From: Octopus sinensis | Taxonomy: Eukaryota | DNA length: 64,000 nt | Assembly (NCBI RefSeq): GCF_006345805.1 | Contig: NW_021832223.1 | Coordinates: 310,001 to 374,000 of the forward strand | Direction of reading: 5' to 3' | Shown here: one piece after another, positions 1-64,000 of the stretch | How positions within the stretch are numbered: the stretch's first letter is position 1 | How the letters are laid out: each line of letters opens with the position of its first letter | Made by a program: the position numbers and the translations under genes | The notes under the pieces: model-generated | Database searches by the model: none | Seen by the model: only the letters and a program-made list of their open reading frames with translations | Told to the model about the DNA's origin: nothing

Positions 1-620
1 ATCAAGAAAAAATGTCAGAAAAATTACGAAAAAAGCTACAAAACCTTGCAAATGAAGTGGAAAAGTACAAAAACAAAGCGAAAATGTATGTATATGTAAA
101 GATGCTAGCGCGAAAAAAGAAATCTGAAAACCTAACAGTTCATGATGAACTCGAAAGAACTATTTAACAACAACCAGAACGCACAGACACATTTGAACAA
201 ACAAAGGCACCCACCAAGGAGACGCCCTATCCCCGGTCTTACGACCCTACGAGATGCCAGGAATAATATCCCAGACATATTACAGAAGTCATCTTCGCAG
301 ATGACATAGATCTCAGGCAGCAGACTACCATTAGAAGGTATTATGGACAAATTGGGCCAACACATTTGAAAAATCATTCCTAAAATTAACACTGAGAAAA
401 CAATACACTATAGTGAGGCGATGTGAACAACGACACGAGAAAATGGAGGCATACAAAGAAACATGGCACTTCTTAGGAGATACAGAAGACATGATACGAA
501 GAAAATCACTAACAACTTTGCGCTTAAAAAAATTAAACAACGTATGGTTGAGAGGTAAACAAATTTCTGAGTCTATAAGATAAGTCTCAATATTTATTTT
601 AAAGAAATAATCAGTTAATT
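1..620 (+). mobile_element. Degenerate non-LTR retrotransposon RT remnant (RTE-like)
   Basis: Broken frames give VIFADDIDL (RT [YF]ADD motif), KINTEKT and LGDTEDMIRRKSLTTLRLKKLNNVWLRGKQISE, with several frameshifts and stops. Confidence 0.6.
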
Positions 621-663
621 TTGATAAAGAATAATCAGCAGTTTTCAATTAAAAAAAATTTTG

Positions 664-863
664 CGGCAAAGAGATATTAATTATTTTAATAAGATGGAAA
701 TTAGGATTCGCTAGTGGCCGCACCGCCGATAGCAAGCGACTTACCTCGCAATGTTGCTATAGATACCCTCTGGTACAGCCAGCTGGTTTCCCAGTGGTCA
801 TTGGTCTTCCTCCCAATGAGCTTCCCAATGACCGAAAGAATCCTCTTCCCCGCAGGACAATTA
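664..863 (-). mobile_element. 5'-truncated CRE-like non-LTR element (C-terminal end of restriction-like endonuclease)
   Basis: Translates to GKLIGRKTNDHWETSWLYQRVSIATLRGKS. Flanked by a 14-bp direct repeat TAAAAAAAATTTTG at 650-663 and 864-877 (TSD). Confidence 0.75.
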
Positions 864-1228
864 TAAAAAAAATTTTGGACTTTTCATTTTAAATTGAATA
901 AATTGTAGATGTCATTTTCCTGTATAAGTCAACGAAGTGTTTATGAAAACCATGTTGTAGCCAAAGAAAAGACAAAACTTTCCAAACGGAATTCAGCAGA
1001 GAAAATCATTTGAAAATTGAATTTTTTTTAGTGATTAGGCCTCACTTATTCTATTAAAAACAAAAAATTAACAACTATATATTTTGAAGAACCGCTTAAT
1101 CAATTATTGTCAGGTTTTCGACTATCGCAAATTTTTTCTAAAACTTTGAAATCATTTTAAAAAACCAAATGATTAGTTTAGTTGTGACTGTTTGTGCTGG
1201 GCTTGCCATGTTGTGCAAGCTTGGGGGT

Positions 1229-1270
1229 TATAAATAAATAATAATAATAATAAATAATAATAAATAAAAA
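1229..1270. repeat. Imperfect (AAT)n/(AAAT)n microsatellite
   Basis: taaataaataataataataataaataataataaataaaaa. Confidence 0.8.
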
Positions 1271-1829
1271 ACCAAAGTGAAAAATGATAAAATCTGCATA
1301 GATTTGGAAATTCGGAACTGTTTTGTATTTTTGTGTCCAAATTGAGGTCAAATTATTGATGGTATGAAAAATATATTTTACGCTGTCATTGTGAGCCAAA
1401 AATGGAATTTTTAGGAAAATCTGACTTTGGTAGAGCAAGGAAACAAATTGAAATGTTTAGACAAGATTAGCAATTGAGAATTAAAAATAAAAGAAATTAA
1501 AAAAGAAAAGCACCGTTTATATTTTCTTGAATTAATAATTTGAATGCTTTTATCAATTTATCTAGACATGACAATTTAGGTTCCTATAAATTAGATTTGA
1601 CACAAGTATAATTGTAGGGGGAAATGTAACATTATCCAATGAATTTGTTTAAAATTCAAAAGGTTTTTAAACTTAAAAAGAATTTCATTTTTAAATAAAT
1701 AACACACCGCTCCAAATTATTCAACAAATTTCTCGATGTAATCTGCCCTTGTAGTTATAATTTTTCTATGGATTGGAAAACGGTTTTTGTATTCTCTCCG
1801 CAAAGCATCCTCTTATCCATTTATTTAAC

Positions 1830-2300
1830 CCCATTCCCCCTGAAATTGAGAGGAATGTAACACGAAGAAAACCGATAGACTTCTTAGGGTCACACCATAA
1901 GTTAAGGAGGGAGTTAATCTTATATGATCTTCTTATAGCGGTGAGGTTTTTGTGTTTCTGTGTGTCGTCCGTCATGGCAGATTGGACAGGACGGATCGAC
2001 GTCCTTATCCAGTTTGTTTTGATAGTCGAGGAGTAAAGGGTGATGCCAACAGCGAAATCTTGCAAGTTCGATCCGATCTTTGCGGTTGAGATCTTTATTA
2101 GCTGAGTTTATTTGGGGGGAGTGTTGTTTGCGGTTAATGCGTTCAAGGAGGATTTTGTTATTTGTTTTTTTATTTCAGATGGTTTTTAATAGAGAATGAA
2201 TTTAGAATACGACTGTAGTGGAGTGCTGGTGTGTTTTTGATGTTCGTGTCAGTGGTTGGTGTTGTCGTAAGATTGTGAATTTGGTGGTTTTTGATCATAT
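1830..2300 (-). mobile_element. Degenerate LINE 3' remnant (C-terminal CCHC-type region, I/Nimb/Ingi-like)
   Basis: TPPQINSANKDLNRKDRIELARFRCWHHPLLLDYQNKLDKDVDPSCPIC, then LWCDPKKSIGFLR in another frame. A related remnant lies at 28240-28440. Confidence 0.55.
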
Positions 2301-3945
2301 TCGCTCTCTTATCCATGTTATTAATAACGAGATAATTGAACTCAATAAATATCCCGAAAAATCAAACCCAACTAAAAGACTATTTTTATATTCCAAAGCA
2401 AATGTATGACAGAGCTGTGTAGTACCTATCACAAATGGACTGACATAATAAACCTCGTTGCAAATATATCCTCTTATTTGAAAGACAAGATTTAAATCTA
2501 TAAATATCCAGACAGAAATAAAGATGATGGTGAGGTGAAGGGACAATGAACATGATTCAATTATTAATTTGTTACTAATATTTGTGTTTTATTGGGTTTC
2601 AAATATAAACTTTAATTCAAACTACTTTTAGCTAATTCAAATTTATTTGTAAAAGAAAATAATTCCTTTTTATACACATAGAGGTATAAAAGCATACAAC
2701 TTTAAAATGCCTCAAACATGTTTACAGTAAAACCTCTGGTGCTCGCCATTTTCGGGACCAAAGAAAAAATGGCGAGCAATAGAATTTGGCGAGCAATGGA
2801 AATAATCAATAAATTTTTTGACTTTGAAATTTTGAAAACATCTCGGTTTTCGATACTTTCCGATCATAAGTGAGCCTTCCAAGTCATATTTGAGTAAAGC
2901 AACAAAGAGAATCGAAAGAAATTAAAAGGAAAAAATTAACTAAAAAATCTTTAATAGTTTTTTTAATTCAGCCATATTTCTAATAACGGTGTCGATTAGT
3001 TCCAACGAATTTATATCAAAATTTTCATTTTGATAAAAGAATGACTTTATTTTTTTCAACATTTTCAAAGCCTCTTCTGAATTCACATGAGATTCGTCAT
3101 TATGGGTATCTTCATCTTCTATTTTTGTGGGAAAGAATCTCCAGCAATATTAAGGTAATCTTCAATTTCATATATTTCGGTAAATTCATGATTAATAAAA
3201 TCATCTTTATCCACCGGGTCCAATATTTTCAAGATATTTACCATTTGATCATAATTATCAATTTCAACAGTTTGTCTTTCGAGTTGATTTTCACATTCGA
3301 TCCATTTTGAATGTCCGAAACAATTTGTAATTGTTTTAATCGTTACTTTTTTTCCAGGCAAAATATGTAAAAAGAAGACCGTCTTTTAAGGTTAATTTTT
3401 TATGAGCTTCCAGTGGATTTTCTCCATTATCAATTTTTTCTAACATAAACTCAAATTTAAATTTATTAAAATGTCCTTTAAAGATCTAATGATTCCTTGA
3501 TCCATTGGTTGTAAAATTGTTGTAGTCTTCGAAGGTAGGTAAAGAACTTCAATTGACTCTAAATCAGCGTAAAGTTTATGGGATGGGCATCGATCCACAA
3601 CTAAAAGAATTTTTCGTTTTTTAGAAGCCTATCCCATGTTAAAAGCCATTCGTTAAAAATTTTACTTGTCATCCATGCTTTTGGTGAATGACAGTAATTG
3701 ACAAAATTTCCGACTTTAAAATTTTTAAAGCAGCGAGGTTTCTGGAACTTTCCAATCATAAGTGGAATTTTTTGTTTGTCCCAGTCATATTTGAGCATAG
3801 CAACAAAGAAAATCTAAAAAATAAATAAAAATTAAACCGTTCTTTAAGGATTTTATGTCCATATCGAACCTTCTGACAAACACTTTTTGGAGGGATAGAT
3901 TTGTAAAAAATCCCAGTTTCATCAGCGTTATAAATGTTTTCAACT

Positions 3946-4871
3946 GGTACTTTTGTCGAATGTCGCAGTTTTTAGAAGATAATTAAATTAATTAATTTTT
4001 TTAGTGAAAATAGATTATTTAATTTATAACCCTCTATCAATAATTTAAATGGTTATTAAAATTATTTAAAAATTTATTTACCAATTTAGTCATTTTTAGT
4101 ACGCGGCATCCAAATTCCAGGACTGTAGAAGGAATTTATGTCTTTTACAATCTGTGCAAAAGATTCCTTATAGTTCTGTATTTGTTTTCGCCACATAAAT
4201 TCTGAAAAAATAACTAACTAAAAAAACCTGCGAAATAAGATCCCAGATGATGTCTTACAGCTCCTCTTTGAGCTTTATTCTTGCATTTTGCACTTCCCCA
4301 CATTCGTTCTACTGTCTGGGTGTGCACTCTTCCAGAGTTGTTTTTCCGTTTGGAAAACATACTCTCGTCTACCTCCACAATCATACCAGGACCACCTGAA
4401 ATAAACATTAATAATACCAATTTTGCCGTCAGATCTTTTAACAAGTGCGTCCACACAGACTTCACGTAAAAACATAGCCCAATCGACATATGTATGTTCA
4501 CCCCAATTGTATTCGTGATGAAGCCATTTGAAGGTATGCCTATCGTAACTCCATAAGTATATGTAGGCGATGACATCCTCAAATGGCAATCTACAATTCT
4601 CTAACCAGGTATCTAGAATTATTTGAGAGAAATTATACCTTTTTTAATAGAACATTGGACTCTACAACCAACTCTTGAGCATTTCCAATTGAGCTTCGGT
4701 CCCAAGACTAATTCCATCTGATGTCCCTTCGGACATATACGTGATTTTGAAAGGATATCCACATTTTGCAGAAAATGCACTGCATCCTCCTTACTTATTG
4801 GGATTTTTAAAAAGGCCTATTAGATTTTTTAAAAGGCCTAAAAAAACTGCGACCACTTCGACAAAAGTACC
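3946..4871 (-). mobile_element. Merlin (IS1595/ISXO2-like) transposon, internally deleted, nested in the pogo element
   Basis: TIRs GGTACTTTTGTCGAA..GTCGCAGTTTTT at both ends. 9-bp TSD ttttcaact/ttttcagca. GGPGMIVEVDESMFSKRK is joined directly to VHTQTVERMWGSAK, so the central DDE region is deleted. Confidence 0.9.
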
Positions 4872-5011
4872 TTTTCAGCATTATATTGTTGAATCTTTGC
4901 AGAGATCAAAGAAGTAAATGCATCAATTTCTTGTTTCTGATCAACTTTTATATAAAAAATAGTTTAACCAAAAAAAATATTTTTAAAAATTAGTGGCGAG
5001 ATTTAGAAAAT

Positions 5012-5146
5012 GCCGAGCAATAGAATATTTATCAAAATTTACTAGAAATTTCTAATTTTTTGAAAAATATGTGGCGAGCAATAGAATATTTATCAAAATT
5101 TACTAGAAATTTTTAATTTTTTGAAAAATATGTGGCGAGCAATAGA
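5012..5146. repeat. 61-bp tandem duplication in the pogo subterminal region (about 2.2 units)
   Basis: Units starting G[CG]CGAGCAATAGA at 5012, 5073 and 5134. Confidence 0.85.
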
Positions 5147-5209
5147 GGTGGCGAGTAACAGAGGTTTTACTGTATTTCAAACATGTCCAGCTAACATTCA
5201 ACAGTGAAA

Positions 5210-6130
5210 GAAGTTCAAGGCTGGGTCTTATTAAGAATCGGTTTTATATTATTAAAATTGATTTTTGGATTTATTTTAATTTCTTATTTTTGTGTGATTA
5301 ATCATTTTTAACACATAATCCAGTATTTTCGTACTTAGCAATAATTTCAGACAATTAAGGGAGAGAAAATAAAGGTTAGATTTATTTATCCGAAAAATAT
5401 CAAAGAATTAGTAAACTAAGAAAAAGTGCTAATCCCGTAATAACCAGTCTATGCTGAAATCTGCCGGTTCTTTAGTTTCTAAAATGAAAAAAATGAAAAA
5501 AATTCAAACTGTTATTATTGGGAGGGGCATCATTTTGATGAAATCTAGTTTTATGTTATAACATGGAATACGAAAATGCACTATTGGTTCCCGTGGACAT
5601 TAATTCATGTAGGACTGCCATGGTCACTTCATTTTTGGGATTGACTTGATAGTCTGGGTGTAAGGACTGGCCAAACCTTTGTATTCGGTGAATTTTGAAT
5701 TATCCAACTTCCAAATACTGGCATGTTTCTCATCGTTGCACTTTGGACACTTTTTCATTCCAAATAGCGCGATGAAACTCTCTATTTATACTAGTCCGGC
5801 ACGTGCGTATACACAAGTATCATTTTGATAAACTCGGCAAATTTATGAACATATGTGAGTGATATGGTCTTACTCAGAGGACTGGATAGTCACACAAATT
5901 TGGTTCTTGCTCTGTAAGTAATACAGTATTTTCCATGTTTTATGGATTAAGATTTAATTCCGCACTTTTGATTGTTTTATGAATATATGTATTTTGTGGC
6001 CTTGTAAGTTTTAATTGGTTAATTACATGACTATACTTTATTGCTTAGAAGTGTGTTTGAGATTAATATTTTCGAGGTTACTTTACTTAAGTAATATTGT
6101 GGTATATGCAAAAATTCATAATTAAATGCA
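5210..6130. repeat. About 0.85-0.9 kb duplicated segment, inverted copy at about 57500-58330
   Basis: Long near-identical tracts, e.g. 5700-5830 vs the reverse complement of 57715-57845. Confidence 0.9.
5429..5758 (-). CDS. Putative spliced micro-gene or pseudogene, copy A (paralog of 57784-58106), with eh1-like C-terminus
   Basis: Three GT-AG introns (23, 27 and about 31 nt) give MKKCPKCNDEKHASIWKLDNSKFTEYKDYQVNPKNEVTMAVLHELMSTGTNSAFSFHQNDAPPNNNKTKEPADFSIDWLLRD*. Exon lengths match copy B. True start is uncertain. Confidence 0.55.
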
Positions 6131-6749
6131 TCATCTTTCCCGATACGTGTATAAGTTAAATTGGTGTTTAATACTAATTACTGGGCATTGTTAATAACTA
6201 AGAGGACTACTTTTGTGCATATATTTTAAATTTACAAAAATTTGTGTTTCCAAACTTTTTGTATAAGCAGTTCCTTTTCAAGAATATTATTATTTTTTGA
6301 TTAATAGTTCTATCGACGGAATCAAGTCCCCAGTTTGAAATTACAATATGTATTTTATTATGTCAGATAGTTTTGCAAAAACTAGGTACGATGTTACAAT
6401 TGCAACTGAACTGAAAATACAACATAAATACCTGATATATTCTTTTAATACAAAAAAATTAAGATGGAAGTTGCCAACTCTATAAATAATCGAAAATCTA
6501 TGAAAGTAGACTTTTTCATTCCAAAGGGGCGGGAGTTGGCAAGACTGCGAAAATATGACATTCCAGAATTTAAAATTAATTTAGAAAGTTAGGATAATGA
6601 TTGTAACGATTTTCCTGAGATAAGATTTTATCTACATTTTTTCAGAATATAGACCTTTTTAGGATCAAAGAAAGTGTCAAGGATTACAATCACTTTGAAC
6701 AAAAATTGAAAGGTGGCTTTTAACTACAAATTAAATCTTAAGAATACGT

Positions 6750-6900
6750 CCCAAACAAACGAATTTGCACAGAATAAAACAGTCATTTCATCAGGTCGTT
6801 TCCCGTCGCTGCGACCAACCTCAATATATTCAAACATAAAAAAAATCGGCGACATCACAATGACGTTGCATTCCGGATAAACATTCCTGTACACTGCACA
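6750..6900 (-). mobile_element. Internal CRE-like RLE fragment
   Basis: GRSDGKRPDEMTV..FVWD resembles the RSDGKRPDG..VWD PD-(D/E)xK core. No TSD seen. Confidence 0.5.
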
Positions 6901-7081
6901 GGACGAGAAATAATATATACAGACCATCGTAGTTCACAGAGACGCAGTACGCCGTAGGGTGAGGTCAGAACTAACCAAATTGATATAAAGAGCTAACAAA
7001 GCAACAAAACAAACAGAATTAAAGAGAAATATTAACCCGTGGATCGAGGTTAGACAAGTACGGTTAGTAAAATTAGAGAAA

Positions 7082-8609
<1,528 letters not shown>

Positions 8610-9004
8610 CACAGCGAATGCAACGCGATATTAATTATAACATTATTCTATCATAATATAACTAATTCTCTTTTACTCATTTTAATTAGGAGTGCCTTAA
8701 ATTTAAGTTTTTCCTTTGTTGTTTAAGTCCACTTAACTATTTAATAAGAGACATTCCAAAGGACATTAATTGATCTTTATGGACATACTTCAGTGGATTT
8801 GTACCCAACATTTGACGTCTCTTATCTTCCAGGTTTATTTTCCGTTGAGGAATCTGGACATCTTTTTGCCTTCTTATTCGTTAAAGTCATTTTTAGTTTC
8901 CCCGATAGAGCAATTTCTCAAAGATCAACCAAAATGTATTACTCGACGAACCTTTTCTCTCACAAACAAACAATAACAATCCCAGAAATCAATAATAACA
9001 ACAA

Positions 9005-9292
9005 TTAACATTTAGCTAGCCATTTCCATGTGCATGTTTTAAGATAAACGTCAAACAGGAATTCAGGAGGACATTCCCTGACGCGAGGCCGAGCACCTTT
9101 TTGCGAGCAAATAACAAATTTAGAACAATCCGAGTGCTTGTGGATGCCAGCATGTGTACAAACGTATTCTTCAATCGGCTTAGTAGTGTCAGCAGAGACT
9201 CCACTCTTCCTGTCTTTAGTGGAATAGAGAGACCGATTGGACACTCTGACAGTCGAGCAAATCAGTATGAATCCAAGCAAGTAGGCAAACAT
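9005..9292 (-). CDS. Small secreted protein with one chitin-binding type-2 (peritrophin-A/CBM14) domain
   Basis: Hydrophobic N-terminus MFAYLLGFILICST. Six-Cys domain CTHAGIHKHSDCSKFVICS..ECPPEFLFDVYLKTCTWKWLAKC. Confidence 0.75.
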   Translation of the reverse strand: MFAYLLGFILICSTVRVSNRSLYSTKDRKSGVSADTTKPIEEYVCTHAGIHKHSDCSKFVICSQKGARPRVRECPPEFLFDVYLKTCTWKWLAKC

Positions 9293-9407
9293 TGACAGTC
9301 TGAGAATTGTCTTATTTATGGCAGTAATCAACACCTTCTGGATTACAGACAATCTGTGCTAATTAAATGAGCAATTAATGGTAAAAAATATTCAAAAAAC
9401 TGGCAAA

Positions 9408-12400
9408 TCAATCGACAAACAATCCGTGCCAACGGTCGGGGACCATCCACAAGTAGGAATTGAGAGCCCGCAGAAATCGACTCCGATAGTGCGAAGGATT
9501 CAAAATTGTGGGGGCCTTGCCTCAAAAATCAAGACCACTCCAAACCAATCGAGCCAAGAATGCCCGAGGACTTGATGGCCGTCTCCAGACGCTTCAACAA
9601 AGTATATGTCTGCAGGTAATCTACCATGACAAGGACACATCACCGACTAATCCCACAAAAACTGATTTCTGAGTATTATTGACTGCCAAGAGAAGGGAAT
9701 AGTCGACAATCCCATTCGACAGGAGGAACTGAGTGTCGTCTTCCAAAGCAGTCATCAGCATCTGCTTTGTGTAGAACGACACAAAAATGGTGTCCTCGAC
9801 TCCCCCTGCACTCACTTACATACGACAACTCTCAAAAAAGTTTTGATCCATCAGCACTGAACTCAGAGACTCGTCCACCAGCCGATTTCTGACGGATCCC
9901 TTCAAATCGTAGATCTGAGTAGACAAATCAAATCCAACCTGTCGAATGAATAGGCGTGGAATAAATTCTCCATCACAATCAGATCAATGCTCGTAGTGAC
10001 CTCACTACTCAGATTACGACAGGACACGTGGTAAAACCCCACGATTTTTGCCAGGACACAGGGTTTCTGGGTAGACAACAAGAACAACGTGTGTTTGGTG
10101 TCTCCTGAGGATGTGCTCCGTCAGTTCTGGGCATAACTTCTCGAGGCATTCGAGTTCGACAGAATTGACTGTTTTCATCACAAATCGGCCGTCTTGTCGT
10201 AAATAAAACTGACAACCAGCAGTTTTGTAAAACAATGACTTGGAACTTCCCCCAGCCGACTTCCAGGGAATACAGTCCCGCAATGATCTGATAAAGTCGT
10301 CGTGTGAAGACTCGATCACCGCATCACGGAACCAGTGAAACATTTTACCGTGGAGAACCACGCATTTAAACCACACTCGCGAGTCACCAAACTCTATTTC
10401 GTGATTTCCCAACAAAACCTATCGTGAATTGCTTTTCCGTCGTTTCCGCCGAACTGTCGAGGTCCCGGGCTCCCCACCTGTCCACCATATCACGGTAAAG
10501 AGGGGTACTGAACATTATCACCCTCAACAACTTCAACACGTGGGCGATGATGGTTCCCGGACATTCCACGTCGATGACTACGAGGAGACTGTTGAATCCA
10601 CACTCCAAGTAAATGTTGCTCACTCCCCTACAGTCACACAAATGTCAACACCAGGGGGAAACGATTTTCGGGAGACAATCCGTCGACTTGGCACGACAGC
10701 ACGTGGATAGCTGTTCTTGGTATGAAAGACCTTCGAACTGAATGACTGAGGCATTCCACTTTTGGGAGGACACTTTGGCCACAAACACCCCCGAGTGGTC
10801 GATTCGGTGGACAGGACAGTCCTCACTGCCAGTCATCAAACAAATCGACTTGTTCCAGTGAGACACGAGGTTGAACACGGAAGCCTTCACTCGGATCAAG
10901 GAGTCCTCGAGGATGTGAGTGCCACACATTTCCTTCTTGATCAACTCGTCAATCGCCATCATCGACTGTCGGACTGTCTTTTCCAGTTTCTAAAGAATGG
11001 GGATTCAAAATGACCCAAAACGTGAGGAAAAACTGAGAACTGGACATTCTCTCTTCCAGAACTGTCACTTCATCAACCAGAGCATCGCAGAAAGCAGTGG
11101 CTCTGCCGAGTTTAGGACAAATAGAAACCTCTCAAGAACAGAAGCCAAATCCTTCGGATAATTAGGAGTAAAAGTGGGAATATTCTTCCGAGGAATGAGC
11201 ACTTCATAACACGTGATGTGAAGAACTCTACTGAATACTACAATCCAACTCACCGAATCGAGAACAGCGACTTGGCCACGGCATAAAAAATAATTCCGTG
11301 GGTGAGCAAGGAATGTCCGCACCCCTCCATCCCCAGCGAGTCCGCGGTGAATAGAATTCTCATAAAACGGACAAAAGAGACCGTCTGTCCACACAGGTAC
11401 CCCACAGAGGAAGTCTGAGGATACACACACCGACCAACTGTTTTGCAGGACACACAATAAGTCCAGCAAATAATTTCCTGGGCGGATGGAAGTGACCGTT
11501 TGGGGGGAATAACCGCAATCACCACCTGCCTACTTCCGTGGACCAATCTGAGCAGGTGGTCGTTGAAGGATGAGCCACACTGACAGTTCGTCCTAAACAT
11601 ATAATCCAAGACTACCTGAAAGCATGTCTCCGAATAAAATCCCCCAAAGATTGGTCATCGTTCAATTCCTCCACTCTGATATCAACGCAAGGAAACATGT
11701 GCTGTCTCAGAGGCAGTTTTTGCACGTTGAATGTGCAGAACAGGTTGGTCTGGTTGACTGGGTCTATAAACAGAGTCTCTTCTAAAGTAGGCGGCATGTC
11801 CTCTCCAACACAGAAGGGGATGATGCTCCGGAAATGAGCCAGTCGGTCGGGAGAGGAGGGAACAGGCCGGCAATGAGGGACAGAGGAAGATGAGATGTCT
11901 TCCTGAGGGACACTGGACTGCCCACTTTCTGAGGAAATCAGTCCCGAATGGAGAATGATAGTCTCGACTAGTGAGGACACATAGCTGTAAGTAGTGAGGG
12001 AGTTGGGGGTGATAGCGAATGGGAAGGACACCACGTCGTCGATTTGCAGAGTCGTTGGATGTTGGGAAAAGTGACCAACGAAGCCCACAATCAGCATGAG
12101 AATTCTGGAAAGCACATTATTCTTAATGTTTTGTTGAATTTTCTCGTCAGATGTGCTGGTCAGGTGGTCCTTCTGCTGGGAAATGTGTTCGAATAGAAAT
12201 TGGGTCGTTTCGTTGGGGGAGGACAACTCAAAGACATGAACAGAATCCTCCGTGAATACACGGAATGAACGACGAGCCAACACAAAGCTGATCGGTCGGA
12301 CCCTCACAAAGTCCTCGGAGTCACGTAAAATGCATTCCAGGCTCCAAAAAAGGGACATTTCACTAAAACAGGACAAAACAAAGTCGAGGATCAAACGGAA

Positions 12401-13858
12401 TGCCCGAATGGTCTATTTTGTAAACACATTCCCCCAACCCTCGCCAATCCACTCCTATCTTTCCCTGAGATAATAACTGTGTAATATTTGGGTCGCGTGG
12501 ACCCCGAGAAACACACAAAACTACGTTTGTGGCCACGGACAGAGACGAATTGGCGGACGGAAAAAGACGGAGACCTCCCCAAACACACCTCCGCCTCCAA
12601 AGCATTGACCGAAGCCACCACCTCCGCTCCCGTAAAGAAGGCAAGTCTCTCAATCACTTTCTACACTCCTTTAATCATTTACCATTTTGACGTTAGACAG
12701 GAGCAGGATTCCGTGAAACAGCAGCAGACGTCGTAGAAACCCGCTCGCCGCCCCCTCCGTGATGACCACGTGCGGGCAAATGAGTTTGATTTTGGCGAAT
12801 ATTTTGAGTTGGTATATTTCCGCCTGCTGAATGAGAGGGACTACCTCAGACTGGAATTCCGTCAACGGAACATAGCCTGCGGTGTTTCGGAAATCCACTG
12901 ACCCCGAGATAAGCAACAATGAGACATTTTCCATGTCCTCGATCACGTTTTTGTGTTCAAATTGATACGAAAAACCCACTCCCTGGAAGAACTGAATGGC
13001 AGGCTCGTCGCAGACCACCATCTGCTGTCCACCAGTGCCAGAACTCACTGATTTGACGTGATAGGGATAGTCTTTGTACTCCGGAGGGTCGACTGGGATC
13101 AGTTTTCGCAGTTCGTTGACAGTTTCGATGGTCTTTAATGCCCAAATGTGTTCAATTTTCCTCAATTTGAACAACGAGAAAGTCAGTTCTCTGAAATACT
13201 GACTGAATTTGTTTCTAAATAATATAAAACAGTACAACTACCCGTTCTCATTCGAACGTGGGTGACTGCTGTGTTGTAATTCCATTTTTACTGGTTTATT
13301 GTACGCGGGACAACCTGGGATGTCGAGAGACTGCAGAAACTGTCCGTATTTGTCCGCAAGGACCACCGTATCGTGGAAAAACGGAGGAGAAACGCAAATT
13401 AGAGGGAAGTTAGGGTCATCAGTCATGTTTTGGGTCGACAGGAGTTCTAAGTAACTCGATTTGGGGAGGACAGGATCCCTCGCGGTCTGGGAATTCCTTC
13501 TGATGGATACGGCCGGCTGGTTAGTTTTTGGTCGGCAGTAGAGGCACGTGACCTCCTTCGAGTCTACGGGGATGGGACTGTCGGGACAACCAGTCGACAT
13601 GGCCGGACACCACTGCGACGAACAGTTCGAACAAAACCGCTTTTGGCAAAGACCGCACTGTTTTTGGAAAAATGAAATGCTGGTTCGACACTCAAAACAT
13701 TTTTTGTCCTCAGACATTTTGTCATATTTCTGGGTTGTTGTAGTCGGGGTCACCTTGAGGACACTTTCCGTGTATTTGTCGGGGTCCATCTGGACGCTCA
13801 GTCTGTCTACGTCTTTTGGACTATTTGATGTGACCCATCCGTGTTTGGGTGAGGACAT
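9408..13858 (-). CDS. PIKFYVE: PIKfyve/Fab1 PI3P 5-kinase, multi-exon, compact
   Basis: N-terminal FYVE-like Cys finger, Cpn60/TCP1-like domain (IERLAFFTGAEVV), and PIPK domain (FVMKTV, LIVMENLF, IVDYSLLL, DYLQTYT). C-terminus PTILNPSHYRSRFLRALNSYLWMVPDRW. Many 23-27 nt introns; not every junction resolved. Confidence 0.9.
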
Positions 13859-13954
13859 TTTGTTTCCACCTCACTGGTTTAATTTATTTAAATTATATTT
13901 AGAATAAAATTTAGTTAATTATGGCCAACTAAATAAGTTCTGAACAATAAAAAT

Positions 13955-14640
13955 CAGGGTTGTTAAAAATCATGATTTTTATTAAAAAAATCAAACAAAT
14001 CTGATTTTTTTGATTTAAACAGGATTTTTTGATTTTAATCAGATTTATTTAAAAACTTGTAAATAAAGGCAAGTTCGGCAGCCTTTTTAATTCCAAGCCT
14101 ATTTCGTACACTCTAATGTAAGAATCCAAAAGTAAAAAAAATCGTTCTATTCCACCTGCTAAACGGCCGCTCCAAGAATTTTTTAAGAGTGAATTTGTTT
14201 CAGAAGGTGATAAGAGTTAACTTCCTCCAGCTATAGGTGATACTTTACTCAATATGTTTGGAGCGAACGAGTATTGCTTAAATGATTCAGCTCTTGCTCT
14301 GAAATTAATCCGAGTCAGAAGAACCTATTCATAATGTTCAGCACAATACTCCGAAGAGAGGTCAATCTTGACAGTTGAAAGAAATTTCCCAAAGAGATTT
14401 CTGACTTGAATCTTTTATTAAGGTCTTAATTAGTCATCTTCGATTTAGAGAATCAGAGTTATAAGTAAGATTAGAAATGAGAAAAGTTGTATATATCCTG
14501 AGATTGGTATTTAAAGCAAGGATCTTCTTACGAGTGACATTTTCAAAGTATCATAGAAGCGAGTCTGCCTTCTTTTGACTTTTTGTGAGATCTTCCATTA
14601 ATTTTGGTTTGTTACCGTTTTTTGAATTAATTTTATTAAA
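13955..14640 (-). mobile_element. hAT transposon remnant (one end plus C-terminal dimerisation domain)
   Basis: Terminus CAGGGTTGTTAAAAATC at 13955. Remnants NFRARAESFKQYSF and FGFLH.SVRNRLGIKKAAELAFIYKFLNK. The other end was not found. Confidence 0.72.
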
Positions 14641-14699
14641 ATTAATCATAAATTTAATTATTTGTATAAAGTCTTTACAAAATAAATTATTATGTCAGA

Positions 14700-15515
14700 A
14701 TGGATTTATTATGTCCTAAATACTTTATCTTATTTTCAAGTTTATTGTTGCTAGTATTTTTCATTGATTAACGACCTAGACCAGTGGCTTTACTTGCCTG
14801 TATCTATCCATTTCCAGTTTTAAAAAATTCAAGCCAATATTTGAATATTTGATTTTAAATTCATTCCCATATTCGTTATTGCTCTCTGTTGCACTCACAC
14901 TCCTCTCCTTCATTTTTTTCCTGGCCGGTCTCACTGGACTGTGTGCCCTCAGAAAAAATAATTTGCTATCAAACTCGTTTGTTCTAATTTTCTATTTTAA
15001 GTACTTTGCACTCACATTGACCATCTTTGCCGTGGTTCTAGCTTTGCTTATTCTTTACACGTGCATTCATTTCCAGGTTGACCCTCCTTGTGTAGTCTAG
15101 CTCCACTCAACCCTGATTGGGTATCTAAAGGAATCAATGCCTGAATACGACAGGTCTCCCAACAATATTGACTTTATCCAAATACTGGTCGTATTTGATT
15201 AGTAGGATTACTAGTTCACGTGCTGTGGAGTCGAGGGACCGTTTGACTGGCTGATACTGCGCAAGGAAGTGCCTTACAGTTGTTGTAGTGATTATAAAAA
15301 CATTTCGTGCACTATTGACTCAAGTGTGTGGATGGTGGGGAGTATCTTTGGTCATTCAATAGGGATGTAATGAACAGATTAAGCACGTAGAACCACAATA
15401 TTTCTCCAACTTTGTTAGTGCTGGAATTATATTCGAGATTTTGGTCATGTTCGCATGTGTCACTGCTCATAAAATTCTTAGACGACCCAAAATTCGCGAT
15501 TATTATTGTTTTTAA
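14700..15515 (+). CDS. Tetraspanin
   Basis: Four hydrophobic segments. EC2 reads DFIQ..FTCCGVEGPFDW..PYSCC..GC. Introns are 24-28 nt; one junction (15188-15215) is 1 nt out of frame. Confidence 0.82.
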
Positions 15516-15854
15516 ATTTATTCCTAGTCATAAAATAACTTTATCTAACTGTACTTTTTTAATTTAAAAACTGCTACTCAAACAATCCGATGATCGGCAA
15601 AATTTTATTTAGCTAGAATGATAATGAAAGACGAATTATTTAAAACTTACAAACATTTTTGAGATATTGCTATTTGATTAAATAACCACTGCTTTGTTCA
15701 CAGTGTCAAGATTTTGAACGGCAATATAACTGCACAAATGTTAAATGTATTGTATATAAACTTATCTAAACGAGTTTTTAGGAATTGAATCCGAAAATTA
15801 ATTGATTCCTATTTACCTTTGATTGACACAAATATTTATTTAGTCTGTTGGAAT

Positions 15855-16081
15855 CGATAAATTTATTGGCGTTGTAAAAATGTTAAAAGATTAATCGATG
15901 GGAGGGCCGGCGGCCTGACGGATCAAACTGTTCCCCCGGATAAAGCCGATCGAGAACCGCTGGAAAAGCCAGTCCACTTCCCGAGAATCGTGAGTACGCA
16001 TGGAGATTTTGGCCACGAGCTTTTGGAGGAATTTTTTCGTCTTTGGACCAGGAGCACCCGACGTCTCCACCGCTATCGGCA
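15855..16081 (-). mobile_element. 5'-truncated CRE-like non-LTR element
   Basis: IAVETSGAPGPKTKKFLQKL..DSREVDWLFQRFSIGFIRGNS. 11-bp TSD TCTGTTGGAAT at 15844-54 and 16082-92. Confidence 0.8.
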
Positions 16082-16481
16082 TCTGTTGGAATTGCAATGT
16101 ATGCTTAATTGTCAATATTGATTTAATATATCACCTTTGCTTGAACTAAATTAAGTTTGCTGAATAAAAAAATATATCGAATATGCATGTCTAATAAAAA
16201 TTCCAACGGAAATTCGGTTTTATGACAGGCAAGTCTTTTAGTGTTATTTTGAGCAATGAAAAAAAATTCTCAGGTATCCTGTATCTTTTGAAGTTTTCAA
16301 AAGTTTTGTCACTTTTATGTTTTCTAAAAGATAGTTAAACAAAAAGTCTTCACTGTCGGTGATTTAATTTCTAATAAAATTTTTAAAATTCATAAATATG
16401 TCAAAATTATTGTTTCATTCAAAAAATATAAATTCATGAAAATTATGGAAATTTATGAATAATCTGTTAATCGTTAGAATA

Positions 16482-17292
16482 CAGTGCTGGTAGAAAAACC
16501 GGTTTGAAGTTACTAACTTTTTTGGCGGATAGCATTAATTTCTAAATGAAATAAGAGTTGAAGTTGATTATATTTTAATCTTTTTTCTTTAAAAAATTTC
16601 AATATCGCCGAAATTTTAAAAATTTAAATTTTGCAGTGAATAAAAACCGGTTTTAACAAAAAGAGTTAACAAAATCAACAGTTAATATGTTGTGTGGTAT
16701 CCTCGATAATAAATAGCTGTATGACCTTTAGGATGCTATCAATTAACTCTGAATACTTTCAGACGGCAAAGTAATTCCAATTGTCTTTCTACAGACACTC
16801 TTACCAGTTAAATGGTTATTTCATTCCCAAGTGTTAGAAGATTTTTGGATCGCACTCAACAAGATGCAATAAATTTTCAATGTCTGTTTTTTGAAGCTTT
16901 TTAGGACGCCCGAACCAGGAATCCATCAATAGTTCATATTTTTGAATTTTCGGAAGAAAATCTCCGATTGTCGATTTTGGAGATTAGATGATTGCAATAT
17001 CTTTTATCGTCCAATTAAACTCATAAAGAGCAAGAATCTTCCTGTATTATTTATTTAACATTTGCTTATAAAACTAAAATTCAACAACTAAAATATCACT
17101 CAATAATGAAAACCGGTTTTTTATTCACACGCTAAAATTTAAATCATCGAATTGTAAACGATTAATGAATTTTTTATAAATAAAAAAAATATAATCTAAT
17201 CAACTACAAAGAGTTCGATTCATTAAAAAAAATAAATGCTATCTGCCAAAAAAGTTAGTAACTGCAAAACCGGTTTTTTTCTACCAGCACTG
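16482..17292 (-). mobile_element. Tc1-like element, internally deleted
   Basis: About 45-bp TIRs CAGTGCTGGTAGAAAAA..CCGGTTT..AGTTACTAACTTTTTT with TA TSD. Frameshifted N-terminal HTH remnant (WTIKDIA, GRPKKL, VCRKTIG). Confidence 0.85.
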
Positions 17293-17533
17293 TATGGTTA
17301 CATCAAGCCAGGTCCTTTTATATATCTACATTATTCTATAGAAACAGACCCTCAGCAGGACCTTGGTTACGGTAAGCAAAACGAGCTCCAAGCTAGTTTA
17401 TTGATAAAAATTTACACAAGGCTTATTTCTGATTATACAACAAATTATTTCTTGATCCAACAACCGCTTAATCAAAGTAATTAATCTTTTGTTATTCGTG
17501 CATATAATTTGTTGCAATGTTATTTCCCGATTC

Positions 17534-18611
17534 GGATCACATTAAAAACGCCCCCAAATATACACATATTAAACAAACGCCCCCAAATTTACACATATTA
17601 AACAAACGCCCCCAAATTTACACATATTTAACAAACTCCCCTAAATTTACACATATTAAACAAACGCCCCTAAATTTACACATGTCAAACATTCGACGAA
17701 AACATTAAAATGATGTAAAACTAAAAATCAAATTTATAAATAAATACTATACTTTAGAACAAGTTTATTGAACAACATAATAATTTTCAAAGCTCCATTA
17801 ACTTTCAAAAGGATCACCAATACGTTGTCACGCCACATAAATTCGTTTAGGTAGTCTTGTAAAAATTCTTTTTTGACACCTTTCATTTTCTTACAACGCA
17901 ATTTGTTTTTATTCCAATAGGACTCCACATGTTGGTATGAACACCGGTGGTTGGTTCAATAAAGTTAATTGAGTGGTTCACAGTAGCGTGGTCATACCCA
18001 AAAACATTCAAATTGGAATAGGCCCTCCATTCATCAATAGGATAATTGATCCTGGCAGAATTACTTCACAGATAATTGGTTTTAAAGTGGCCGCTGATCG
18101 ATTTAGAACCACTCGCATAAAACCTCTTGCCGGTGAAAATGAGGTATCAACAATACCGAATACCCACACTTGAGAATTAGCAAGTCTACCCCGATGGTAC
18201 TTTTGTTTATGACAAAAGAGACTTTCATCGATTTGGCAGACTACATTTTCTTCACCCAATTTTACGGGATTACTTTCAAAGTGTCTGTTAATACATTTTC
18301 TAATGGTTTTAAAAATTTCTATAAGTGTTGGAGATGATACAGTCAGTGATTTTTTAATCATAACAATTGATTCTTCATTGCTCCACCTATACAAAATATC
18401 TAACCATGTTTTGAGACTTATACTCGAAGTAGCCAAAACAGAACCTGTTCGTATTGACAATGTGGTCTTGTATTTTGAACAGTTTTGATTCTGACATTTC
18501 CAAGTATATTGGTCAGATAAGGTACGCTTAACTTCACACATATTAAATAAACGCCCCTAACTTTACACATATTAAACAAACGCCCCTGGGGGCGTTTGTT
18601 TTATGTGATCC
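17534..18611 (-). mobile_element. Merlin (ISXO2-like DDE) transposon
   Basis: TIRs GGATCACAT..AAACGCCCCCA. Perfect 8-bp TSD CCCGATTC (17526-33, 18612-19). Transposase QIDESLF..KYHRGR..WVFG, then after a 1-nt frameshift DEWRAY..HATVNHS..GVHTQHVESYW..YLNEFMWR. Confidence 0.95.
17546..17690. repeat. 29-bp tandem array (5 units) inside the Merlin end; 2 further units at about 18530-18587
   Basis: Unit AAACGCCCC[CT]AAATTTACACATATTAAAC with period 29. Confidence 0.9.
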
Positions 18612-18660
18612 CCCGATTCCTCCGAATAATCATCAACCAAAACAATTTATTTAAAAATAA

Positions 18661-19648
18661 TTATTTCCAACGAACTCCTCTCATTCCCTGCAATTGCTTC
18701 TTCAACGCCTGAGGATCTGCCCAGTTTGAGTTCAAGTAGTCGTTCTCATCCGCTTCCTCCAATTTCTGAACTTAAAGATTTCACTACAAACCTTCAATTC
18801 CTGTTGCTTTCTGTAGTAGTAGGCCATCATCTCCTTCTGTTCCTTCTCTGACACAACTGGTTCCCTCCCCGGGGCTCCCTGACCTTTCTAGACAGTGTCC
18901 CCATGATCGGACCTTTTGTATTTTGGCAACAATCTTGGTTTTGTTGTTGCTTCCGATGTAATCCTTGAGCAACTTGCCCCGCTGGAGTTCTTTTGAGACC
19001 CACCACAGACTGGCCTGGTCTTGGTCAATGACCTCCGTGCTGGCCTGTGTGCCGGTCAAGTCCTCTCTATTCCCCAATTCCTGGGCCACCGGGTCGTGTG
19101 GGGGCAAGTCCATTGGGTAGACTATCATCACTGCCCCCCGAAGCAGTGCAAGTGCATCGTGGACTCTTTTCTCAGTCAGTGGGTCACTCGATTTCTACCT
19201 CAATGTAAAATTGTAGTACATTTGAAATGAGTTGCTTTGCTTCCTCGGCAGTTTTGACCAGAAGGGCGGCCATCTCACTGTTGGGGGCTAAAAGTAGAGA
19301 AATATTATCAACCATGGCCATTCCTTCGTCCGATGGGGTCCTTCTTGTAGGTACTGCCTCCTTGGGGGATACACTTGTCCTCCCATTCGTCAATTAGTTT
19401 TAATTCACTTATTTGATCATCGGTCAGTCCGATCATATTCGGAGGCAAGAAAATTCCATGTTCGGCCAGTTCTTTCATTTCTACGGGGATTTAATGTTGG
19501 TTGTATAACCAGCTGATATTCGCTGTATTTTCAGTCTTCCGTTGTAGATGGCAGCCAACTGGGGGATCAGCTCATCCAGACTGTCGTCAACTGAGCATTC
19601 GAATTTGAACTGTTCTTGGTCTCCTTTCTTAAGATTTATCACAACCAT
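18661..19648 (-). CDS. CFAP298: Cilia- and flagella-associated protein 298 (C21orf59)
   Basis: MVVINLKKGDQEQF..YNGRLKIQR, ELAEHGIFLPPNM.GLTDDQI, MIVYPMDLPPHDP, LWWVSKEL, NNKTKIVAKIQK. Introns 25-29 nt. Confidence 0.93.
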
Positions 19649-19862
19649 TCTATGTGGTTGATATGGACACAAATAATTAATATAACTGTCAAAATTGAAT
19701 TGTAATAAGACATTTCCCCAACACCAATACAAACAAATAGGAATACTTCAGAGGGGAGATCTTGAATAATTGACTAGTCAAGTATTGATTGGTGCTTGAA
19801 AACTTTCATGTTGGACGACTGGCAACTCGATCTCGAAAAAATTGACTTTTTTTAACACCAAG

Positions 19863-19894
19863 ACCACGGTAAAAACAGAACAAATTAATCACGT
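19863..19894. repeat. 32-bp motif shared with 51312-51343 (29/32 identical)
   Basis: ACCACGGTAAAAACAGAACAAATTAATCACGT vs ACCACGGTAAAAGCAGTACAAATTAAACACGT. Both lie in divergent intergenic regions. Confidence 0.8.
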
Positions 19895-20398
19895 GCTCTC
19901 AATGAGGGAGTGAACTTAATTTTAATGAATAGCTTTAAATTGGATAGTCTGTCTAATTTGTGGGCCACTTTCATCGGGTTACTGTAGGCAGACACCAATT
20001 CCTGATTATCCACACAATTAGCTCAATGGCAGTCATAAGAATAGTGTTAATCCAGGTTGTGTAATTGTTCAGTTGAGAAATCACTTAATTCCCATCAACA
20101 GGAAAAGAGATTGTTAAGGGCAACACGTCGGGGTGGAATCGATAGTCTGTCGGGGGTGATTAATCAAATTGTGTGAGCAACCACCAATCAAATTATCTGT
20201 TTTGTCTGAGAATTATGCAATAGTATATATACATGGAGTGCGTTTACTGTTTTAAATGCTTAATAGTTCAGCCGGAAGTGGTAGTTCCCCCCGCAGCAAT
20301 TCGTCTCTCCCAAAATCAAGAAAAGAAACAACCAAAACAAATTCCCAAACCAGGAAAGGTATTTATCGATAAATGCCATTCCAAATAATTAACCTTAG

Positions 20399-20412
20399 AG
20401 GTGACTAGGTCA
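20399..20412 (+). promoter_or_regulatory. Candidate DR2 nuclear-receptor response element
   Basis: AGGTGA-CT-AGGTCA about 170 bp upstream of the NR ORF. Confidence 0.3.
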
Positions 20413-20583
20413 ATAGTGAGCAAATGCGGTAGGAGTGCTGAGGCGGGTAAACGTGTCGTGACATGCCATGTGCACTTAAATAAGAGCATTAATTTATGTG
20501 TGCCAGACAGTGCACAATTGATTATCGATATTGGCGCTGGACTGACATTAACAAAAAATTAGAGATAAATAGCTGTTTTTTGT

Positions 20584-21961
20584 ATGCGCACACCAGTTGC
20601 CATGAATTTTGACAAGCCCATGCGCATTGATGGGTTCTGTGACCTTGGTGACCCCACTGGCCACGCGGGTCACACATTGCCTGTTTACTCTTTAGGCAAG
20701 ACATACACCCCGAGTTACCTTTCCAAAGGCTTTCACCCATGTGTGGTGTGTGGGGACGCCTCCACGGGATTTCACTACAAAAAAATGACTTGCGAGGGCT
20801 GCAAGGTATCCCTCTACATCAGTTTTCAGGGGTTCTTCCGACGGACAGTCCAAAAGCAGATCGAATATAAGTGCAAGTACAACAACTCTTGCAAAATCGA
20901 AAAGAACACTCGCAATCAGTGTCAGGACTGCCGATTCAAAAAATGCATCGACAGTGGCATGGACCGATGGCGTAGGTGTCCTTGCTTACTCTTAGTCGTA
21001 CTCTCCGACAACCAGCGACTGGCCAAGCGACAGTTGATTGAGAACAATCGGGTCACCAAGAAAAACGGACAGTCCCGGACTCAGAACGAGACAGGCATTC
21101 AAGAAAGCCAACAGGAAGAGAAATATATGGCCATGCTAAAGGAGTGCTACGATAAGGATCTTGCGCCTTTGATGGGAGTGCCGAGGAGTCTCACAATCAT
21201 CTGTAACCACGAATTCAAGTTGTACAACACCGACAAGACCTTCACGTTCTGTACAGAAAACGACGACGAAAAGTGGCTAGAAATTGTCAAGGCAATCAGC
21301 ATGGGGACAAATCACTTGTTCAAATTTATCACCAAAATGACTTTGATAAACAAGGTTAATGGGTTATGTAACGTCCATTCAGTTCTCCCCTGAAGATAGG
21401 GCAAATCTGCTCAAGAATTCCCTTACGGAAACCACTCTTTTGTGTGTATTCCAGAAATATGCATGTTTGGACAATCCGATCAACTTCCCTAACGGACTGA
21501 TTGTCTTTCCCGACGGAATGCAAAGAACTGAGAACGTTCAATTTCTGGAGAACCTGTTCAGCCTGGCCAAGTCCTTCAACAATATTAGACTGGATTCCTA
21601 CGAGTCTGCCCTCTCTTTGTGCATTTTAATGTTCCGTCGAGGTCCCTGCTTGTGTTCTATGATAGGGAATGTACAAGTGGAGGACACGTGCACTGCAGAC
21701 TTTGAACTACAGAGGTACATCCAACTGCTCAAAACGTACGAATCCTGCCTTCAAAGGGCAGGAAGATGTGAACAGATTTTAATTGTGTTAAGTCATCTAC
21801 ACGAACTGTCCGCCCAACTGCAGGATAAGATGCTCACACTAAACGTGGACCACATTCAGAGAATCCCCGAAGTGATCCTCGAGTGCATCCACGTCGTCGA
21901 AAACTCTGAGAGTTCAGACTCTTTGACCTCTGAAAACACTTCCGACGAAAACCTGAAATAA
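20584..21961 (+). CDS. THR: Thyroid hormone receptor-like nuclear receptor (NR1A)
   Basis: YTPSYL..CVVCGD..CEGCK|[17 protein letters not shown] and the TR-type hinge [19 protein letters not shown], followed by a divergent LBD. Introns 20806-829, 20972-995, 21355-382 and probably 21642-665. Confidence 0.87.
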
Positions 21962-22069
21962 CTCCCTTAATTAACTAATAACTTGTACATCATTGGAATA
22001 ATGAAAAGAATTAGCAAAACAGAATTAGTTGACTTAGGGCTGCCATACATTTGACCAGTTGGATATTAA

Positions 22070-23400
22070 TTAACAGTTTTTTGAGGTCTGCATCCCTGTC
22101 CCGAGCATGTCAGTCAGCGTCCTGGACTGAAAAGCCATGGACTGCAAAGTAATCAACACAGGACATTGCTCAACAGAGCACCGAACTCTACTTTCTTCCT
22201 GACACCCCGTTGAGTGGTGGTCAAATGGAAGACCACCATGATGGCCGATTCGAGGGCCTCCATGTGCCTTCCGAAGGGTACAGTCCGTGTCCTTCATCTC
22301 CACAATACACATCCTTCAACAACACAATACAAGTCCGAGTAAGGCTCAAAGACTTATACCACTTGCCAGTCAATAAAGAGAGAGCACAGACTCCTACCAA
22401 ATGAAATAATGGACAATTCTGAGCACACTGGACGAGTTCTCCTGCCCTTTGTGACCAATCACAACCAACTTCTGCACCCCTTCATTCGGACTGATGAGAA
22501 TGATTAAGTCACTAACGTGGTCGACCACATAATCCTCAAGTCTTTGGAGACACTTGCACATCTGACACAGGAAGTATATGCTCGTGGTTATGTCGGTAAC
22601 TTTGGTCTACAACTCTATTCCTTCAGGGTCACAATTTTGTCAGTCTTGACCTGCTGACCGTACTTCTTATATTTGTAGGAGTGGTTCAGCTTGTGAGCTC
22701 AGAGAGTGGTCCCGAAGGCATCGAACAGTGCGAAGGGGTACCTCTATGTCAGTCACCAATACCTACAATCATGAGTGTCGACAGGAGTACATCTGAGAGG
22801 AATGGGCATCCCTGACTATGACTCTGAAGTGTGTGGACTGCATCACACGTCAGGTTGTGGATATTCATAATGGTCTTTTCAGGCATGTGATGGTGGTCGG
22901 ACATATGTCTGTCATAGGCCACACTGTCTGTCCCTTGGTCAGGAATCGATGGAAAATGCACATGAATGGACTGCAGTCCCACCCTCACGGAATATCCTCC
23001 AATCGTTTCCTCAGCCGCCTCCACGTCAAGGTTGGCAGTTCCCATTCTTTAATCTTAGAGACTACCCCACCTCTAATGGGATCTCACAGGACTATTTTTC
23101 GCATATTATAAATTTATATTTTGAGAGCAAACCTGCAGTAATTGTTGTGAATTTACAATTTTTATTACTTTAGTGATGAATATTAACCTAAAGTTGGTCT
23201 TGTTCTTCAAGAGTGAGTTAATCAGGCAAGTCTGTGTTGTCGCACTTAAATATGGCTAAGGGGATACTCTGAGAGTGTCCGCCCCCGCGTGACCGTCTGC
23301 CTTAGTCCTGGCAATCCTGTACTGAATAGCTCTGACCTGATCTTTGTATACTAAGCAAGTAAAGCCAACTCTTTATAAACTCTAACATTTAGTGAGAACG
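22070..23400 (-). CDS. Unidentified probable multi-exon gene
   Basis: Coding-like GC content and open stretches separated by 19-24 nt GT-AG segments. No family recognised and the model is unresolved. Confidence 0.35.
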
Positions 23401-23472
23401 TATCAATTCCTATAAATACTAATCGAAATCAAATATTAACACCAATCCTTAGAAAAGCCATTAAATAGTAAA

Positions 23473-23956
23473 TTAACCACGGAATGCGATAACTTCAACC
23501 TCAACCCTCGCATTCTGCAATATGAGTGGACAATCAGACCTTCGGGAGTCTGCTTACTCCCACAGCCGACCGTGCGGGCACTGCCTCTGAGAAATCTAGG
23601 AATCAGGCAAATAAAGACATTGTGAGTAGACTGTGTTCACTTGTGCGTAATCCTCCTCCAAATTTGAGATAAAAATAGTGGTCTTCACCACTGGCGGAGT
23701 AATAGTCTAACATACCATTTTCTAGGCCCAGTTCTGCTGCTTTGAGTATATTGGTGATATTCCTCATGATCTGGTGGAGTTGTGAGGTCACATCATCGCC
23801 AACGAGGTTACCAGTAGTCAAGTCAAGTCCCAATTGCCCGGAGAGATACACATAGTCCCCTGCTTGTATTGCTTGGCTAGGCTATTTGTGTTAATTATGC
23901 CTGTAGGCTCCGATTGGAGGAGAGGCCTCATTTGACAATATCACCTTCTTTGGCAT
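23473..23956 (-). CDS. RIDA: RidA/YjgF/UK114 imine deaminase
   Basis: IGAYSQA, VYLSGQLG, VVKTTIF, PARSAVGV..LP, VEVEVIA after removing 24 (GC-AG), 25, 23 and 25 nt introns. Confidence 0.95.
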
Positions 23957-24214
23957 TTGAAAGTTAATTTATTATTTTTTAATAATCATTAAATATATTA
24001 TTATAAAGTCTTTTTTTAAAAGAAGTTATAAAAACAAAGTATATTTTTTAACTTTATATATTCTCATTTTAATAGCAATATTATCAATTTATTATCAAAT
24101 TATATTATTGATAATTTTGATTAAATTTAAAACGTATAGATAATAATCAGTTAACCAATTTTAATAATAAAATCTATATAAATGGATAACCATGCTGAGG
24201 TGAATAATGGTGTT

Positions 24215-24809
24215 ATGTTAAGATCATTATTTATAATATCTATTTTCATTTTATTTGATATATTTAACACACAAAATATTAATTCGCCCAATTATATGCA
24301 GGTTGACTCAAAAAGTCTCGTATTCCGAATATGGTATGATCCTGTCCTCACCTGTCTAGTCAATCCTGAGGGTACGCCCAGGCCTTCGAACACATTGCCC
24401 ACCAACTCCAACACCAAATCGACCCCTCCATAAAAATATCATACGAACTGGCCCTCCCACAATTCCCCTTAAATATTCTCTCCTCTCTTCTTAATGTCCT
24501 CAAATTTGTGGTTCCGTTGGTAATTGCCATCGAATTTAACATTTTCCAATACCTCCAACTGCCCACGCCTTCCCTGTGGTATTCCGCCACTCAAAACAAG
24601 GTTGGCTTGTCTGAGGACTGTAGATGGTGTCCGCCACCGTCTGTTTTATTGTGTTGAACTTGTTTTATTCTCTGGTGGTCTCCACTGGGGCCTTCGAGGT
24701 GTATTTGGACGGTGGGGTTGACTGGTTAGTCGTAGGGAGACTGATCTACTCCAAAATGGAGACGGGGTACATCCCCACGGTGGCAGTGTTGAAGGAGTTG
24801 ATAGGGTGA
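24215..24809 (+). CDS. SELENOT: Selenoprotein T with in-frame UGA (Sec)
   Basis: Signal-like N-terminus. After a 26-nt intron (24334-359) reads FRIC-Q-S-TGA(24367-69)-GYAQAF, a CxxU motif. Later STGAFEVYLDG..YSKMETGYIP. Confidence 0.92.
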
Positions 24810-24815
24810 GTATTC

Positions 24816-24866
24816 GTCCGCGGTGATGTGGTCTTCTTCAGTATTGGGGACTGCTGAGTGCTGGAC
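24816..24866 (+). promoter_or_regulatory. Candidate non-canonical SECIS element
   Basis: GUCCGC / gUGAU core / 9-bp stem GUGGUCUUC:GGGGACUGC / UGAG core / GC(U)GGAC. Apical loop UUCAGUAUU lacks AA. Confidence 0.55.
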
Positions 24867-25542
24867 TGTATTCGCTTATATTTCGACTATTAATTGGGCT
24901 GATCAGTAGACGTTCTAATTTCTCAATTCAGCGATATAATTAGGCACGATTGCCGACGAATTGAGAATGGAGTACAGTGGTAGGGACAGTCTGTACACCA
25001 CCTTCTCATGTCCTCTGTTTAACACGTGTTTACAGACTGAGTGTAGTGTGTTCAGAAGGCGGTCATTTGTGCACTCAACAGTCAAGATGTGGGAAAATAG
25101 GGCAAGTTTATTCCGAACAGATTCCGGGAGGTTAACCACTCGTGATCAGTCTGGTCTAATCATGAGTACGCCTAATAAAAGAACATTTCGAGTGAGTGTT
25201 AATTATTATACACATCAATCAATTAATGAATTTAATTATTAAGGAAATCACACAAACTACTTTCCCGTCATCCAGTTTAAACAAAGAATTTGAGAATTTA
25301 AACAATGGAGTGTTGGAAGGAGTTCACCCAAGTGTCCTACCGACTCCAATAAAGCACGTGACATTCACACAGACACAAATTTTATCCACTGCGAAGGCGA
25401 ATCTGAATAAATCTCGGAATAACAGTTTTGCTATTTTTTGTAAATTGATGAACACATGCAACACAGGGAGGAAAGGGAACGTGAAGATCACCCAACTATA
25501 GTCTCACTTTTATATATTGCTTTGATTAGCACACAAATGTGC

Positions 25543-26631
25543 CTATTCCAACAACACATAAGCAAAGTGGTGAATAAAGAAAAGAGTGACAAGGAAAGTA
25601 GGACAAGACAGGAAAGGGGAGTAGACCAGAGAGTAGCCCACTCCGAGGAGACACACCACGAATATAGGGAGGAGGATAAGAGGGAGACTGCTGAGTGGGA
25701 TATGTCGGGCATCACTCCTGTCGTTGTCCCAGTAGAACTTGTCCAGTCTCTCATCCTTGCGTCTCCAGGCCTCCATCAGCCATTCCTGAGGACCAGTCTC
25801 CTCCACTGCCCGACAGTCGTGTCTCTCCACATGACAATGCACTCGATTGGGGACCACTCCGCGGATGATGGAGTCCTCGTTCAAGGGAATAGGCCCCCCG
25901 AAGGATATGGTCACGTCATAAACACTCTCCAAACCAAACTCTGAATGTGGCAGGAGACTACCTGTCCTCAGTCGATCATAAATATAGACAAATCCAGTCA
26001 CTCGAGGTTGGATGACGTATTTTAATGGTTTGACGTCATTTTCCCGGGCAAAAGCAATACTTCTGGACACACTGGAGTGGGAGGGGGTGGTGCCCTCGGG
26101 GAAGAGGACGAACTACGAGTCAAGTCGGGGACTCACTGAGGGGGATTGTGCCAGGTGGTGGTAATAGTCCATCACCCTGTCGATGGTGAACTTGTCGTCC
26201 TTCCAATCTCGCCGGAGCAAGACCCCGCCGACCATTCGGACGATGGGACCGAGGATTGGGAGATAACCCACCCCCCGTTTGAGGACGTGTTTATATTTCA
26301 AATGTCCAGTGGGTGTGTAGTAGTGCCATAGAAACATCCAATCAAAGCAGGACTGGTGGTTAACCACAATCAGCGAGGATGTCAAGTCTGAGGTGAAGAC
26401 ATCTCCAGAATGTGTGAAGTGGACGCCCAGGATGTGTTGGCAGAGGAACTGGCTGGTTAGATAGTGCAGTACTGAGAGGAAGGACTGCCAGAGGGCCATC
26501 AGATCTGCGAGAGTTCGGAAGAGGCGAGGAAATGGCCGAGTAAAGAAAATCAGGGCGGAGAATATATTTAATAATGTCAGTGTAGTGAAGGATAGCAATA
26601 TATACACATAAATCCGACAAAAATGTGTCAT
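25543..26631 (-). CDS. LCLAT1: Lysocardiolipin/lysophospholipid acyltransferase (LCLAT1-like)
   Basis: NHQSCFDWMFLW, LRRDWKDDK, LFPEGT, VIQPRVTGF, SVYDVTI. Confidence 0.85.
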
Positions 26632-26909
26632 TTATAATTTATTGCTTATTCAAAATTATTTTATTTATATTGCTTATCTCCAAATTATATAGATAATTAA
26701 ATGCGGTAAAAATTTCCCTCACTTTATTTTATTCCTGTCTGCCACCAGAAATTAAATAATTTCGGTGTTTCATGTATCCTAAAAAAGACTTTCATACATC
26801 TTAATAACAATTAAAACATATCACATGTTCTTAGTATTCCAAATAAGTTAAAAGATTCTGAGAATTGAGTCGTTTGACCCCAATATTTAATAAAAGTATA
26901 TTCAACAAG

Positions 26910-27830
26910 TTACGAATTAGTGGGGACAATTTTATTAAAGTCCTCGAGGTTAATCTTCCAAGGACTGTCCTTAACAATGTTGAGAAAAGAGGACCCCCAC
27001 TGCACCTCATCTGTCTTGTAGCTTTCTCTGGAGTTGACGATATGTCCAGAGGACTCATTCGCCCCCGTGACAAACACCAGAATCTCCACCCCCATTGCAC
27101 GGAATGTCTCCTGGTCGTACCCCCAAAGGGGACTCTCACTGGTTATTTTATGGACAATCGTTTTGAGGGAACCACAGTCACTGCAGGAGTCCTCCACGTG
27201 CATTCTGCGGAGGTAAAAGGGGATGATCTCCCCCTCCATGGTCACCCGAGCAGTCACCATGTACAGACTGACTCGAGTCCTGATGACCTGGGACCTCTGG
27301 ATGTTGATTACTCGGCAAATGAAGCAGTCCACTCCATTCCTCTTGCAGATAACAGCTTGGCGAGAAAAGAACCATGTTTTGACCCGATTAGTTGGGTTGA
27401 CCAGTTTGGTGAGGAGGATTCCGATAGCAAAGGACTCCACGAGGACGTCGAAGAAAGTCTGGAACATGAGGAGGAAGGCAGTCCAGTAGCACTCGTCCGT
27501 GATGAACATGTTTCCGTAGCCAATGGCATGCTGGGTCTCAATGGCGAACAGAATTGCCCCCAAAAATGAGTCCATGTTGGTCACACAGGTGTTGTCTGCC
27601 TTGCTCGAGGAGTACCACACCAGTCCGAAGAACATCCACGTTGTCACAAACAGACTGAGGATCACCACAGACACGACTGGCCAAGAGTACTGCCACAGGT
27701 TGAGGACTATGTATAGGAGTCCTCTTTTCTGCTCAGAGTTGATGATTTTCATGTTTTTGAGTCCTTTTTTGTTGATTAGGCGAAAGTTCTGCACAGACTC
27801 GATGAAAGACGTTTGGTTGATTCTGCTCAT
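26910..27830 (-). CDS. Inward-rectifier K+ channel (Kir), apparently intronless
   Basis: RLINKKG..N, TTWMFFGLVWY, ETQHAIGYG, FSRQAVIC, TIVHKITSESPL, EILVFVTGANES, ESYKTDEVQWG. The ORF is open further up to 27968. Confidence 0.93.
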   Translation of the reverse strand: MSRINQTSFIESVQNFRLINKKGLKNMKIINSEQKRGLLYIVLNLWQYSWPVVSVVILSLFVTTWMFFGLVWYSSSKADNTCVTNMDSFLGAILFAIETQHAIGYGNMFITDECYWTAFLLMFQTFFDVLVESFAIGILLTKLVNPTNRVKTWFFSRQAVICKRNGVDCFICRVINIQRSQVIRTRVSLYMVTARVTMEGEIIPFYLRRMHVEDSCSDCGSLKTIVHKITSESPLWGYDQETFRAMGVEILVFVTGANESSGHIVNSRESYKTDEVQWGSSFLNIVKDSPWKINLEDFNKIVPTNS

Positions 27831-28239
27831 CCTCAGGGCCCTGAGAGTGTCTGGAATGGGCAGGTAGACTGACCCCCCTCCGCGAATAACCCTCACCACC
27901 ATACCACTCCATCTTTCTAAAACAATCATAATATACATACGTTGATTGATTGCTGACAAGTCAATCAATGAGGAGAGTGGTGGTGGAGTGCACTCTTATA
28001 TATAATAAGGAGGCCTAATTTGTTCTATGTGCTAATATTGACTATTTTTCGTGGATAAGTCGAACAAAATGGACTATTAGTGCCTAACAAACAATTAACT
28101 AGTCGATCATTTATTTGGAAAATTACAATATTTGAACAAAGCAACGCTCTGATAATTTCGCTTGCTTTTACTCTCACTATAGGACGCGTCAAATTTGCTG
28201 TTGCGTAATCCGATTTCACATTAGATTATGAGGCCAGCA

Positions 28240-28440
28240 GTTTGCAGAAACAACAGGTTGCTCCCATAGGACCTCAGGGGAGTGAATGACACATTTTCTG
28301 CGGAGCGAAAGAAGACCAGTCAGCACAGCAAATGGAACAAAAGGGGGAGATCGAGATGTCCATTTTATGCGCATAGTGGTGTAATGAGGAGTGATGGCCA
28401 GAACGGAAACGAGCCAAGTTTGTCTGAGCCAAAAGTGTAA
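28240..28440 (-). mobile_element. LINE 3' remnant related to 1830-2300
   Basis: QTNLARFRSGHHSSLHHYAHKMDISISPFCSIC. Confidence 0.5.
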
Positions 28441-28530
28441 TGCTAAAACAGTCAAATTATTAATACATTAAAAAATATTAATTGCTGTATAAAAATAAAT
28501 AAATTTTTAAATTTATATTCAATTGAGTGA

Positions 28531-30044
28531 ATGACGCCCGACTATCACACTGATTTGGTTAGTTTGTCCATCAATATAAACAGAACAAATTCATAAAGGA
28601 ATTCCAAGACATGTACGACCCAACCACCCAAATTGTGTCCCACAAAGTCCATTCCCTCCTAACCCTCACAGCCTTCATCCGAAATGGTCCTCCCAGACTC
28701 GGACTTTCATTCCCCCAACGAAGCTGCCTCCCCCGGCACATCCGACAACCAAAACACACGTCGGCTACTGTCAGTGTACTACAAATGGAACATGTACATG
28801 CAGGTGACAGTCCTCCACTCATTTCCTAGGAACACTCCAACTTTATAAGCCACAGCCCCGCGTGTGGAGTGTTAGTGGTGTCTGTGGCCAGGTTTGTCCA
28901 CTCTAGTCACGTTATTCTGAGGTAATATATTACATAATGACAGGACTCTCAACTGCTCCTATTACGTCCGCTGTCCTCCACTCAAAAGTGACAAGTCCGC
29001 AGCAGAAAATGCTCTGAGGGTGTCCACTCTCACTCACATCCTCAGATTCTGACACGAGGGAAGAAACAGTGGAGGAAACTCATTCTCTTGGAGGACGAGA
29101 GAGTGCCCAGAGCCATTGAGGCCATGGACAGGTGTCTGTTCCCCACCAAACTCCTCATTGGAGTGCTCTACCAACGGCCAGGACAGGTACTGACTGGATT
29201 AATGACAGAAATATGAATCACAACTCCTGGCCAATGAACTGTCCCCCACTTTCCAACAGTTCCTCCAACTGTTGTGTGACCAAGTGCCTCCATTCAATGA
29301 CCTGACCACCATGTTCGAGGACTTTGAATTGGCTTATTCCGTGGCCCCACTTCTCGAGGCTGACCAACATGTGCTTTATGTCCTTCATTGCAGAATATTG
29401 TCAGGAAACGTCACGTGGGGAATTGTCCCGTGGTCCTCGTTTTTCAGGATCACGGAAGTCTGTTTTCCGCGGATATGTTTCTCTCCAAAGTCGTCCAGGT
29501 CTTTGTTGTCGTCCAACACGACGGAAAGTCACATTTTCCGCATTATTCCGTGACTACTCTCTCCCGGAGTTGTGTCCACTCCCAGGAGTCGTCACTCGCC
29601 ACTTTCGGGACTTTCCGTCAGTTTTTGCTTCAAAAGTTGGTGAATGCCTCGCTGGCTGCACACAACACTCCGCAGATGTTGTCCATGCAGGTATGCCTCC
29701 AGGGTGAGTCCACCAGCACAAAGCACGTGATTCCTCTCTCCGTGAATTGTGGAAACTTGGAGGGACATGTTTGAAGTCACCCAGTCCTTCTGTCTCCAGG
29801 GAACCTGAGTTCTCCGTCAAGTTGGCCACTTTGGGGAATCGTGGATTTGTGTAGGGCGGATTTTTGTCTACTTTTTAGGGAATGTCGCACTCTCCGAGCT
29901 GACCTACACTCGGGGACAGTTTCCGAGCTTTCGGATTTATTGGAGTATGCCAGGACATGTAAGCACGTGGGTGGTCCTGACCAACTGTACGCCTACAATT
30001 TGCTGCCTAATTTCTCTCGAGAATTCCTTGATAAGTATGATTAG
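28531..30044 (+). CDS. RAP1GAP: Rap1GAP-family GTPase-activating protein
   Basis: EHSNF, IGVLYQRPGQ, PTFQQFLQLL, RKRHVGN (Asn-thumb motif), VLVFQD, FVVVQ. Multi-exon. Confidence 0.8.
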
Positions 30045-30180
30045 TTGATTAAATCAGACATGAGAATGGGAAAAATATTCTTCGCATGCTCACTCGTCGC
30101 TGATTATTTTTATTATAATTTTTTATTTAATCAACTATATTTTATACACTTTATATTCATTTGTATTAATAAATAAAAGA

Positions 30181-32764
30181 TCACTTCCACATGGAGAGTG
30201 GGATGGGGGGTGTGGTCACATCCTCCACACGGTTCACTCCTTCAATGTTATACCGCACTCGTAGCTTTAGCTTGATAAACTCCAAACTTTGCTAAACTAG
30301 AAACTCATACTTACAGATAAATCGGTGGTAATAACAGCCCTCTGTACATAGTCCCCCAGTGGCAGTACGACTGCACTGTCAACAGGAATCACCCTCACCA
30401 CCATATTCTAGAATATTCGATAAGCAAAGAGTACCCTGAGCACAGCCAACTGCACATCCAAATGGTTAATCATCTCCAAAGTCTTATTCCTCACCTTCAT
30501 CTGTACTGGCCATTCACATTCATTCGTATGTGGAAATGTAAAACTAATTGATATGCTCTCACTATTGAACACTACACACATCATACTTCACTACTACCCT
30601 CCAGAGACGGCCGGTCACTCCTCAACTCACACAACGACGAAGGTTTAATTGGGACATCGTTGGCAATAGAGGAATCCTTAGGCAGTGGAGATGAGGAGAA
30701 GATATCATCGGATATATCATTGGACACAGATCTGTCAGGAATGATGTTGTCTGGCATGCGATGGGATATATCATTCACAGCCCTTTCCGTGTCCTTAGAC
30801 ATTGTTGTATCAAACGAAAAAATGTCAGCTTTGTCAGAGAGCTTGTCACGAGGCATATCAGGGTTTACTTCGTTCGTTGTGATAGAGATTCCATGAGGGG
30901 ATATATCAGATCCATCAAAGGAGAATAATGAACTGTTATTGAGGATATGACTGCACTCGTAAGCTCTCTGCTGAATGTCCGTGTCTGAGGAATTAGTGTA
31001 CTTGTCAATGATGGGGATTATCCTCTCTTTTGTGGAGGACATTCTCGACCCCAACTTGGCGAGTGCCACAATTGCATACTGAGTGACTCCTGGCTGGTCA
31101 CACTCCCCCACCACAAGTCGATTATTTCGTGCTTGTCTTTCTTCATTAAATGTCCAAACTCGCCCAGACTCCAAACAGCCACCTGACTGAGTTGAGGACA
31201 GTTGGCAGTGAGGGAAGAAATTATTCGTTCAATAATGCCCAGACTGTGCTCAAGTGGGGCAGTCCTCACAGTCTCCACCAGAGAAAAGACCACGTCATCC
31301 TCCACATATTTTCCTGCCTAGGATGACTAGAAAAGTAACAACCATCTGGACTACACGGAGAACGACATGAACATACCAGTCGACGGACACACAATACTTG
31401 TTGGCACTGGCTGTGATGACATGACAGCAGAAGCGTCTGAGTTGAGTGGGACACTTCTCCCCCAGGAAGGTGAGGAGTGAGGAAATTGTGGTCTCCACGT
31501 TGTCGGAATCCACCACATCAGAAAGCGTGGAGAGAGCAGTGCTATGTTTGATAGAGTGTGGCACACTTGGCTATAGAGGGGACATTGTCGAATAAACAGG
31601 AGGTGATACTCCCCACATATCTGCCCACCAATTTCTTGTGAGTGGAGGACAAGTGGCGAATGAGAGTGAGGGCGGAGTGTCTGAGAATGAGGAATACAAC
31701 AACCTTATATTAGCATAGTTAACAGTCAGAATATTGGCCAAATAGTCGACGGATAATTTAATGTTATCCTCGTCTTTAAAATGAATGAATGTGAGCACAA
31801 TTTCGTGGACGAGACTGAACTTGCTCTGTGAACGGGAGAGGGCGAGTGTCTGCAAATGTGTGACAGTCATACGTGGGTGAGCATGGACAGTATTTGGTTG
31901 GTGGGACTCCCTATCAGTCGGATCAGTCGAATTAGACAATTCAGCAAAAACAAGTCCACCTGCCAGACCATCGGATTCCGGGGGGATAAGGACATCTCAA
32001 AGACGGTGACTATTTTGGAGAGGATGTGCTAGGAGTACTCAGAGGGACTGTACAGTCTTGGAGTACTCTCTGTAGTCCTCAGAAATTGAACATATTTTGA
32101 AAAGGAGTGCCATTGCGGGGTAGATAGAGCCTACTCCTTAAGAACACAATCCTACCTTCCCTCGTTTCCACAATCCGAATAGCCAGTGGAAAGAAGCAGT
32201 GAATACTCTCCGGAATACATTCAACCATTTTTCCTGCCACAACCAGAGCCCTTCTGCTCACGTCCCTCTGGGATTGCTGGGCCAACACCTCAATGTCCGT
32301 CACGAACTCCCTGGCTAGCACGACTGAGTGGATGTTGGCCAGGGCATTCAGAGCGAGGAGCATCACTTCAGGGAAACTGGTCTTGATGTCGAGGTCACGT
32401 TTGATGGCATTGGTCAAGAGCACGTGGGTGTCCACACTCTCATCAAAGAGAATGGCAGCGGTGAGGTACCCCAGTCGTTTGTAGTCGAATTTGGAGGAGA
32501 GGATGAGGTTAATGCACTCCAATTGAGCAAAATGTGTGGGGAGACCCAGCATGTTCAAATACACGACTTTGCTCATATTCTTGGCTCGCTCACTCAGTTT
32601 GCCTGTTTTGAAGGAATCCCGGATGGAGGCACACTCGTGGTTTATGAGGGAGTTCTCCTCGAGGGATGTCCGGCACTGTCGAACGTCGGAGATGAGTTGA
32701 TTGAGGCTGCGACCGTTCTTCCGGAATCTAAGCACATTGACAGCCTCTCGCTCTACTTTGACAT
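30181..32764 (-). CDS. AP1G1: AP-1 complex gamma subunit
   Basis: LNQLISDVR..EEN..I..EC..IR.SF, YLNMLGLPTHFAQLECINLI..KRLGYL, and a C-terminal ear (KLKLRVRYN). Start inferred through a 29-nt intron. Confidence 0.92.
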
Positions 32765-32815
32765 GGCTTTATTCATACAACCACAGGTAAATTAATATTT
32801 TATTTAATCATCAAC

Positions 32816-33361
32816 TTATAAATTACGTTTTTTATAATACGAGTCCATTCTCCTCCGATCTGCACTTACTTTTGCAATCCATTTCCTCCTACAACAAACT
32901 CGACCAGTACTTGGCCTCAAGTCTTGCCAGTTCCTCGGGGTCTTCTGGTCTGTTCCTTTCTTGGAGGACACGCTCGCAGGTAGTGATAATTTCCCTTATT
33001 TTGGCATGGCAGTCACGCTCGTTCGCCTCTTGAGACCTTTCACGTTCGGAGGACACGACCAAATATCCATTTTCTATTATTTTTGATTTAAACTTAGTTA
33101 TATGATGTGTATACTAGTTGGTGGATGACTGGCTTGATTTGGGGACATATCCAGTCTGCCGCGTCCACGTTGAATCGCATTTCCACTTTTGAGTTTTCTA
33201 CACAGTTGTAGTCACTTGCTACTTTTATTCACTTTTTGTCCCCCCTGCCCACTCGACCGAGAGTACCTGATCACCACTCTGCCTTCAGGAATGCTGCTGA
33301 AATTGCTTAATCTGAGAGCCCAGTTGGGGAACAAACCAGGCTTATTTGCCATACTATTCAT
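32816..33361 (-). CDS. MRPL58: Mitochondrial peptidyl-tRNA hydrolase ICT1
   Basis: YSRSSGQGGQKVNK (GGQ motif), KVEMRFNV..ADWI, GYLVVSSERERSQ..N..DC..KIREII. Introns 25, 22 and 22 nt. Confidence 0.9.
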
Positions 33362-33406
33362 AATCAATTTTATTTAAAAGTAATTGGATGTATTAAATAT
33401 AGTAAA

Positions 33407-34690
33407 TTAGTAGTTACAAGCAGGCTGAGCCGCACACTCGTCGGGGTAAATTAAGAGTTGGAATTTAATTATAAGCAAAGTTGCAATCGAACCCAAAATA
33501 GACCCGAACTGAGTGGACAGGCCAAGAGAAAAGAGACCGGCCTGCCCGTAAGTCCTCATCCATGCTGTGAGAATAATATTGGCATTCGTCAGACAGAAGG
33601 ACAAGACAATCCACAATACCACCTAAATGACTCAATAAATGTTACAATCAGAGCCATCCCCGACTTGCAGCCCAGTAACCACCGACTCGAATACCCCGTG
33701 GTATTATAAAGAACAAGACAACTCGTAGTCAAACCCACCAAGGCATTGGAGACAGCCACAGTGAGCGAAGGAGAGTTTTTTCTGAGGGACACGAGGGATG
33801 CCAGGGAATTGAAAATGGCAGTCAAATTGACCACAAGGTGATATGTCTCCCTCCCATAAGGGAGACTCGAATATGTCTGGATAGAAGGGAGAACTCCGTT
33901 TCTCACACACCCAATCACAGCTGCCAGTCCATAACAGGCTAGTTTGGCTCGTTTCCCACTTATCGTCCCCGTCTGCTCAGAGGAAGGCTCAGTCCAAGTA
34001 GCACGGACGGACATCCTCAGCCTCGTCTGGGTTATCAAATAGAAGGCGGTCATAGAAAGTCCAATAAAAACGCAAATAATTGAAAAATACACTTCCAAAG
34101 AGAAATGAGGAACAAGTTGGCCTGAAGCGTTGTGGGCACAGTTGACATTCCCAATCCCCTGTGCGAGGGAGAGGACGGGGAGGACAATTCCGGAGACTCC
34201 CATGCCTGGTAAGTCAGTGAGGACCTACCAAAGAAGTACGCGTAGATCAAAAGTGGAGCCAATGAGCCTACGAAGGGAATATAAACAATGCTGGTCGACG
34301 TATCAGAAAATGCAATCAAAAATGTAAAGCAATAAAGGACAAGACTGATTTCATTAGGACCAGACCCGTGTGTTTGTCGCCAGAATAAGGCCACCATTAG
34401 GCACCCCACAAGTTGGCTGACAAGGAGTGTCCACACTTGTTGTTTCTGCCATATTAGTGAGGACAAACCTGTGTGAGAATGCAGTACTTCCTGATTAGGT
34501 AGAACACGATTAGTGAAATGTTTCCGAGCTGCGTCACCACAGAAATGTATGAGGGCAAGTTCCAGGCTTCCGGGAGTTCCGCTGTCAAAATAGGCAGTTC
34601 CTGCCAGACTGAATTGATCCCAATCCAGGAAGAAAAACCAAAAACACAGACCAAAATGAAACACACATAAAACGCATTGCTTTGGCCCAT
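33407..34690 (-). CDS. SLC52A: Riboflavin transporter (SLC52A family)
   Basis: FGFSSWIGINSVWQELP..LPEAWNLPSY, DTSTSIVYIPF, GVLPSIQTYSSLPYG, GLSTQFGSILG. Confidence 0.9.
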
Positions 34691-35876
34691 TTCTGATTAT
34701 ATTTGATATTTCATTATAGTTTTATTAAATCATATTCCTCATCATATAATATAGAGTGACCGACCTCATTACTGCGAATTTACCCTGAATGGTACTTATT
34801 CGTAGTAATCCACAAATAGGCAGTTAATTAAATTTAATATTCTCAACTGACTGAATATTTCTCCAGGTTTATTAATTATGTGCGGTTTTGTGAACACTCA
34901 TTTTATCATCCTAATTTATTCACTAATTTCCACAACCCCTCAGGGCATGATCTATCAAATGACAGCCTGAAAACACATGGTTGACTAATATGCGGGTATT
35001 TGACCCATTTCAGAGTAATAAATACCAGTGATGTGACCCACGTGTACTCCCGCAGTTTGAGTAATTCACCTAATTCACTCAAATCGAATTTCCAAGTAAT
35101 ATGACCCTGCTGTTCTATACCTAAAAAGTCGTTTTTTGTTTTGTTGGCCGCATTTTAACCCCAGGAGGAGTATGAAATGACCAGTTCTCGAATACAGGCT
35201 ATATCCAGGTGGAAAAGGAGGCTATGTAACATGACACTCTACAGACATATGACACACAAATTTGATTGGGACTAATCAATTACATTCCAGGGGAACATAA
35301 CGTGTTTATTACGAAAATATAAGTCAATCAATCGGCAAGCATTCGTACACAAATTGTGCTACAATACCAGAAGGGACAAACCTGAGAGAACCAACGACAA
35401 ATGCCAGTAAATGTGACAACAGGCAGGTCAGTCTCGACAGTCCCACAATTCTCTTCCAGAATCTGCTGTCCTCATTACCAATACAATACGATTGGCCTCG
35501 ACCCGACTCAGTCATGGTCTCTGCATCCATTTTAAGGATCGGAGATTCGGACTGGTTTGTTATGTAATATTATATTACGTCATATTCGTCTTCGAAGATG
35601 ATGCTCCTATTAGTTGGTTAGTTAAATCTCTGTTTTACGGAAAAAGGTTATTTGTATCGGAATTTGTAGTGGAGGAAATGGAGATAATTTCACTTTCTGA
35701 GTCAGTCATTCACAAATGGAATATACGATCAACCACACATAATAAACAATGTATTTAAAAATATGCTAACCATTTTTAAATACAACAATTAATATTATTT
35801 TACATATAAGTAATATATACAATTAAGACATGTATAATAAATAATATTTATTATTTTGAATTAAGCAAAAGAGAAA

Positions 35877-36056
35877 TTATGACGAGTAGACTAAGTTTAA
35901 TAGACTTTGAATGTATCGAATGGTGGCCAGGATAATCTCAAGATGATCCACCTCCAAGGATTGTGACAACTCGGGGACCACACCCTTCAGGATCCTGAAA
36001 CAGTCTTCCTCTGATTGCTGCAAACTGAGTTCTCTTTGGTAAGGACGTTGTACCAT
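35877..36056 (-). CDS. Small HLH protein without a basic region (Id/extramacrochaetae-like), 59 aa
   Basis: EDCFRILKGVVPEL..VDHLEIILATIRYIQSLL matches the HLH pattern. No basic DNA-binding stretch precedes helix 1. Confidence 0.55.
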   Translation of the reverse strand: MVQRPYQRELSLQQSEEDCFRILKGVVPELSQSLEVDHLEIILATIRYIQSLLNLVYSS

Positions 36057-36102
36057 CGTGAGGAGAGTGCGTGGTGGGGTGAACAAATAGTTATTGCTTA
36101 TA

Positions 36103-36183
36103 CAGCTGTTAGGCGATGCTTACTTGAAACGGCACACATGGCAAACAGATGTGTGGATAACAAATGGTTCAGTCCCACAGCTG
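36103..36183. promoter_or_regulatory. Cluster of five E-boxes upstream of the Id-like gene
   Basis: CAGCTG 36103, CACATG 36135, CAGATG 36146, CAAATG 36161, CAGCTG 36178. Confidence 0.45.
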
Positions 36184-36479
36184 CTCTGTTTAAAACTCAC
36201 AAGGTTTCACTTAACTGTTGTCTTTAAAAACTAAAGGTATTGTGAAAGTGTCTTTATTTTGTCAAATTAATTAATTTTTCAATTTACTATTCTATTCAAC
36301 AAACAAGACACAATCAAATATCGTCAAACGTAAAATAAATCTAAAACTTTCAATATTAAATATAGGTTACCCTGGTCCTTTGGTCAATAAAAAGTGTTAA
36401 AGTGTTAAATTAAGCCATAGCCTTTCTATTGATTAAATTATTTGAAGATTCCCAGTTTTTAACCAGCTTGAAAATCTCA

Positions 36480-37150
36480 AAAAATGATGTCCGGCTATTT
36501 TAACGAGTCGTGATGACCTGCTTAATTTTGATCTTCCTTGTTTTTTCTGCGTTTACTGGAAAAAGAAAAAACAAGGAATAATTGTTGTTTCCACATTTTC
36601 ACCACATGGGACAATGATTGTTTAATTTTTACTTTGTCATTTAATACTTTTTCGTGCCAATTCAGTTTCAAGAGTTTACGTCAGCATCATAATTCTAGTA
36701 AATCTACTTTACTGCTGTCTGATTTGGACAATCTCCACAATTCACAACCATAGAGAAAGACACAGGAAAAAAAGTCTTGCGATAGTCAATAAAACACATA
36801 TAAAGACACTTCTGAAATTTACACGATTTTTCCATAATCAATCGGAGATGGAGATGTGGTCTCTCGTACCACGACTACGTCTATAATCAGTTTGATAAAT
36901 AGATAGAATTCTTTCTGAACATGAGAGCAATTGTGCAATAATTTGAAAATAATTTGCTGTCACTTTTTTGGAAACAAGACAAATATTGACTTCTTCCATT
37001 CTGAAGGCCAAATGTCAGTTTTCCAAATTTTCTTACAAAGGATTGTAATTGCAGATAAAGGAATAACATTTGCTTAAAAGGTTGTCCGACCCAGGAGCTT
37101 TTTTGCAAGGTAATTCATTTACAGCTCATATAAAATCTGGATTATATTTT
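36480..37150 (-). mobile_element. RTE-clade non-LTR remnant with internal deletion
   Basis: Frameshifted KAPGSDN, IWKT.IWPSEWKKSIF, NYCTIAL, CFIDY, then GCELWRLSK..WRKLL..W. Confidence 0.7.
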
Positions 37151-37910
37151 CGGGGTTTGGAAAGAAGAGAATGTTTCACGATAAGGTGCCCACCAATTTT
37201 TGTATTCAGATGTATAAAGTTTTTCTGCGTACTTTTTCTATCTATTTCGAATACTAGACGTCAATATACTGAAGAATATAGACTCCTTTCACAGCAAGCA
37301 GCTGCCCCTTTTAAATGGACTTTAATGGCCTTTTAAAAGCAATAATCAGTCACTCTATAAACACTAAAACGCCAACTGCAGCAATTGTGGCAGATTATTG
37401 GAAATTGTTTGGGAACATCCCAAGACTCACTAATCACGCTAATCTTGCAATGCACAAATACTTCATGGTGATAAATATCATGGACAGTCAAGACCCCTGT
37501 ACAATATGTGGTGACCCGGATTCTTTACGGACTCTGTCCAGAAAAATGGTGCTGGACTAGAATGGTTCAGAAAATTATCACACGTGTGGGATTATAACTT
37601 TATGTCCCCATGTCATAAAATTTTTTTATTATGTTCATAAAGATTATTTAATACAAATCGCTTAATTATGTGATTTCCATTCTTCGCTAAGTAGAAGAGT
37701 TGGCCACAAACTTTTTTGTCAATTTTTGTGTTAAGGTTTTTGTTCAGCTGGGTGTTTTGAGGCATACCAGTCCGCAAGTTGATTATGTGTAATAATTTAA
37801 TTAATTTATGGTCGACTTACAAATTAAGGCATATCCGGGTGGTGGCTAATTAATTATTTTTAATCGTAAAATTAAATGTTCAAAAATATAGTCAATATTC
37901 GACCAATTAA

Positions 37911-39391
37911 TCATTCCTGTACTTCTCTGAAAGCTCTGAAAACAGTAGACAACCTGGGAACACTCTGCTGAAATAAAGGACCGTTCATTTCACTGAGCTG
38001 CCTGATGGTCGCCAGAGTAATCACTTTTATGTTCTGCGACCAGTGAGACATTGAGGTCTTGTAGAGGGCGGGGATGAATGCCTTGTAGGCATCAGAGTAG
38101 TGTTCTGAGATAATTTTGACCATCCAGTTCTCTTGGACACTCAAAAGAGTAGTCTCAGCAATCTAAAGTATTACAAATCACGGAACTGGAGAAAATTGAT
38201 TTTCGAAGCAATGAGCCCAAAAAACGAGAAACCTTTTTATAGACTGATCGGCCAGCTGAGGGGGGTCTGCATGTAAAAGAATCCCCCTCATTTCACACAC
38301 AAAATACAACTAAACTAAAAAACCCCCACAAACCCCCTTCCGAGAATCATTTCGCGGAAAATATCTGATTAAATATTCTAGAATATTTTGGCCAAATCTT
38401 TTGTCTCTTCCCACGAAAGTTTGAATGCAATTTGACAACTAAAGACGTGCACTGGGCCCCGACCTGTCGATGAAATAGAGGCATGGAACGAGTTCTGTAC
38501 AGAGGGAGAATAAAGTTGATCACAAAGTCAATATTCTGCTGTTTGAATGGCACACTGAATCCTTCGAGAAAACTATCATGTTGATGAGGTAAAACCTCAA
38601 ATATGAGGACAACAATTCCCCCACTCCGTTAAATCTTTCTCCCGCGTAAATAAACCTAAATTTGACCCCGAACAGCCCACCCCGAAAGCACATCTTGTAT
38701 TTGTTTGTGCACAAACATTCTGACCCAAAGCAGTTTCTGATATATTTTTTTCAGTATTTTTTCAAGCCAGTTCCGTTCTCTCAAATCCTGTGAGTCAAAA
38801 AGGTAGATAAGCTAAGGCAGTCAATCTTAGGGGTACCCTCCTTACGAACTGCTTGTTGATCCTCTTTCGGTCTCCACTGGGTGACAGGCTCTTCAAGTCC
38901 AACAAGTTGAGGAGAAATTGGTAGACCAACTGCCCTGTAAGGAAAGAGTACTTCGAGGTGGGGCCAGGAGACTTCCACGAATGACTCCAATCCTTCAATG
39001 TCCACTCCACGGTGGTAGTCACATGGAGGTAGTTCACGGAAGATGTTGACAGTCACCATGTGGTAGGAAGAGGAGAAGAAATTGTCCCCGAACTGGTGTC
39101 GACAATTTGTGGCGCAAAAGTCAATAATTTCGCACAAAAGAGCCCGTTTTATTTCCTTTTCCCTCAATAAACTTAAATTGTCATTAAAGTCGAAAAGGAA
39201 ACAGCACGACTCCAATTTTTTGATACACAAATTCTCCTTAGTGGGGATATTGCCGATGTCTGGATGTAGAAAGTGGGTTTACCACGAAGGAGACATCCCT
39301 GTCCGTAGTTCTCGGGGATCCTTACATCCTTGGTTCGTCGGCTGTTGATTTTTTGCACGTGTGGTGATACTCTATCGACGTTCATAAACAC
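37911..39391 (-). CDS. PPP2R5: PP2A regulatory subunit B' (B56)
   Basis: IKKLESCCFLFDF..KEIKR, VNIFRELPP, EVSWPHLE, FDSQD.RER, ERFNGVGELL, SHWSQNI. Confidence 0.92.
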
Positions 39392-39740
39392 ATTTAAAAT
39401 CGTAGATTAATGTTTTTATTGCTAACGGTTGCACGATTAGACACGCATTGATGTTTCCAGAACAACTGATTTTATATGCAATCAACTGCCCATACCACAC
39501 AAACATTCACAACCTCACTGCTTTTAATGGGGTAATTATCCCCTACTTTTTAATACTTTCCGACACTTTCTAGAAATCTCTGCAAGTTTCCTGTGCTTTC
39601 TGGAACTTTCCGAGAGTGACACTCAACCTGCTCACTGAGTATTTGAAAAAACACTTCCCGATGAGAGGAAGGAAATGATTTAAAATGGCCGACTTAGTAA
39701 CCAGTAAAAGTCTCTTATTAACAAAACAAAATTCCCATAA

Positions 39741-40709
39741 TTAAACTAAGTTGGAATAAAGCAAAGAAATGCCAAAGAAGAACACAATCCAGATGATGGG
39801 AAATAACTCCAAAACTGATTTAATGAGATCCAAAAGTGATATATATTCCAAATGAATCCTATTCGATCTAACATATAATGCCATAACAGACCTCTTTGAG
39901 TACATTTTACTGACAGCCACAGCCTCCTCGCACTGAGGACACGTGTGGTGGCCACCCACGACACACCAAGTGAAGATGCAGTGGTTGTGGAATCTGAATA
40001 ATCACAAAATAAATATACTCGTGTCCACAACTGAGGACTTTTTTCAAACTTTGGCCTTCTTTGTCAAAGGGAAAGTCATTGGGGGCTCCACAAATACTGC
40101 AGAGAGTGGGGTCACATTGGACGGTGGGCAGTTCAGTTGAGGACTAGAACACTCTCATTAAAAATGTACTTTAAAACATTTGGAAAAGTACGGGAAAATG
40201 ACAGTTGCGAACTGTTTGATTAGAAGACTGAAGTAGACCCCCGTGAACAGAGAGTTAGGCATTACCACAATCTTTCCTCTTTTGCTCATAATGGTGACAA
40301 GAGTCCACAGCAAACACGTGATGCTCACAAATAATCCGAATATTGTCAACAACTCGAATATCTGAAAAAACACGTTTATACTCACGGAAATGGCACTAAG
40401 TTAAATAACCATGTGGGGTGTACTTGACGTATTTGGGGGGAATTTCCTTCCTGTAATCGACCAAGATGGCCACAAGGGCAGTCAGGGACAGGAGTACCCA
40501 GATGGTGGTGAATACGGCCATGTTGTTAAGACAGGCAAATATAGTTCCACTGGACCACAGGATGACCAAGAAGATTGTCTGACATTTATGGATGGGAGTC
40601 TTACCTGTGCGTACTTGGGGGCTTGTCTGGCCACTATAAAGAGAACGAGGTGGATTGCCCAGTATATACAGCCTATCAAGACCACTGTTTTTTGCAACGT
40701 TAAGGTCAT
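39741..40709 (-). CDS. RNF121: Multi-pass membrane RING-H2 E3 ligase RNF121/175
   Basis: About 5 TM segments, then CSIC..CGHEFHNHCIFTWCVVGGHHTCPQC and a C-terminal hydrophobic helix. Introns 26, 28, 26, 25 and 24 nt. Confidence 0.82.
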
Positions 40710-40846
40710 TAGGATATGTCAAAAATATTATTTCCAAATATATACTTTACTGATTTATTTCATCAGAATTACTTATTATTTCTAATAAAATGATAACTAA
40801 AAATAAATTAAACTTCTAGTGGGGAAATGACTAAAAATGAATAAAA

Positions 40847-42147
40847 TTAAAAAGAATAAAAATTAATCAACTTATCAGCACCACAACTAACAACACAATT
40901 CTCCCTCGTCCACTGCACATCAAAAACCTTATCAGAATGACCCCCCAAGTCAAACACAGGCGAACCAGGCCTACAATAATAAAATGCCCTACATTCTGGT
41001 ATCCCACATCTTGACCAACCCATCATACGACCCACTCACGAAGGAATACTCGCACAACCCACTCCAACTGACCCCCACCACCCAACTCGTGTGCGAACTA
41101 AAAGCACAGTCCGTCCTATTCCCAGACCGAGGGTCATGCAACCGCACGTGCCTATCAGCCGACCCCGACAGGACTGTCCTCGACAACTCCCCCCAGGCCA
41201 CCCTCAACACAGGCTGGCTTAACGACTGCCACTTCATTATAAACAAATACCAAACTGAGGATTTCCTCCGTGGTGTGGGGACTCCACATTTTGAGTGTTC
41301 TGTCAAATGAGGAGGTGATGACGTAATCCTGACCCACCCAATCGACGCACGTGGGTGGCTGAGAGTGGACTTTCCAGGACAGGACTGGCTCAGAGGGGTC
41401 GTCCTTGTCCCACAATTTGAGCAGATTGTCCAATCCAAGACTAGCAAACTGCATTGAGAGTGTCCTCCCTTACCTTGGAGGAGTCTGAGGTCACTTTTAT
41501 ACTCAGGACTGCCTGGTCATGTGCTTGGATGGACTGTCGTACCACAAACTGTCCATTCTGAGGGGTGAACTCACAAATGGCCATCCTTCCGTCGTACAGT
41601 CCACAAATGCAATCCATTTGGTCCCCACAACTCAGCCAACTGCCACAGTTGATGGGTTGGGTGGACAGTCTGAGAGATATGGGGTGGGATACCCCTCCTT
41701 GGTGGACTGCCACACTCCCATCGAAGGAGGAGGCGAGGACACTGAGGGTGACATTAGTTGAGTACGTGTTGTTATGACTGTCTATTCGATATATCCAGTC
41801 TTTATTTGTTAGTTGTTTTGATAGTTCTGGTTTGGAGAGTGTTTTGACGTATTCGATGGACAGTATTTGTTCCTTGGTGTGACTAGTGGATGAGAACTGT
41901 TGATATTTTGTTAGTTTGGATGAATTCCCCCACAGGGCCAGTGATTCGGTGTCCGTTGTTGAGGTATTCGAAGGAGATGGATTGTTCTGAGGACAGCAGT
42001 CGGCTCAATATTTTATCAAAGTCGACTGGCTTCCAGGATTTGTCGATGGATAGAGGCACCTCGCCCACGGACCATCTTTTTTATAGGAGGAAATTCTTAC
42101 TTTTCTTGTTTTGTAAAAAACCTGGTTTGAACACAACCTTCCAACAT
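40847..42147 (-). CDS. WDR12: Ribosome biogenesis WD-repeat protein WDR12/Ytm1
   Basis: VQTRFFTKQEK N-terminal NLE domain, DWIS, SGSADRHVRLHDPR, SHTSWV..V.W, SGSYDGLVKMWDTR, GHSDKV. Confidence 0.9.
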
Positions 42148-42532
42148 GCACACGTTAGTTGTTTTAAATTTATTTATCAAAATATAGAGAATCTAATGTG
42201 ATTTTATTTATATTCATTCAACCTACACACAATAAAAGATTATCCACAAAAATAATTTCATAAGAAATATAATCGCAGCGTTGTCCAATGAAAATACACT
42301 CTGTGCTTTAAAAAATCAAAAAGACAATTTCCTGGCAAGTACAAAGTAAAAGAAAACTATAAGATCAAACTTTTCAAATAAGCTTGGGATTGGTGTAAGA
42401 TACTGCTGCATTAAATTCTTTTAAATGTATACAAATGTCGATAATGGGAAATGCAATGCATGTCCAATTAGTCAAACAATAGTCCAACGGCACTATAATT
42501 CACAATCAAAATTTGGTTTTAAAGAATAAAAT

Positions 42533-42885
42533 GGGATGTCACAGTTGTGGATACCTTTTCGAAATCGAGGATCCATTCTTCTGCGGCAAACCCTTGTTCG
42601 GCTGCAAACCACGCCGAAAAGATCAAAATACACAAATATTCTTCGCTCGCAGACCGCTACCGCGTTACGGCAATCGCCCTGGAGACCGCTGGAGTTGCAG
42701 GAAAGGAGACTGACTCGTTCCTCAAAGAGGTCGGGAAGTCCATCGGGAGGAGGCTCAAGGACTCGAGAGAGGGCCTCTGGCTCCGCCAGCGCATCGGCCT
42801 GGCCATTGTTCGGGGCAACGCACACTGCGTCCTCGCCGCTGGAACTTAACGATTTTCGGTGTTAGTTGTTTTTGTAAATAAAAAA
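42533..42885 (+). mobile_element. 5'-truncated CRE-like non-LTR element with A-rich tail
   Basis: DVTVVDTF..AANHAEKIKIHKY..IALETAG..WLRQRIGLAIVRGNA. 12-bp TSD AAAGAATAAAAT at 42521-32 and 42886-97. Confidence 0.88.
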
Positions 42886-43021
42886 AAAGAATAAAATCAA
42901 TCTGACTCATTGTGGTTTGGTCAACAAAAATTTATCGATGTGTCTATTCGGAGTTGACTGCGGTTATTCCAAAAATAAACACAACTCTCGGGCTCAGAAC
43001 AGTACGAAATAAATAAAACTA

Positions 43022-44533
43022 CAGTAAAACCTCTCGAATCCGCCGATTTTTTGGTCGGTCCCAAAATCGGCGGATTCGAGAAGCAATTTAAATAATATTT
43101 TATAGTTGAAATATGAACTTACAATATAGATTAAGTATTTCTTTTTATATACAAATGACTGAATACATAAAATTATTTATATTCAAAAAAATCAGAAATT
43201 TTATTTTTTTTAATTGATTTTCTTAACATTTCCCCAATTCGCATAATATTTTCATGATCATCTATATCTGCATTTACCTGAGAAGCATAAGTTTTAATAA
43301 TCTCTAGAGCTCTGAAGGCTTCTGAGAGATCAACTTTTTTCTCATTTGATTCCTCTTCAATAATTGTTTCCTAAGTATAATTATTAAATAAAATCACTAA
43401 CTGATTGAACTTTTTTTTGACTGTAATGTACCAGCTTGTTCAGATTTGTCTAAAAATTCGATTAGCTCTTCATTTTCAGTATATCCGTAATCAACAAATT
43501 CACTATAAGATATTGGATCGTCAATTTGAAATTTCTTCATGATTATTTTCGTAGTTCTTAGATTCACTGTTGATTGTGATTGTTTCACATTTTATCCATT
43601 GTGAAATGGGTGTAGGTAACATATTTTCCAATGTTGAAATTTTTAAAACACCTTGGACTTTTGAATCTTCCTATCATCACAGGCCTTCTTTTATCGGAAC
43701 CAGAACAATTTGCGCATAATAATAACGAAAATCGATCCTTCGACAACTTTATTCCAGGCCGTGATTTGGTGCACACACTTTTGGAAGGAATCGCCTTGTA
43801 AAAAACACCAGTTTCATCTGCATTATAAACATTGTCCAATCCATATTGTTCAATTTTTAAACGCATTGTTTCATTAAAATCAGTAATAGATTTTTCATCA
43901 TGATTTACTGATCCACTGTCTCCGTGATATTTTCTTAACTTGATAGCATTTCGTAATTTAAACTTTTCTAGCCACCCACGACTTGCTTTAAATTCTGGAA
44001 AATTTTTTCCAAACTTAAGAGCTTTTGCAATTAACATCGAATCTGATAGAATTGCTCCACTAGATTCCATTAAGTTAATCCATGTTATCATCGCTACATC
44101 AATTTCATTAAATTTGAGTTTTGGAATTCTCGTTATGTTTAATTTTTTGATGTCAGTCCTATTCAAAAGGTCCGATTTTGATTTAAGGTCGTTTATAGTT
44201 CTCAGAGAAATTTTCTTTTTTAACCGTGAAGAAAAATCCTGGAAATTTGAGGTGCAGAAACGAATGGGTTGTCAGAAATATAACGTAGTATAGAAATTTT
44301 TCGTTGATAGAAAGTCTAACACAGCGACGCATCACAAAAATACAATTAACGTGTAATGAGAATTTTAAAATGTTAATTAATTTAACTTACAATTAGATAA
44401 ACAAATTATTTTTCATAATACTTGAGGAGCGGATTCGAGAAACAAGCGGATTCAAGAATCATTCATAGGAAATTTCAAATTTTTGATTAAAACAAGCGGA
44501 TTCGAGAAGCAGCGGATTCGAGAGGTTTCACTG
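43022..44533 (-). mobile_element. pogo/Tigger transposon, internally deleted
   Basis: 22-bp TIRs CAGT[AG]AAACCTCTCGAATCCGC with TA TSD. CENP-B HTH (FKASRGWLEKFKLR) and NVYNADETG. The DDE domain is truncated after YTHF. Confidence 0.92.
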
Positions 44534-45069
44534 TATCTAGTTGTACTGCATTCGTGACTGATGGCATCTCATAGTGCAAATAATATCATGTTTAGGCAAT
44601 GAATTTAGGACAAAGTGACATTCTCCACATTTGAAGCTACGAAACACCAACAGTCCTACTCTTTTATAATAATTTGTCGCATCAAATTTATGGTTAATAA
44701 AGAAGGAATTTTAGACTTACCAAAAATGTGGCAGAGTTAATGATCAAGAATAATGGATGTTATCAGTGCCTTAAATAAATTTCCTGACATCTTAATGACA
44801 ACTAAGATGGTTCTCGAAGTTAGTTTATCTCTGATTGATGATAGAATTACTAAATTTGGCCTCACCTTTAAAAAATTACCAAAATAATATTAATGGCCTC
44901 CATATGCATAAGTATTCAAATCCCCTCAACTGCGAATAGAATGACCAGAGCAGACCAATAAATGTTGTATGCAGTAAAGCGAATAGAATAACCCTGACTC
45001 CAACAACTCCCAATCTACTAACTAGAAATACTGTCATAAATTAGTCAACAAAATTAAATAAACAGGGAA

Positions 45070-46257
45070 TTAAGGACCAATCTGTGGACAAAGGGGGACG
45101 TGGTGTAGTGAACAGTGAAAAACACGACAACCGCGAATGCAATGGAGATGGGGAGAGCAGGCAATGCCCGGTTGGCCACAACCAGCAAGGCGAGAGTAAA
45201 AATCAGACCCTACAGTCCTCACCCAAGCAATACCACAAGAATGGCCACCAAACAAAAAACAACACTTATCCCATCTCCCGACGAGGTGGCCCTCCCAACC
45301 AGAATTGAGTAAAAAATGAAATCCCCCAGTCCCAGTTTAGGCCCCTCATCCTCCTCCCTGACCTCCTCCCCCTCTGGGGAAGCCATCGTGGCTACCAAAC
45401 TCCCCTCCAAAGTGAATACAGTAAATCAGCGAGGGCATGATTTGTTCATTCCGTTCTTGTGCGGTCTCCACGAGCACTCTGAGGGGACCACGCGGACAAA
45501 GGACGGCCACAAGGTCTAAATGAGAGTACTCAGTCAACCCCAAATGGCCAGAATCCCCAAGACAGTCCAGGTAGACCACTCCGGGAGGTACCGAATGAAA
45601 ATGAGAGCGCAGAGGACAGAGAAATAGATGAGATATACTTGCTGGACTACTCGGGGGGAGGAGTTGTTGATGTGTACGTGGAGTACTCCGAACACACCAA
45701 TATTCCACGTCAACACAACAGCCGATATTATGTCCACAGGAATTCTAAAATGCTTGCAAACATTCCTATATATAAGCAGTGACCAACCATAGAAAGTCGT
45801 ATGTGAAGAAAAAGAGAATCATACAGGAGGAGAAGAGAAGCCAGCCATTGATGATCTAATTGGGAGGGGAGAGTACCTTGTAGTACTTCTTGACATAAAG
45901 AAAGACCAGGAGGACGGTCATGGCCACGACAAAGGCAATGAATATGAGAGCATTGAGGAATACATTGCTCACAATTATGTTGTCGGAGGAGTCTGTCTCC
46001 GAGAGGGGAGTGTAGATGCTTAAATATGGAATGTGTAGTACAGCTGTGTCTCAGTTCTGGAGTAGACGGGGATGGTCTTGACTACGCAGATGACTATGGC
46101 CATGCACAGTGTCACCGGCTTTAGGACGGAGAGGAGACTATCTGGACCATAGTCTTTGGTGGCTGGCAATGTAACTTTGTTTGATACGTCGATTATTTGT
46201 GGGCTCTGTGGGGTCTGGGTGGTCTGTCAGTGATATTGGGGCAGTCTCGTCCTCCAT
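45070..46257 (-). CDS. PSEN: Presenilin (gamma-secretase catalytic subunit)
   Basis: [15 protein letters not shown]|[35 protein letters not shown] and ALPALPISI. Both catalytic Asp residues are present. Confidence 0.96.
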
Positions 46258-46605
46258 TCAGGACCACAAGAAATTAATTGGAATTTATTTAATAAATTTT
46301 AAAAACATTATAATATCCTTTAAAAACAACACTATTCAAAAACAAACAAGGCTGACTAAACACTTAATAATACTCACTAATCCGTCATAAGCCCATCGAC
46401 CCTCAACCTACACCACCTGTGAGTGACTGAGAAGGAATCATTAATGTGCAATATCGATATATCAATTGGTGTGATAAGCCGAATTATAAGCAATATAAAT
46501 ACGTCTTATCAAGTCGTTAAAGTTGACTGTCTGCAGATCAAAGAAAGACTATTATTCATACGAGATTAATCGTATATAAATGTCTTGTGCCGTTCCCCTC
46601 GTGCA

Positions 46606-47705
46606 ATGCCGCTCTATGTCTTCCTACTCTGCCTTACTACTTCTCGCAAACATTGGTAGGCTTTCCTCTCATTTATAGGCTACAAATGTCTCGCATACCA
46701 CGGGAAATTATCCAAACTAATGATCTCCTTTCTGTAGCACGACAAATCCAGAGTTACTGCAGTCCTACATTCGGACTTGAAGAATACCAATCAGAGATAT
46801 GCCGAAAAAATCCCTCACACATTCAAATACTAATCAAAGCCTCTAAACTGGCTCTAACCGAATGCCAGAGAATATTCAAGAACGATCGCTGGCAGTGCAA
46901 CCCGCAAACTCGAGGCAATCAATCCCTCTTCTCCTACATCCTCAACTACCGTAACGAGCATTGTAATTCCTCCTTAGCAAATAAGGAGACCGCCTTCCTC
47001 AACGCCTTGTCGACCGCTGCCTTGCATTACACACTGGCAGAGGACTGCAAAGAAGGGAGGCTGCCGAGGGACTGCGGGTGCTCCATTGGGCCCCCCTCTG
47101 AGTACATGCACGGGGAATGGGCGTGGAAGGGGTGTGGTGACAATGTCGAATATGGAGAGGAATTTTCCCGCCTTTTTACACAGGGCGGGAAAAAATCAGA
47201 GTACGACCTGGTTCGACGTAGAAATTGTGGCATTGGAATTAAAGTCGTCAAGGAGACTACCACTGTCCACTGTGACTGTCTTGGAAAAGGCGGGAAATGT
47301 GAAGCCAAAACGTGTTGGCAGAAATTGCCCGCCTTTCAAGTAGTGGGAAATCGAATCCAGGAATTGTACGACTCGGCAGTGCAGGTGGTGGAGGTGGGGG
47401 GAGGTCTGAGGACACATTTCCCCACGGACGTGATGAGGGAGGACACACTCGTCTATGTGGAGGGTTCCCCCAACTACTGCGAGCGATTCGAAGACTACGG
47501 AATTGAGGGAGTCGTCGGCCGTGAGTGCAACCCAAAAAACGAATCTCGACTGGATCTGCCGTACTGCCACAAATTATGCTGTGGAAGAGGATTTGAGAGA
47601 CAGGAAATAACCAAGGCAGAGAACTGCAATTGCCGATTCGTGTGGTGCTGTCGAGTGGAATGTGACACGTGCACAACTACTAAGGTTGCTTATTACTGTC
47701 TGTGA
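46606..47705 (+). CDS. WNT: Wnt ligand, divergent, lacking the acylation-site serine
   Basis: Wnt Cys scaffold: ECQ..F..DRWQC, KETAF, WAWKGCGDNVEYG, KTCW, SPNYC, GREC, LCCGRG, CNCRFVWCCRVECDTC. Introns 46656-678 (23 nt) and 46951-977 (27 nt). Confidence 0.93.
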
Positions 47706-47896
47706 ATAATATTTGACTAATCGTTTGATTTATTCTTAAATGTTAATTTACTTGATTATATATACACACATTGGGACATTCTAAATGTAACCAACAGAAG
47801 GCAAATATTAATAAAATTATTTATTTGATTTGAAAATTATCTCCAAGCCATTGCTACAAAATAATAATAAATATTCCAACATTAAATTTTCCTTGT

Positions 47897-50032
47897 TCAA
47901 TAAAAAAAATATGTTGACGAACAAAACAAATGCTTGCGAAAATATCCGGACTTCTCACTTCATAGTCACTCAGTCCTTCCAGAATCTTGAAAAACCTGCT
48001 TTTATTCATCTCAAGCTTTCCAATGTTCTTAGGTTACTTATAAATGAAACCTCCAACGACAGAATCATCAACTTGCCCAACACTTCATTGAACCTCCACT
48101 TCTCCCTCAAGTCCCGGTCTACTTTCTCCACCAATGTGAAATACCTAACGATAGAGCAACCTGCAGGCCCACCATTTTTCACATTTATGGCTTTTCAGTT
48201 GTACTCTTTGATACTGCTCTTCGTGGCGAAAGCATTCATTACGAAACAAGTCAATGTAGTCATTAAAATTGGTCATTTTTAGGTTGGACATTGCACTCAG
48301 ACGGGCACTGGCAATCCTCTTGCGAGACCTGCGGAATGTGAGGTGGCCAGACTTGTTCATGTCATCGAAGGCACACTCAAAATCGAGGTTGTTATCCTTT
48401 TGACAGATTTGAAATTCATTTTGTTTCTCGGTCAATTTCTTCATGTGGTCTAAATTTAGTTTTTGGTATTTTTTGCGGACTTTTTCACGTCTAGTCAACC
48501 ACTGAGCAATAATACTACATTTTGGACTTGTTCGAGTCCTGACTCACCATTTTGGACTCCTGGTAGTCCGACTTGAATATTTTCTCGACTTTTTTCTACG
48601 TTTATTCGACCAATCAACCGAAATCAGAATTCTCTTACTCAACATGCACCTCCCGTCCGGCCAATCCCTCCTAAACAGTTTGGTCGGCTGTCCTCACTTT
48701 GGGTAAATCACAGACTTCTTGGGGGTCTGAGGGACGTTCTCCCGGTCGTCCAAGTCCTCGTCGATTGAATACTCGAATGGACGAACCCTCAGTCTCTCAA
48801 AGTCCATGTCGATTTGGAACGAGGACTGACTCTCTTTTGTAGTCCCCACTCCTCTAACCTTCCAGACTCTCATCTGTGCTCTCAGATTTGCCAGTAGAGT
48901 CTGCAAAGTCCGAGATTTTGAGACCCAACGTCGAGTTTGAGCGTGGTCTGAGTGCTCTGGAAAAATTGCTTCTCTGACTATTAGATCAGATGGGCTACCT
49001 GAAGGGAGTTCCTTTTGGCCAGTCGGTCGGGAATGATATTTCTAGACCTAAGGGACCCCCCTTACCTCAAATTCCACGACTGGGATATTTTGAAGGGCAG
49101 AGGGGTGGGGAAATTCAAAATACTGGCCAGAATCCACAGCAATGAGCACAACTGGTTGAACAGTGAGGACCTGCAGAACTAAATCTGAGGAGATTGACTC
49201 ATTTGCGAATCTGTTTTTTGCAGAACTGAGTCCAAAACGACTCGGATTGAACAAAGAACTTTTAGGTCTTTCGACATTCCTCTTTTTAGCCCTAAATAGG
49301 TGTGGAATACATTTTTGTACTCCACATGGCCAGGAAGGTCGAGTTTGGAAATTTTCTTTGAGGATTTGGTTTTTGTTGAGTCCGAACGTTGTTTGTTGGG
49401 CGTCTCTGAGTAAAGGATCTCGACTTCCGAATCAGTGTCACTCGAGTCTGGCTCATTCCATTCTCTTTTCTTCATTTCTTTGATCATTTCGAGTTCTCTT
49501 TCCTGTTTTGAAAAGAGAGGATCGACCTTTTCGAGTCTCTCTGATTCAAATTTGTCGAATAAGGAATATCCGTTCTGTACCAATTTGAATAAGTGGCTAG
49601 ACCTTATAAAATTGCCTAACCGTTGTTTTTTCACTTTATTCTGCACAAAATAACTCGTGTTGCTCTTTGTGGTTTTCCTGAGAGACAGATTGGCCTAAAA
49701 TCACGTTTTTCCATTACAGGCATTCCTTCTGGCTCAGGCAGAAAGTCGGGAAACCATTCTTCTCTCCGAGGGACGTCAGTCTAAAGAACTCGCTCTAAGA
49801 AGTGAACTATTTTGACATTGAAAGATTTTTTGAGGAGTTCTTTGGTATTGAGGGTGAGTGTGTCGCCTATGATGCAGTAAGGCTTCAGGGGGGATGACTG
49901 AGAGCCTTGTTCTGTTTGTTGTTTCAGTCTCCGAGTGTAGTTGGCACTTCTTATGGCTTGCCGGTCGGGACAGTCAGTCATCATGACTGAGTTTGTTCTC
50001 ATCAATATTTTTTCATTTTTCTTTCCCTTCAT
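47897..50032 (-). CDS. Unidentified charged/low-complexity multi-exon gene candidate
   Basis: Several 70-155 aa open segments separable by 23-26 nt GT-AG introns. No family recognised. Confidence 0.35.
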
Positions 50033-50428
50033 GCACCGGTCTCCTAGGAAATTAAATTCTATATTTTATTAATATATTTTATAAATAATAAATTCCAATC
50101 AATAGTTTAATCCATTTTTATATTTTTAATTTTAAATTAATGTTTTCTAGTGGCGTTTGTTTGTCTACATTTCTTCTCGACTGTTCTAGAATATTCCCCA
50201 GTCTTGCCACTCATTCACGAACTCATTTTTACAAAAGCAAACCCCGACGTGGCCCAAGGATCTATTTCAGACCAAGTTATATAATGAGGACTAATGACCA
50301 CGGACTAAACTCAAGACTGGCAACAGAGAAAGGCAAAGTCATGCTTTTTAAACGTCTCATTAAAGGACGACATGTTCTCTCTCACTGGTGATTCTCTAAA
50401 ATAAGCTTTTTAATCTTATTTATTCGAA

Positions 50429-51202
50429 TTATAAACATTTAAACGCTCTTTCTAACAGAAAACACTGGCATTCCCTCAGTATACAGGAGGGGGGCTTAAA
50501 CAATGTGTGTACAGTCGACTTGAAGACATAGCCTGCTGATATTTCTGGCCCAGGGAGTACAACAGCCTGAGTAATACAGTTACGGGTGATGGAGGGTGGC
50601 TGGGATTCCAACTCGAGCACTCTACAAACACAGTCCTCTAGCAGGACTGCTCTGATGGGCCAGTAATGGCATGGTCTGCTTGTCTGCTCAAATGATGGGA
50701 GTCTTATAGTAGGTTCTTCCAGGCAGGAAAACTCCTCTTCGGAATTATAAAGGTCAGCTGTGAAGAGAACGGCTGAGGTAAAGTCAGAGTAGTCACTGAA
50801 TGTCTTTATAAACCTCTCTTCTTTAAATATGGGTGATTTTTGGCCTATAAATAGAGATTCGATTGGAGAGGGAATGTGAAGAAGGGGGAGAGGGGTGGGT
50901 AGTCTATTATTGGAGGGGGGAGTTGGGTGGTTGGTCGACAGTTCAGGCATGGGGAGACATTCAAAGTATAAGGGGGTGTCCACTTTGTCAAATATTTCTT
51001 CATTTGTGTCGATTTGGGGCAATGTTGGGATAAGCTTAGTAAATTGGATTGGACTGTCTTCAGATTTCTTATTTATTTTAAAAGATTTGTAGATTGTTGA
51101 TATTTTTGTTGGAGAAATGTTGGAAAGGTCTCCAGGAAGTTTGAAAACAATTAATTTCAGTATATTTGGATCTTTATGGGAATAGTATATATAACGTGGC
51201 AT
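50429..51202 (-). CDS. Hypothetical protein (257-aa ORF, Pro-rich middle)
   Basis: Long ATG-initiated ORF in AT-rich DNA. No recognisable motif; may continue through introns toward about 50140. Confidence 0.45.
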   Translation of the reverse strand: MPRYIYYSHKDPNILKLIVFKLPGDLSNISPTKISTIYKSFKINKKSEDSPIQFTKLIPTLPQIDTNEEIFDKVDTPLYFECLPMPELSTNHPTPPSNNRLPTPLPLLHIPSPIESLFIGQKSPIFKEERFIKTFSDYSDFTSAVLFTADLYNSEEEFSCLEEPTIRLPSFEQTSRPCHYWPIRAVLLEDCVCRVLELESQPPSITRNCITQAVVLPGPEISAGYVFKSTVHTLFKPPSCILRECQCFLLERAFKCL

Positions 51203-51311
51203 GTTAAAGTGAATGAAAGTTCCCTCAATTTTAAATGTGGTTCGCCAATGATAATTTATATTAATTAACTAAATAATTAATTAATATTAATTAACTAAAT
51301 AATTAACAAAA

Positions 51312-51343
51312 ACCACGGTAAAAGCAGTACAAATTAAACACGT
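51312..51343. repeat. Second copy of the 32-bp intergenic motif
   Basis: See 19863-19894. Confidence 0.8.
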
Positions 51344-51475
51344 TTCTAACATCAGAAAAATGTACGTAAACAATGTTAAATTAGAACAAATGATTTTAAT
51401 AGGAAAATGAAAACTTCGTAGAAATGAGCTTACGAAACACAGTTTACTTAAATACCAATTGCACATAATTAATTA

Positions 51476-52399
51476 ATGAAGAATCCCTGCACTGGGAAAA
51501 ATCTGCTCAAAACACTAATAATCACAGTCATTAACGCATTTCAAGTGAATTATGCACAAAACAGGCTTAGATTGTGTATTTAGCTTTTGTTGGCATCTCG
51601 ATATACTCGATGTACTTAATCTCGCAAGAATCGGGGAATATAAAGTCAGTGACGACTGTTTTTAATCAACTGACCATCGAGTTTGGTGTCTTGCTGGCTC
51701 TCGTGCTCGTGGCATTTATCATCAACTTCGTTGGAGGTCTCGGAGTACTGAGAGAAAACAAAATTATTCTAAAATATGTATTCCTGGATAACCGATTTAG
51801 TTTTATCGTATTTTGGTGTTTATTACGATCATATACTTTATTGTGTGCATAGTACTCGTCCTCTACCTGAACTACCCACCCATGCACGAGGCAGTCTACA
51901 CATTCTCTGTCAAACACGTGGGGGATTATCTGATCGACCGGTACGACGACGACCCCAACATTCAGTCCTTGTGTGATGCCATCCAGCAATGGGTAATCTC
52001 TCACACTACCCACAGTTCCGCTGCTGTGGGGTGTCCTCCAGTGATGACTGGAATAATAACATTCTCTTTGAATGCATCAAAATCAAAGACGAGATATCAC
52101 ACTGCAATGCCCCCTTCTCTTGTTGTATAGACTTTAACAAGACCAAAAACTTTAATTGTGGACGGAATGCCCGAGCAGTTTGTTTTTGTGTCATTTCCCA
52201 GGCGACCTTGCGACAAAATCTGTTTTCGACTGGCTGTGGGCCGGAGATTAAACAATTCGTCGAAACCTACCACAACTCCATCACCTATGCATTTTTTGGT
52301 TTACTAATGTTTATGGTTTATTTATTTTTATAATAATTTTAGATAATATTCAACATTATGATCAAAATACTCCGAAATAAAATAAAAACTAACAAATAA
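51476..52399 (+). CDS. Tetraspanin, TspanC8 type (ADAM10-regulating subgroup)
   Basis: EC2 has 8 Cys: CCG..DW.NNILFEC..HCNAPFSCC..NCG..TGC. Introns about 26-27 nt. Confidence 0.87.
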
Positions 52400-52425
52400 C
52401 ATAATTTAACTACTAAAATATAAAA

Positions 52426-53244
52426 TCAGTCACATAGAGTATCCCTTCTCGCCCAATTCCAAGTCAAGTCCTCCATATCCTCATCAGACGACTCAATGTC
52501 CTCCTCCACCATCTCAGTCTACCCACTCCCCTCTCATAAGTACCTGTCCCTCTCTCAATACCTCCTCCACAGCCGACATATTGTACACCTCATCATAAAT
52601 TCCACACTTGAGTCTCTCCATTAATTCCCGCTCAATGTTTAAATCCAATTTGGCGGCAACCAATGCCTTCTCTTCCCTCAGTTTTTCCCGCTTCTCAATC
52701 TTGGTTTGGAGGGGAATTATCGTCTTTCTACAAACATGAGGAATGCCTCTACTCGTTCGTGAGGGCAAGTCGCCTCGTCCGTTTTATGTACTGACTCAGC
52801 TTGATCAGCCGCTTCTGGCACTTGTGGCTGACAAAACTAAGACTGAGCCACACACCACAACGTTGGCCAGAATTCGAGTTGTTTGGATATTTGTTTGGAG
52901 GCTTCTTTGGTGTTGTTCGACAGACGCAGTCTCTCCCACCAACGGGAGGGCTGAGCTGCCCTTTCCGCGGTCTTCATGTACAGATAACACACTCCTGGGG
53001 TGTTCAGGGCAGATATTACCCTTCACTTCACGGACTGTCGCGTATTGGCTGTTTGCGAGAGGACAGGAGTTTCGACTGCAAAAGCCAGTCAGGTTGAACT
53101 CGTTTTTGCAGAATTTGTGATCCTTTGTACTAAGGGTTATATATGGGGTGTACGTTATTCTGTAAGAACAGCTGTTGTTTGATATGATGCTCCAAACGAC
53201 CTATTTTAATGAACATTTCAGACACCCACATTGTCGCTGTGCAT
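52426..53244 (-). CDS. MAK16: Ribosome biogenesis protein MAK16
   Basis: MHSDN|[62 protein letters not shown]. Confidence 0.93.
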
Positions 53245-53293
53245 TAGAACGTGTAAATATATATATCTACATTTACTAAATATTTTTAAATAT

Positions 53294-56200
53294 TGTTTAA
53301 TAAAAATTAATTATGTAAATTCTATCTTAAATTATTTAAGAATCCAGATCGTCAGTGATTTCTCTTCTTCGCTTGGAAGAAGAGTTTGCAACAAAATTCT
53401 CATCATTTTCCATTTCTGCGTCAAAGTAATTGTTCAACTGAGTGTCCTCACGACATGCCAGCTCCGCAAGTTGATTGGCGGCAGAGGCGTACTCCTCGTT
53501 GTCTACCTTCATCCCATGTCTGTGTTCAATAAGCATACTCTCTAGAGTCCTCTTCAACACAACCGACTGGATGTATGTCCTCGTTCCTTCTTCAATGAAT
53601 AACTTGTCCATATGACTTTTAAAGAACTTTGAGACAACTCCATCCCATGTCAAGACAATTGGAATAATCTTCACTTTTGCTTCATAGAGAACCGACAGTT
53701 CGTTTGCAAGCAGGTCATATTTGTGAAATTTCTCCACTTCAACTTGCTTTAAACGGTCTTGCGAGGTAACTCCCACTTCGATTAAATGAATTTCTCTTTT
53801 CCTCTTGTCATAAACGAAGATATCAGGTTTATTGAATTGAACCTTAGTTTCAGTCATAATTGACGTGTCAACTCTGATTTCGACATTTTGGGCCGACATT
53901 GTTGACACAACTGAATGTCCTTTCAATTTCCTGCTTCGTTTTATTCCATACATTCGACACAAGTGGAGATGAATACACTTTACCACTTCGTTGTGTCTTC
54001 GGAGATAATCACTGTTTAGCATCCTACCACACCGCGTGGCTAGATGGTCAACAGTCTGCCTGCTTTTTTTGCAGTGGACGCATAGTGATCCCGTGTATGC
54101 AAAGAACAAATTCCTATCTTGCAAAAGACAGTACAATGCTTCGCTTCGTGGACCATTGTTCCCTTTCGATAGCCATTGCGAAGAAGTAGATATGTCCACA
54201 TCTGATTCCTCCATACATTTGAACATCACCGAGTGTAGTGATTTACTGTTAATTCGGTTAAGCAAGAGTTTCCTTTGTGCGTCCTTCAGTAACTCAATGG
54301 TCAGATTTTCCCTGCCGACAGCTGCATATTTGGAGACAAGAAATTCTGCGATTGTGGCTAAGTGCCATTTTTTTCCTTTTATTACTCGCAGAATACCCGA
54401 CCTCCGCAGACAGGTAGTCGACTGTTTTTCCAAACTTTTAAGAAACTGGAAAGCATTAATTCGCTTTTGAAAGAAATTGAGGCAAGTCCTCTTCCAAGGG
54501 TCTTGCGGTCTAAATACAACCTCTCCTTATTTGCAGGCTGGAGGTGTAACTTGAGAGTCGTAAGTAATCGGCGTATTTGTTGGTCAATCTCATCAAATTC
54601 GTAAGGTTCAATATTGATTAGCCCAATATAATAATTATATAGGGATAATGCATATTCATTGATTCCACGAAACAAATTTACAGCATTCAGGTTTGTTTTT
54701 GACAACATAGTTATCCTCTTCTTGACATTCTCCAATATGGAGTCCATAACTTTATTCTTGAGAACATTACTTCCGCCATCTTCAAGTACACCCAAGTAGC
54801 GATATCCGTTGATTCCATCGACAGTCTCACAGCATGATAAAGATTCCACATTAGATGCTGATTTTTCGAATTCATCTCTAGGCCGACACTTTCAAAAAAT
54901 CCATTAACAGCCTCCATCATTTTGACTAACACATCTTCTTTGAGGGCAACTATTTTCAGATCGTCAATAAAGAAGAAATGATTGGTGGAGTATGTCAACA
55001 TATTGGGATCTTCCCGACTAATTTCGAGTTTGGGAAACATGGAGTTAAGCATCCTGCTTAGGGGATCCATCGCCATAACGAATAGCAGCGGGGACAATGA
55101 ATCTCCTTGGAGTATTCCCCGGCTTAACTTTACTTTCCCAATCTTTTTCCCATCGATATGTAAGTTTACTGTCCACTTCTTGACTATGTTCTTTACAAAG
55201 CTGACAATCGAATGTGGTATTCCAGAGCAATCCAATACGTGGAACAAGAACTCGTGATCAACTGAGTCAAATGCCTTCTTCACATCGACCCAAGCAGAAT
55301 AGAGGCCATTTCCATACTCCTTATTTAAACATTGGTTAATGAGAGCTTGCTCTTTGGCGCCTTGACATTGCTTTCTCGTCCCAAGCTGATTATCTGAGAT
55401 TAAGCCAAATGCCTCGATGAAATCGGCCAGTTTGGCATTAACACATTTGGTGACAAGTTTATACAAAGTTGGCATACACGTTATAGGGCGTAAGTCCTTC
55501 GGGGTCTCACACTCACTTTTTTTAGGGATCAAGTAAGTTACGCCAGTGTAAAACCAGCTATCAGGCGTGTACTCTCCATTAATTATTCGGACTATCTCTT
55601 TACACAGAAACCCATGCAAAGAATCCATCTTCTTTAAGAAAAAGTTATACGTTCCGTCGCATCCGCATGCCTTCCAGTCAGGTGCATATTTGAGCATATC
55701 CATAATAAAATCACTTGTGAATTGAGGTCGCATGGTTTCACCGCCAGTACACCTCACACCCACAAAATCATAAACTACGGGCCCCATATTTTTCTTGCTC
55801 CAGACATCTTCCCAAAATGATAAGCACTCACCATCACCAAACCCATACAGGGTGGCTTCGTTGCTCGAAGATAAGTTTCGATAAAATCTTCTGCGGTTTA
55901 ATTCAAAACACGCATTGTCTTTCCGGAAATTTTTCCTCAAGGAATGGATAGATATCTGTTTCTTTTTGATTCTAATTAGATCATTCAATAGAGTCTCAAT
56001 TCTGGTTAGCTCCCCCTTCTTAGACTTCTTATATCCGTAGCGGCAGAGAACATCCATTGCCTTTTGCTTTTCTGCCTGAGGCAAGGTTTGTTTGGAGAAG
56101 GAACGAACTGTGTCAATTTCATCTGCTAATTTAGAGATTTTTCTTTCCGTGTTTTCCAACCATGTGCTCTGTGGTCTGGCTCTCGTAGTTAAGGCCAAAT

Positions 56201-56868
56201 AAGCACACTGTGCAGCATATAGAATATCGGTAATTTGATTAATATCTTGGGGCGGATCATCTTTTGTAATATGATAAATTGCAGAATTTAATCCAGCCAG
56301 GATATCAGTTTTTACCATCCTTCGTTGCACCTTTGGAGTTGGCTTTCGAGAGTCTCTCTGAATAGACTGAACTTTCCCAATTGGAATTTGAGTTCCTCTA
56401 GGCAATTTCTGAAACTGGAAATTTCTACGTCCACATCATCTTGCACTCTGGAAGAGTCGCATCTCCCTTGCACATTGTTATTCCGTCTAGCCATGCTCTT
56501 TAGTTGGCATAAACTGGAGCACTTTGCCGAGTACTTCTCATTGAACTTCTCCAGGACAAGGTTCCAACCACCTCTTGGCATCCTTCCAAGTCTTTGCTTC
56601 GCGGCAAGGGCAATCTGAGACACCCATTCGCCTTCAGAGACACCATTGACATTTCCGATGATCGCAGAAAGAGAATGCAAGTTAGTTTTGGCAGCATCAC
56701 CAACAAGATCTTCTTTAACACCATTAGCTCTTGTGGCATTGTGAGGTCCCATAGGCGACGGTCCTGTCTTTTTTAAGTTCTTTTTATTTGCAGGAAGGCC
56801 CGTAGGTTTCGTTTTCCTTAACTGTTTGGAAACGTACATGCACACACCACAACAACTAAAATAATTTT
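53294..56868 (-). mobile_element. R4/Dong-like non-LTR retrotransposon (single ORF RT + RLE), near full length, three 1-nt frameshifts
   Basis: RT motifs (WKACG.DG, DLRPITC, DVKKAFDSV, GILQGDSLSP, FFIDDLK, YRYLG), CCHC finger (C..C..TVDHLATRC), RHNEV and KPDI..IEV..EK..KY. 15-bp flanking repeat AATATTTTTAAATAT at 53279-93 and 56869-83. Confidence 0.92.
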
Positions 56869-57783
56869 AATATTTTTAAATATAATATATATTTTATTTA
56901 AATGTTTTTAAAAAGATATTTAATTTGGCAGCTTTACTGGATTTGGTATCTTTACTGGATTTAATCTGGTTTTTCGTTTTTCCGATTTTCCGTGCGTTTT
57001 TTGTGTAGTTGGAATAAGTCTCCCGTCTAGATTGTATTAACGTCGATAGATGTTGTGTTGAGTCCTACTTAATTGTCGGGAATTGAGAGATTGGACACTA
57101 AACTGTTCAATTAATAATTTTCTTAGCCATAACAGTCAACTGCTGATTAGTGTAATTTCTTTATCAGATACTCTAATACATTTTCTCCCCATTTTACCAA
57201 AAACTGTCGAGTGTAGTTTCAGTGTATCGGAATGAATCCTCTAGAAACTTAGTTTTGAGAAATGGAAAAAATTCAATTTCCAAATTGTATAGGATTACAA
57301 TTCCCCAAACAAAAGTTTTTTGCAAGAATGTGGATCTTGCTGGGTTTCACATTAAAATTTAACTTTCTTTTTATCAAATTCGTGATATTAATTTTGACTT
57401 TATTTATATTTCTTGATTAATATGCTTAGTAATACCCCAAAAATAGTATTATACAGCAAGGATAACTTACAAAGGTGTCAGTAAAGAGTTCTGAATTATA
57501 TCCCAATATTATTTGGGTGAAGTAACCTCAGAAATATTAATTTCAAATACATTTCAGTGCAGTGAAATACAGAAAGCAAAAAATGTGAAATTAAATCAAT
57601 CCATGAAACATGTGAAATACTTTATTATAAGTAAAAGACTCAATTTGTGTGACTATCCAGTTATCTGAGTAAGGCCATATCACTCACATATTTTAATAAA
57701 TTTGCTGAGTTTGTCAAAATGATACTTGTGTATACGTACGTGCCGGACTAGTATAAATAGAGAGTTTCATTGCGCTATTTGGA

Positions 57784-58106
57784 ATGAAAAAGTGCCCAAA
57801 GTGCAACGATGAGAAACATGCCAGTATTTGGAAGTTGGATAATTCAAAATTCACCGAATACAAAGGTTTGGGCAGTCCTTACACCCAGACTATCAACTCA
57901 ATCCCCAAAATGAAGTGACCATGGCGGTCCTTCATGAATTAAGGTCCGTGAAAACAAATGAAACATTTTCGTATTCCCTGTTATAATATAAACTAGATTT
58001 CAACAAAAAGATACGTCTCCCAAGAATGAAAGTTTGTAAAATTTTCTTTATTTTAGAAACTCAAGAACCGGCAGATTTCAGCATAGAATGGTTATTACGG
58101 GATTAA
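57784..58106 (+). CDS. Putative spliced micro-gene or pseudogene, copy B, with eh1-like C-terminus
   Basis: Introns 57866-888, 57971-996 and 58032-056 give MKKCPKCNDEKHASIWKLDNSKFTEYKDYQLNPQNEVTMAVLHELRSVKTNETFSFQQKDTSPKNEKTQEPADFSIEWLLRD*. Confidence 0.55.
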
Positions 58107-58499
58107 CACTTTTTCTTTATTTACTAATTCTTTAATATTTTTTGAATAAATAAATCTAACCTTTATTTTCTCTCCCTTAATTGTCTGAAATTATTTATAA
58201 ATACGAAAATACTGGCTTATGTGTTTAAAATGAGTAATCAAACTAATATAAGAAACTAAAATAAGTCCAAAAATCAATTTTAATAACTATGAAACATTAA
58301 AGTCTGAATAAAACCCAGTCTTGTGCGACTAAGTAGTTCAGTCTACACTTTCCAATCAAAATCGTTTATAATGAAAATATGTAAATCTAAACTTGATATC
58401 AAGTTTTCAATCATTGTTTCTCCCAATTATTAATATATATTTTTTCGCAAGAACAAGGATAGAAAAAGTAACTCAAAGGATAGTCGAGAGCCTGAGGGT

Positions 58500-58950
58500 C
58501 AGCCCCATGACGCCGCACTGCTCATTGAATGGCAGTTTCCGCATGAGCACGACGACCGAGATTCTCTGAAAGAGTCAGCTCGTTTCCCTCCCGTCGTTTG
58601 TTTTCGAAGAGATTCTCATATCAGTGAGGAGTTGAGTCGCGACCTTGCCGACGCTTCCTAAGGTTTCGAAAGCAATACGCATGTATTTTGGACTCTTTAA
58701 CTCTTCGGCCTGAAGACTGGCGAAGTCCGGGTTGCTGCATGTCTCAGGTAGCGAGGTCACCGAAAAAGAGTCAACGCAGGTGGTGTCCCAAACCAGGGAC
58801 TTACCTTCCCTGAAAGGTCCTCCTTGACAACGTCGTTGAGTTGACTGTGACAAAGAATTCGTACATGACAAGGCGTGGAAGCCGTTTGATGAAATTGTCG
58901 ACCCGCATCAACAAGGGTGGGGCTGGCATATGTCCAAGCCCATGCGTAAA
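58500..58950 (-). mobile_element. Degenerate CRE-like fragment (zinc finger plus RLE)
   Basis: CGSTISSNGFHALSC, GKSLVWDTTCVDS, IAFETLG, ETS*LFQRISVV. Confidence 0.65.
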
Positions 58951-59574
58951 CAGATCACAATATTAATATTGTATTTTACTTTAGATTTCTACTTTAGGTT
59001 TGGTTTCTTTTATTTTTGTAAGTACTCATTTGGCGAGTAATCTGTCTACTAATACATTGGAATAGTTTGATGATCATAGAGTACTCTCAGCTGGAGAGAA
59101 ATCTGTTAGTACATTCTAGCGGAAATATTTTATCCAAGTTAACCATCAGACTTAAAGATAACTTTATTCTTAATGCACAACGTGAGGATAGTTCAATAAA
59201 CATATTTCGAACTCAGTCCTCGTCAGAAGGGACAATTAAAGTCAAACTTAGACAAAATAGGTCAATTATAGTTCTACTATCAAAGATCTGTTTCACCTGC
59301 ACTACACTCTGAAACACATTCTATCTCTATTTTTTTAAACCTGTTTTTTATCAGATTTAGGAGGTCAACGGAGATACTGAGGTGACTATAAGTAGTGGAT
59401 TGGTTTTTGTGAAGATAACATTGTAAAAGTTTAGATAACATATGAAAACAATTTTTAATTAATTAAATAAAATCTATTAATATATTTAGTTTCCAATTAA
59501 GATTATAATAAAATTAATACGAGCTGCTTTCTTGTTGTGGCATCATTCCTCGTTTACTATAATTTTATTACTGA

Positions 59575-62152
59575 ATGTACGAATATAACTATACAAATAA
59601 CCAACAAAACGGTTATTCTTCGACATACACAAACAATGTATATCCCAATTCACCCAACCTAAGAATACCCATCAATCCCCCCTTGTCGAACTACTCGGAA
59701 ATGACTCCCTTTCCACCTCTCTCATCGAATCAGATCCATTCGGAGACAAATTTCGAAACATAAAGAACGTATCACCTGAGTAATCCTAAACATGTCAGTC
59801 AAAGTGTAATGCGACCCACTCTACGAGTCATCCCGAACTCCAAATCCCTCCTTTCCTCGACATCTCTGCCTCTGGGAATACTCATCCAGCCCTACGCTCA
59901 AATAGATGTATTCTCCATGGTAATCCCAGTGTCCCACGTGTCCAACAATCGAAGGAATAGAACGTTGTAGAATATGCAAGGCCTATTTAAACCCATTTTG
60001 TACCTTCATAACCCCCAGAAAGTACCACTGTGCTCTCTGCCAGTCCCTGAATGATGGTTGTGACTATTTTTGATTTGTAGTATCCGAAGTAGCCAGATCT
60101 ACAAATGGGGGGAACATGGATGAACTGTCGGCACTGCATCATCACTCGTTGGACTATGTGGCCACGACAGACTACGATATAAGTCCTCCAAAGCCTCCTG
60201 TTTTTGTCTTCATGTTCGATGTGTCGGCCGGAGCCATATCCTCGGGTTGTTTGGTGTGTTTGAGTGGCAGGATATCTCTCTGTGTGCTGTCAGGCCATCA
60301 TTGAGAACTTTGACAGAATAGCCTACAACCCACGGACATTGGTGGGGTTTATATTTTTTGGGAGTAAAGTGACCCTTTTGTCGTTTAGTCCAACAAACGA
60401 TGCCCCCAAACTGCTTTTAGTGAGTGATTTGAGTGGTAGGACATGTTTGTGACGAGTAGATATGATAAAACTTCCCAACGTGTTGATTAACTGCAACGAG
60501 TACTCCAAACAGCTAATAACTGCACTTGGAAACATTCCCAGTTGGTTTGGTGGGTCGAAGGAAGCACACAACTCATTTGGATATGCAATTGGACTGGCTC
60601 AGTCAATCATGGTGAGTGTGAGAGGATTATTCGCAGAAGAATGTGGGAGGAAGAATAACCGTCTTTAATAATCAAATACCCGATTTGGAACCTGGGAGGA
60701 TAGCTGTGAGAGTTGGGAATGACCTTACCCCCTGGTCGACGTTTTATAAGGACATTGGAATATCACTTTGGGAGCACAGAATCACTGTGGACTTGTTTGT
60801 GATTGGGGGACAGTCCTGTGATGTGCCCACGATTGGGCAATTCCCCAAACTAACAGGCGGAAGAATATTCTACTACCCCAAATTCCACTCATCGTTGAAC
60901 GTGACTGAGTGTGCTCTCATGAGGAGAGACATGGGGGACTATTTGTCTGCGGAATGTGGATTTGACGGGGTGGTGAGAGTGAGGCTCAGTCGAGGTTGGT
61001 GGTGGACTGATTTGGTAGGACTGGAGATTCGGAGTATGGTTGGGAATATGTTTATGAGTGGGCCTGATTACTTCCGTGTGGGCTGTTTCACCCACGACCT
61101 GTCATTTTGTGTTCTTGTAGATTGTTCTGAGGAATATTCCCACAGTACAGCATATGTCCAGACTGCTCTATTCTACCACAATTCACACAGTTGGTGATTA
61201 GTGGGGAATGTAGGCGAACTGCGCATTCGTGTGCATACTTTGAAACTTGGAGTGAGTGATCGAATACCCCCCGTCCTGCTGGAGGCCGATCAGTGTTGTG
61301 TGGCACTCGTCATGGCCAGATTATGTACGATTCACTCTTCTATTCTCTAGTGGCTCACAAAGCAATGTCCAACAATCAAATTCAGCCCAAAGTGTTGTCC
61401 TCGTCGATGGTGGACATTCTCCGTGTTTGTCGTGATCCTCAAATCTTTTCCGGCTGTCTGAGTCTGAGGCTTCCAGTTTGTAGGGCAGTGGGTTTCCTTC
61501 CATTTCTTCTCTTCAGTCTGCTAACACACGTGAGTATATTGAGATGTATGTTAGACAAGTTTTACTTCTGGAGAGATATCAGTGGATGAGAGATACTCAG
61601 GACTGTCCCGATTACTGACTGGTCGTCCCAATGTTTTGTTGTTGGAGATATGTCCTCGACTATATTGTATCACTCATATTGGACGTTCCTGTTACGTCGA
61701 TCAAGAAGGGAGGTACTGCTGTGTCTTGGGGGATCCTTTGATTTTGTCTTACAACAGTCTTACAAAGAACGACGTGTTTATGTTGGATATGGGGACTGTC
61801 TGTTATATTCTTCCAAGGCAGGACACTCCTTCAGAAGTGTTGCTTGATATGTTTGGAGTGGACGAGTACAGCAAAGTGCCTGAGGGATTAGTATGGAATG
61901 ATCTAGAATGTTCTAGATTGTTCCTGGGCAGTTACGGAATTGGACTTCGTATGGACTAGCATTGGTGATTGGTCAGTTTTGTTTGATGAGAAGAGTGAGG
62001 GTGTCCGTGTTTGTATTCAAGTAACAGGAGTGTTTTATGATTTAAGGGATAATGATTTGGGATACTCCGAGTTTATTCAGAAACTTAAGTTCGACAGGAC
62101 AAGGTCGTGTCGGTCATACGTGGAGTACATTAATGGACTGGGAGTGGAATAA
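59575..62152 (+). CDS. SEC24: COPII coat subunit Sec24 (A/B type)
   Basis: LPLGILIQPY, zinc finger C..CKAYLNPF..C.LC, PPVFVFMFDVS, GGRITVF, GFDGVVRVRLS, VQTALFY. Many tiny introns. Confidence 0.92.
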
Positions 62153-62402
62153 TCTCTATATTTTTTATTTAAGCTATTAATTTGATATTCCTATTTACCG
62201 CGTTTTAATTTATCGGTGTCAGAATAGTGTGAATAATTTATTTCTTTAATTATCAGAGTGATCCTGATTTTTAGTCTGATCTGATAATCAATGGTCCTCA
62301 ATTTGCTAGGATCAAAATACTATGAAGTATGTGTGAATTTAGTTACACAAAATATTAAAAGAAACAAAATTTAACTTAAGCTAGACTATTTAATTTAGAT
62401 TC

Positions 62403-62940
62403 TCAGTCCCGATTATTGGGAATCTCTCTCCTCCTTTTAGGAGAAGAGCTTGCAACCAATTCCTCCTCACTCTCCATCTCCCCGTCAGATAGATTTTCTA
62501 TTTGTCTCATATCTTTCACCGGCGTGTCACGGCAGCATGCCACTTCTGCAAGCTGGTAAGCAGCAGAGGCGTATTCTTCGGCAGATACTCTCACTCCATG
62601 TCTGTGCTCAACTGCCATGCTTTCTAGCGTTCTTTTTAAAACAACAGATTGAATATAAGTTCTTGTGGCTTTTTCAATCGATAATTTGTCCATATAGTTT
62701 TTGAAGTATCTCGAAACAACGCCATCCCACGTCAAGACAAACGGGATAATCTTTACCTTTGCATCATAAAGTATCGAAAGTTCGTTTGCGAGCAGATCAT
62801 ATTTATGAAATTTCTCGATTTCGACTTGTTTAAGGCGATCTTGTGAAGTGATGCCAACTTCGATTATAGTTATCTCTTGTTTAGTTTTGTCATACACGAA
62901 GATATCTGGTTTGTTGAATTGAACTTTATTCCGTCATAAT
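62403..62940 (-). mobile_element. 5'-truncated sister copy of the R4/Dong-like element (RLE end)
   Basis: FNKPDIFVYDK..IEVGITSQDRLKQVEIEKFHKYDLLANEL, clearly homologous to 53336-53850 but diverged. Confidence 0.85.
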
Positions 62941-63169
62941 TAGGGCAAATTGTTTCTAGCACTTAAAATGATCAAATCTAGCATTTAAAATTGTAAAATC
63001 TATAACTTAAAATAATAAAAATTTATTTATTTATTTAAAAACCAAGAGCACCGTCAGGCCAGAAAACAAGATTAATTAGGTGATCCCGACATTCCCAATC
63101 AGACTACGCATCCTCTCTCTGTGTTCGATATGATCCCCAAGCGCCAAAATAATAAAAATAACATTTAAA

Positions 63170-64000
63170 TTTTATTTATTGTAATATAGTAAGAAGTAAT
63201 GCTTGATATTGTCTGGATAGAAGTTTCTATCTTTTTTAAAAATATTTTTCAGCATTTTAATAGCTCTTTCAACGGATGCAGAGGATGCCTGACAGCGTGA
63301 AAGTAAAAAATAATCTTGTTGGCTAATTTTCGGTTCAGTCATCTCAATAATAGGTTTAAATCCGTTTTCCTCCATTCTTTTATTCATATAATTTTTAATA
63401 TTTGCCTTTATTCATATAATTTTTAATATCTCCGTTAATTTCAACTTAATATCGGAATTATTTACATGATGTTTAGCATTTGATACTAAAACTCCATCTG
63501 ACTGAAATGCGTTAACAATTTCACAAATAATATTTCGCTGCTTTAAACCAACTTCCCCATCTGCATAAATTAAAAAAAAGAATACCTAGTAATTACGACA
63601 TCAGGTGGGTATCCAACATCCTTGAACAAATTACGACGTCTTCGGTTTTTTACTGTGGCAGCTTTAATGCTAGCAATTAAGCCATCTATTTCCGGATATG
63701 CAGACTATACGTAAAACCGTATTGTGTACAAATGAGAAAACACAAGTCACATGATGCATGTTGTTATACATGACCATTAAAGTTTTACCGCCTATTTATT
63801 TTGATACTTTTATATCACCAGAAATCATATAAGGAGCGGCATCTGAGATTAACAGATAAAAATTGTCACGAATAATCTTCATTTATCTAATGACGTCATC
63901 TATTATTTGGCAGATGATAGCAGCATTGGCATGACTTTTCAGTGGTTTGCATTCAACCAAATAGGATTTTGTTGGAAAGCGAGTGCTAAATTATTTTATT
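63170..64000 (-). mobile_element. hAT-like transposase remnant running off the window end
   Basis: LLISDAAPYM, HVTC, GLIASIKAATVKN..PPDVVITR and CQASSASVERA..DRNF. Confidence 0.75.

What the first reader, a model, noticed from the sequence alone, without database searches (positions are those of the whole stretch)
5210..6130. Hidden duplicated micro-gene with a Groucho-binding eh1-like tail, missed by the ORF track
What looks like a dispersed repeat (inverted copy at about 57500-58330, 52 kb away) contains the same 4-exon frame in both copies. Exon lengths are identical, and indels in this stretch fall only inside the predicted introns (23/23, 27/26, about 31/25 nt). Exon 1 differs by one synonymous change, the middle is variable, and both copies end ADFSI[DE]WLLRD-stop (TAG vs TAA). 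FSIxxLL resembles the eh1 motif (FxIxxIL) that recruits Groucho/TLE. The product could be a roughly 82-aa repressor-like microprotein or the tail of a longer gene.
Basis: partly seen in the sequence, partly recalled or inferred. Interest (0 to 1): 0.7.

Follow-up and report, generated by a model that had tools for sequence, protein, structure and literature searches.

The report
Duplicated repeat with unproven micro-ORF
Two inverted copies of a roughly 1-kb repeat in a dicyemid (Dicyema) genome both allow the same small spliced reading frame with a Groucho-type motif, but the tests I could run do not show that it is a real protein-coding gene.

Summary
The window comes from a Dicyema genome, where introns of 22-30 nt are normal. 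A unit of about 0.9-1.0 kb occurs twice in inverted orientation (5218-~6195 and ~57428-58323) with 14.7% mismatch. FSI[D/E]WLL fits the published eh1 consensus.

The gene reading is not established.
- Codon usage lies outside that of host exons.
- No homologue was found.
- The last exon is no better conserved than the 89 nt after its stop.
- Keeping such a frame in two copies has p of about 0.01 (strict null) to 0.07 (lenient null). In a single sequence, 26% of ATGs can be threaded to 82 aa or more.
- 1283 alternative splice paths are compatible with both copies.
- Proposed intron 1 removes YKGLASP, the only stretch with a weak database match (TRP_2, below threshold).

Divergence is strongly uneven. 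Two islands stand out: a TATA-like stretch plus the first 135 nt of the ORF, and the last exon plus AATAAA. I therefore favour a small lineage-specific transcription unit of undecided coding status. A dead repeat with patchy homogenisation is the close rival. RNA-seq and genome-wide copies would decide.

The parts
5218..6195 (-). Repeat copy 1, whole unit; the candidate gene reads on the - strand
   Evidence: Alignments and blastn. 130 mismatches and 96 gap columns in 983 columns against copy 2.
57428..58323 (+). Repeat copy 2, whole unit; the candidate gene reads on the + strand
5640..5886 (-). Conserved island 1 in copy 1 (equivalent to 57656-57902 in copy 2): about 128 nt upstream of the ATG plus most of the first 135 nt of the ORF
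   Evidence: 4.9% mismatch against 19.8% in the middle segment, Fisher p = 1.2e-5. Identity profile.
5783..5790 (-). TATAAATA box, 25-32 nt upstream of the ATG (copy 2: 57752-57759)
   Evidence: Read from the sequence. TATAAA occurs 1.18 times per kb per strand in AT-rich DNA of the window, so the chance of one in such a 20-nt window is about 0.02. The layout resembles that upstream of ATP5B.
5624..5758 (-). Unspliced 44-aa ORF MKKCPKCNDEKHASIWKLDNSKFTEYKGLASPYTQTIKSIPKMK (copy 2: 57784-57918)
   Evidence: the ORF listing. 4 differences in 135 nt, 2 synonymous and 2 non-synonymous, omega 0.2 with no statistical power. Conservation drops just after its TGA. Weak Pfam TRP_2 match of 21.3/18.2 bits against a cutoff of 27.
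5677..5758 (-).
   Evidence: One synonymous difference.
5654..5676 (-). It would remove GLASPYTQ.
   Evidence: It contains the YKGLASP part of the TRP_2/TRPC6 alignment.
5572..5653 (-).
   Evidence: 68/82 identical. Omega 0.88 for codons 28-54, which are essentially exon 2.
5545..5571 (-).
   Evidence: Holds the 1-nt indel.
5510..5544 (-).
   Evidence: 27/35 identical. Omega 1.72 for codons 55-66, which are essentially exon 3.
5479..5509 (-).
   Evidence: Holds the 6-nt indel.
5429..5478 (-). Carries the eh1-like heptad.
   Evidence: 6.0% mismatch, the same as the 89 nt after the stop (5.6%).
5340..5490 (-). Conserved island 2 in copy 1 (about 58045-58195 in copy 2): last proposed exon plus about 90 nt past the stop
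   Evidence: 6.6% mismatch against 19.8% in the middle segment, p = 0.0017.
5381..5386 (-). AATAAA, about 40-45 nt after the stop (copy 2: 58145-58150)
   Evidence: Read from the sequence. AATAAA occurs 2.4 times per kb per strand in AT-rich DNA, so this is weak evidence on its own.

Best explanation
This is a low-copy unit of about 0.9-1.0 kb in a Dicyema genome, present as two inverted copies 52 kb apart in transposon-rich intergenic DNA. It contains what looks like a small, lineage-specific transcription unit. The layout is: a TATA-type core promoter built like that of neighbouring host genes, an ATG 25-32 nt downstream, about 330 nt of body, then AATAAA.

Two islands are kept much more alike than the rest. 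One is the promoter-like stretch plus the first 135 nt after the ATG. The other is the last about 150 nt around the stop and the poly(A) signal. This points to constraint on these parts, or to their homogenisation between copies.

Shown: the duplication, the uneven conservation, the signals, and the existence of several frame-compatible splice forms.

Inferred only: that the unit is transcribed. Undecided: whether it is translated and in which form. The eh1-like FSI[D/E]WLL tail is a real match to the consensus. It is currently a pattern in DNA that is equally well conserved past the stop codon, not a demonstrated protein motif.
For: - Two copies only in the window, 85% alike overall.
- Strong heterogeneity: island 1 at 4.9% and island 2 at 6.6% mismatch, against 19.8% in the middle and 18-27% in the outer parts (p = 1e-5 and 0.0017).
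- TATAAATA at -32..-25 and a CATT(G/C) element at about -15 in both copies. This resembles the ATP5B upstream region and that of ORF 51202.
- AATAAA after the stop in both copies.
- The longest two-copy-compatible thread from the conserved ATG is 82 aa. The best from any other conserved ATG is 73 aa on the sense strand and at most 30 aa on the antisense strand.
- Shuffle and mask nulls give 0.1-1% under the strict criterion.
- The proposed intron sizes match likely real introns inferred in this window (22-28 nt, GTT/GTA...AG) and published values (PMC6543705; PMC13644364).
- No transposon ends were found.
- No Rfam family and no unusual RNA folding.
Against: - There is no transcript evidence of any kind.
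- dN/dS is 0.83, and 1.09 in the middle exons.
- Codon usage and GC (37.6%) lie outside the host exon range.
- Under a fairer null that allows in-frame exon indels and unequal stop positions, 6.9% of ATGs in AT-rich DNA reach 82 aa or more in both simulated copies. 26% do so in a single sequence.
- Dicyemid splice signals are reduced to GTa/AG (PMC13644364), so tiny introns are easy to draw by chance.
- Conservation in island 2 is not coding-specific.
- 49% of the D. japonicum genome is repeats (PMC6736024). Mosaic repeat families, or gene conversion between inverted copies, could give the same patchy identity without any function at these loci.
Confidence: 0.42

Rival explanations
1. Non-functional dispersed repeat: a relic of an unclassified element or an old segmental duplication. 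The identity islands would come from gene conversion between the inverted copies, or from a mosaic origin of the two copies. The open frame, the signals and the motif would be chance features of AT-rich DNA in a genome where GT..AG mini-introns can be drawn almost anywhere.
For: - dN/dS is about 1.
- Codon usage is not host-like.
- 26% of single-sequence ATGs and 6.9% of two-copy simulations reach 82 aa or more.
- 1283 compatible splice paths exist.
- Island 2 is equally conserved in the proposed coding part and past the stop.
- Island 1 extends 128 nt upstream of the ATG.
- Both copies sit among transposon debris: Merlin-like and pogo-like fragments near copy 1 and a non-LTR retrotransposon next to copy 2.
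- The genome is 49% repeats (PMC6736024).
- No homologue anywhere.
Against: - No TIRs, TSDs, LTR-type ends or poly(A) tail.
- Only two copies in 64 kb.
- The strict nulls give 0.1-1%.
- The promoter-like layout resembles host genes.
- The drop in identity coincides with the end of the 44-aa ORF.
Confidence: 0.35
2. A 4-exon gene encodes an 82-aa microprotein whose C-terminal eh1 motif binds the WD40 domain of Groucho/TLE. With no DNA-binding domain it would act as an adaptor or a decoy, not as a repressor in its own right.
For: - It is the longest frame compatible with both copies, with equal exon lengths and both indels in introns.
- Intron sizes are typical of dicyemids (PMC6543705).
- FSI[D/E]WLL fits FS[VI]xx[IL][LM] (PMC4943189). 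It is expected about 0.001 times per 82-aa peptide by composition, and 1.7 times in the whole six-frame window.
- The D/E change within the motif is conservative.
Against:
- Intron 1 removes the best-conserved part of the unspliced ORF that follows exon 1, which is also the only stretch with a database match.
- Identity falls in the middle of exon 2, not at an exon boundary.
- Conservation of the motif is not coding-specific.
- No DNA-binding domain.
- One motif match among the hundreds of known short motifs is a look-elsewhere effect.
- Neither dicyemid genome paper mentions Groucho, nor does any paper in the library together with 'dicyemid'.
Confidence: 0.13
3. The conserved 44-aa ORF is a relic exon copied from a host gene, either the first half of a TRPC-channel TRP_2 domain or a WD40 repeat, and carried along in the repeat.
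For: - Pfam TRP_2 (PF08344) is the only family hit, in both copies: 21.3 bits, E = 3.3e-4, and 18.2 bits, E = 0.003, on profile positions 2-32 of 63.
- The alignment to human TRPC6 is ungapped: CxxCN...S...YKGLASP, 12 of 35 identical.
- Ten control translations of AT-rich DNA (7,000 aa) gave nothing better than E = 0.15.
- The WD40-like stretch IWKLDNSKFTE matches P0122.
Against: - The TRP_2 score is below the Pfam gathering score of 27.
- Embedded in a 700-aa translation the E-value is only 0.024 and 0.18.
- The match does not extend into the second half of the domain, even with a frame-shifted continuation.
- No ankyrin or ion-transport fragments in the flanks.
- The TRP_2 and WD40 leads exclude each other.
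- The phmmer hits are inflated by 4-12 repeated stretches in unrelated repeat proteins.
Confidence: 0.1

Closest known systems
eh1 (Engrailed homology 1) Groucho/TLE-recruiting motif, consensus FS[VI]xx[IL][LM] (Copley 2005; PMC4943189)
   Same: FSIDWLL and FSIEWLL satisfy every specified position of the consensus.
   Different: Known eh1 motifs sit in transcription factors that have a DNA-binding domain (homeobox, forkhead, T-box; PMC4943189). This product has none. Translation is unproven. The surrounding DNA is equally conserved beyond the stop.
Ripply/Bowline-type small Groucho adaptors: small proteins without a DNA-binding domain that carry a WRPW motif and bridge Groucho to T-box factors (from general knowledge, not tested here)
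   Same: This is what the 82-aa or 43-aa product would work like if real: a short protein whose main recognisable feature is a Groucho-binding peptide.
   Different: Ripply proteins use WRPW plus a Ripply-homology (FPVQ) region. There is no sequence similarity here, no homologue was found, and no partner-binding region is recognisable.
Taxonomically restricted (orphan or de novo) small-ORF genes
   Same: Short ORF, no homologues, non-host codon usage, dN/dS near 1, promoter-like and poly(A)-like signals. This profile is typical of young genes.
   Different: The same profile fits non-coding DNA. Membership needs expression and translation evidence, which could not be obtained.
Dicyemid mini-intron genes (median intron 27 bp; splice signals reduced to GTa...AG; PMC6543705, PMC13644364)
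   Same: Proposed introns of 23-31 nt with GT..AG, like the 24-nt intron in the nuclear-receptor gene of this window.
   Different: Host exons here have 49.5% GC and clearly positive codon log-odds. The candidate has 37.6% GC and negative log-odds.
Dicyemid repeats and 600-800-bp circular DNA families (PMC6736024; PMC6543705)
   Same: A unit of similar size, non-coding-like composition, in a genome that is 49% repeats.
   Different: No terminal repeats or transposon hallmarks were found. The published circle motifs appear only in figures, so they could not be compared.

Membership tests
eh1-motif Groucho-recruiting protein | Heptad matching FS[VI]xx[IL][LM] (PMC4943189) | tested here: met
FSIDWLL (copy 1) and FSIEWLL (copy 2). 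These are the only two matches in the six-frame translation of the window; 1.7 are expected by composition.
eh1-motif Groucho-recruiting protein | Motif lies in a transcription factor with a DNA-binding domain | tested here: not met
   No Pfam domain at E <= 10 other than chance-level hits.
eh1-motif Groucho-recruiting protein | Motif conserved above its surroundings | tested here: not met
   The proposed last exon has 6.0% mismatch and the 89 nt after the stop have 5.6%.
eh1-motif Groucho-recruiting protein | A Groucho/TLE partner exists in the organism and binds the peptide | not testable with these tools
   The Dicyema genome is not in the searchable collections. Neither dicyemid genome paper mentions Groucho, and no paper in the library holds both 'dicyemid' and 'Groucho'.
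Protein-coding dicyemid gene with mini-introns | GT..AG introns of typical dicyemid length | tested here: met
   Introns of 23/23, 27/26 and 31/25 nt. Compare the 24-nt nuclear-receptor intron and the published 27-bp median (PMC6543705).
Protein-coding dicyemid gene with mini-introns | Reading frame preserved between paralogues beyond chance | tested here: inconclusive
   0-3 of 1000 column shuffles. 6/596 under the strict mask null. 124/1788, or 6.9%, under the lenient mask null. About 20 conserved ATGs were available to choose from.
Protein-coding dicyemid gene with mini-introns | Purifying selection (dN/dS well below 1) | tested here: not met
   Nei-Gojobori omega is 0.83 overall (5.2 synonymous and 19.8 non-synonymous differences) and 1.09 for exons 2-3. 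With only two copies, power is low.
Protein-coding dicyemid gene with mini-introns | Host-like codon usage and composition | tested here: not met
   -0.10 and -0.12 bits/codon, against 0.46 +/- 0.16 for host exons (minimum 0.035). The value falls in the top 5% of AT-rich non-coding windows.
Protein-coding dicyemid gene with mini-introns | Transcript or junction evidence, or homologues | not testable with these tools
   No RNA data were available. No homologue in the 5.8-billion-protein word search (82-aa product). The 1.84-billion-protein exhaustive search (44-aa ORF) gave only repeat-inflated hits. No DNA match in the metagenome or prokaryote genome collections.
TRPC channel TRP_2 domain (PF08344) | Score at or above the Pfam gathering threshold | tested here: not met
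   21.3 and 18.2 bits against a cutoff of 27. Only profile positions 2-32 of 63 are matched.
TRPC channel TRP_2 domain (PF08344) | Neighbouring ankyrin and ion-transport parts of a channel gene | tested here: not met
   Three-frame translations of 4600-6700(-) and 57100-58900(+) gave no other hit at E <= 1, apart from a chance-level zf-tcix hit at E = 0.58.
Transposable element (DNA transposon, LTR, Helitron or SINE type) | Terminal inverted or direct repeats, target-site duplication, TG..CA or TC..CTRR ends, or a poly(A) tail | tested here: not met
   Nothing convincing at either boundary in either copy.
Transposable element (DNA transposon, LTR, Helitron or SINE type) | Many dispersed copies in the genome | not testable with these tools
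   Two copies in this window. The genome cannot be searched with the tools given.
Structured non-coding RNA | Rfam match or unusually stable fold | tested here: not met
   No Rfam hit at gathering score, and only chance-level hits at E <= 10. Folding z-scores are +0.33, +0.37 and -1.49.

The most novel reading that the evidence does not exclude
A dicyemid-specific microprotein of 43-82 aa, with no DNA-binding domain, whose conserved C-terminal eh1 heptad binds Groucho/TLE. It would act as a free adaptor or decoy for the co-repressor in an animal with about 30 cells and a heavily reduced set of developmental genes. It would be present as at least two paralogues with a fast-evolving middle.
Probability: 0.06. 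Interest if true: 0.6.

Novelty: new member of a known kind. Interest (0 to 1): 0.25.

Why it matters
If the unit were an expressed microprotein gene, it would be an unannotated lineage-specific gene in one of the most reduced animal genomes (5,012 predicted genes). It would also be a rare stand-alone eh1 peptide. That would be of interest for how Groucho-mediated repression is wired in a radically simplified bilaterian.

As things stand, the main value is cautionary. In genomes with 20-30-nt introns and minimal splice signals, an open frame can be threaded from about a quarter of all ATGs in AT-rich DNA. Even agreement between two copies is only weakly significant. Claims of spliced micro-genes there need transcript data.

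Tried and rejected
- **Structured RNA gene:** no Rfam match, no tRNA, unremarkable folding. Rejected.
- **Tail of a longer gene:** the upstream neighbours differ between the copies (ATP5B 3' end versus the 5' end of a retrotransposon), and no conserved upstream frame lies within the repeat. Rejected.
- **5' UTR or promoter of the adjacent non-LTR retrotransposon:** copy 1 has no such element beside it, and 6200-7080 shows no similarity to 56500-57428. Rejected.
- **Transposon with recognisable ends (TIR/TSD, LTR, Helitron, poly(A)):** nothing found.
- **Fetching more copies:** exact look-up of ten window ORFs failed. Apart from one D. acuticephalum ATP5B entry, no Dicyema protein turned up in the protein collection. 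DNA pattern scans of the metagenome collection (two scans) and the prokaryote genome collection (one scan) were empty.
- **Spliced 82-aa product as query:** The 44-aa ORF was searched instead and hit only unrelated repeat proteins.
- **WD40 lead (Ciao1, P0122):** the scores are sums of many weak repeat matches, and Pfam WD40 did not hit. Treated as noise.
- **TRP_2 lead:** kept as a low-probability rival, see above.
- **Automatic harvest of real introns from ORF junctions:** too ambiguous for statistics. Used only for a handful of plausible 22-28-nt examples.
- **Comparison with the published motifs of dicyemid circular DNAs:** not possible, because the motifs appear only in figures.
Full report
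**Source and setting**

The window is animal DNA from a dicyemid. The long ORF at 7082-8467(-) is ATP synthase beta, 98% identical over 90% of its length to the Dicyema acuticephalum protein. Other ORFs encode:
- a nuclear receptor, a Kir channel, an adaptin and a WD40 protein;
- a riboflavin transporter, an acyltransferase, a Wnt, Sec24 and a reverse transcriptase.

Coding parts have about 45-50% GC and spacers 30-35%.

The nuclear-receptor zinc-finger exon is interrupted by an in-frame 24-nt GT..AG insert, CEGCK|VSLYISFQ|GFFRR, at 20806-20829. This fits the literature:
- Median dicyemid intron length is 27 bp, and two thirds of introns are under 30 bp (PMC6543705).
- D. japonicum has a 67.5-Mb genome with 36.7% GC, 48.9% repeats and 5,012 predicted genes (PMC6736024).
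- Splice signals are reduced to 'GTa' and 'AG' (PMC13644364).

So introns of 23-31 nt are legitimate here. They are also very easy to draw by chance.

**The observation**

The repeat is real. Inverted arms of 351 nt (92%) and 246 nt (91%) were found. blastn joins them into 730 nt at 88%, with no third copy in the window. From the alignments, the unit runs from 5218 to about 6195 (copy 1) and from about 57428 to 58323 (copy 2). There are 130 mismatches and 96 gap columns in 983 columns.

The candidate gene reads on the - strand in copy 1 and on the + strand in copy 2.
- Exons are 82, 82, 35 and 50 nt, the last including the stop.
- Introns are 23/23, 27/26 and 31/25 nt, all GT..AG.
- Exon 1 has a single synonymous change.
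- The only two indels in the stretch lie in introns 2 and 3.
- Copy 1 product: MKKCPKCNDEKHASIWKLDNSKFTEYKDYQVNPKNEVTMAVLHELMSTGTNSAFSFHQNDAPPNNNKTKEPADFSIDWLLRD.
- Copy 2 product: ...DYQLNPQNEVTMAVLHELRSVKTNETFSFQQKDTSPKNEKTQEPADFSIEWLLRD.

Every factual statement in the finding checks out.

**Is the shared frame more than chance?**

I wrote a path-finder that starts at an ATG conserved in both copies. It allows up to three GT..AG introns of 18-45 nt at homologous positions and reports the longest ORF open in both copies.
- Among the 20 conserved ATGs of the repeat, the next best reach 73, 44, 40 and 37 aa on the same strand and at most 30 aa on the other strand.
- Shuffling alignment columns downstream gave 82 aa or more in 0-3 of 1000 trials.
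- A more realistic null used real AT-rich sequence from this window, mutated with the same pattern of differences and indels. It gave 6/596 (1.0%) when the two copies must stop at the same codon.
- When only conserved splice sites and 82 aa or more in both copies are required, the rate is 124/1788 (6.9%).
- In a single sequence, 26% of ATGs can be threaded to 82 aa or more.
- If introns up to 300 nt are allowed, 1283 different splice paths are compatible with both copies.

The alternative paths include:
- a 43-aa product that joins exon 1 directly to the last exon, with one intron of 198/191 nt (worked out by hand from the sequence, which shows the two exons are in phase; the enumeration prints a near-identical 40-aa variant with a 207/200-nt intron);
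- a 71-aa product that keeps the whole unspliced ORF.

The shared frame is therefore suggestive (p roughly 0.01-0.07 before correcting for the choice of ATG) and not decisive.

**Selection and composition**

- Nei-Gojobori counts for the 82-codon model give 5.2 synonymous and 19.8 non-synonymous differences, omega 0.83.
- For exons 2-3, omega is 1.09. For exon 1 there is one synonymous change and none non-synonymous. For exon 4 there are two non-synonymous changes and none synonymous.
With two copies the test is weak, but it does not support coding.
- Codon log-odds were trained on 3,494 codons of host exons against AT-rich spacer. They are -0.10 and -0.12 bits per codon for the two copies.
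- That is below all 117 host-exon windows (mean 0.46, minimum 0.035) and within the top 5% of non-coding windows. GC is 37.6% against 49.5% for host exons.

**Pattern of conservation**

Divergence is very uneven.

| Segment (copy 1 coordinates) | Mismatch |
|---|---|
| Outer 5' part | 26.7% |
| Island 1, 5640-5886 | 4.9% |
| Middle, 5491-5623 | 19.8% |
| Island 2, 5340-5490 | 6.6% |
| Outer 3' part | 18.0% |

Island 1 against the middle gives p = 1.2e-5. Island 2 against the middle gives p = 0.0017.

Island 1 covers 128 nt upstream of the ATG (7.0% mismatch) and most of the unspliced 44-aa ORF at 5624-5758 (3.0% mismatch).

Island 2 covers the last proposed exon (6.0%) and the 89 nt after the stop (5.6%) equally. 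Conservation of the FSI[D/E]WLL codons is thus not coding-specific.

The islands need an explanation: constraint, or patchy homogenisation between the inverted copies.

**Signals**

- TATAAATA lies 25-32 nt upstream of the ATG in both copies. The chance of TATAAA in such a window is about 0.02, given 1.18 per kb per strand.
- A CATT(G/C) element lies at about -15.
- The putative ATP5B start and ORF 51202 show the same layout: an A/T-rich TATA-like box, CATT(C/G), then the ATG within about 10-15 nt.
- This is anecdotal, but it supports a host-type core promoter with a very short leader.
- AATAAA follows the stop by about 40-45 nt in both copies. It is common in this DNA at 2.4 per kb per strand.

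**Homology**

- The 82-aa product has no Pfam domain and no relative in the 5.8-billion-protein search.
- The contiguous 44-aa ORF found only three hits: a tail-fibre-like repeat protein, a WD40 protein and another repeat protein. All three were scored over 4-12 repeated stretches, so the scores are inflated.
- The 44-aa ORF gives one weak Pfam hit in both copies, TRP_2 of TRPC channels: 21.3 bits, E = 3.3e-4, and 18.2 bits, E = 0.003. The cutoff is 27 and only profile positions 2-32 of 63 are matched.
- The alignment to TRPC6 is ungapped: CxxCN...S...YKGLASP, 12 of 35 identical.
- Controls from 7,000 aa of junk translation gave nothing better than E = 0.15.
- In the same long-translation context, the TRP_2 hit is only E = 0.024 and 0.18.
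- It does not extend with a frame-shifted continuation, and no ankyrin or ion-transport fragments lie nearby.

I keep this as a 10% rival.

**The eh1 reading**

The published consensus is FS[VI]xx[IL][LM], found mainly in homeobox, forkhead and T-box factors (PMC4943189). FSIDWLL and FSIEWLL fit it fully. In the six-frame translation of the window, the pattern occurs only at these two sites. By composition, 1.7 are expected per window and about 0.001 per 82-aa peptide. Looser patterns are common: 85 matches to the loose form.

Against the functional reading:
- The product has no DNA-binding domain.
- The motif's conservation is shared by the untranslated DNA next to it.
- The match was found after the fact among many possible short motifs.
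- Whether Dicyema has Groucho could not be tested. Neither genome paper mentions it, and no paper in the library combines the two terms.

If the protein were real, it would work like a small Groucho adaptor or decoy. The nearest functional analogue I know is Ripply/Bowline, from general knowledge. It would not work like a repressor in its own right.

**What else it could be**

- No Rfam family, tRNA or unusual RNA fold.
- No transposon ends: no TIR, TSD, LTR-type termini, Helitron ends or poly(A) tail.
- Both copies sit in transposon-rich spacer.
  - Copy 1 lies between the 3' end of ATP5B, a 61-bp tandem duplication, and Merlin-like and pogo-like fragments.
  - Copy 2 lies next to the 5' end of a non-LTR retrotransposon, in divergent orientation.
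- The neighbours differ, so the unit is not the tail of a common longer gene.
- More copies could not be fetched, because the genome is not in any searchable collection.

**Verdict**

| Explanation | Probability |
|---|---|
| Duplicated small lineage-specific transcription unit, coding status and splice form undecided | 0.42 |
| Non-functional repeat with patchy homogenisation | 0.35 |
| Relic exon of a TRPC or WD40 gene | 0.10 |

Transcript mapping and a genome-wide census of copies would settle it quickly.

Noticed in passing
window 5011-5146: A 61-bp unit is tandemly duplicated (5011-5071 and 5072-5132, 97% identical), with a partial third unit. It lies directly beside copy 1 of the repeat.
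   Followed up: no
window 17517-17747 and 18520-18605: An array of 29-nt units (AAACGCCCCCAAATTTACACATATTAAAC) and a related unit containing the palindrome GCCCCTGGGGGC bracket an IS1595/Merlin-like DDE transposase ORF at 18008-18541(-). These are probably the subterminal repeats of a DNA transposon. A second Merlin-like fragment lies at 4214-4589(-).
   Followed up: partly
window 53336-56845 (-), 62403-62941 (-), 37670-37784: A non-LTR retrotransposon with an RVT_1 domain and a long C-terminal ORF. A 76%-identical 3' fragment lies at 62.4-62.9 kb and a short piece at 37.7 kb. The ORFs overlap in different frames.
   Followed up: partly
window 43585-44166 (-) and about 3100-3800 (-): A pogo/Tc5-like transposase (HTH_Tnp_Tc5 plus the start of DDE_1) and a degraded second copy near copy 1 of the repeat.
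   Followed up: partly
window 20806-20829 (+): An in-frame 24-nt GT..AG mini-intron inside the nuclear-receptor zf-C4 exon (CEGCK|...|GFFRR). It is a clean local example of dicyemid intron miniaturisation.
   Followed up: yes
upstream of the ATGs at 8609 (-), 51202 (-), 5758 (-) and 57784 (+): Host genes and the micro-ORF share an A/T-rich TATA-like box 20-35 nt upstream of the ATG and a CATT(C/G) element 8-15 nt upstream of it. This hints at a dicyemid core-promoter layout with very short 5' UTRs.
   Followed up: partly
window 16479-16654 and 17109-17295: An inverted pair of about 180 nt at 79% identity in an AT-rich spacer next to the 29-nt array.
   Followed up: no
window 13238-13858 / 12671-13237 / 11612-12394 (-): A chain of long ORFs on the - strand joined by likely 22-27-nt introns, for example GTAGTTGTACTGTTTTATATTATTTAG near 13241. 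None has a Pfam hit at E <= 0.001, so this is a sizeable host gene of unidentified family.
   Followed up: no

What the first reader, a model, noticed from the sequence alone, without database searches (positions are those of the whole stretch)
47271..47320. Wnt ligand that cannot carry the canonical palmitoleate
The near-invariant CKCHGxSGSC hairpin, whose Ser is O-acylated by Porcupine and whose lipid inserts into the Frizzled CRD, reads CDCLGKGGKC. The acyl-Ser codon is GGC (47289-91), and K, H and the second S are also changed, so one sequencing error cannot explain it. The HNN motif is RNC, adding an extra Cys, while the rest of the Cys scaffold is intact. The well-known natural precedent is Drosophila WntD, which is secreted without Porcupine/Wntless. 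This may indicate a lipid-free Wnt system in a reduced animal, or a ligand acting on host receptors.
Basis: partly seen in the sequence, partly recalled or inferred. Interest (0 to 1): 0.78.

Follow-up and report, generated by a model that had tools for sequence, protein, structure and literature searches.

The report
Dicyemid parasite Wnt lacking its lipidation serine
The window encodes an intact Wnt signalling protein whose normally near-invariant lipid-attachment serine is a glycine, and the DNA belongs to a dicyemid kidney parasite whose sequence was swept into an octopus genome assembly, so this minimal animal may run Wnt signalling without the lipid.

Summary
Window 46738-47705 (+), plus a short upstream exon, encodes a full-length Wnt (Pfam wnt, E=6e-79). 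Its thumb motif CKCHGVSGSC reads CDCLGKGGKC at 47271-47300. The acyl-Ser codon is GGC (Gly) at 47289-91, and HNN reads RNC.

All 24 conserved cysteine columns are kept, plus two extra Cys. The Frizzled-binding index finger (CxCxFxWCCxVxC) is intact, and the AlphaFold model matches solved Wnt structures.

The window comes from a 522-kb scaffold of the Octopus sinensis assembly, but it is dicyemid DNA. Its ATP synthase beta is 98% identical to that of Dicyema acuticephalum, against 81-84% for other animals, and a neighbouring gene has a 24-nt intron. Published counts give Dicyema japonicum one Wnt and one Frizzled.

The best reading is a functional Wnt that cannot be acylated at the canonical site. 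It arose independently of Drosophila WntD and is probably the animal's only Wnt.

Not tested here: expression, conservation in other dicyemids, and whether Porcupine and Wntless are present. No ortholog exists in the searched databases.

Wnts without a hydroxyl residue at this position are uncommon but not unique; I saw five others among about 270 surveyed. I rate this a new variant of a known kind, of moderate to high interest.

The parts
46580..46655 (+). Candidate exon 1 encoding a signal-peptide-like N-terminus. Model A starts at ATG 46580 (MSCAVPLVQCRSMSSYSALLLLANI...). Model B starts at ATG 46606 in another frame (MPLYVFLLCLTTSRKHW...). Both end at the donor G|GTAGG at 46656.
   Evidence: Splice and ORF enumeration. 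This is inferred, with no RNA evidence. The database model P0001 starts at ATG 46686 and has no signal peptide.
46656..46737 (+). Candidate intron. Model A is 82 nt with acceptor ...tttctgtag|ca. Model B is 23 nt, 46656-46678.
   Evidence: Dicyemid introns have a median of 27 nt (PMC6543705), which favours the 23-nt version. This is not resolved.
46738..47705 (+). Main Wnt coding exon, stop codon included (TGA 47703-47705). The open frame itself runs from 46587.
   Evidence: ORF list; Pfam PF00110 E=6.3e-79; best solved relative is Wnt5a, E=5e-51; tblastn shows it is the only Wnt locus in the window.
47271..47300 (+). Thumb (hairpin 2) motif CDCLGKGGKC, in place of CKCHGVSGSC. Both disulfide Cys pairs and both Gly are kept. 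All five side-chain positions are changed: K/R to D, H to L, V to K, S to G, S to K.
   Evidence: AlphaFold predicts strands 193-199 and 207-213 (P0001 numbering) with pLDDT about 90-97.
47289..47291 (+). GGC (Gly) at the position of the Porcupine-acylated serine (Ser209 of mouse Wnt3a).
   Evidence: The column holds Ser in 61 of 62 aligned Wnts.
47220..47228 (+). RNC in place of the HNN motif, adding an extra Cys (C181 of P0001).
46947..46973 (+). Lineage-specific insertion of about 9 residues (…YRNEHCNSS…) holding a second extra Cys (46962-64) and an N-S-S sequon.
   Evidence: Alignment A1. pLDDT is below 50 for residues 90-95. Boundaries are approximate.
47625..47672 (+). Index-finger hairpin CNCRFVWCCRVECDTC. 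The Frizzled site-2 motif has its conserved F, W and V and all Cys intact.
   Evidence: Invariant columns; strands 303-319 and 323-338 in the model.
47810..47815 (+). First AATAAA after the stop codon, a possible polyadenylation signal.
   Evidence: Consensus match only.
7082..8467 (-). ATP synthase beta gene, the taxonomic marker showing the window is dicyemid DNA. It lies on the same gap-free sequence as the Wnt gene.
   Evidence: It is 404/414 (98%) identical to Dicyema acuticephalum I7GPQ3, against 81-84% for all other animals, a cuttlefish included. It is a single exon for residues 48-523. The window has no N.
20806..20829 (+). 24-nt GT..AG intron splitting the invariant CEGCK|GFFRR of a nuclear-receptor DNA-binding domain. 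Such ultra-short introns are a dicyemid hallmark.
   Evidence: published intron sizes.

Best explanation
This is a functional Wnt gene of a dicyemid mesozoan: Dicyema sp., close to D. acuticephalum. Dicyemids are parasites of about 30 cells that live in octopus kidneys, and this DNA was co-assembled into the Octopus sinensis genome. It is probably the animal's only Wnt gene.

Shown: the protein keeps the complete Wnt fold. All 24 canonical cysteines are present, the thumb hairpin framework is intact, and the index finger that binds the Frizzled cysteine-rich domain at site 2 is intact. It has lost the serine that Porcupine O-palmitoleoylates, and every other side chain of that hairpin tip.

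Inferred: it is made without the canonical lipid. It therefore does not depend on Porcupine or on lipid-dependent loading onto Wntless, and leaves the cell as a soluble protein, as Drosophila WntD does. It would engage the single dicyemid Frizzled, or another receptor, through protein-protein contacts only, chiefly the index finger and possibly the newly basic thumb tip LGKGGK. The loss arose independently of WntD on a very fast-evolving branch.
For: Wnt identity and integrity:
- Pfam wnt E=6.3e-79 over the full profile.
- Wnt5a and Wnt7a are the best solved relatives.
- 24 of 24 conserved Cys columns are kept.
- The index-finger motif is invariant.
- The AlphaFold model has pLDDT 84.5 and pTM 0.81, with a confident thumb hairpin.
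- Foldseek's top hits are Wnt3, Wnt7a and XWnt8, with TM 0.64-0.79.
- The frame is open for 372 codons.

Loss of the acyl site:
- Gly sits where 61 of 62 aligned Wnts have Ser, and the loop holds no Ser or Thr.

Dicyemid origin:
- The record is VCDQ01005863.1 of GCA_006345805.1, which is the O. sinensis assembly.
- ATP5B is 98% identical to D. acuticephalum.
- A neighbouring gene has a 24-nt intron.
- D. japonicum was collected from O. sinensis.

Minimal pathway:
- D. japonicum has 1 wnt, 1 Frizzled 7TM and 2 DIX genes (PMC6736024 Table S6).

Precedent:
- WntD naturally lacks the site, is not lipidated, and is secreted without Wntless.
- Reviews note that lipid is not strictly required for signalling.
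Against: - There is no expression evidence.
- No ortholog from another dicyemid is available, so conservation of the Gly and purifying selection cannot be measured. The nearest database protein is 36-41% identical.
- The protein is highly divergent overall: 19 of 58 near-invariant non-Cys positions are changed.
- Changes are not significantly concentrated in the thumb by the pre-set test (3 of 5, Fisher p=0.19). Loss of Ser could therefore be part of general relaxation.
- The annotated model has no signal peptide. A secreted product needs an unverified upstream exon.
- 'Only Wnt' is taken from a different dicyemid species.
- The Porcupine and Wntless status of dicyemids is unknown.
Confidence: 0.7

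Rival explanations
1. The gene is a decaying relic. Dicyemids have shed much of their developmental toolkit, and this last Wnt is under relaxed constraint or recently non-functional. On this view the serine loss is one of many degenerative changes, not an adaptation.
For: A third of near-invariant non-Cys residues are changed (19 of 58). These include the RWNCS glycosylation site, HNN, and Q63. The thumb is not significantly enriched for change (p=0.19). The annotated model has no signal peptide. D. japonicum has no Dishevelled-specific domain gene.
Against: The frame is open for 372 codons with no frameshift. All 24 of 24 cysteines are retained, as are both thumb glycines and the whole index-finger motif. 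That pattern is not expected under neutral drift at this level of divergence. A hydrophobic exon 1 with good splice sites is available.
Confidence: 0.15
2. The protein is a lipid-free Wnt used as an antagonist or a host-directed factor. It would be secreted into octopus renal fluid and bind host Frizzled or other Wnt receptors, rather than signalling within the parasite.
For: A soluble, lipid-free Wnt could diffuse, as WntD is released at high levels. Dicyemids live attached to host renal epithelium. WntD itself acts as an inhibitor (the name is 'Wnt inhibitor of Dorsal').
Against: It has no special similarity to cephalopod or mollusc Wnts: about 33% identity to all, and cephalopods are absent from the top hits. 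D. japonicum keeps one Frizzled and DIX-domain genes that would serve an endogenous pathway. There is no direct evidence of any kind.
Confidence: 0.08
3. The protein is still lipidated, at a non-canonical residue or by a different enzyme, so the pathway is conventional apart from a shifted site.
For: Thr replaces Ser in several natural Wnts from tunicates, a jellyfish and a sponge, so the site shows some plasticity. Three Thr residues precede the hairpin (TTTVHC).
Against: No Ser or Thr lies inside the disulfide-bounded loop LGKGGK. From established knowledge of Porcupine, not tested here, it acts on the hydroxyl at the hairpin tip and needs the surrounding conserved residues, which are all changed. 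The His of CKCHG and the hydrophobic residue before the Ser are gone.
Confidence: 0.05
4. It is an artefact: a sequencing or assembly error, or an octopus gene misread.
For: The long-read assembly includes contaminant DNA.
Against: Five amino-acid replacements fall within 30 nt, without any indel, and the window has no N. The locus is contiguous with unmistakably dicyemid genes. An octopus Wnt would be much closer to the mollusc Wnts, which are only about 33% identical.
Confidence: 0.02

Closest known systems
Drosophila WntD (Wnt inhibitor of Dorsal)
   Same: It is a natural Wnt that lacks the acyl-acceptor serine while keeping the Wnt fold. WntD is experimentally unlipidated, detergent-independent, abundantly secreted, and independent of Porcupine and Wntless (PMC2427328; PMC10112924).
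   Different: It is not an ortholog. WntD is the weakest solved match (55 bits, against 177 for Wnt5a), and the tree gives no WntD-like or any supported placement. WntD is one of several fly Wnts, and the others are lipidated. The dicyemid protein is probably the only Wnt in its genome. WntD function is known; nothing is known here.
Canonical lipidated Wnts (Wnt5/Wnt16/Wnt4-like bilaterian Wnts; structures of XWnt8-Fz8 CRD, Wnt3-Fz8 CRD, Wnt3a/7a/8a-WLS)
   Same: They share a full-length wnt domain, 24 cysteines, the thumb hairpin scaffold, the index-finger motif and the two-domain fold.
   Different: The thumb tip lacks Ser, His, the hydrophobic residue and the basic residue of CKCHGVSGSC. 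There is a 9-residue insertion, a deletion of about 17 residues before HNN, and two extra Cys. The RWNCS sequon is lost. The subfamily cannot be assigned, with best bootstrap support 46%.
Other uncharacterised natural Wnts without a hydroxyl residue at the acyl position
   Same: Five were seen here's surveys. They show sporadic independent loss.
- Neoechinorhynchus agilis KAL7669904.1: CKCRGLFGSC
- Aphelenchus avenae MOM-2 KAH7717822.1: CKCHGLFGAC
- Glandiceps talaboti XP_077998206.1: CRCHGFKG-C, twice in tandem
- Actinostola KAK3753774.1: CKCHGVCGSC
- An unnamed ENA protein: CKCHG--KSC
   Different: Those keep most of the motif (CKC, H or R, G) and change one or two residues. Most come from phyla whose genomes normally hold several Wnts; I did not check those genomes. 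The dicyemid protein has replaced every side chain of the loop and is probably the sole Wnt.
Engineered non-acylated Wnts and lipid-free Frizzled agonists (Ser-to-Ala Wnts, Norrin, Wnt surrogates)
   Same: They show that Frizzled signalling can occur without the palmitoleate (reviewed in PMC10112924, and PMC7873896).
   Different: Those are laboratory constructs or unrelated folds. This would be a natural Wnt-fold example. The primary paper, Speer et al. 2019, was not available to read.

Membership tests
Wnt family (PF00110) | Full-length match to the wnt domain profile | tested here: met
   E=6.3e-79, 266 bits, profile positions 4-304 of 305.
Wnt family (PF00110) | Conserved scaffold of 22-24 cysteines | tested here: met
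   24 of 24 conserved Cys columns are Cys, and there are two extra Cys.
Wnt family (PF00110) | Two-domain 'thumb and index finger' fold | tested here: met
   AlphaFold pLDDT 84.5, pTM 0.81. Foldseek matches Wnt3, Wnt7a and XWnt8 at E down to 9e-22, TM 0.64-0.79. The model uses family alignment information, so it is not independent of the sequence match.
Wnt family (PF00110) | Thumb hairpin with acyl-acceptor Ser (CKCHGxSGSC) | tested here: not met
   The motif reads CDCLGKGGKC, with Gly at the Ser column and no Ser or Thr in the loop.
Wnt family (PF00110) | Index-finger motif CxCxFxWCCxVxC (Frizzled CRD site 2) | tested here: met
   CNCRFVWCCRVEC. These are invariant or near-invariant columns.
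Wnt family (PF00110) | N-terminal signal peptide | tested here: inconclusive
   The database model lacks one. Two spliced exon-1 models give hydrophobic N-termini. There are no RNA data.
Lipid-independent Wnts (WntD type) | Natural absence of the acyl-acceptor serine | tested here: met
   the definition comes from PMC2427328.
Lipid-independent Wnts (WntD type) | Orthology with Drosophila WntD | tested here: not met
   WntD is the weakest PDB match, at 55 bits against 177 for Wnt5a. The NJ tree is unresolved.
Lipid-independent Wnts (WntD type) | No lipid on the protein; secretion independent of Porcupine and Wntless | not testable with these tools
   This needs expression, metabolic labelling or mass spectrometry, and inhibitor or knockout cells.
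Dicyemida (source organism) | Near-identity to a named dicyemid sequence and much lower identity to host or other animals | tested here: met
   ATP5B is 98% identical to D. acuticephalum, against 81-84% for all others and 82% for a cuttlefish.
Dicyemida (source organism) | Ultra-short spliceosomal introns (median about 27 nt) and a compact genome | tested here: met
   There is a 24-nt intron in the nuclear-receptor DBD. ATP5B is a single exon for residues 48-523. About 12 genes lie in 64 kb. Only one intron was verified by a conserved motif.
Lipid-free Wnt system (whole organism) | All Wnts lack the acyl site; Porcupine and Wntless absent | not testable with these tools
   Only the 64-kb window is available, and it holds no MBOAT, Wntless or Frizzled gene. 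The literature gives 1 wnt and 1 Frizzled for D. japonicum but does not list Porcupine or Wntless.

The most novel reading that the evidence does not exclude
Dicyemids as a lineage run Wnt signalling entirely without lipid. On this reading their single Wnt is non-acylatable and Porcupine and Wntless have been lost. The one remaining Frizzled recognises the ligand through protein contacts alone. That would be a natural, minimal, soluble Wnt-Frizzled pair.
Probability: 0.4. Interest if true: 0.8.

Novelty: new variant of a known kind. Interest (0 to 1): 0.6.

Why it matters
Palmitoleoylation is treated as a near-universal requirement for Wnt secretion through Wntless and for Frizzled binding. 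WntD is the only characterised exception.

An animal whose only Wnt cannot take the lipid would show that a whole organism can develop with lipid-free Wnt signalling. It would also offer a naturally soluble Wnt-Frizzled pair for biochemistry, and would date a second independent loss of the modification.

There is a practical point too. A 522-kb scaffold in a widely used octopus reference genome is parasite DNA. Its proteins are filed in public databases under the host's assembly. This can mislead cephalopod gene-family studies, including Wnt counts.

Tried and rejected
- **Octopus origin.** Rejected. The record belongs to the O. sinensis assembly, but ATP5B is 98% identical to a Dicyema protein and introns are 24 nt.
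- **Sequencing error.** Rejected: five substitutions, no indel and no N.
- **RNA editing restoring Ser.** Rejected on chemistry. A-to-I editing cannot turn GGC into AGC.
- **WntD orthology.** Not supported.
- **Subfamily assignment.** NJ with 200 bootstraps was unresolved. The best sister group had 46% support and the branch is long. HMMER scores lean marginally to Wnt5 and Wnt16.
- **Concentration of change in the thumb.** Not significant for near-invariant positions (3 of 5 against 19 of 58, Fisher p=0.19). A post-hoc count of 5 of 5 side-chain positions changed, against a background of about 36%, gives roughly p=0.006. This should not be over-read.
- **Ortholog search for a conservation test.** Nothing closer than 36% in 5.8 billion proteins. 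Nothing closer than 41% among 1.84 billion representatives read exhaustively.
- **Second Wnt in the window.** None.
- **Porcupine, Wntless or Frizzled in the window.** None among the ORFs scanned.
- **Prior reports.** I found no prior description of the dicyemid Wnt acyl site, or of dicyemid contamination of this assembly, in the held papers.
- **Papers not held.** Speer et al. 2019 and Lee et al. 2019 could not be read. Statements about Porcupine's substrate rules rest on general knowledge.
- **Searching for dicyemid Porcupine, Wntless or Frizzled.** Not attempted. No reliable query sequence was available, and a divergent hit would rank below the 120 listed.

Full report
**Observation**

The sequence at 47271-47300 reads TGT GAC TGT CTT GGA AAA GGC GGG AAA TGT, which translates to CDCLGKGGKC.

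This stretch lies in a 372-codon open frame, 46587-47705 on the + strand. The product matches Pfam wnt over essentially the whole profile (E=6.3e-79). Its best solved relatives are human Wnt5a (E=5e-51) and Wnt7a.

In those pairwise alignments, and in MAFFT alignments with 14 and 62 other Wnts, the motif sits in the CKCHGVSGSC columns. The replacements are as follows:
- Ser (61 of 62 sequences) is replaced by Gly.
- His (61 of 62) is replaced by Leu.
- The second Ser (60 of 62) is replaced by Lys.
- The hydrophobic residue before the acyl-Ser (V/I/L/M in 61 of 62) is replaced by Lys.
- The basic residue of CKC (K or R in 62 of 62) is replaced by Asp.

HNN reads RNC at 47220-28.

The cysteine scaffold is complete: all 24 columns that are at least 80% Cys in other Wnts are Cys here. 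There are two extra cysteines, not one. The second lies in a 9-residue insertion, at 46962-64.

**Origin of the DNA**

The exact protein is on record once, on VCDQ01005863.1, a 522-kb scaffold of GCA_006345805.1. That accession is the Octopus sinensis assembly (PMC10700109). The window is nevertheless not octopus DNA, for these reasons:
- The ATP synthase beta gene at 7082-8467 (-) is 404/414 (98%) identical to Dicyema acuticephalum I7GPQ3. It is only 81-84% identical to every other animal listed, a cuttlefish included.
- That gene is a single exon for residues 48-523.
- A nuclear-receptor gene has a 24-nt GT..AG intron exactly between CEGCK and GFFRR, at 20806-20829.
- About a dozen genes and several transposons fit in 64 kb.
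- The window has no N, so the Wnt gene is physically contiguous with these markers.

Published dicyemid features match. The D. japonicum specimens sequenced by Lu et al. were collected from O. sinensis. That genome has 36.7% GC, 49% repeats and a mean intron of 38 bp (PMC6736024). Dicyema sp. has a median intron of 27 bp (PMC6543705). The ten differences in a very conserved protein suggest a congener of D. acuticephalum, not necessarily that species.

**Gene model**

The database model (P0001, 339 aa) starts at ATG 46686 and has no signal peptide. Enumerating start, donor and acceptor combinations gives two models with hydrophobic N-termini that share the donor at 46656:
- Model A uses ATG 46580 and an 82-nt intron.
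- Model B uses ATG 46606 and a 23-nt intron (46656-46678).

Dicyemid intron sizes favour the 23-nt version. The first-ATG rule favours the other. Both give the same Wnt domain. AATAAA signals follow the stop from 47810. None of this is confirmed by RNA.

**Is it a working protein?**

Evidence for:
- The frame is open and all 24 cysteines are kept.
- Both thumb glycines are kept.
- The complete index-finger motif CNCRFVWCCRVEC is present.
- The AlphaFold model is confident (pLDDT 84.5, pTM 0.81), with the thumb hairpin predicted as two strands.
- The model matches Wnt3, Wnt7a and XWnt8 structures at TM 0.64-0.79.

Evidence against:
- The protein is very divergent. Of 58 near-invariant non-Cys positions, 19 are changed.
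- Changes are not significantly concentrated in the thumb (Fisher p=0.19).
- No ortholog exists in either large protein collection. The best identities are 36% and 41%, so conservation of the Gly and dN/dS cannot be measured.

I weigh the perfect retention of structural residues on such a long branch as good evidence of selection for a folded, secreted Wnt. Recent loss of function cannot be excluded.

**Mechanism**

Shown: the canonical acceptor is absent, and no hydroxyl residue lies within the disulfide-bounded loop LGKGGK.

From established knowledge:
- Porcupine O-palmitoleoylates this serine.
- The lipid is needed for Wntless binding.
- The lipid inserts into the Frizzled CRD groove.
- WntD naturally lacks the site, carries no lipid, is stable without detergent, and is secreted without Wntless.

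Inferred: the dicyemid Wnt is made lipid-free, leaves the cell independently of Porcupine and Wntless, and binds its receptor through protein contacts. The conserved index finger is the obvious candidate for those contacts.

From my memory of the XWnt8-Fz8 structure, not checked here, the basic residue of CKC and the hydrophobic residue before the Ser also touch the CRD. Both are replaced here, the first with a charge reversal. This suggests site 1 as a whole has been abandoned or remodelled into a basic, glycine-rich tip.

**System context**

Lu et al. counted one wnt gene in D. japonicum. They also counted one Frizzled 7TM gene, two DIX genes, and no Dishevelled-specific domain gene. If this gene is that single Wnt's ortholog, the animal has no lipidated Wnt at all. 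Porcupine, which has no other known substrate, would then be expected to be dispensable.

I could not test this. The window holds no MBOAT, Wntless or Frizzled gene, the papers do not list them, and the tools give no access to the remaining dicyemid scaffolds.

**How unusual is it?**

I surveyed about 270 Wnts: 121 word-index hits and 148 cluster representatives.
- Nearly all have Ser.
- Five have Thr: three tunicate Wnt2b-like proteins, one from Rhopilema and one from Sycon.
- Besides this one, five lack a hydroxyl residue: an acanthocephalan (Phe), Aphelenchus avenae MOM-2 (Phe), a hemichordate tandem pair, an anemone (Cys), and one unnamed protein with a deletion.

Loss of the site is therefore rare, a few percent of divergent Wnts, but not unique. 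I found none of these described in the searched papers; reviews name WntD as the only unlipidated Wnt. The dicyemid protein differs in two ways: the whole loop is rewritten, and it is probably the only Wnt of its genome.

It is not a WntD ortholog. Its subfamily cannot be resolved. I found no prior description in the held literature.

**Verdict**

The 'reduced animal' guess is borne out by the dicyemid origin. The host-receptor idea has no support. I classify the finding as a new variant of a known kind, a WntD-like lipid-free Wnt that arose independently, with an interest score of 0.6. Interest would rise if steps 1 and 2 of the proposed work show conservation of the Gly and loss of Porcupine and Wntless.

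Noticed in passing
window 1-64000 (about 310001-374000 of VCDQ01005863.1): The whole window, and presumably the 522-kb scaffold, is dicyemid parasite DNA inside the Octopus sinensis reference assembly. Its predicted proteins, this Wnt included, are in NCBI and UniRef as part of the host's assembly. This is a source of error for cephalopod gene-family counts. I found no report of it in the held papers.
   Followed up: partly
P0121/P0002, P0387, P0242, P0274, P0340 (database proteins, not in the window): Five other natural Wnts lack a hydroxyl residue at the acyl position. They are Neoechinorhynchus agilis KAL7669904.1 (CKCRGLFGSC, groups with Wnt5), Aphelenchus avenae MOM-2 KAH7717822.1 (CKCHGLFGAC), Glandiceps talaboti XP_077998206.1 (two tandem Wnt domains, CRCHGFKG-C), Actinostola KAK3753774.1 (CKCHGVCGSC), and an unnamed ENA protein (CKCHG--KSC). 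Two of them are from parasitic or fast-evolving worms.
   Followed up: partly
window 20584-21961 (+): This is a nuclear-receptor gene (zf-C4 E=2e-24, weak ligand-binding domain). It has a 24-nt in-frame intron at 20806-20829 and probably a second intron of about 24 nt near 20971-20994.
   Followed up: partly
window 46580-46737: The public gene model for the Wnt starts at an internal ATG (46686) and lacks a signal peptide. Two alternative spliced first exons, with a 23-nt or an 82-nt intron from the donor at 46656, would supply one.
   Followed up: partly
window 53336-56845 (-) and 62403-62897 (-): There is a retroelement with a reverse-transcriptase ORF (RVT_1, E=2e-28) and a C-terminal ORF. 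The C-terminal ORF recurs in a closely similar copy at 62403-62897. This is consistent with the repeat-rich (49%) dicyemid genome described by Lu et al.
   Followed up: no
window 43585-44166 (-) and 18008-18541 (-): There is a Tc5/pogo-type transposase fragment (HTH_Tnp_Tc5 plus DDE_1) 2.5 kb upstream of the Wnt gene. There is also a weak ISXO2/IS1595-like DDE match (E=4e-4). The public annotation fuses the Tc5 piece with the neighbouring B56 gene into one model.
   Followed up: no
window 38781-39230 (-): A PP2A regulatory subunit B56 gene lies about 7 kb upstream of the Wnt gene. B56 subunits modulate Wnt/beta-catenin signalling in other animals. This is probably coincidental linkage.
   Followed up: no
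window 46947-46973 and 47226-47228: Two lineage-specific cysteines, one in a low-confidence 9-residue insertion and one in RNC, could form an extra disulfide or stay unpaired.
   Followed up: no
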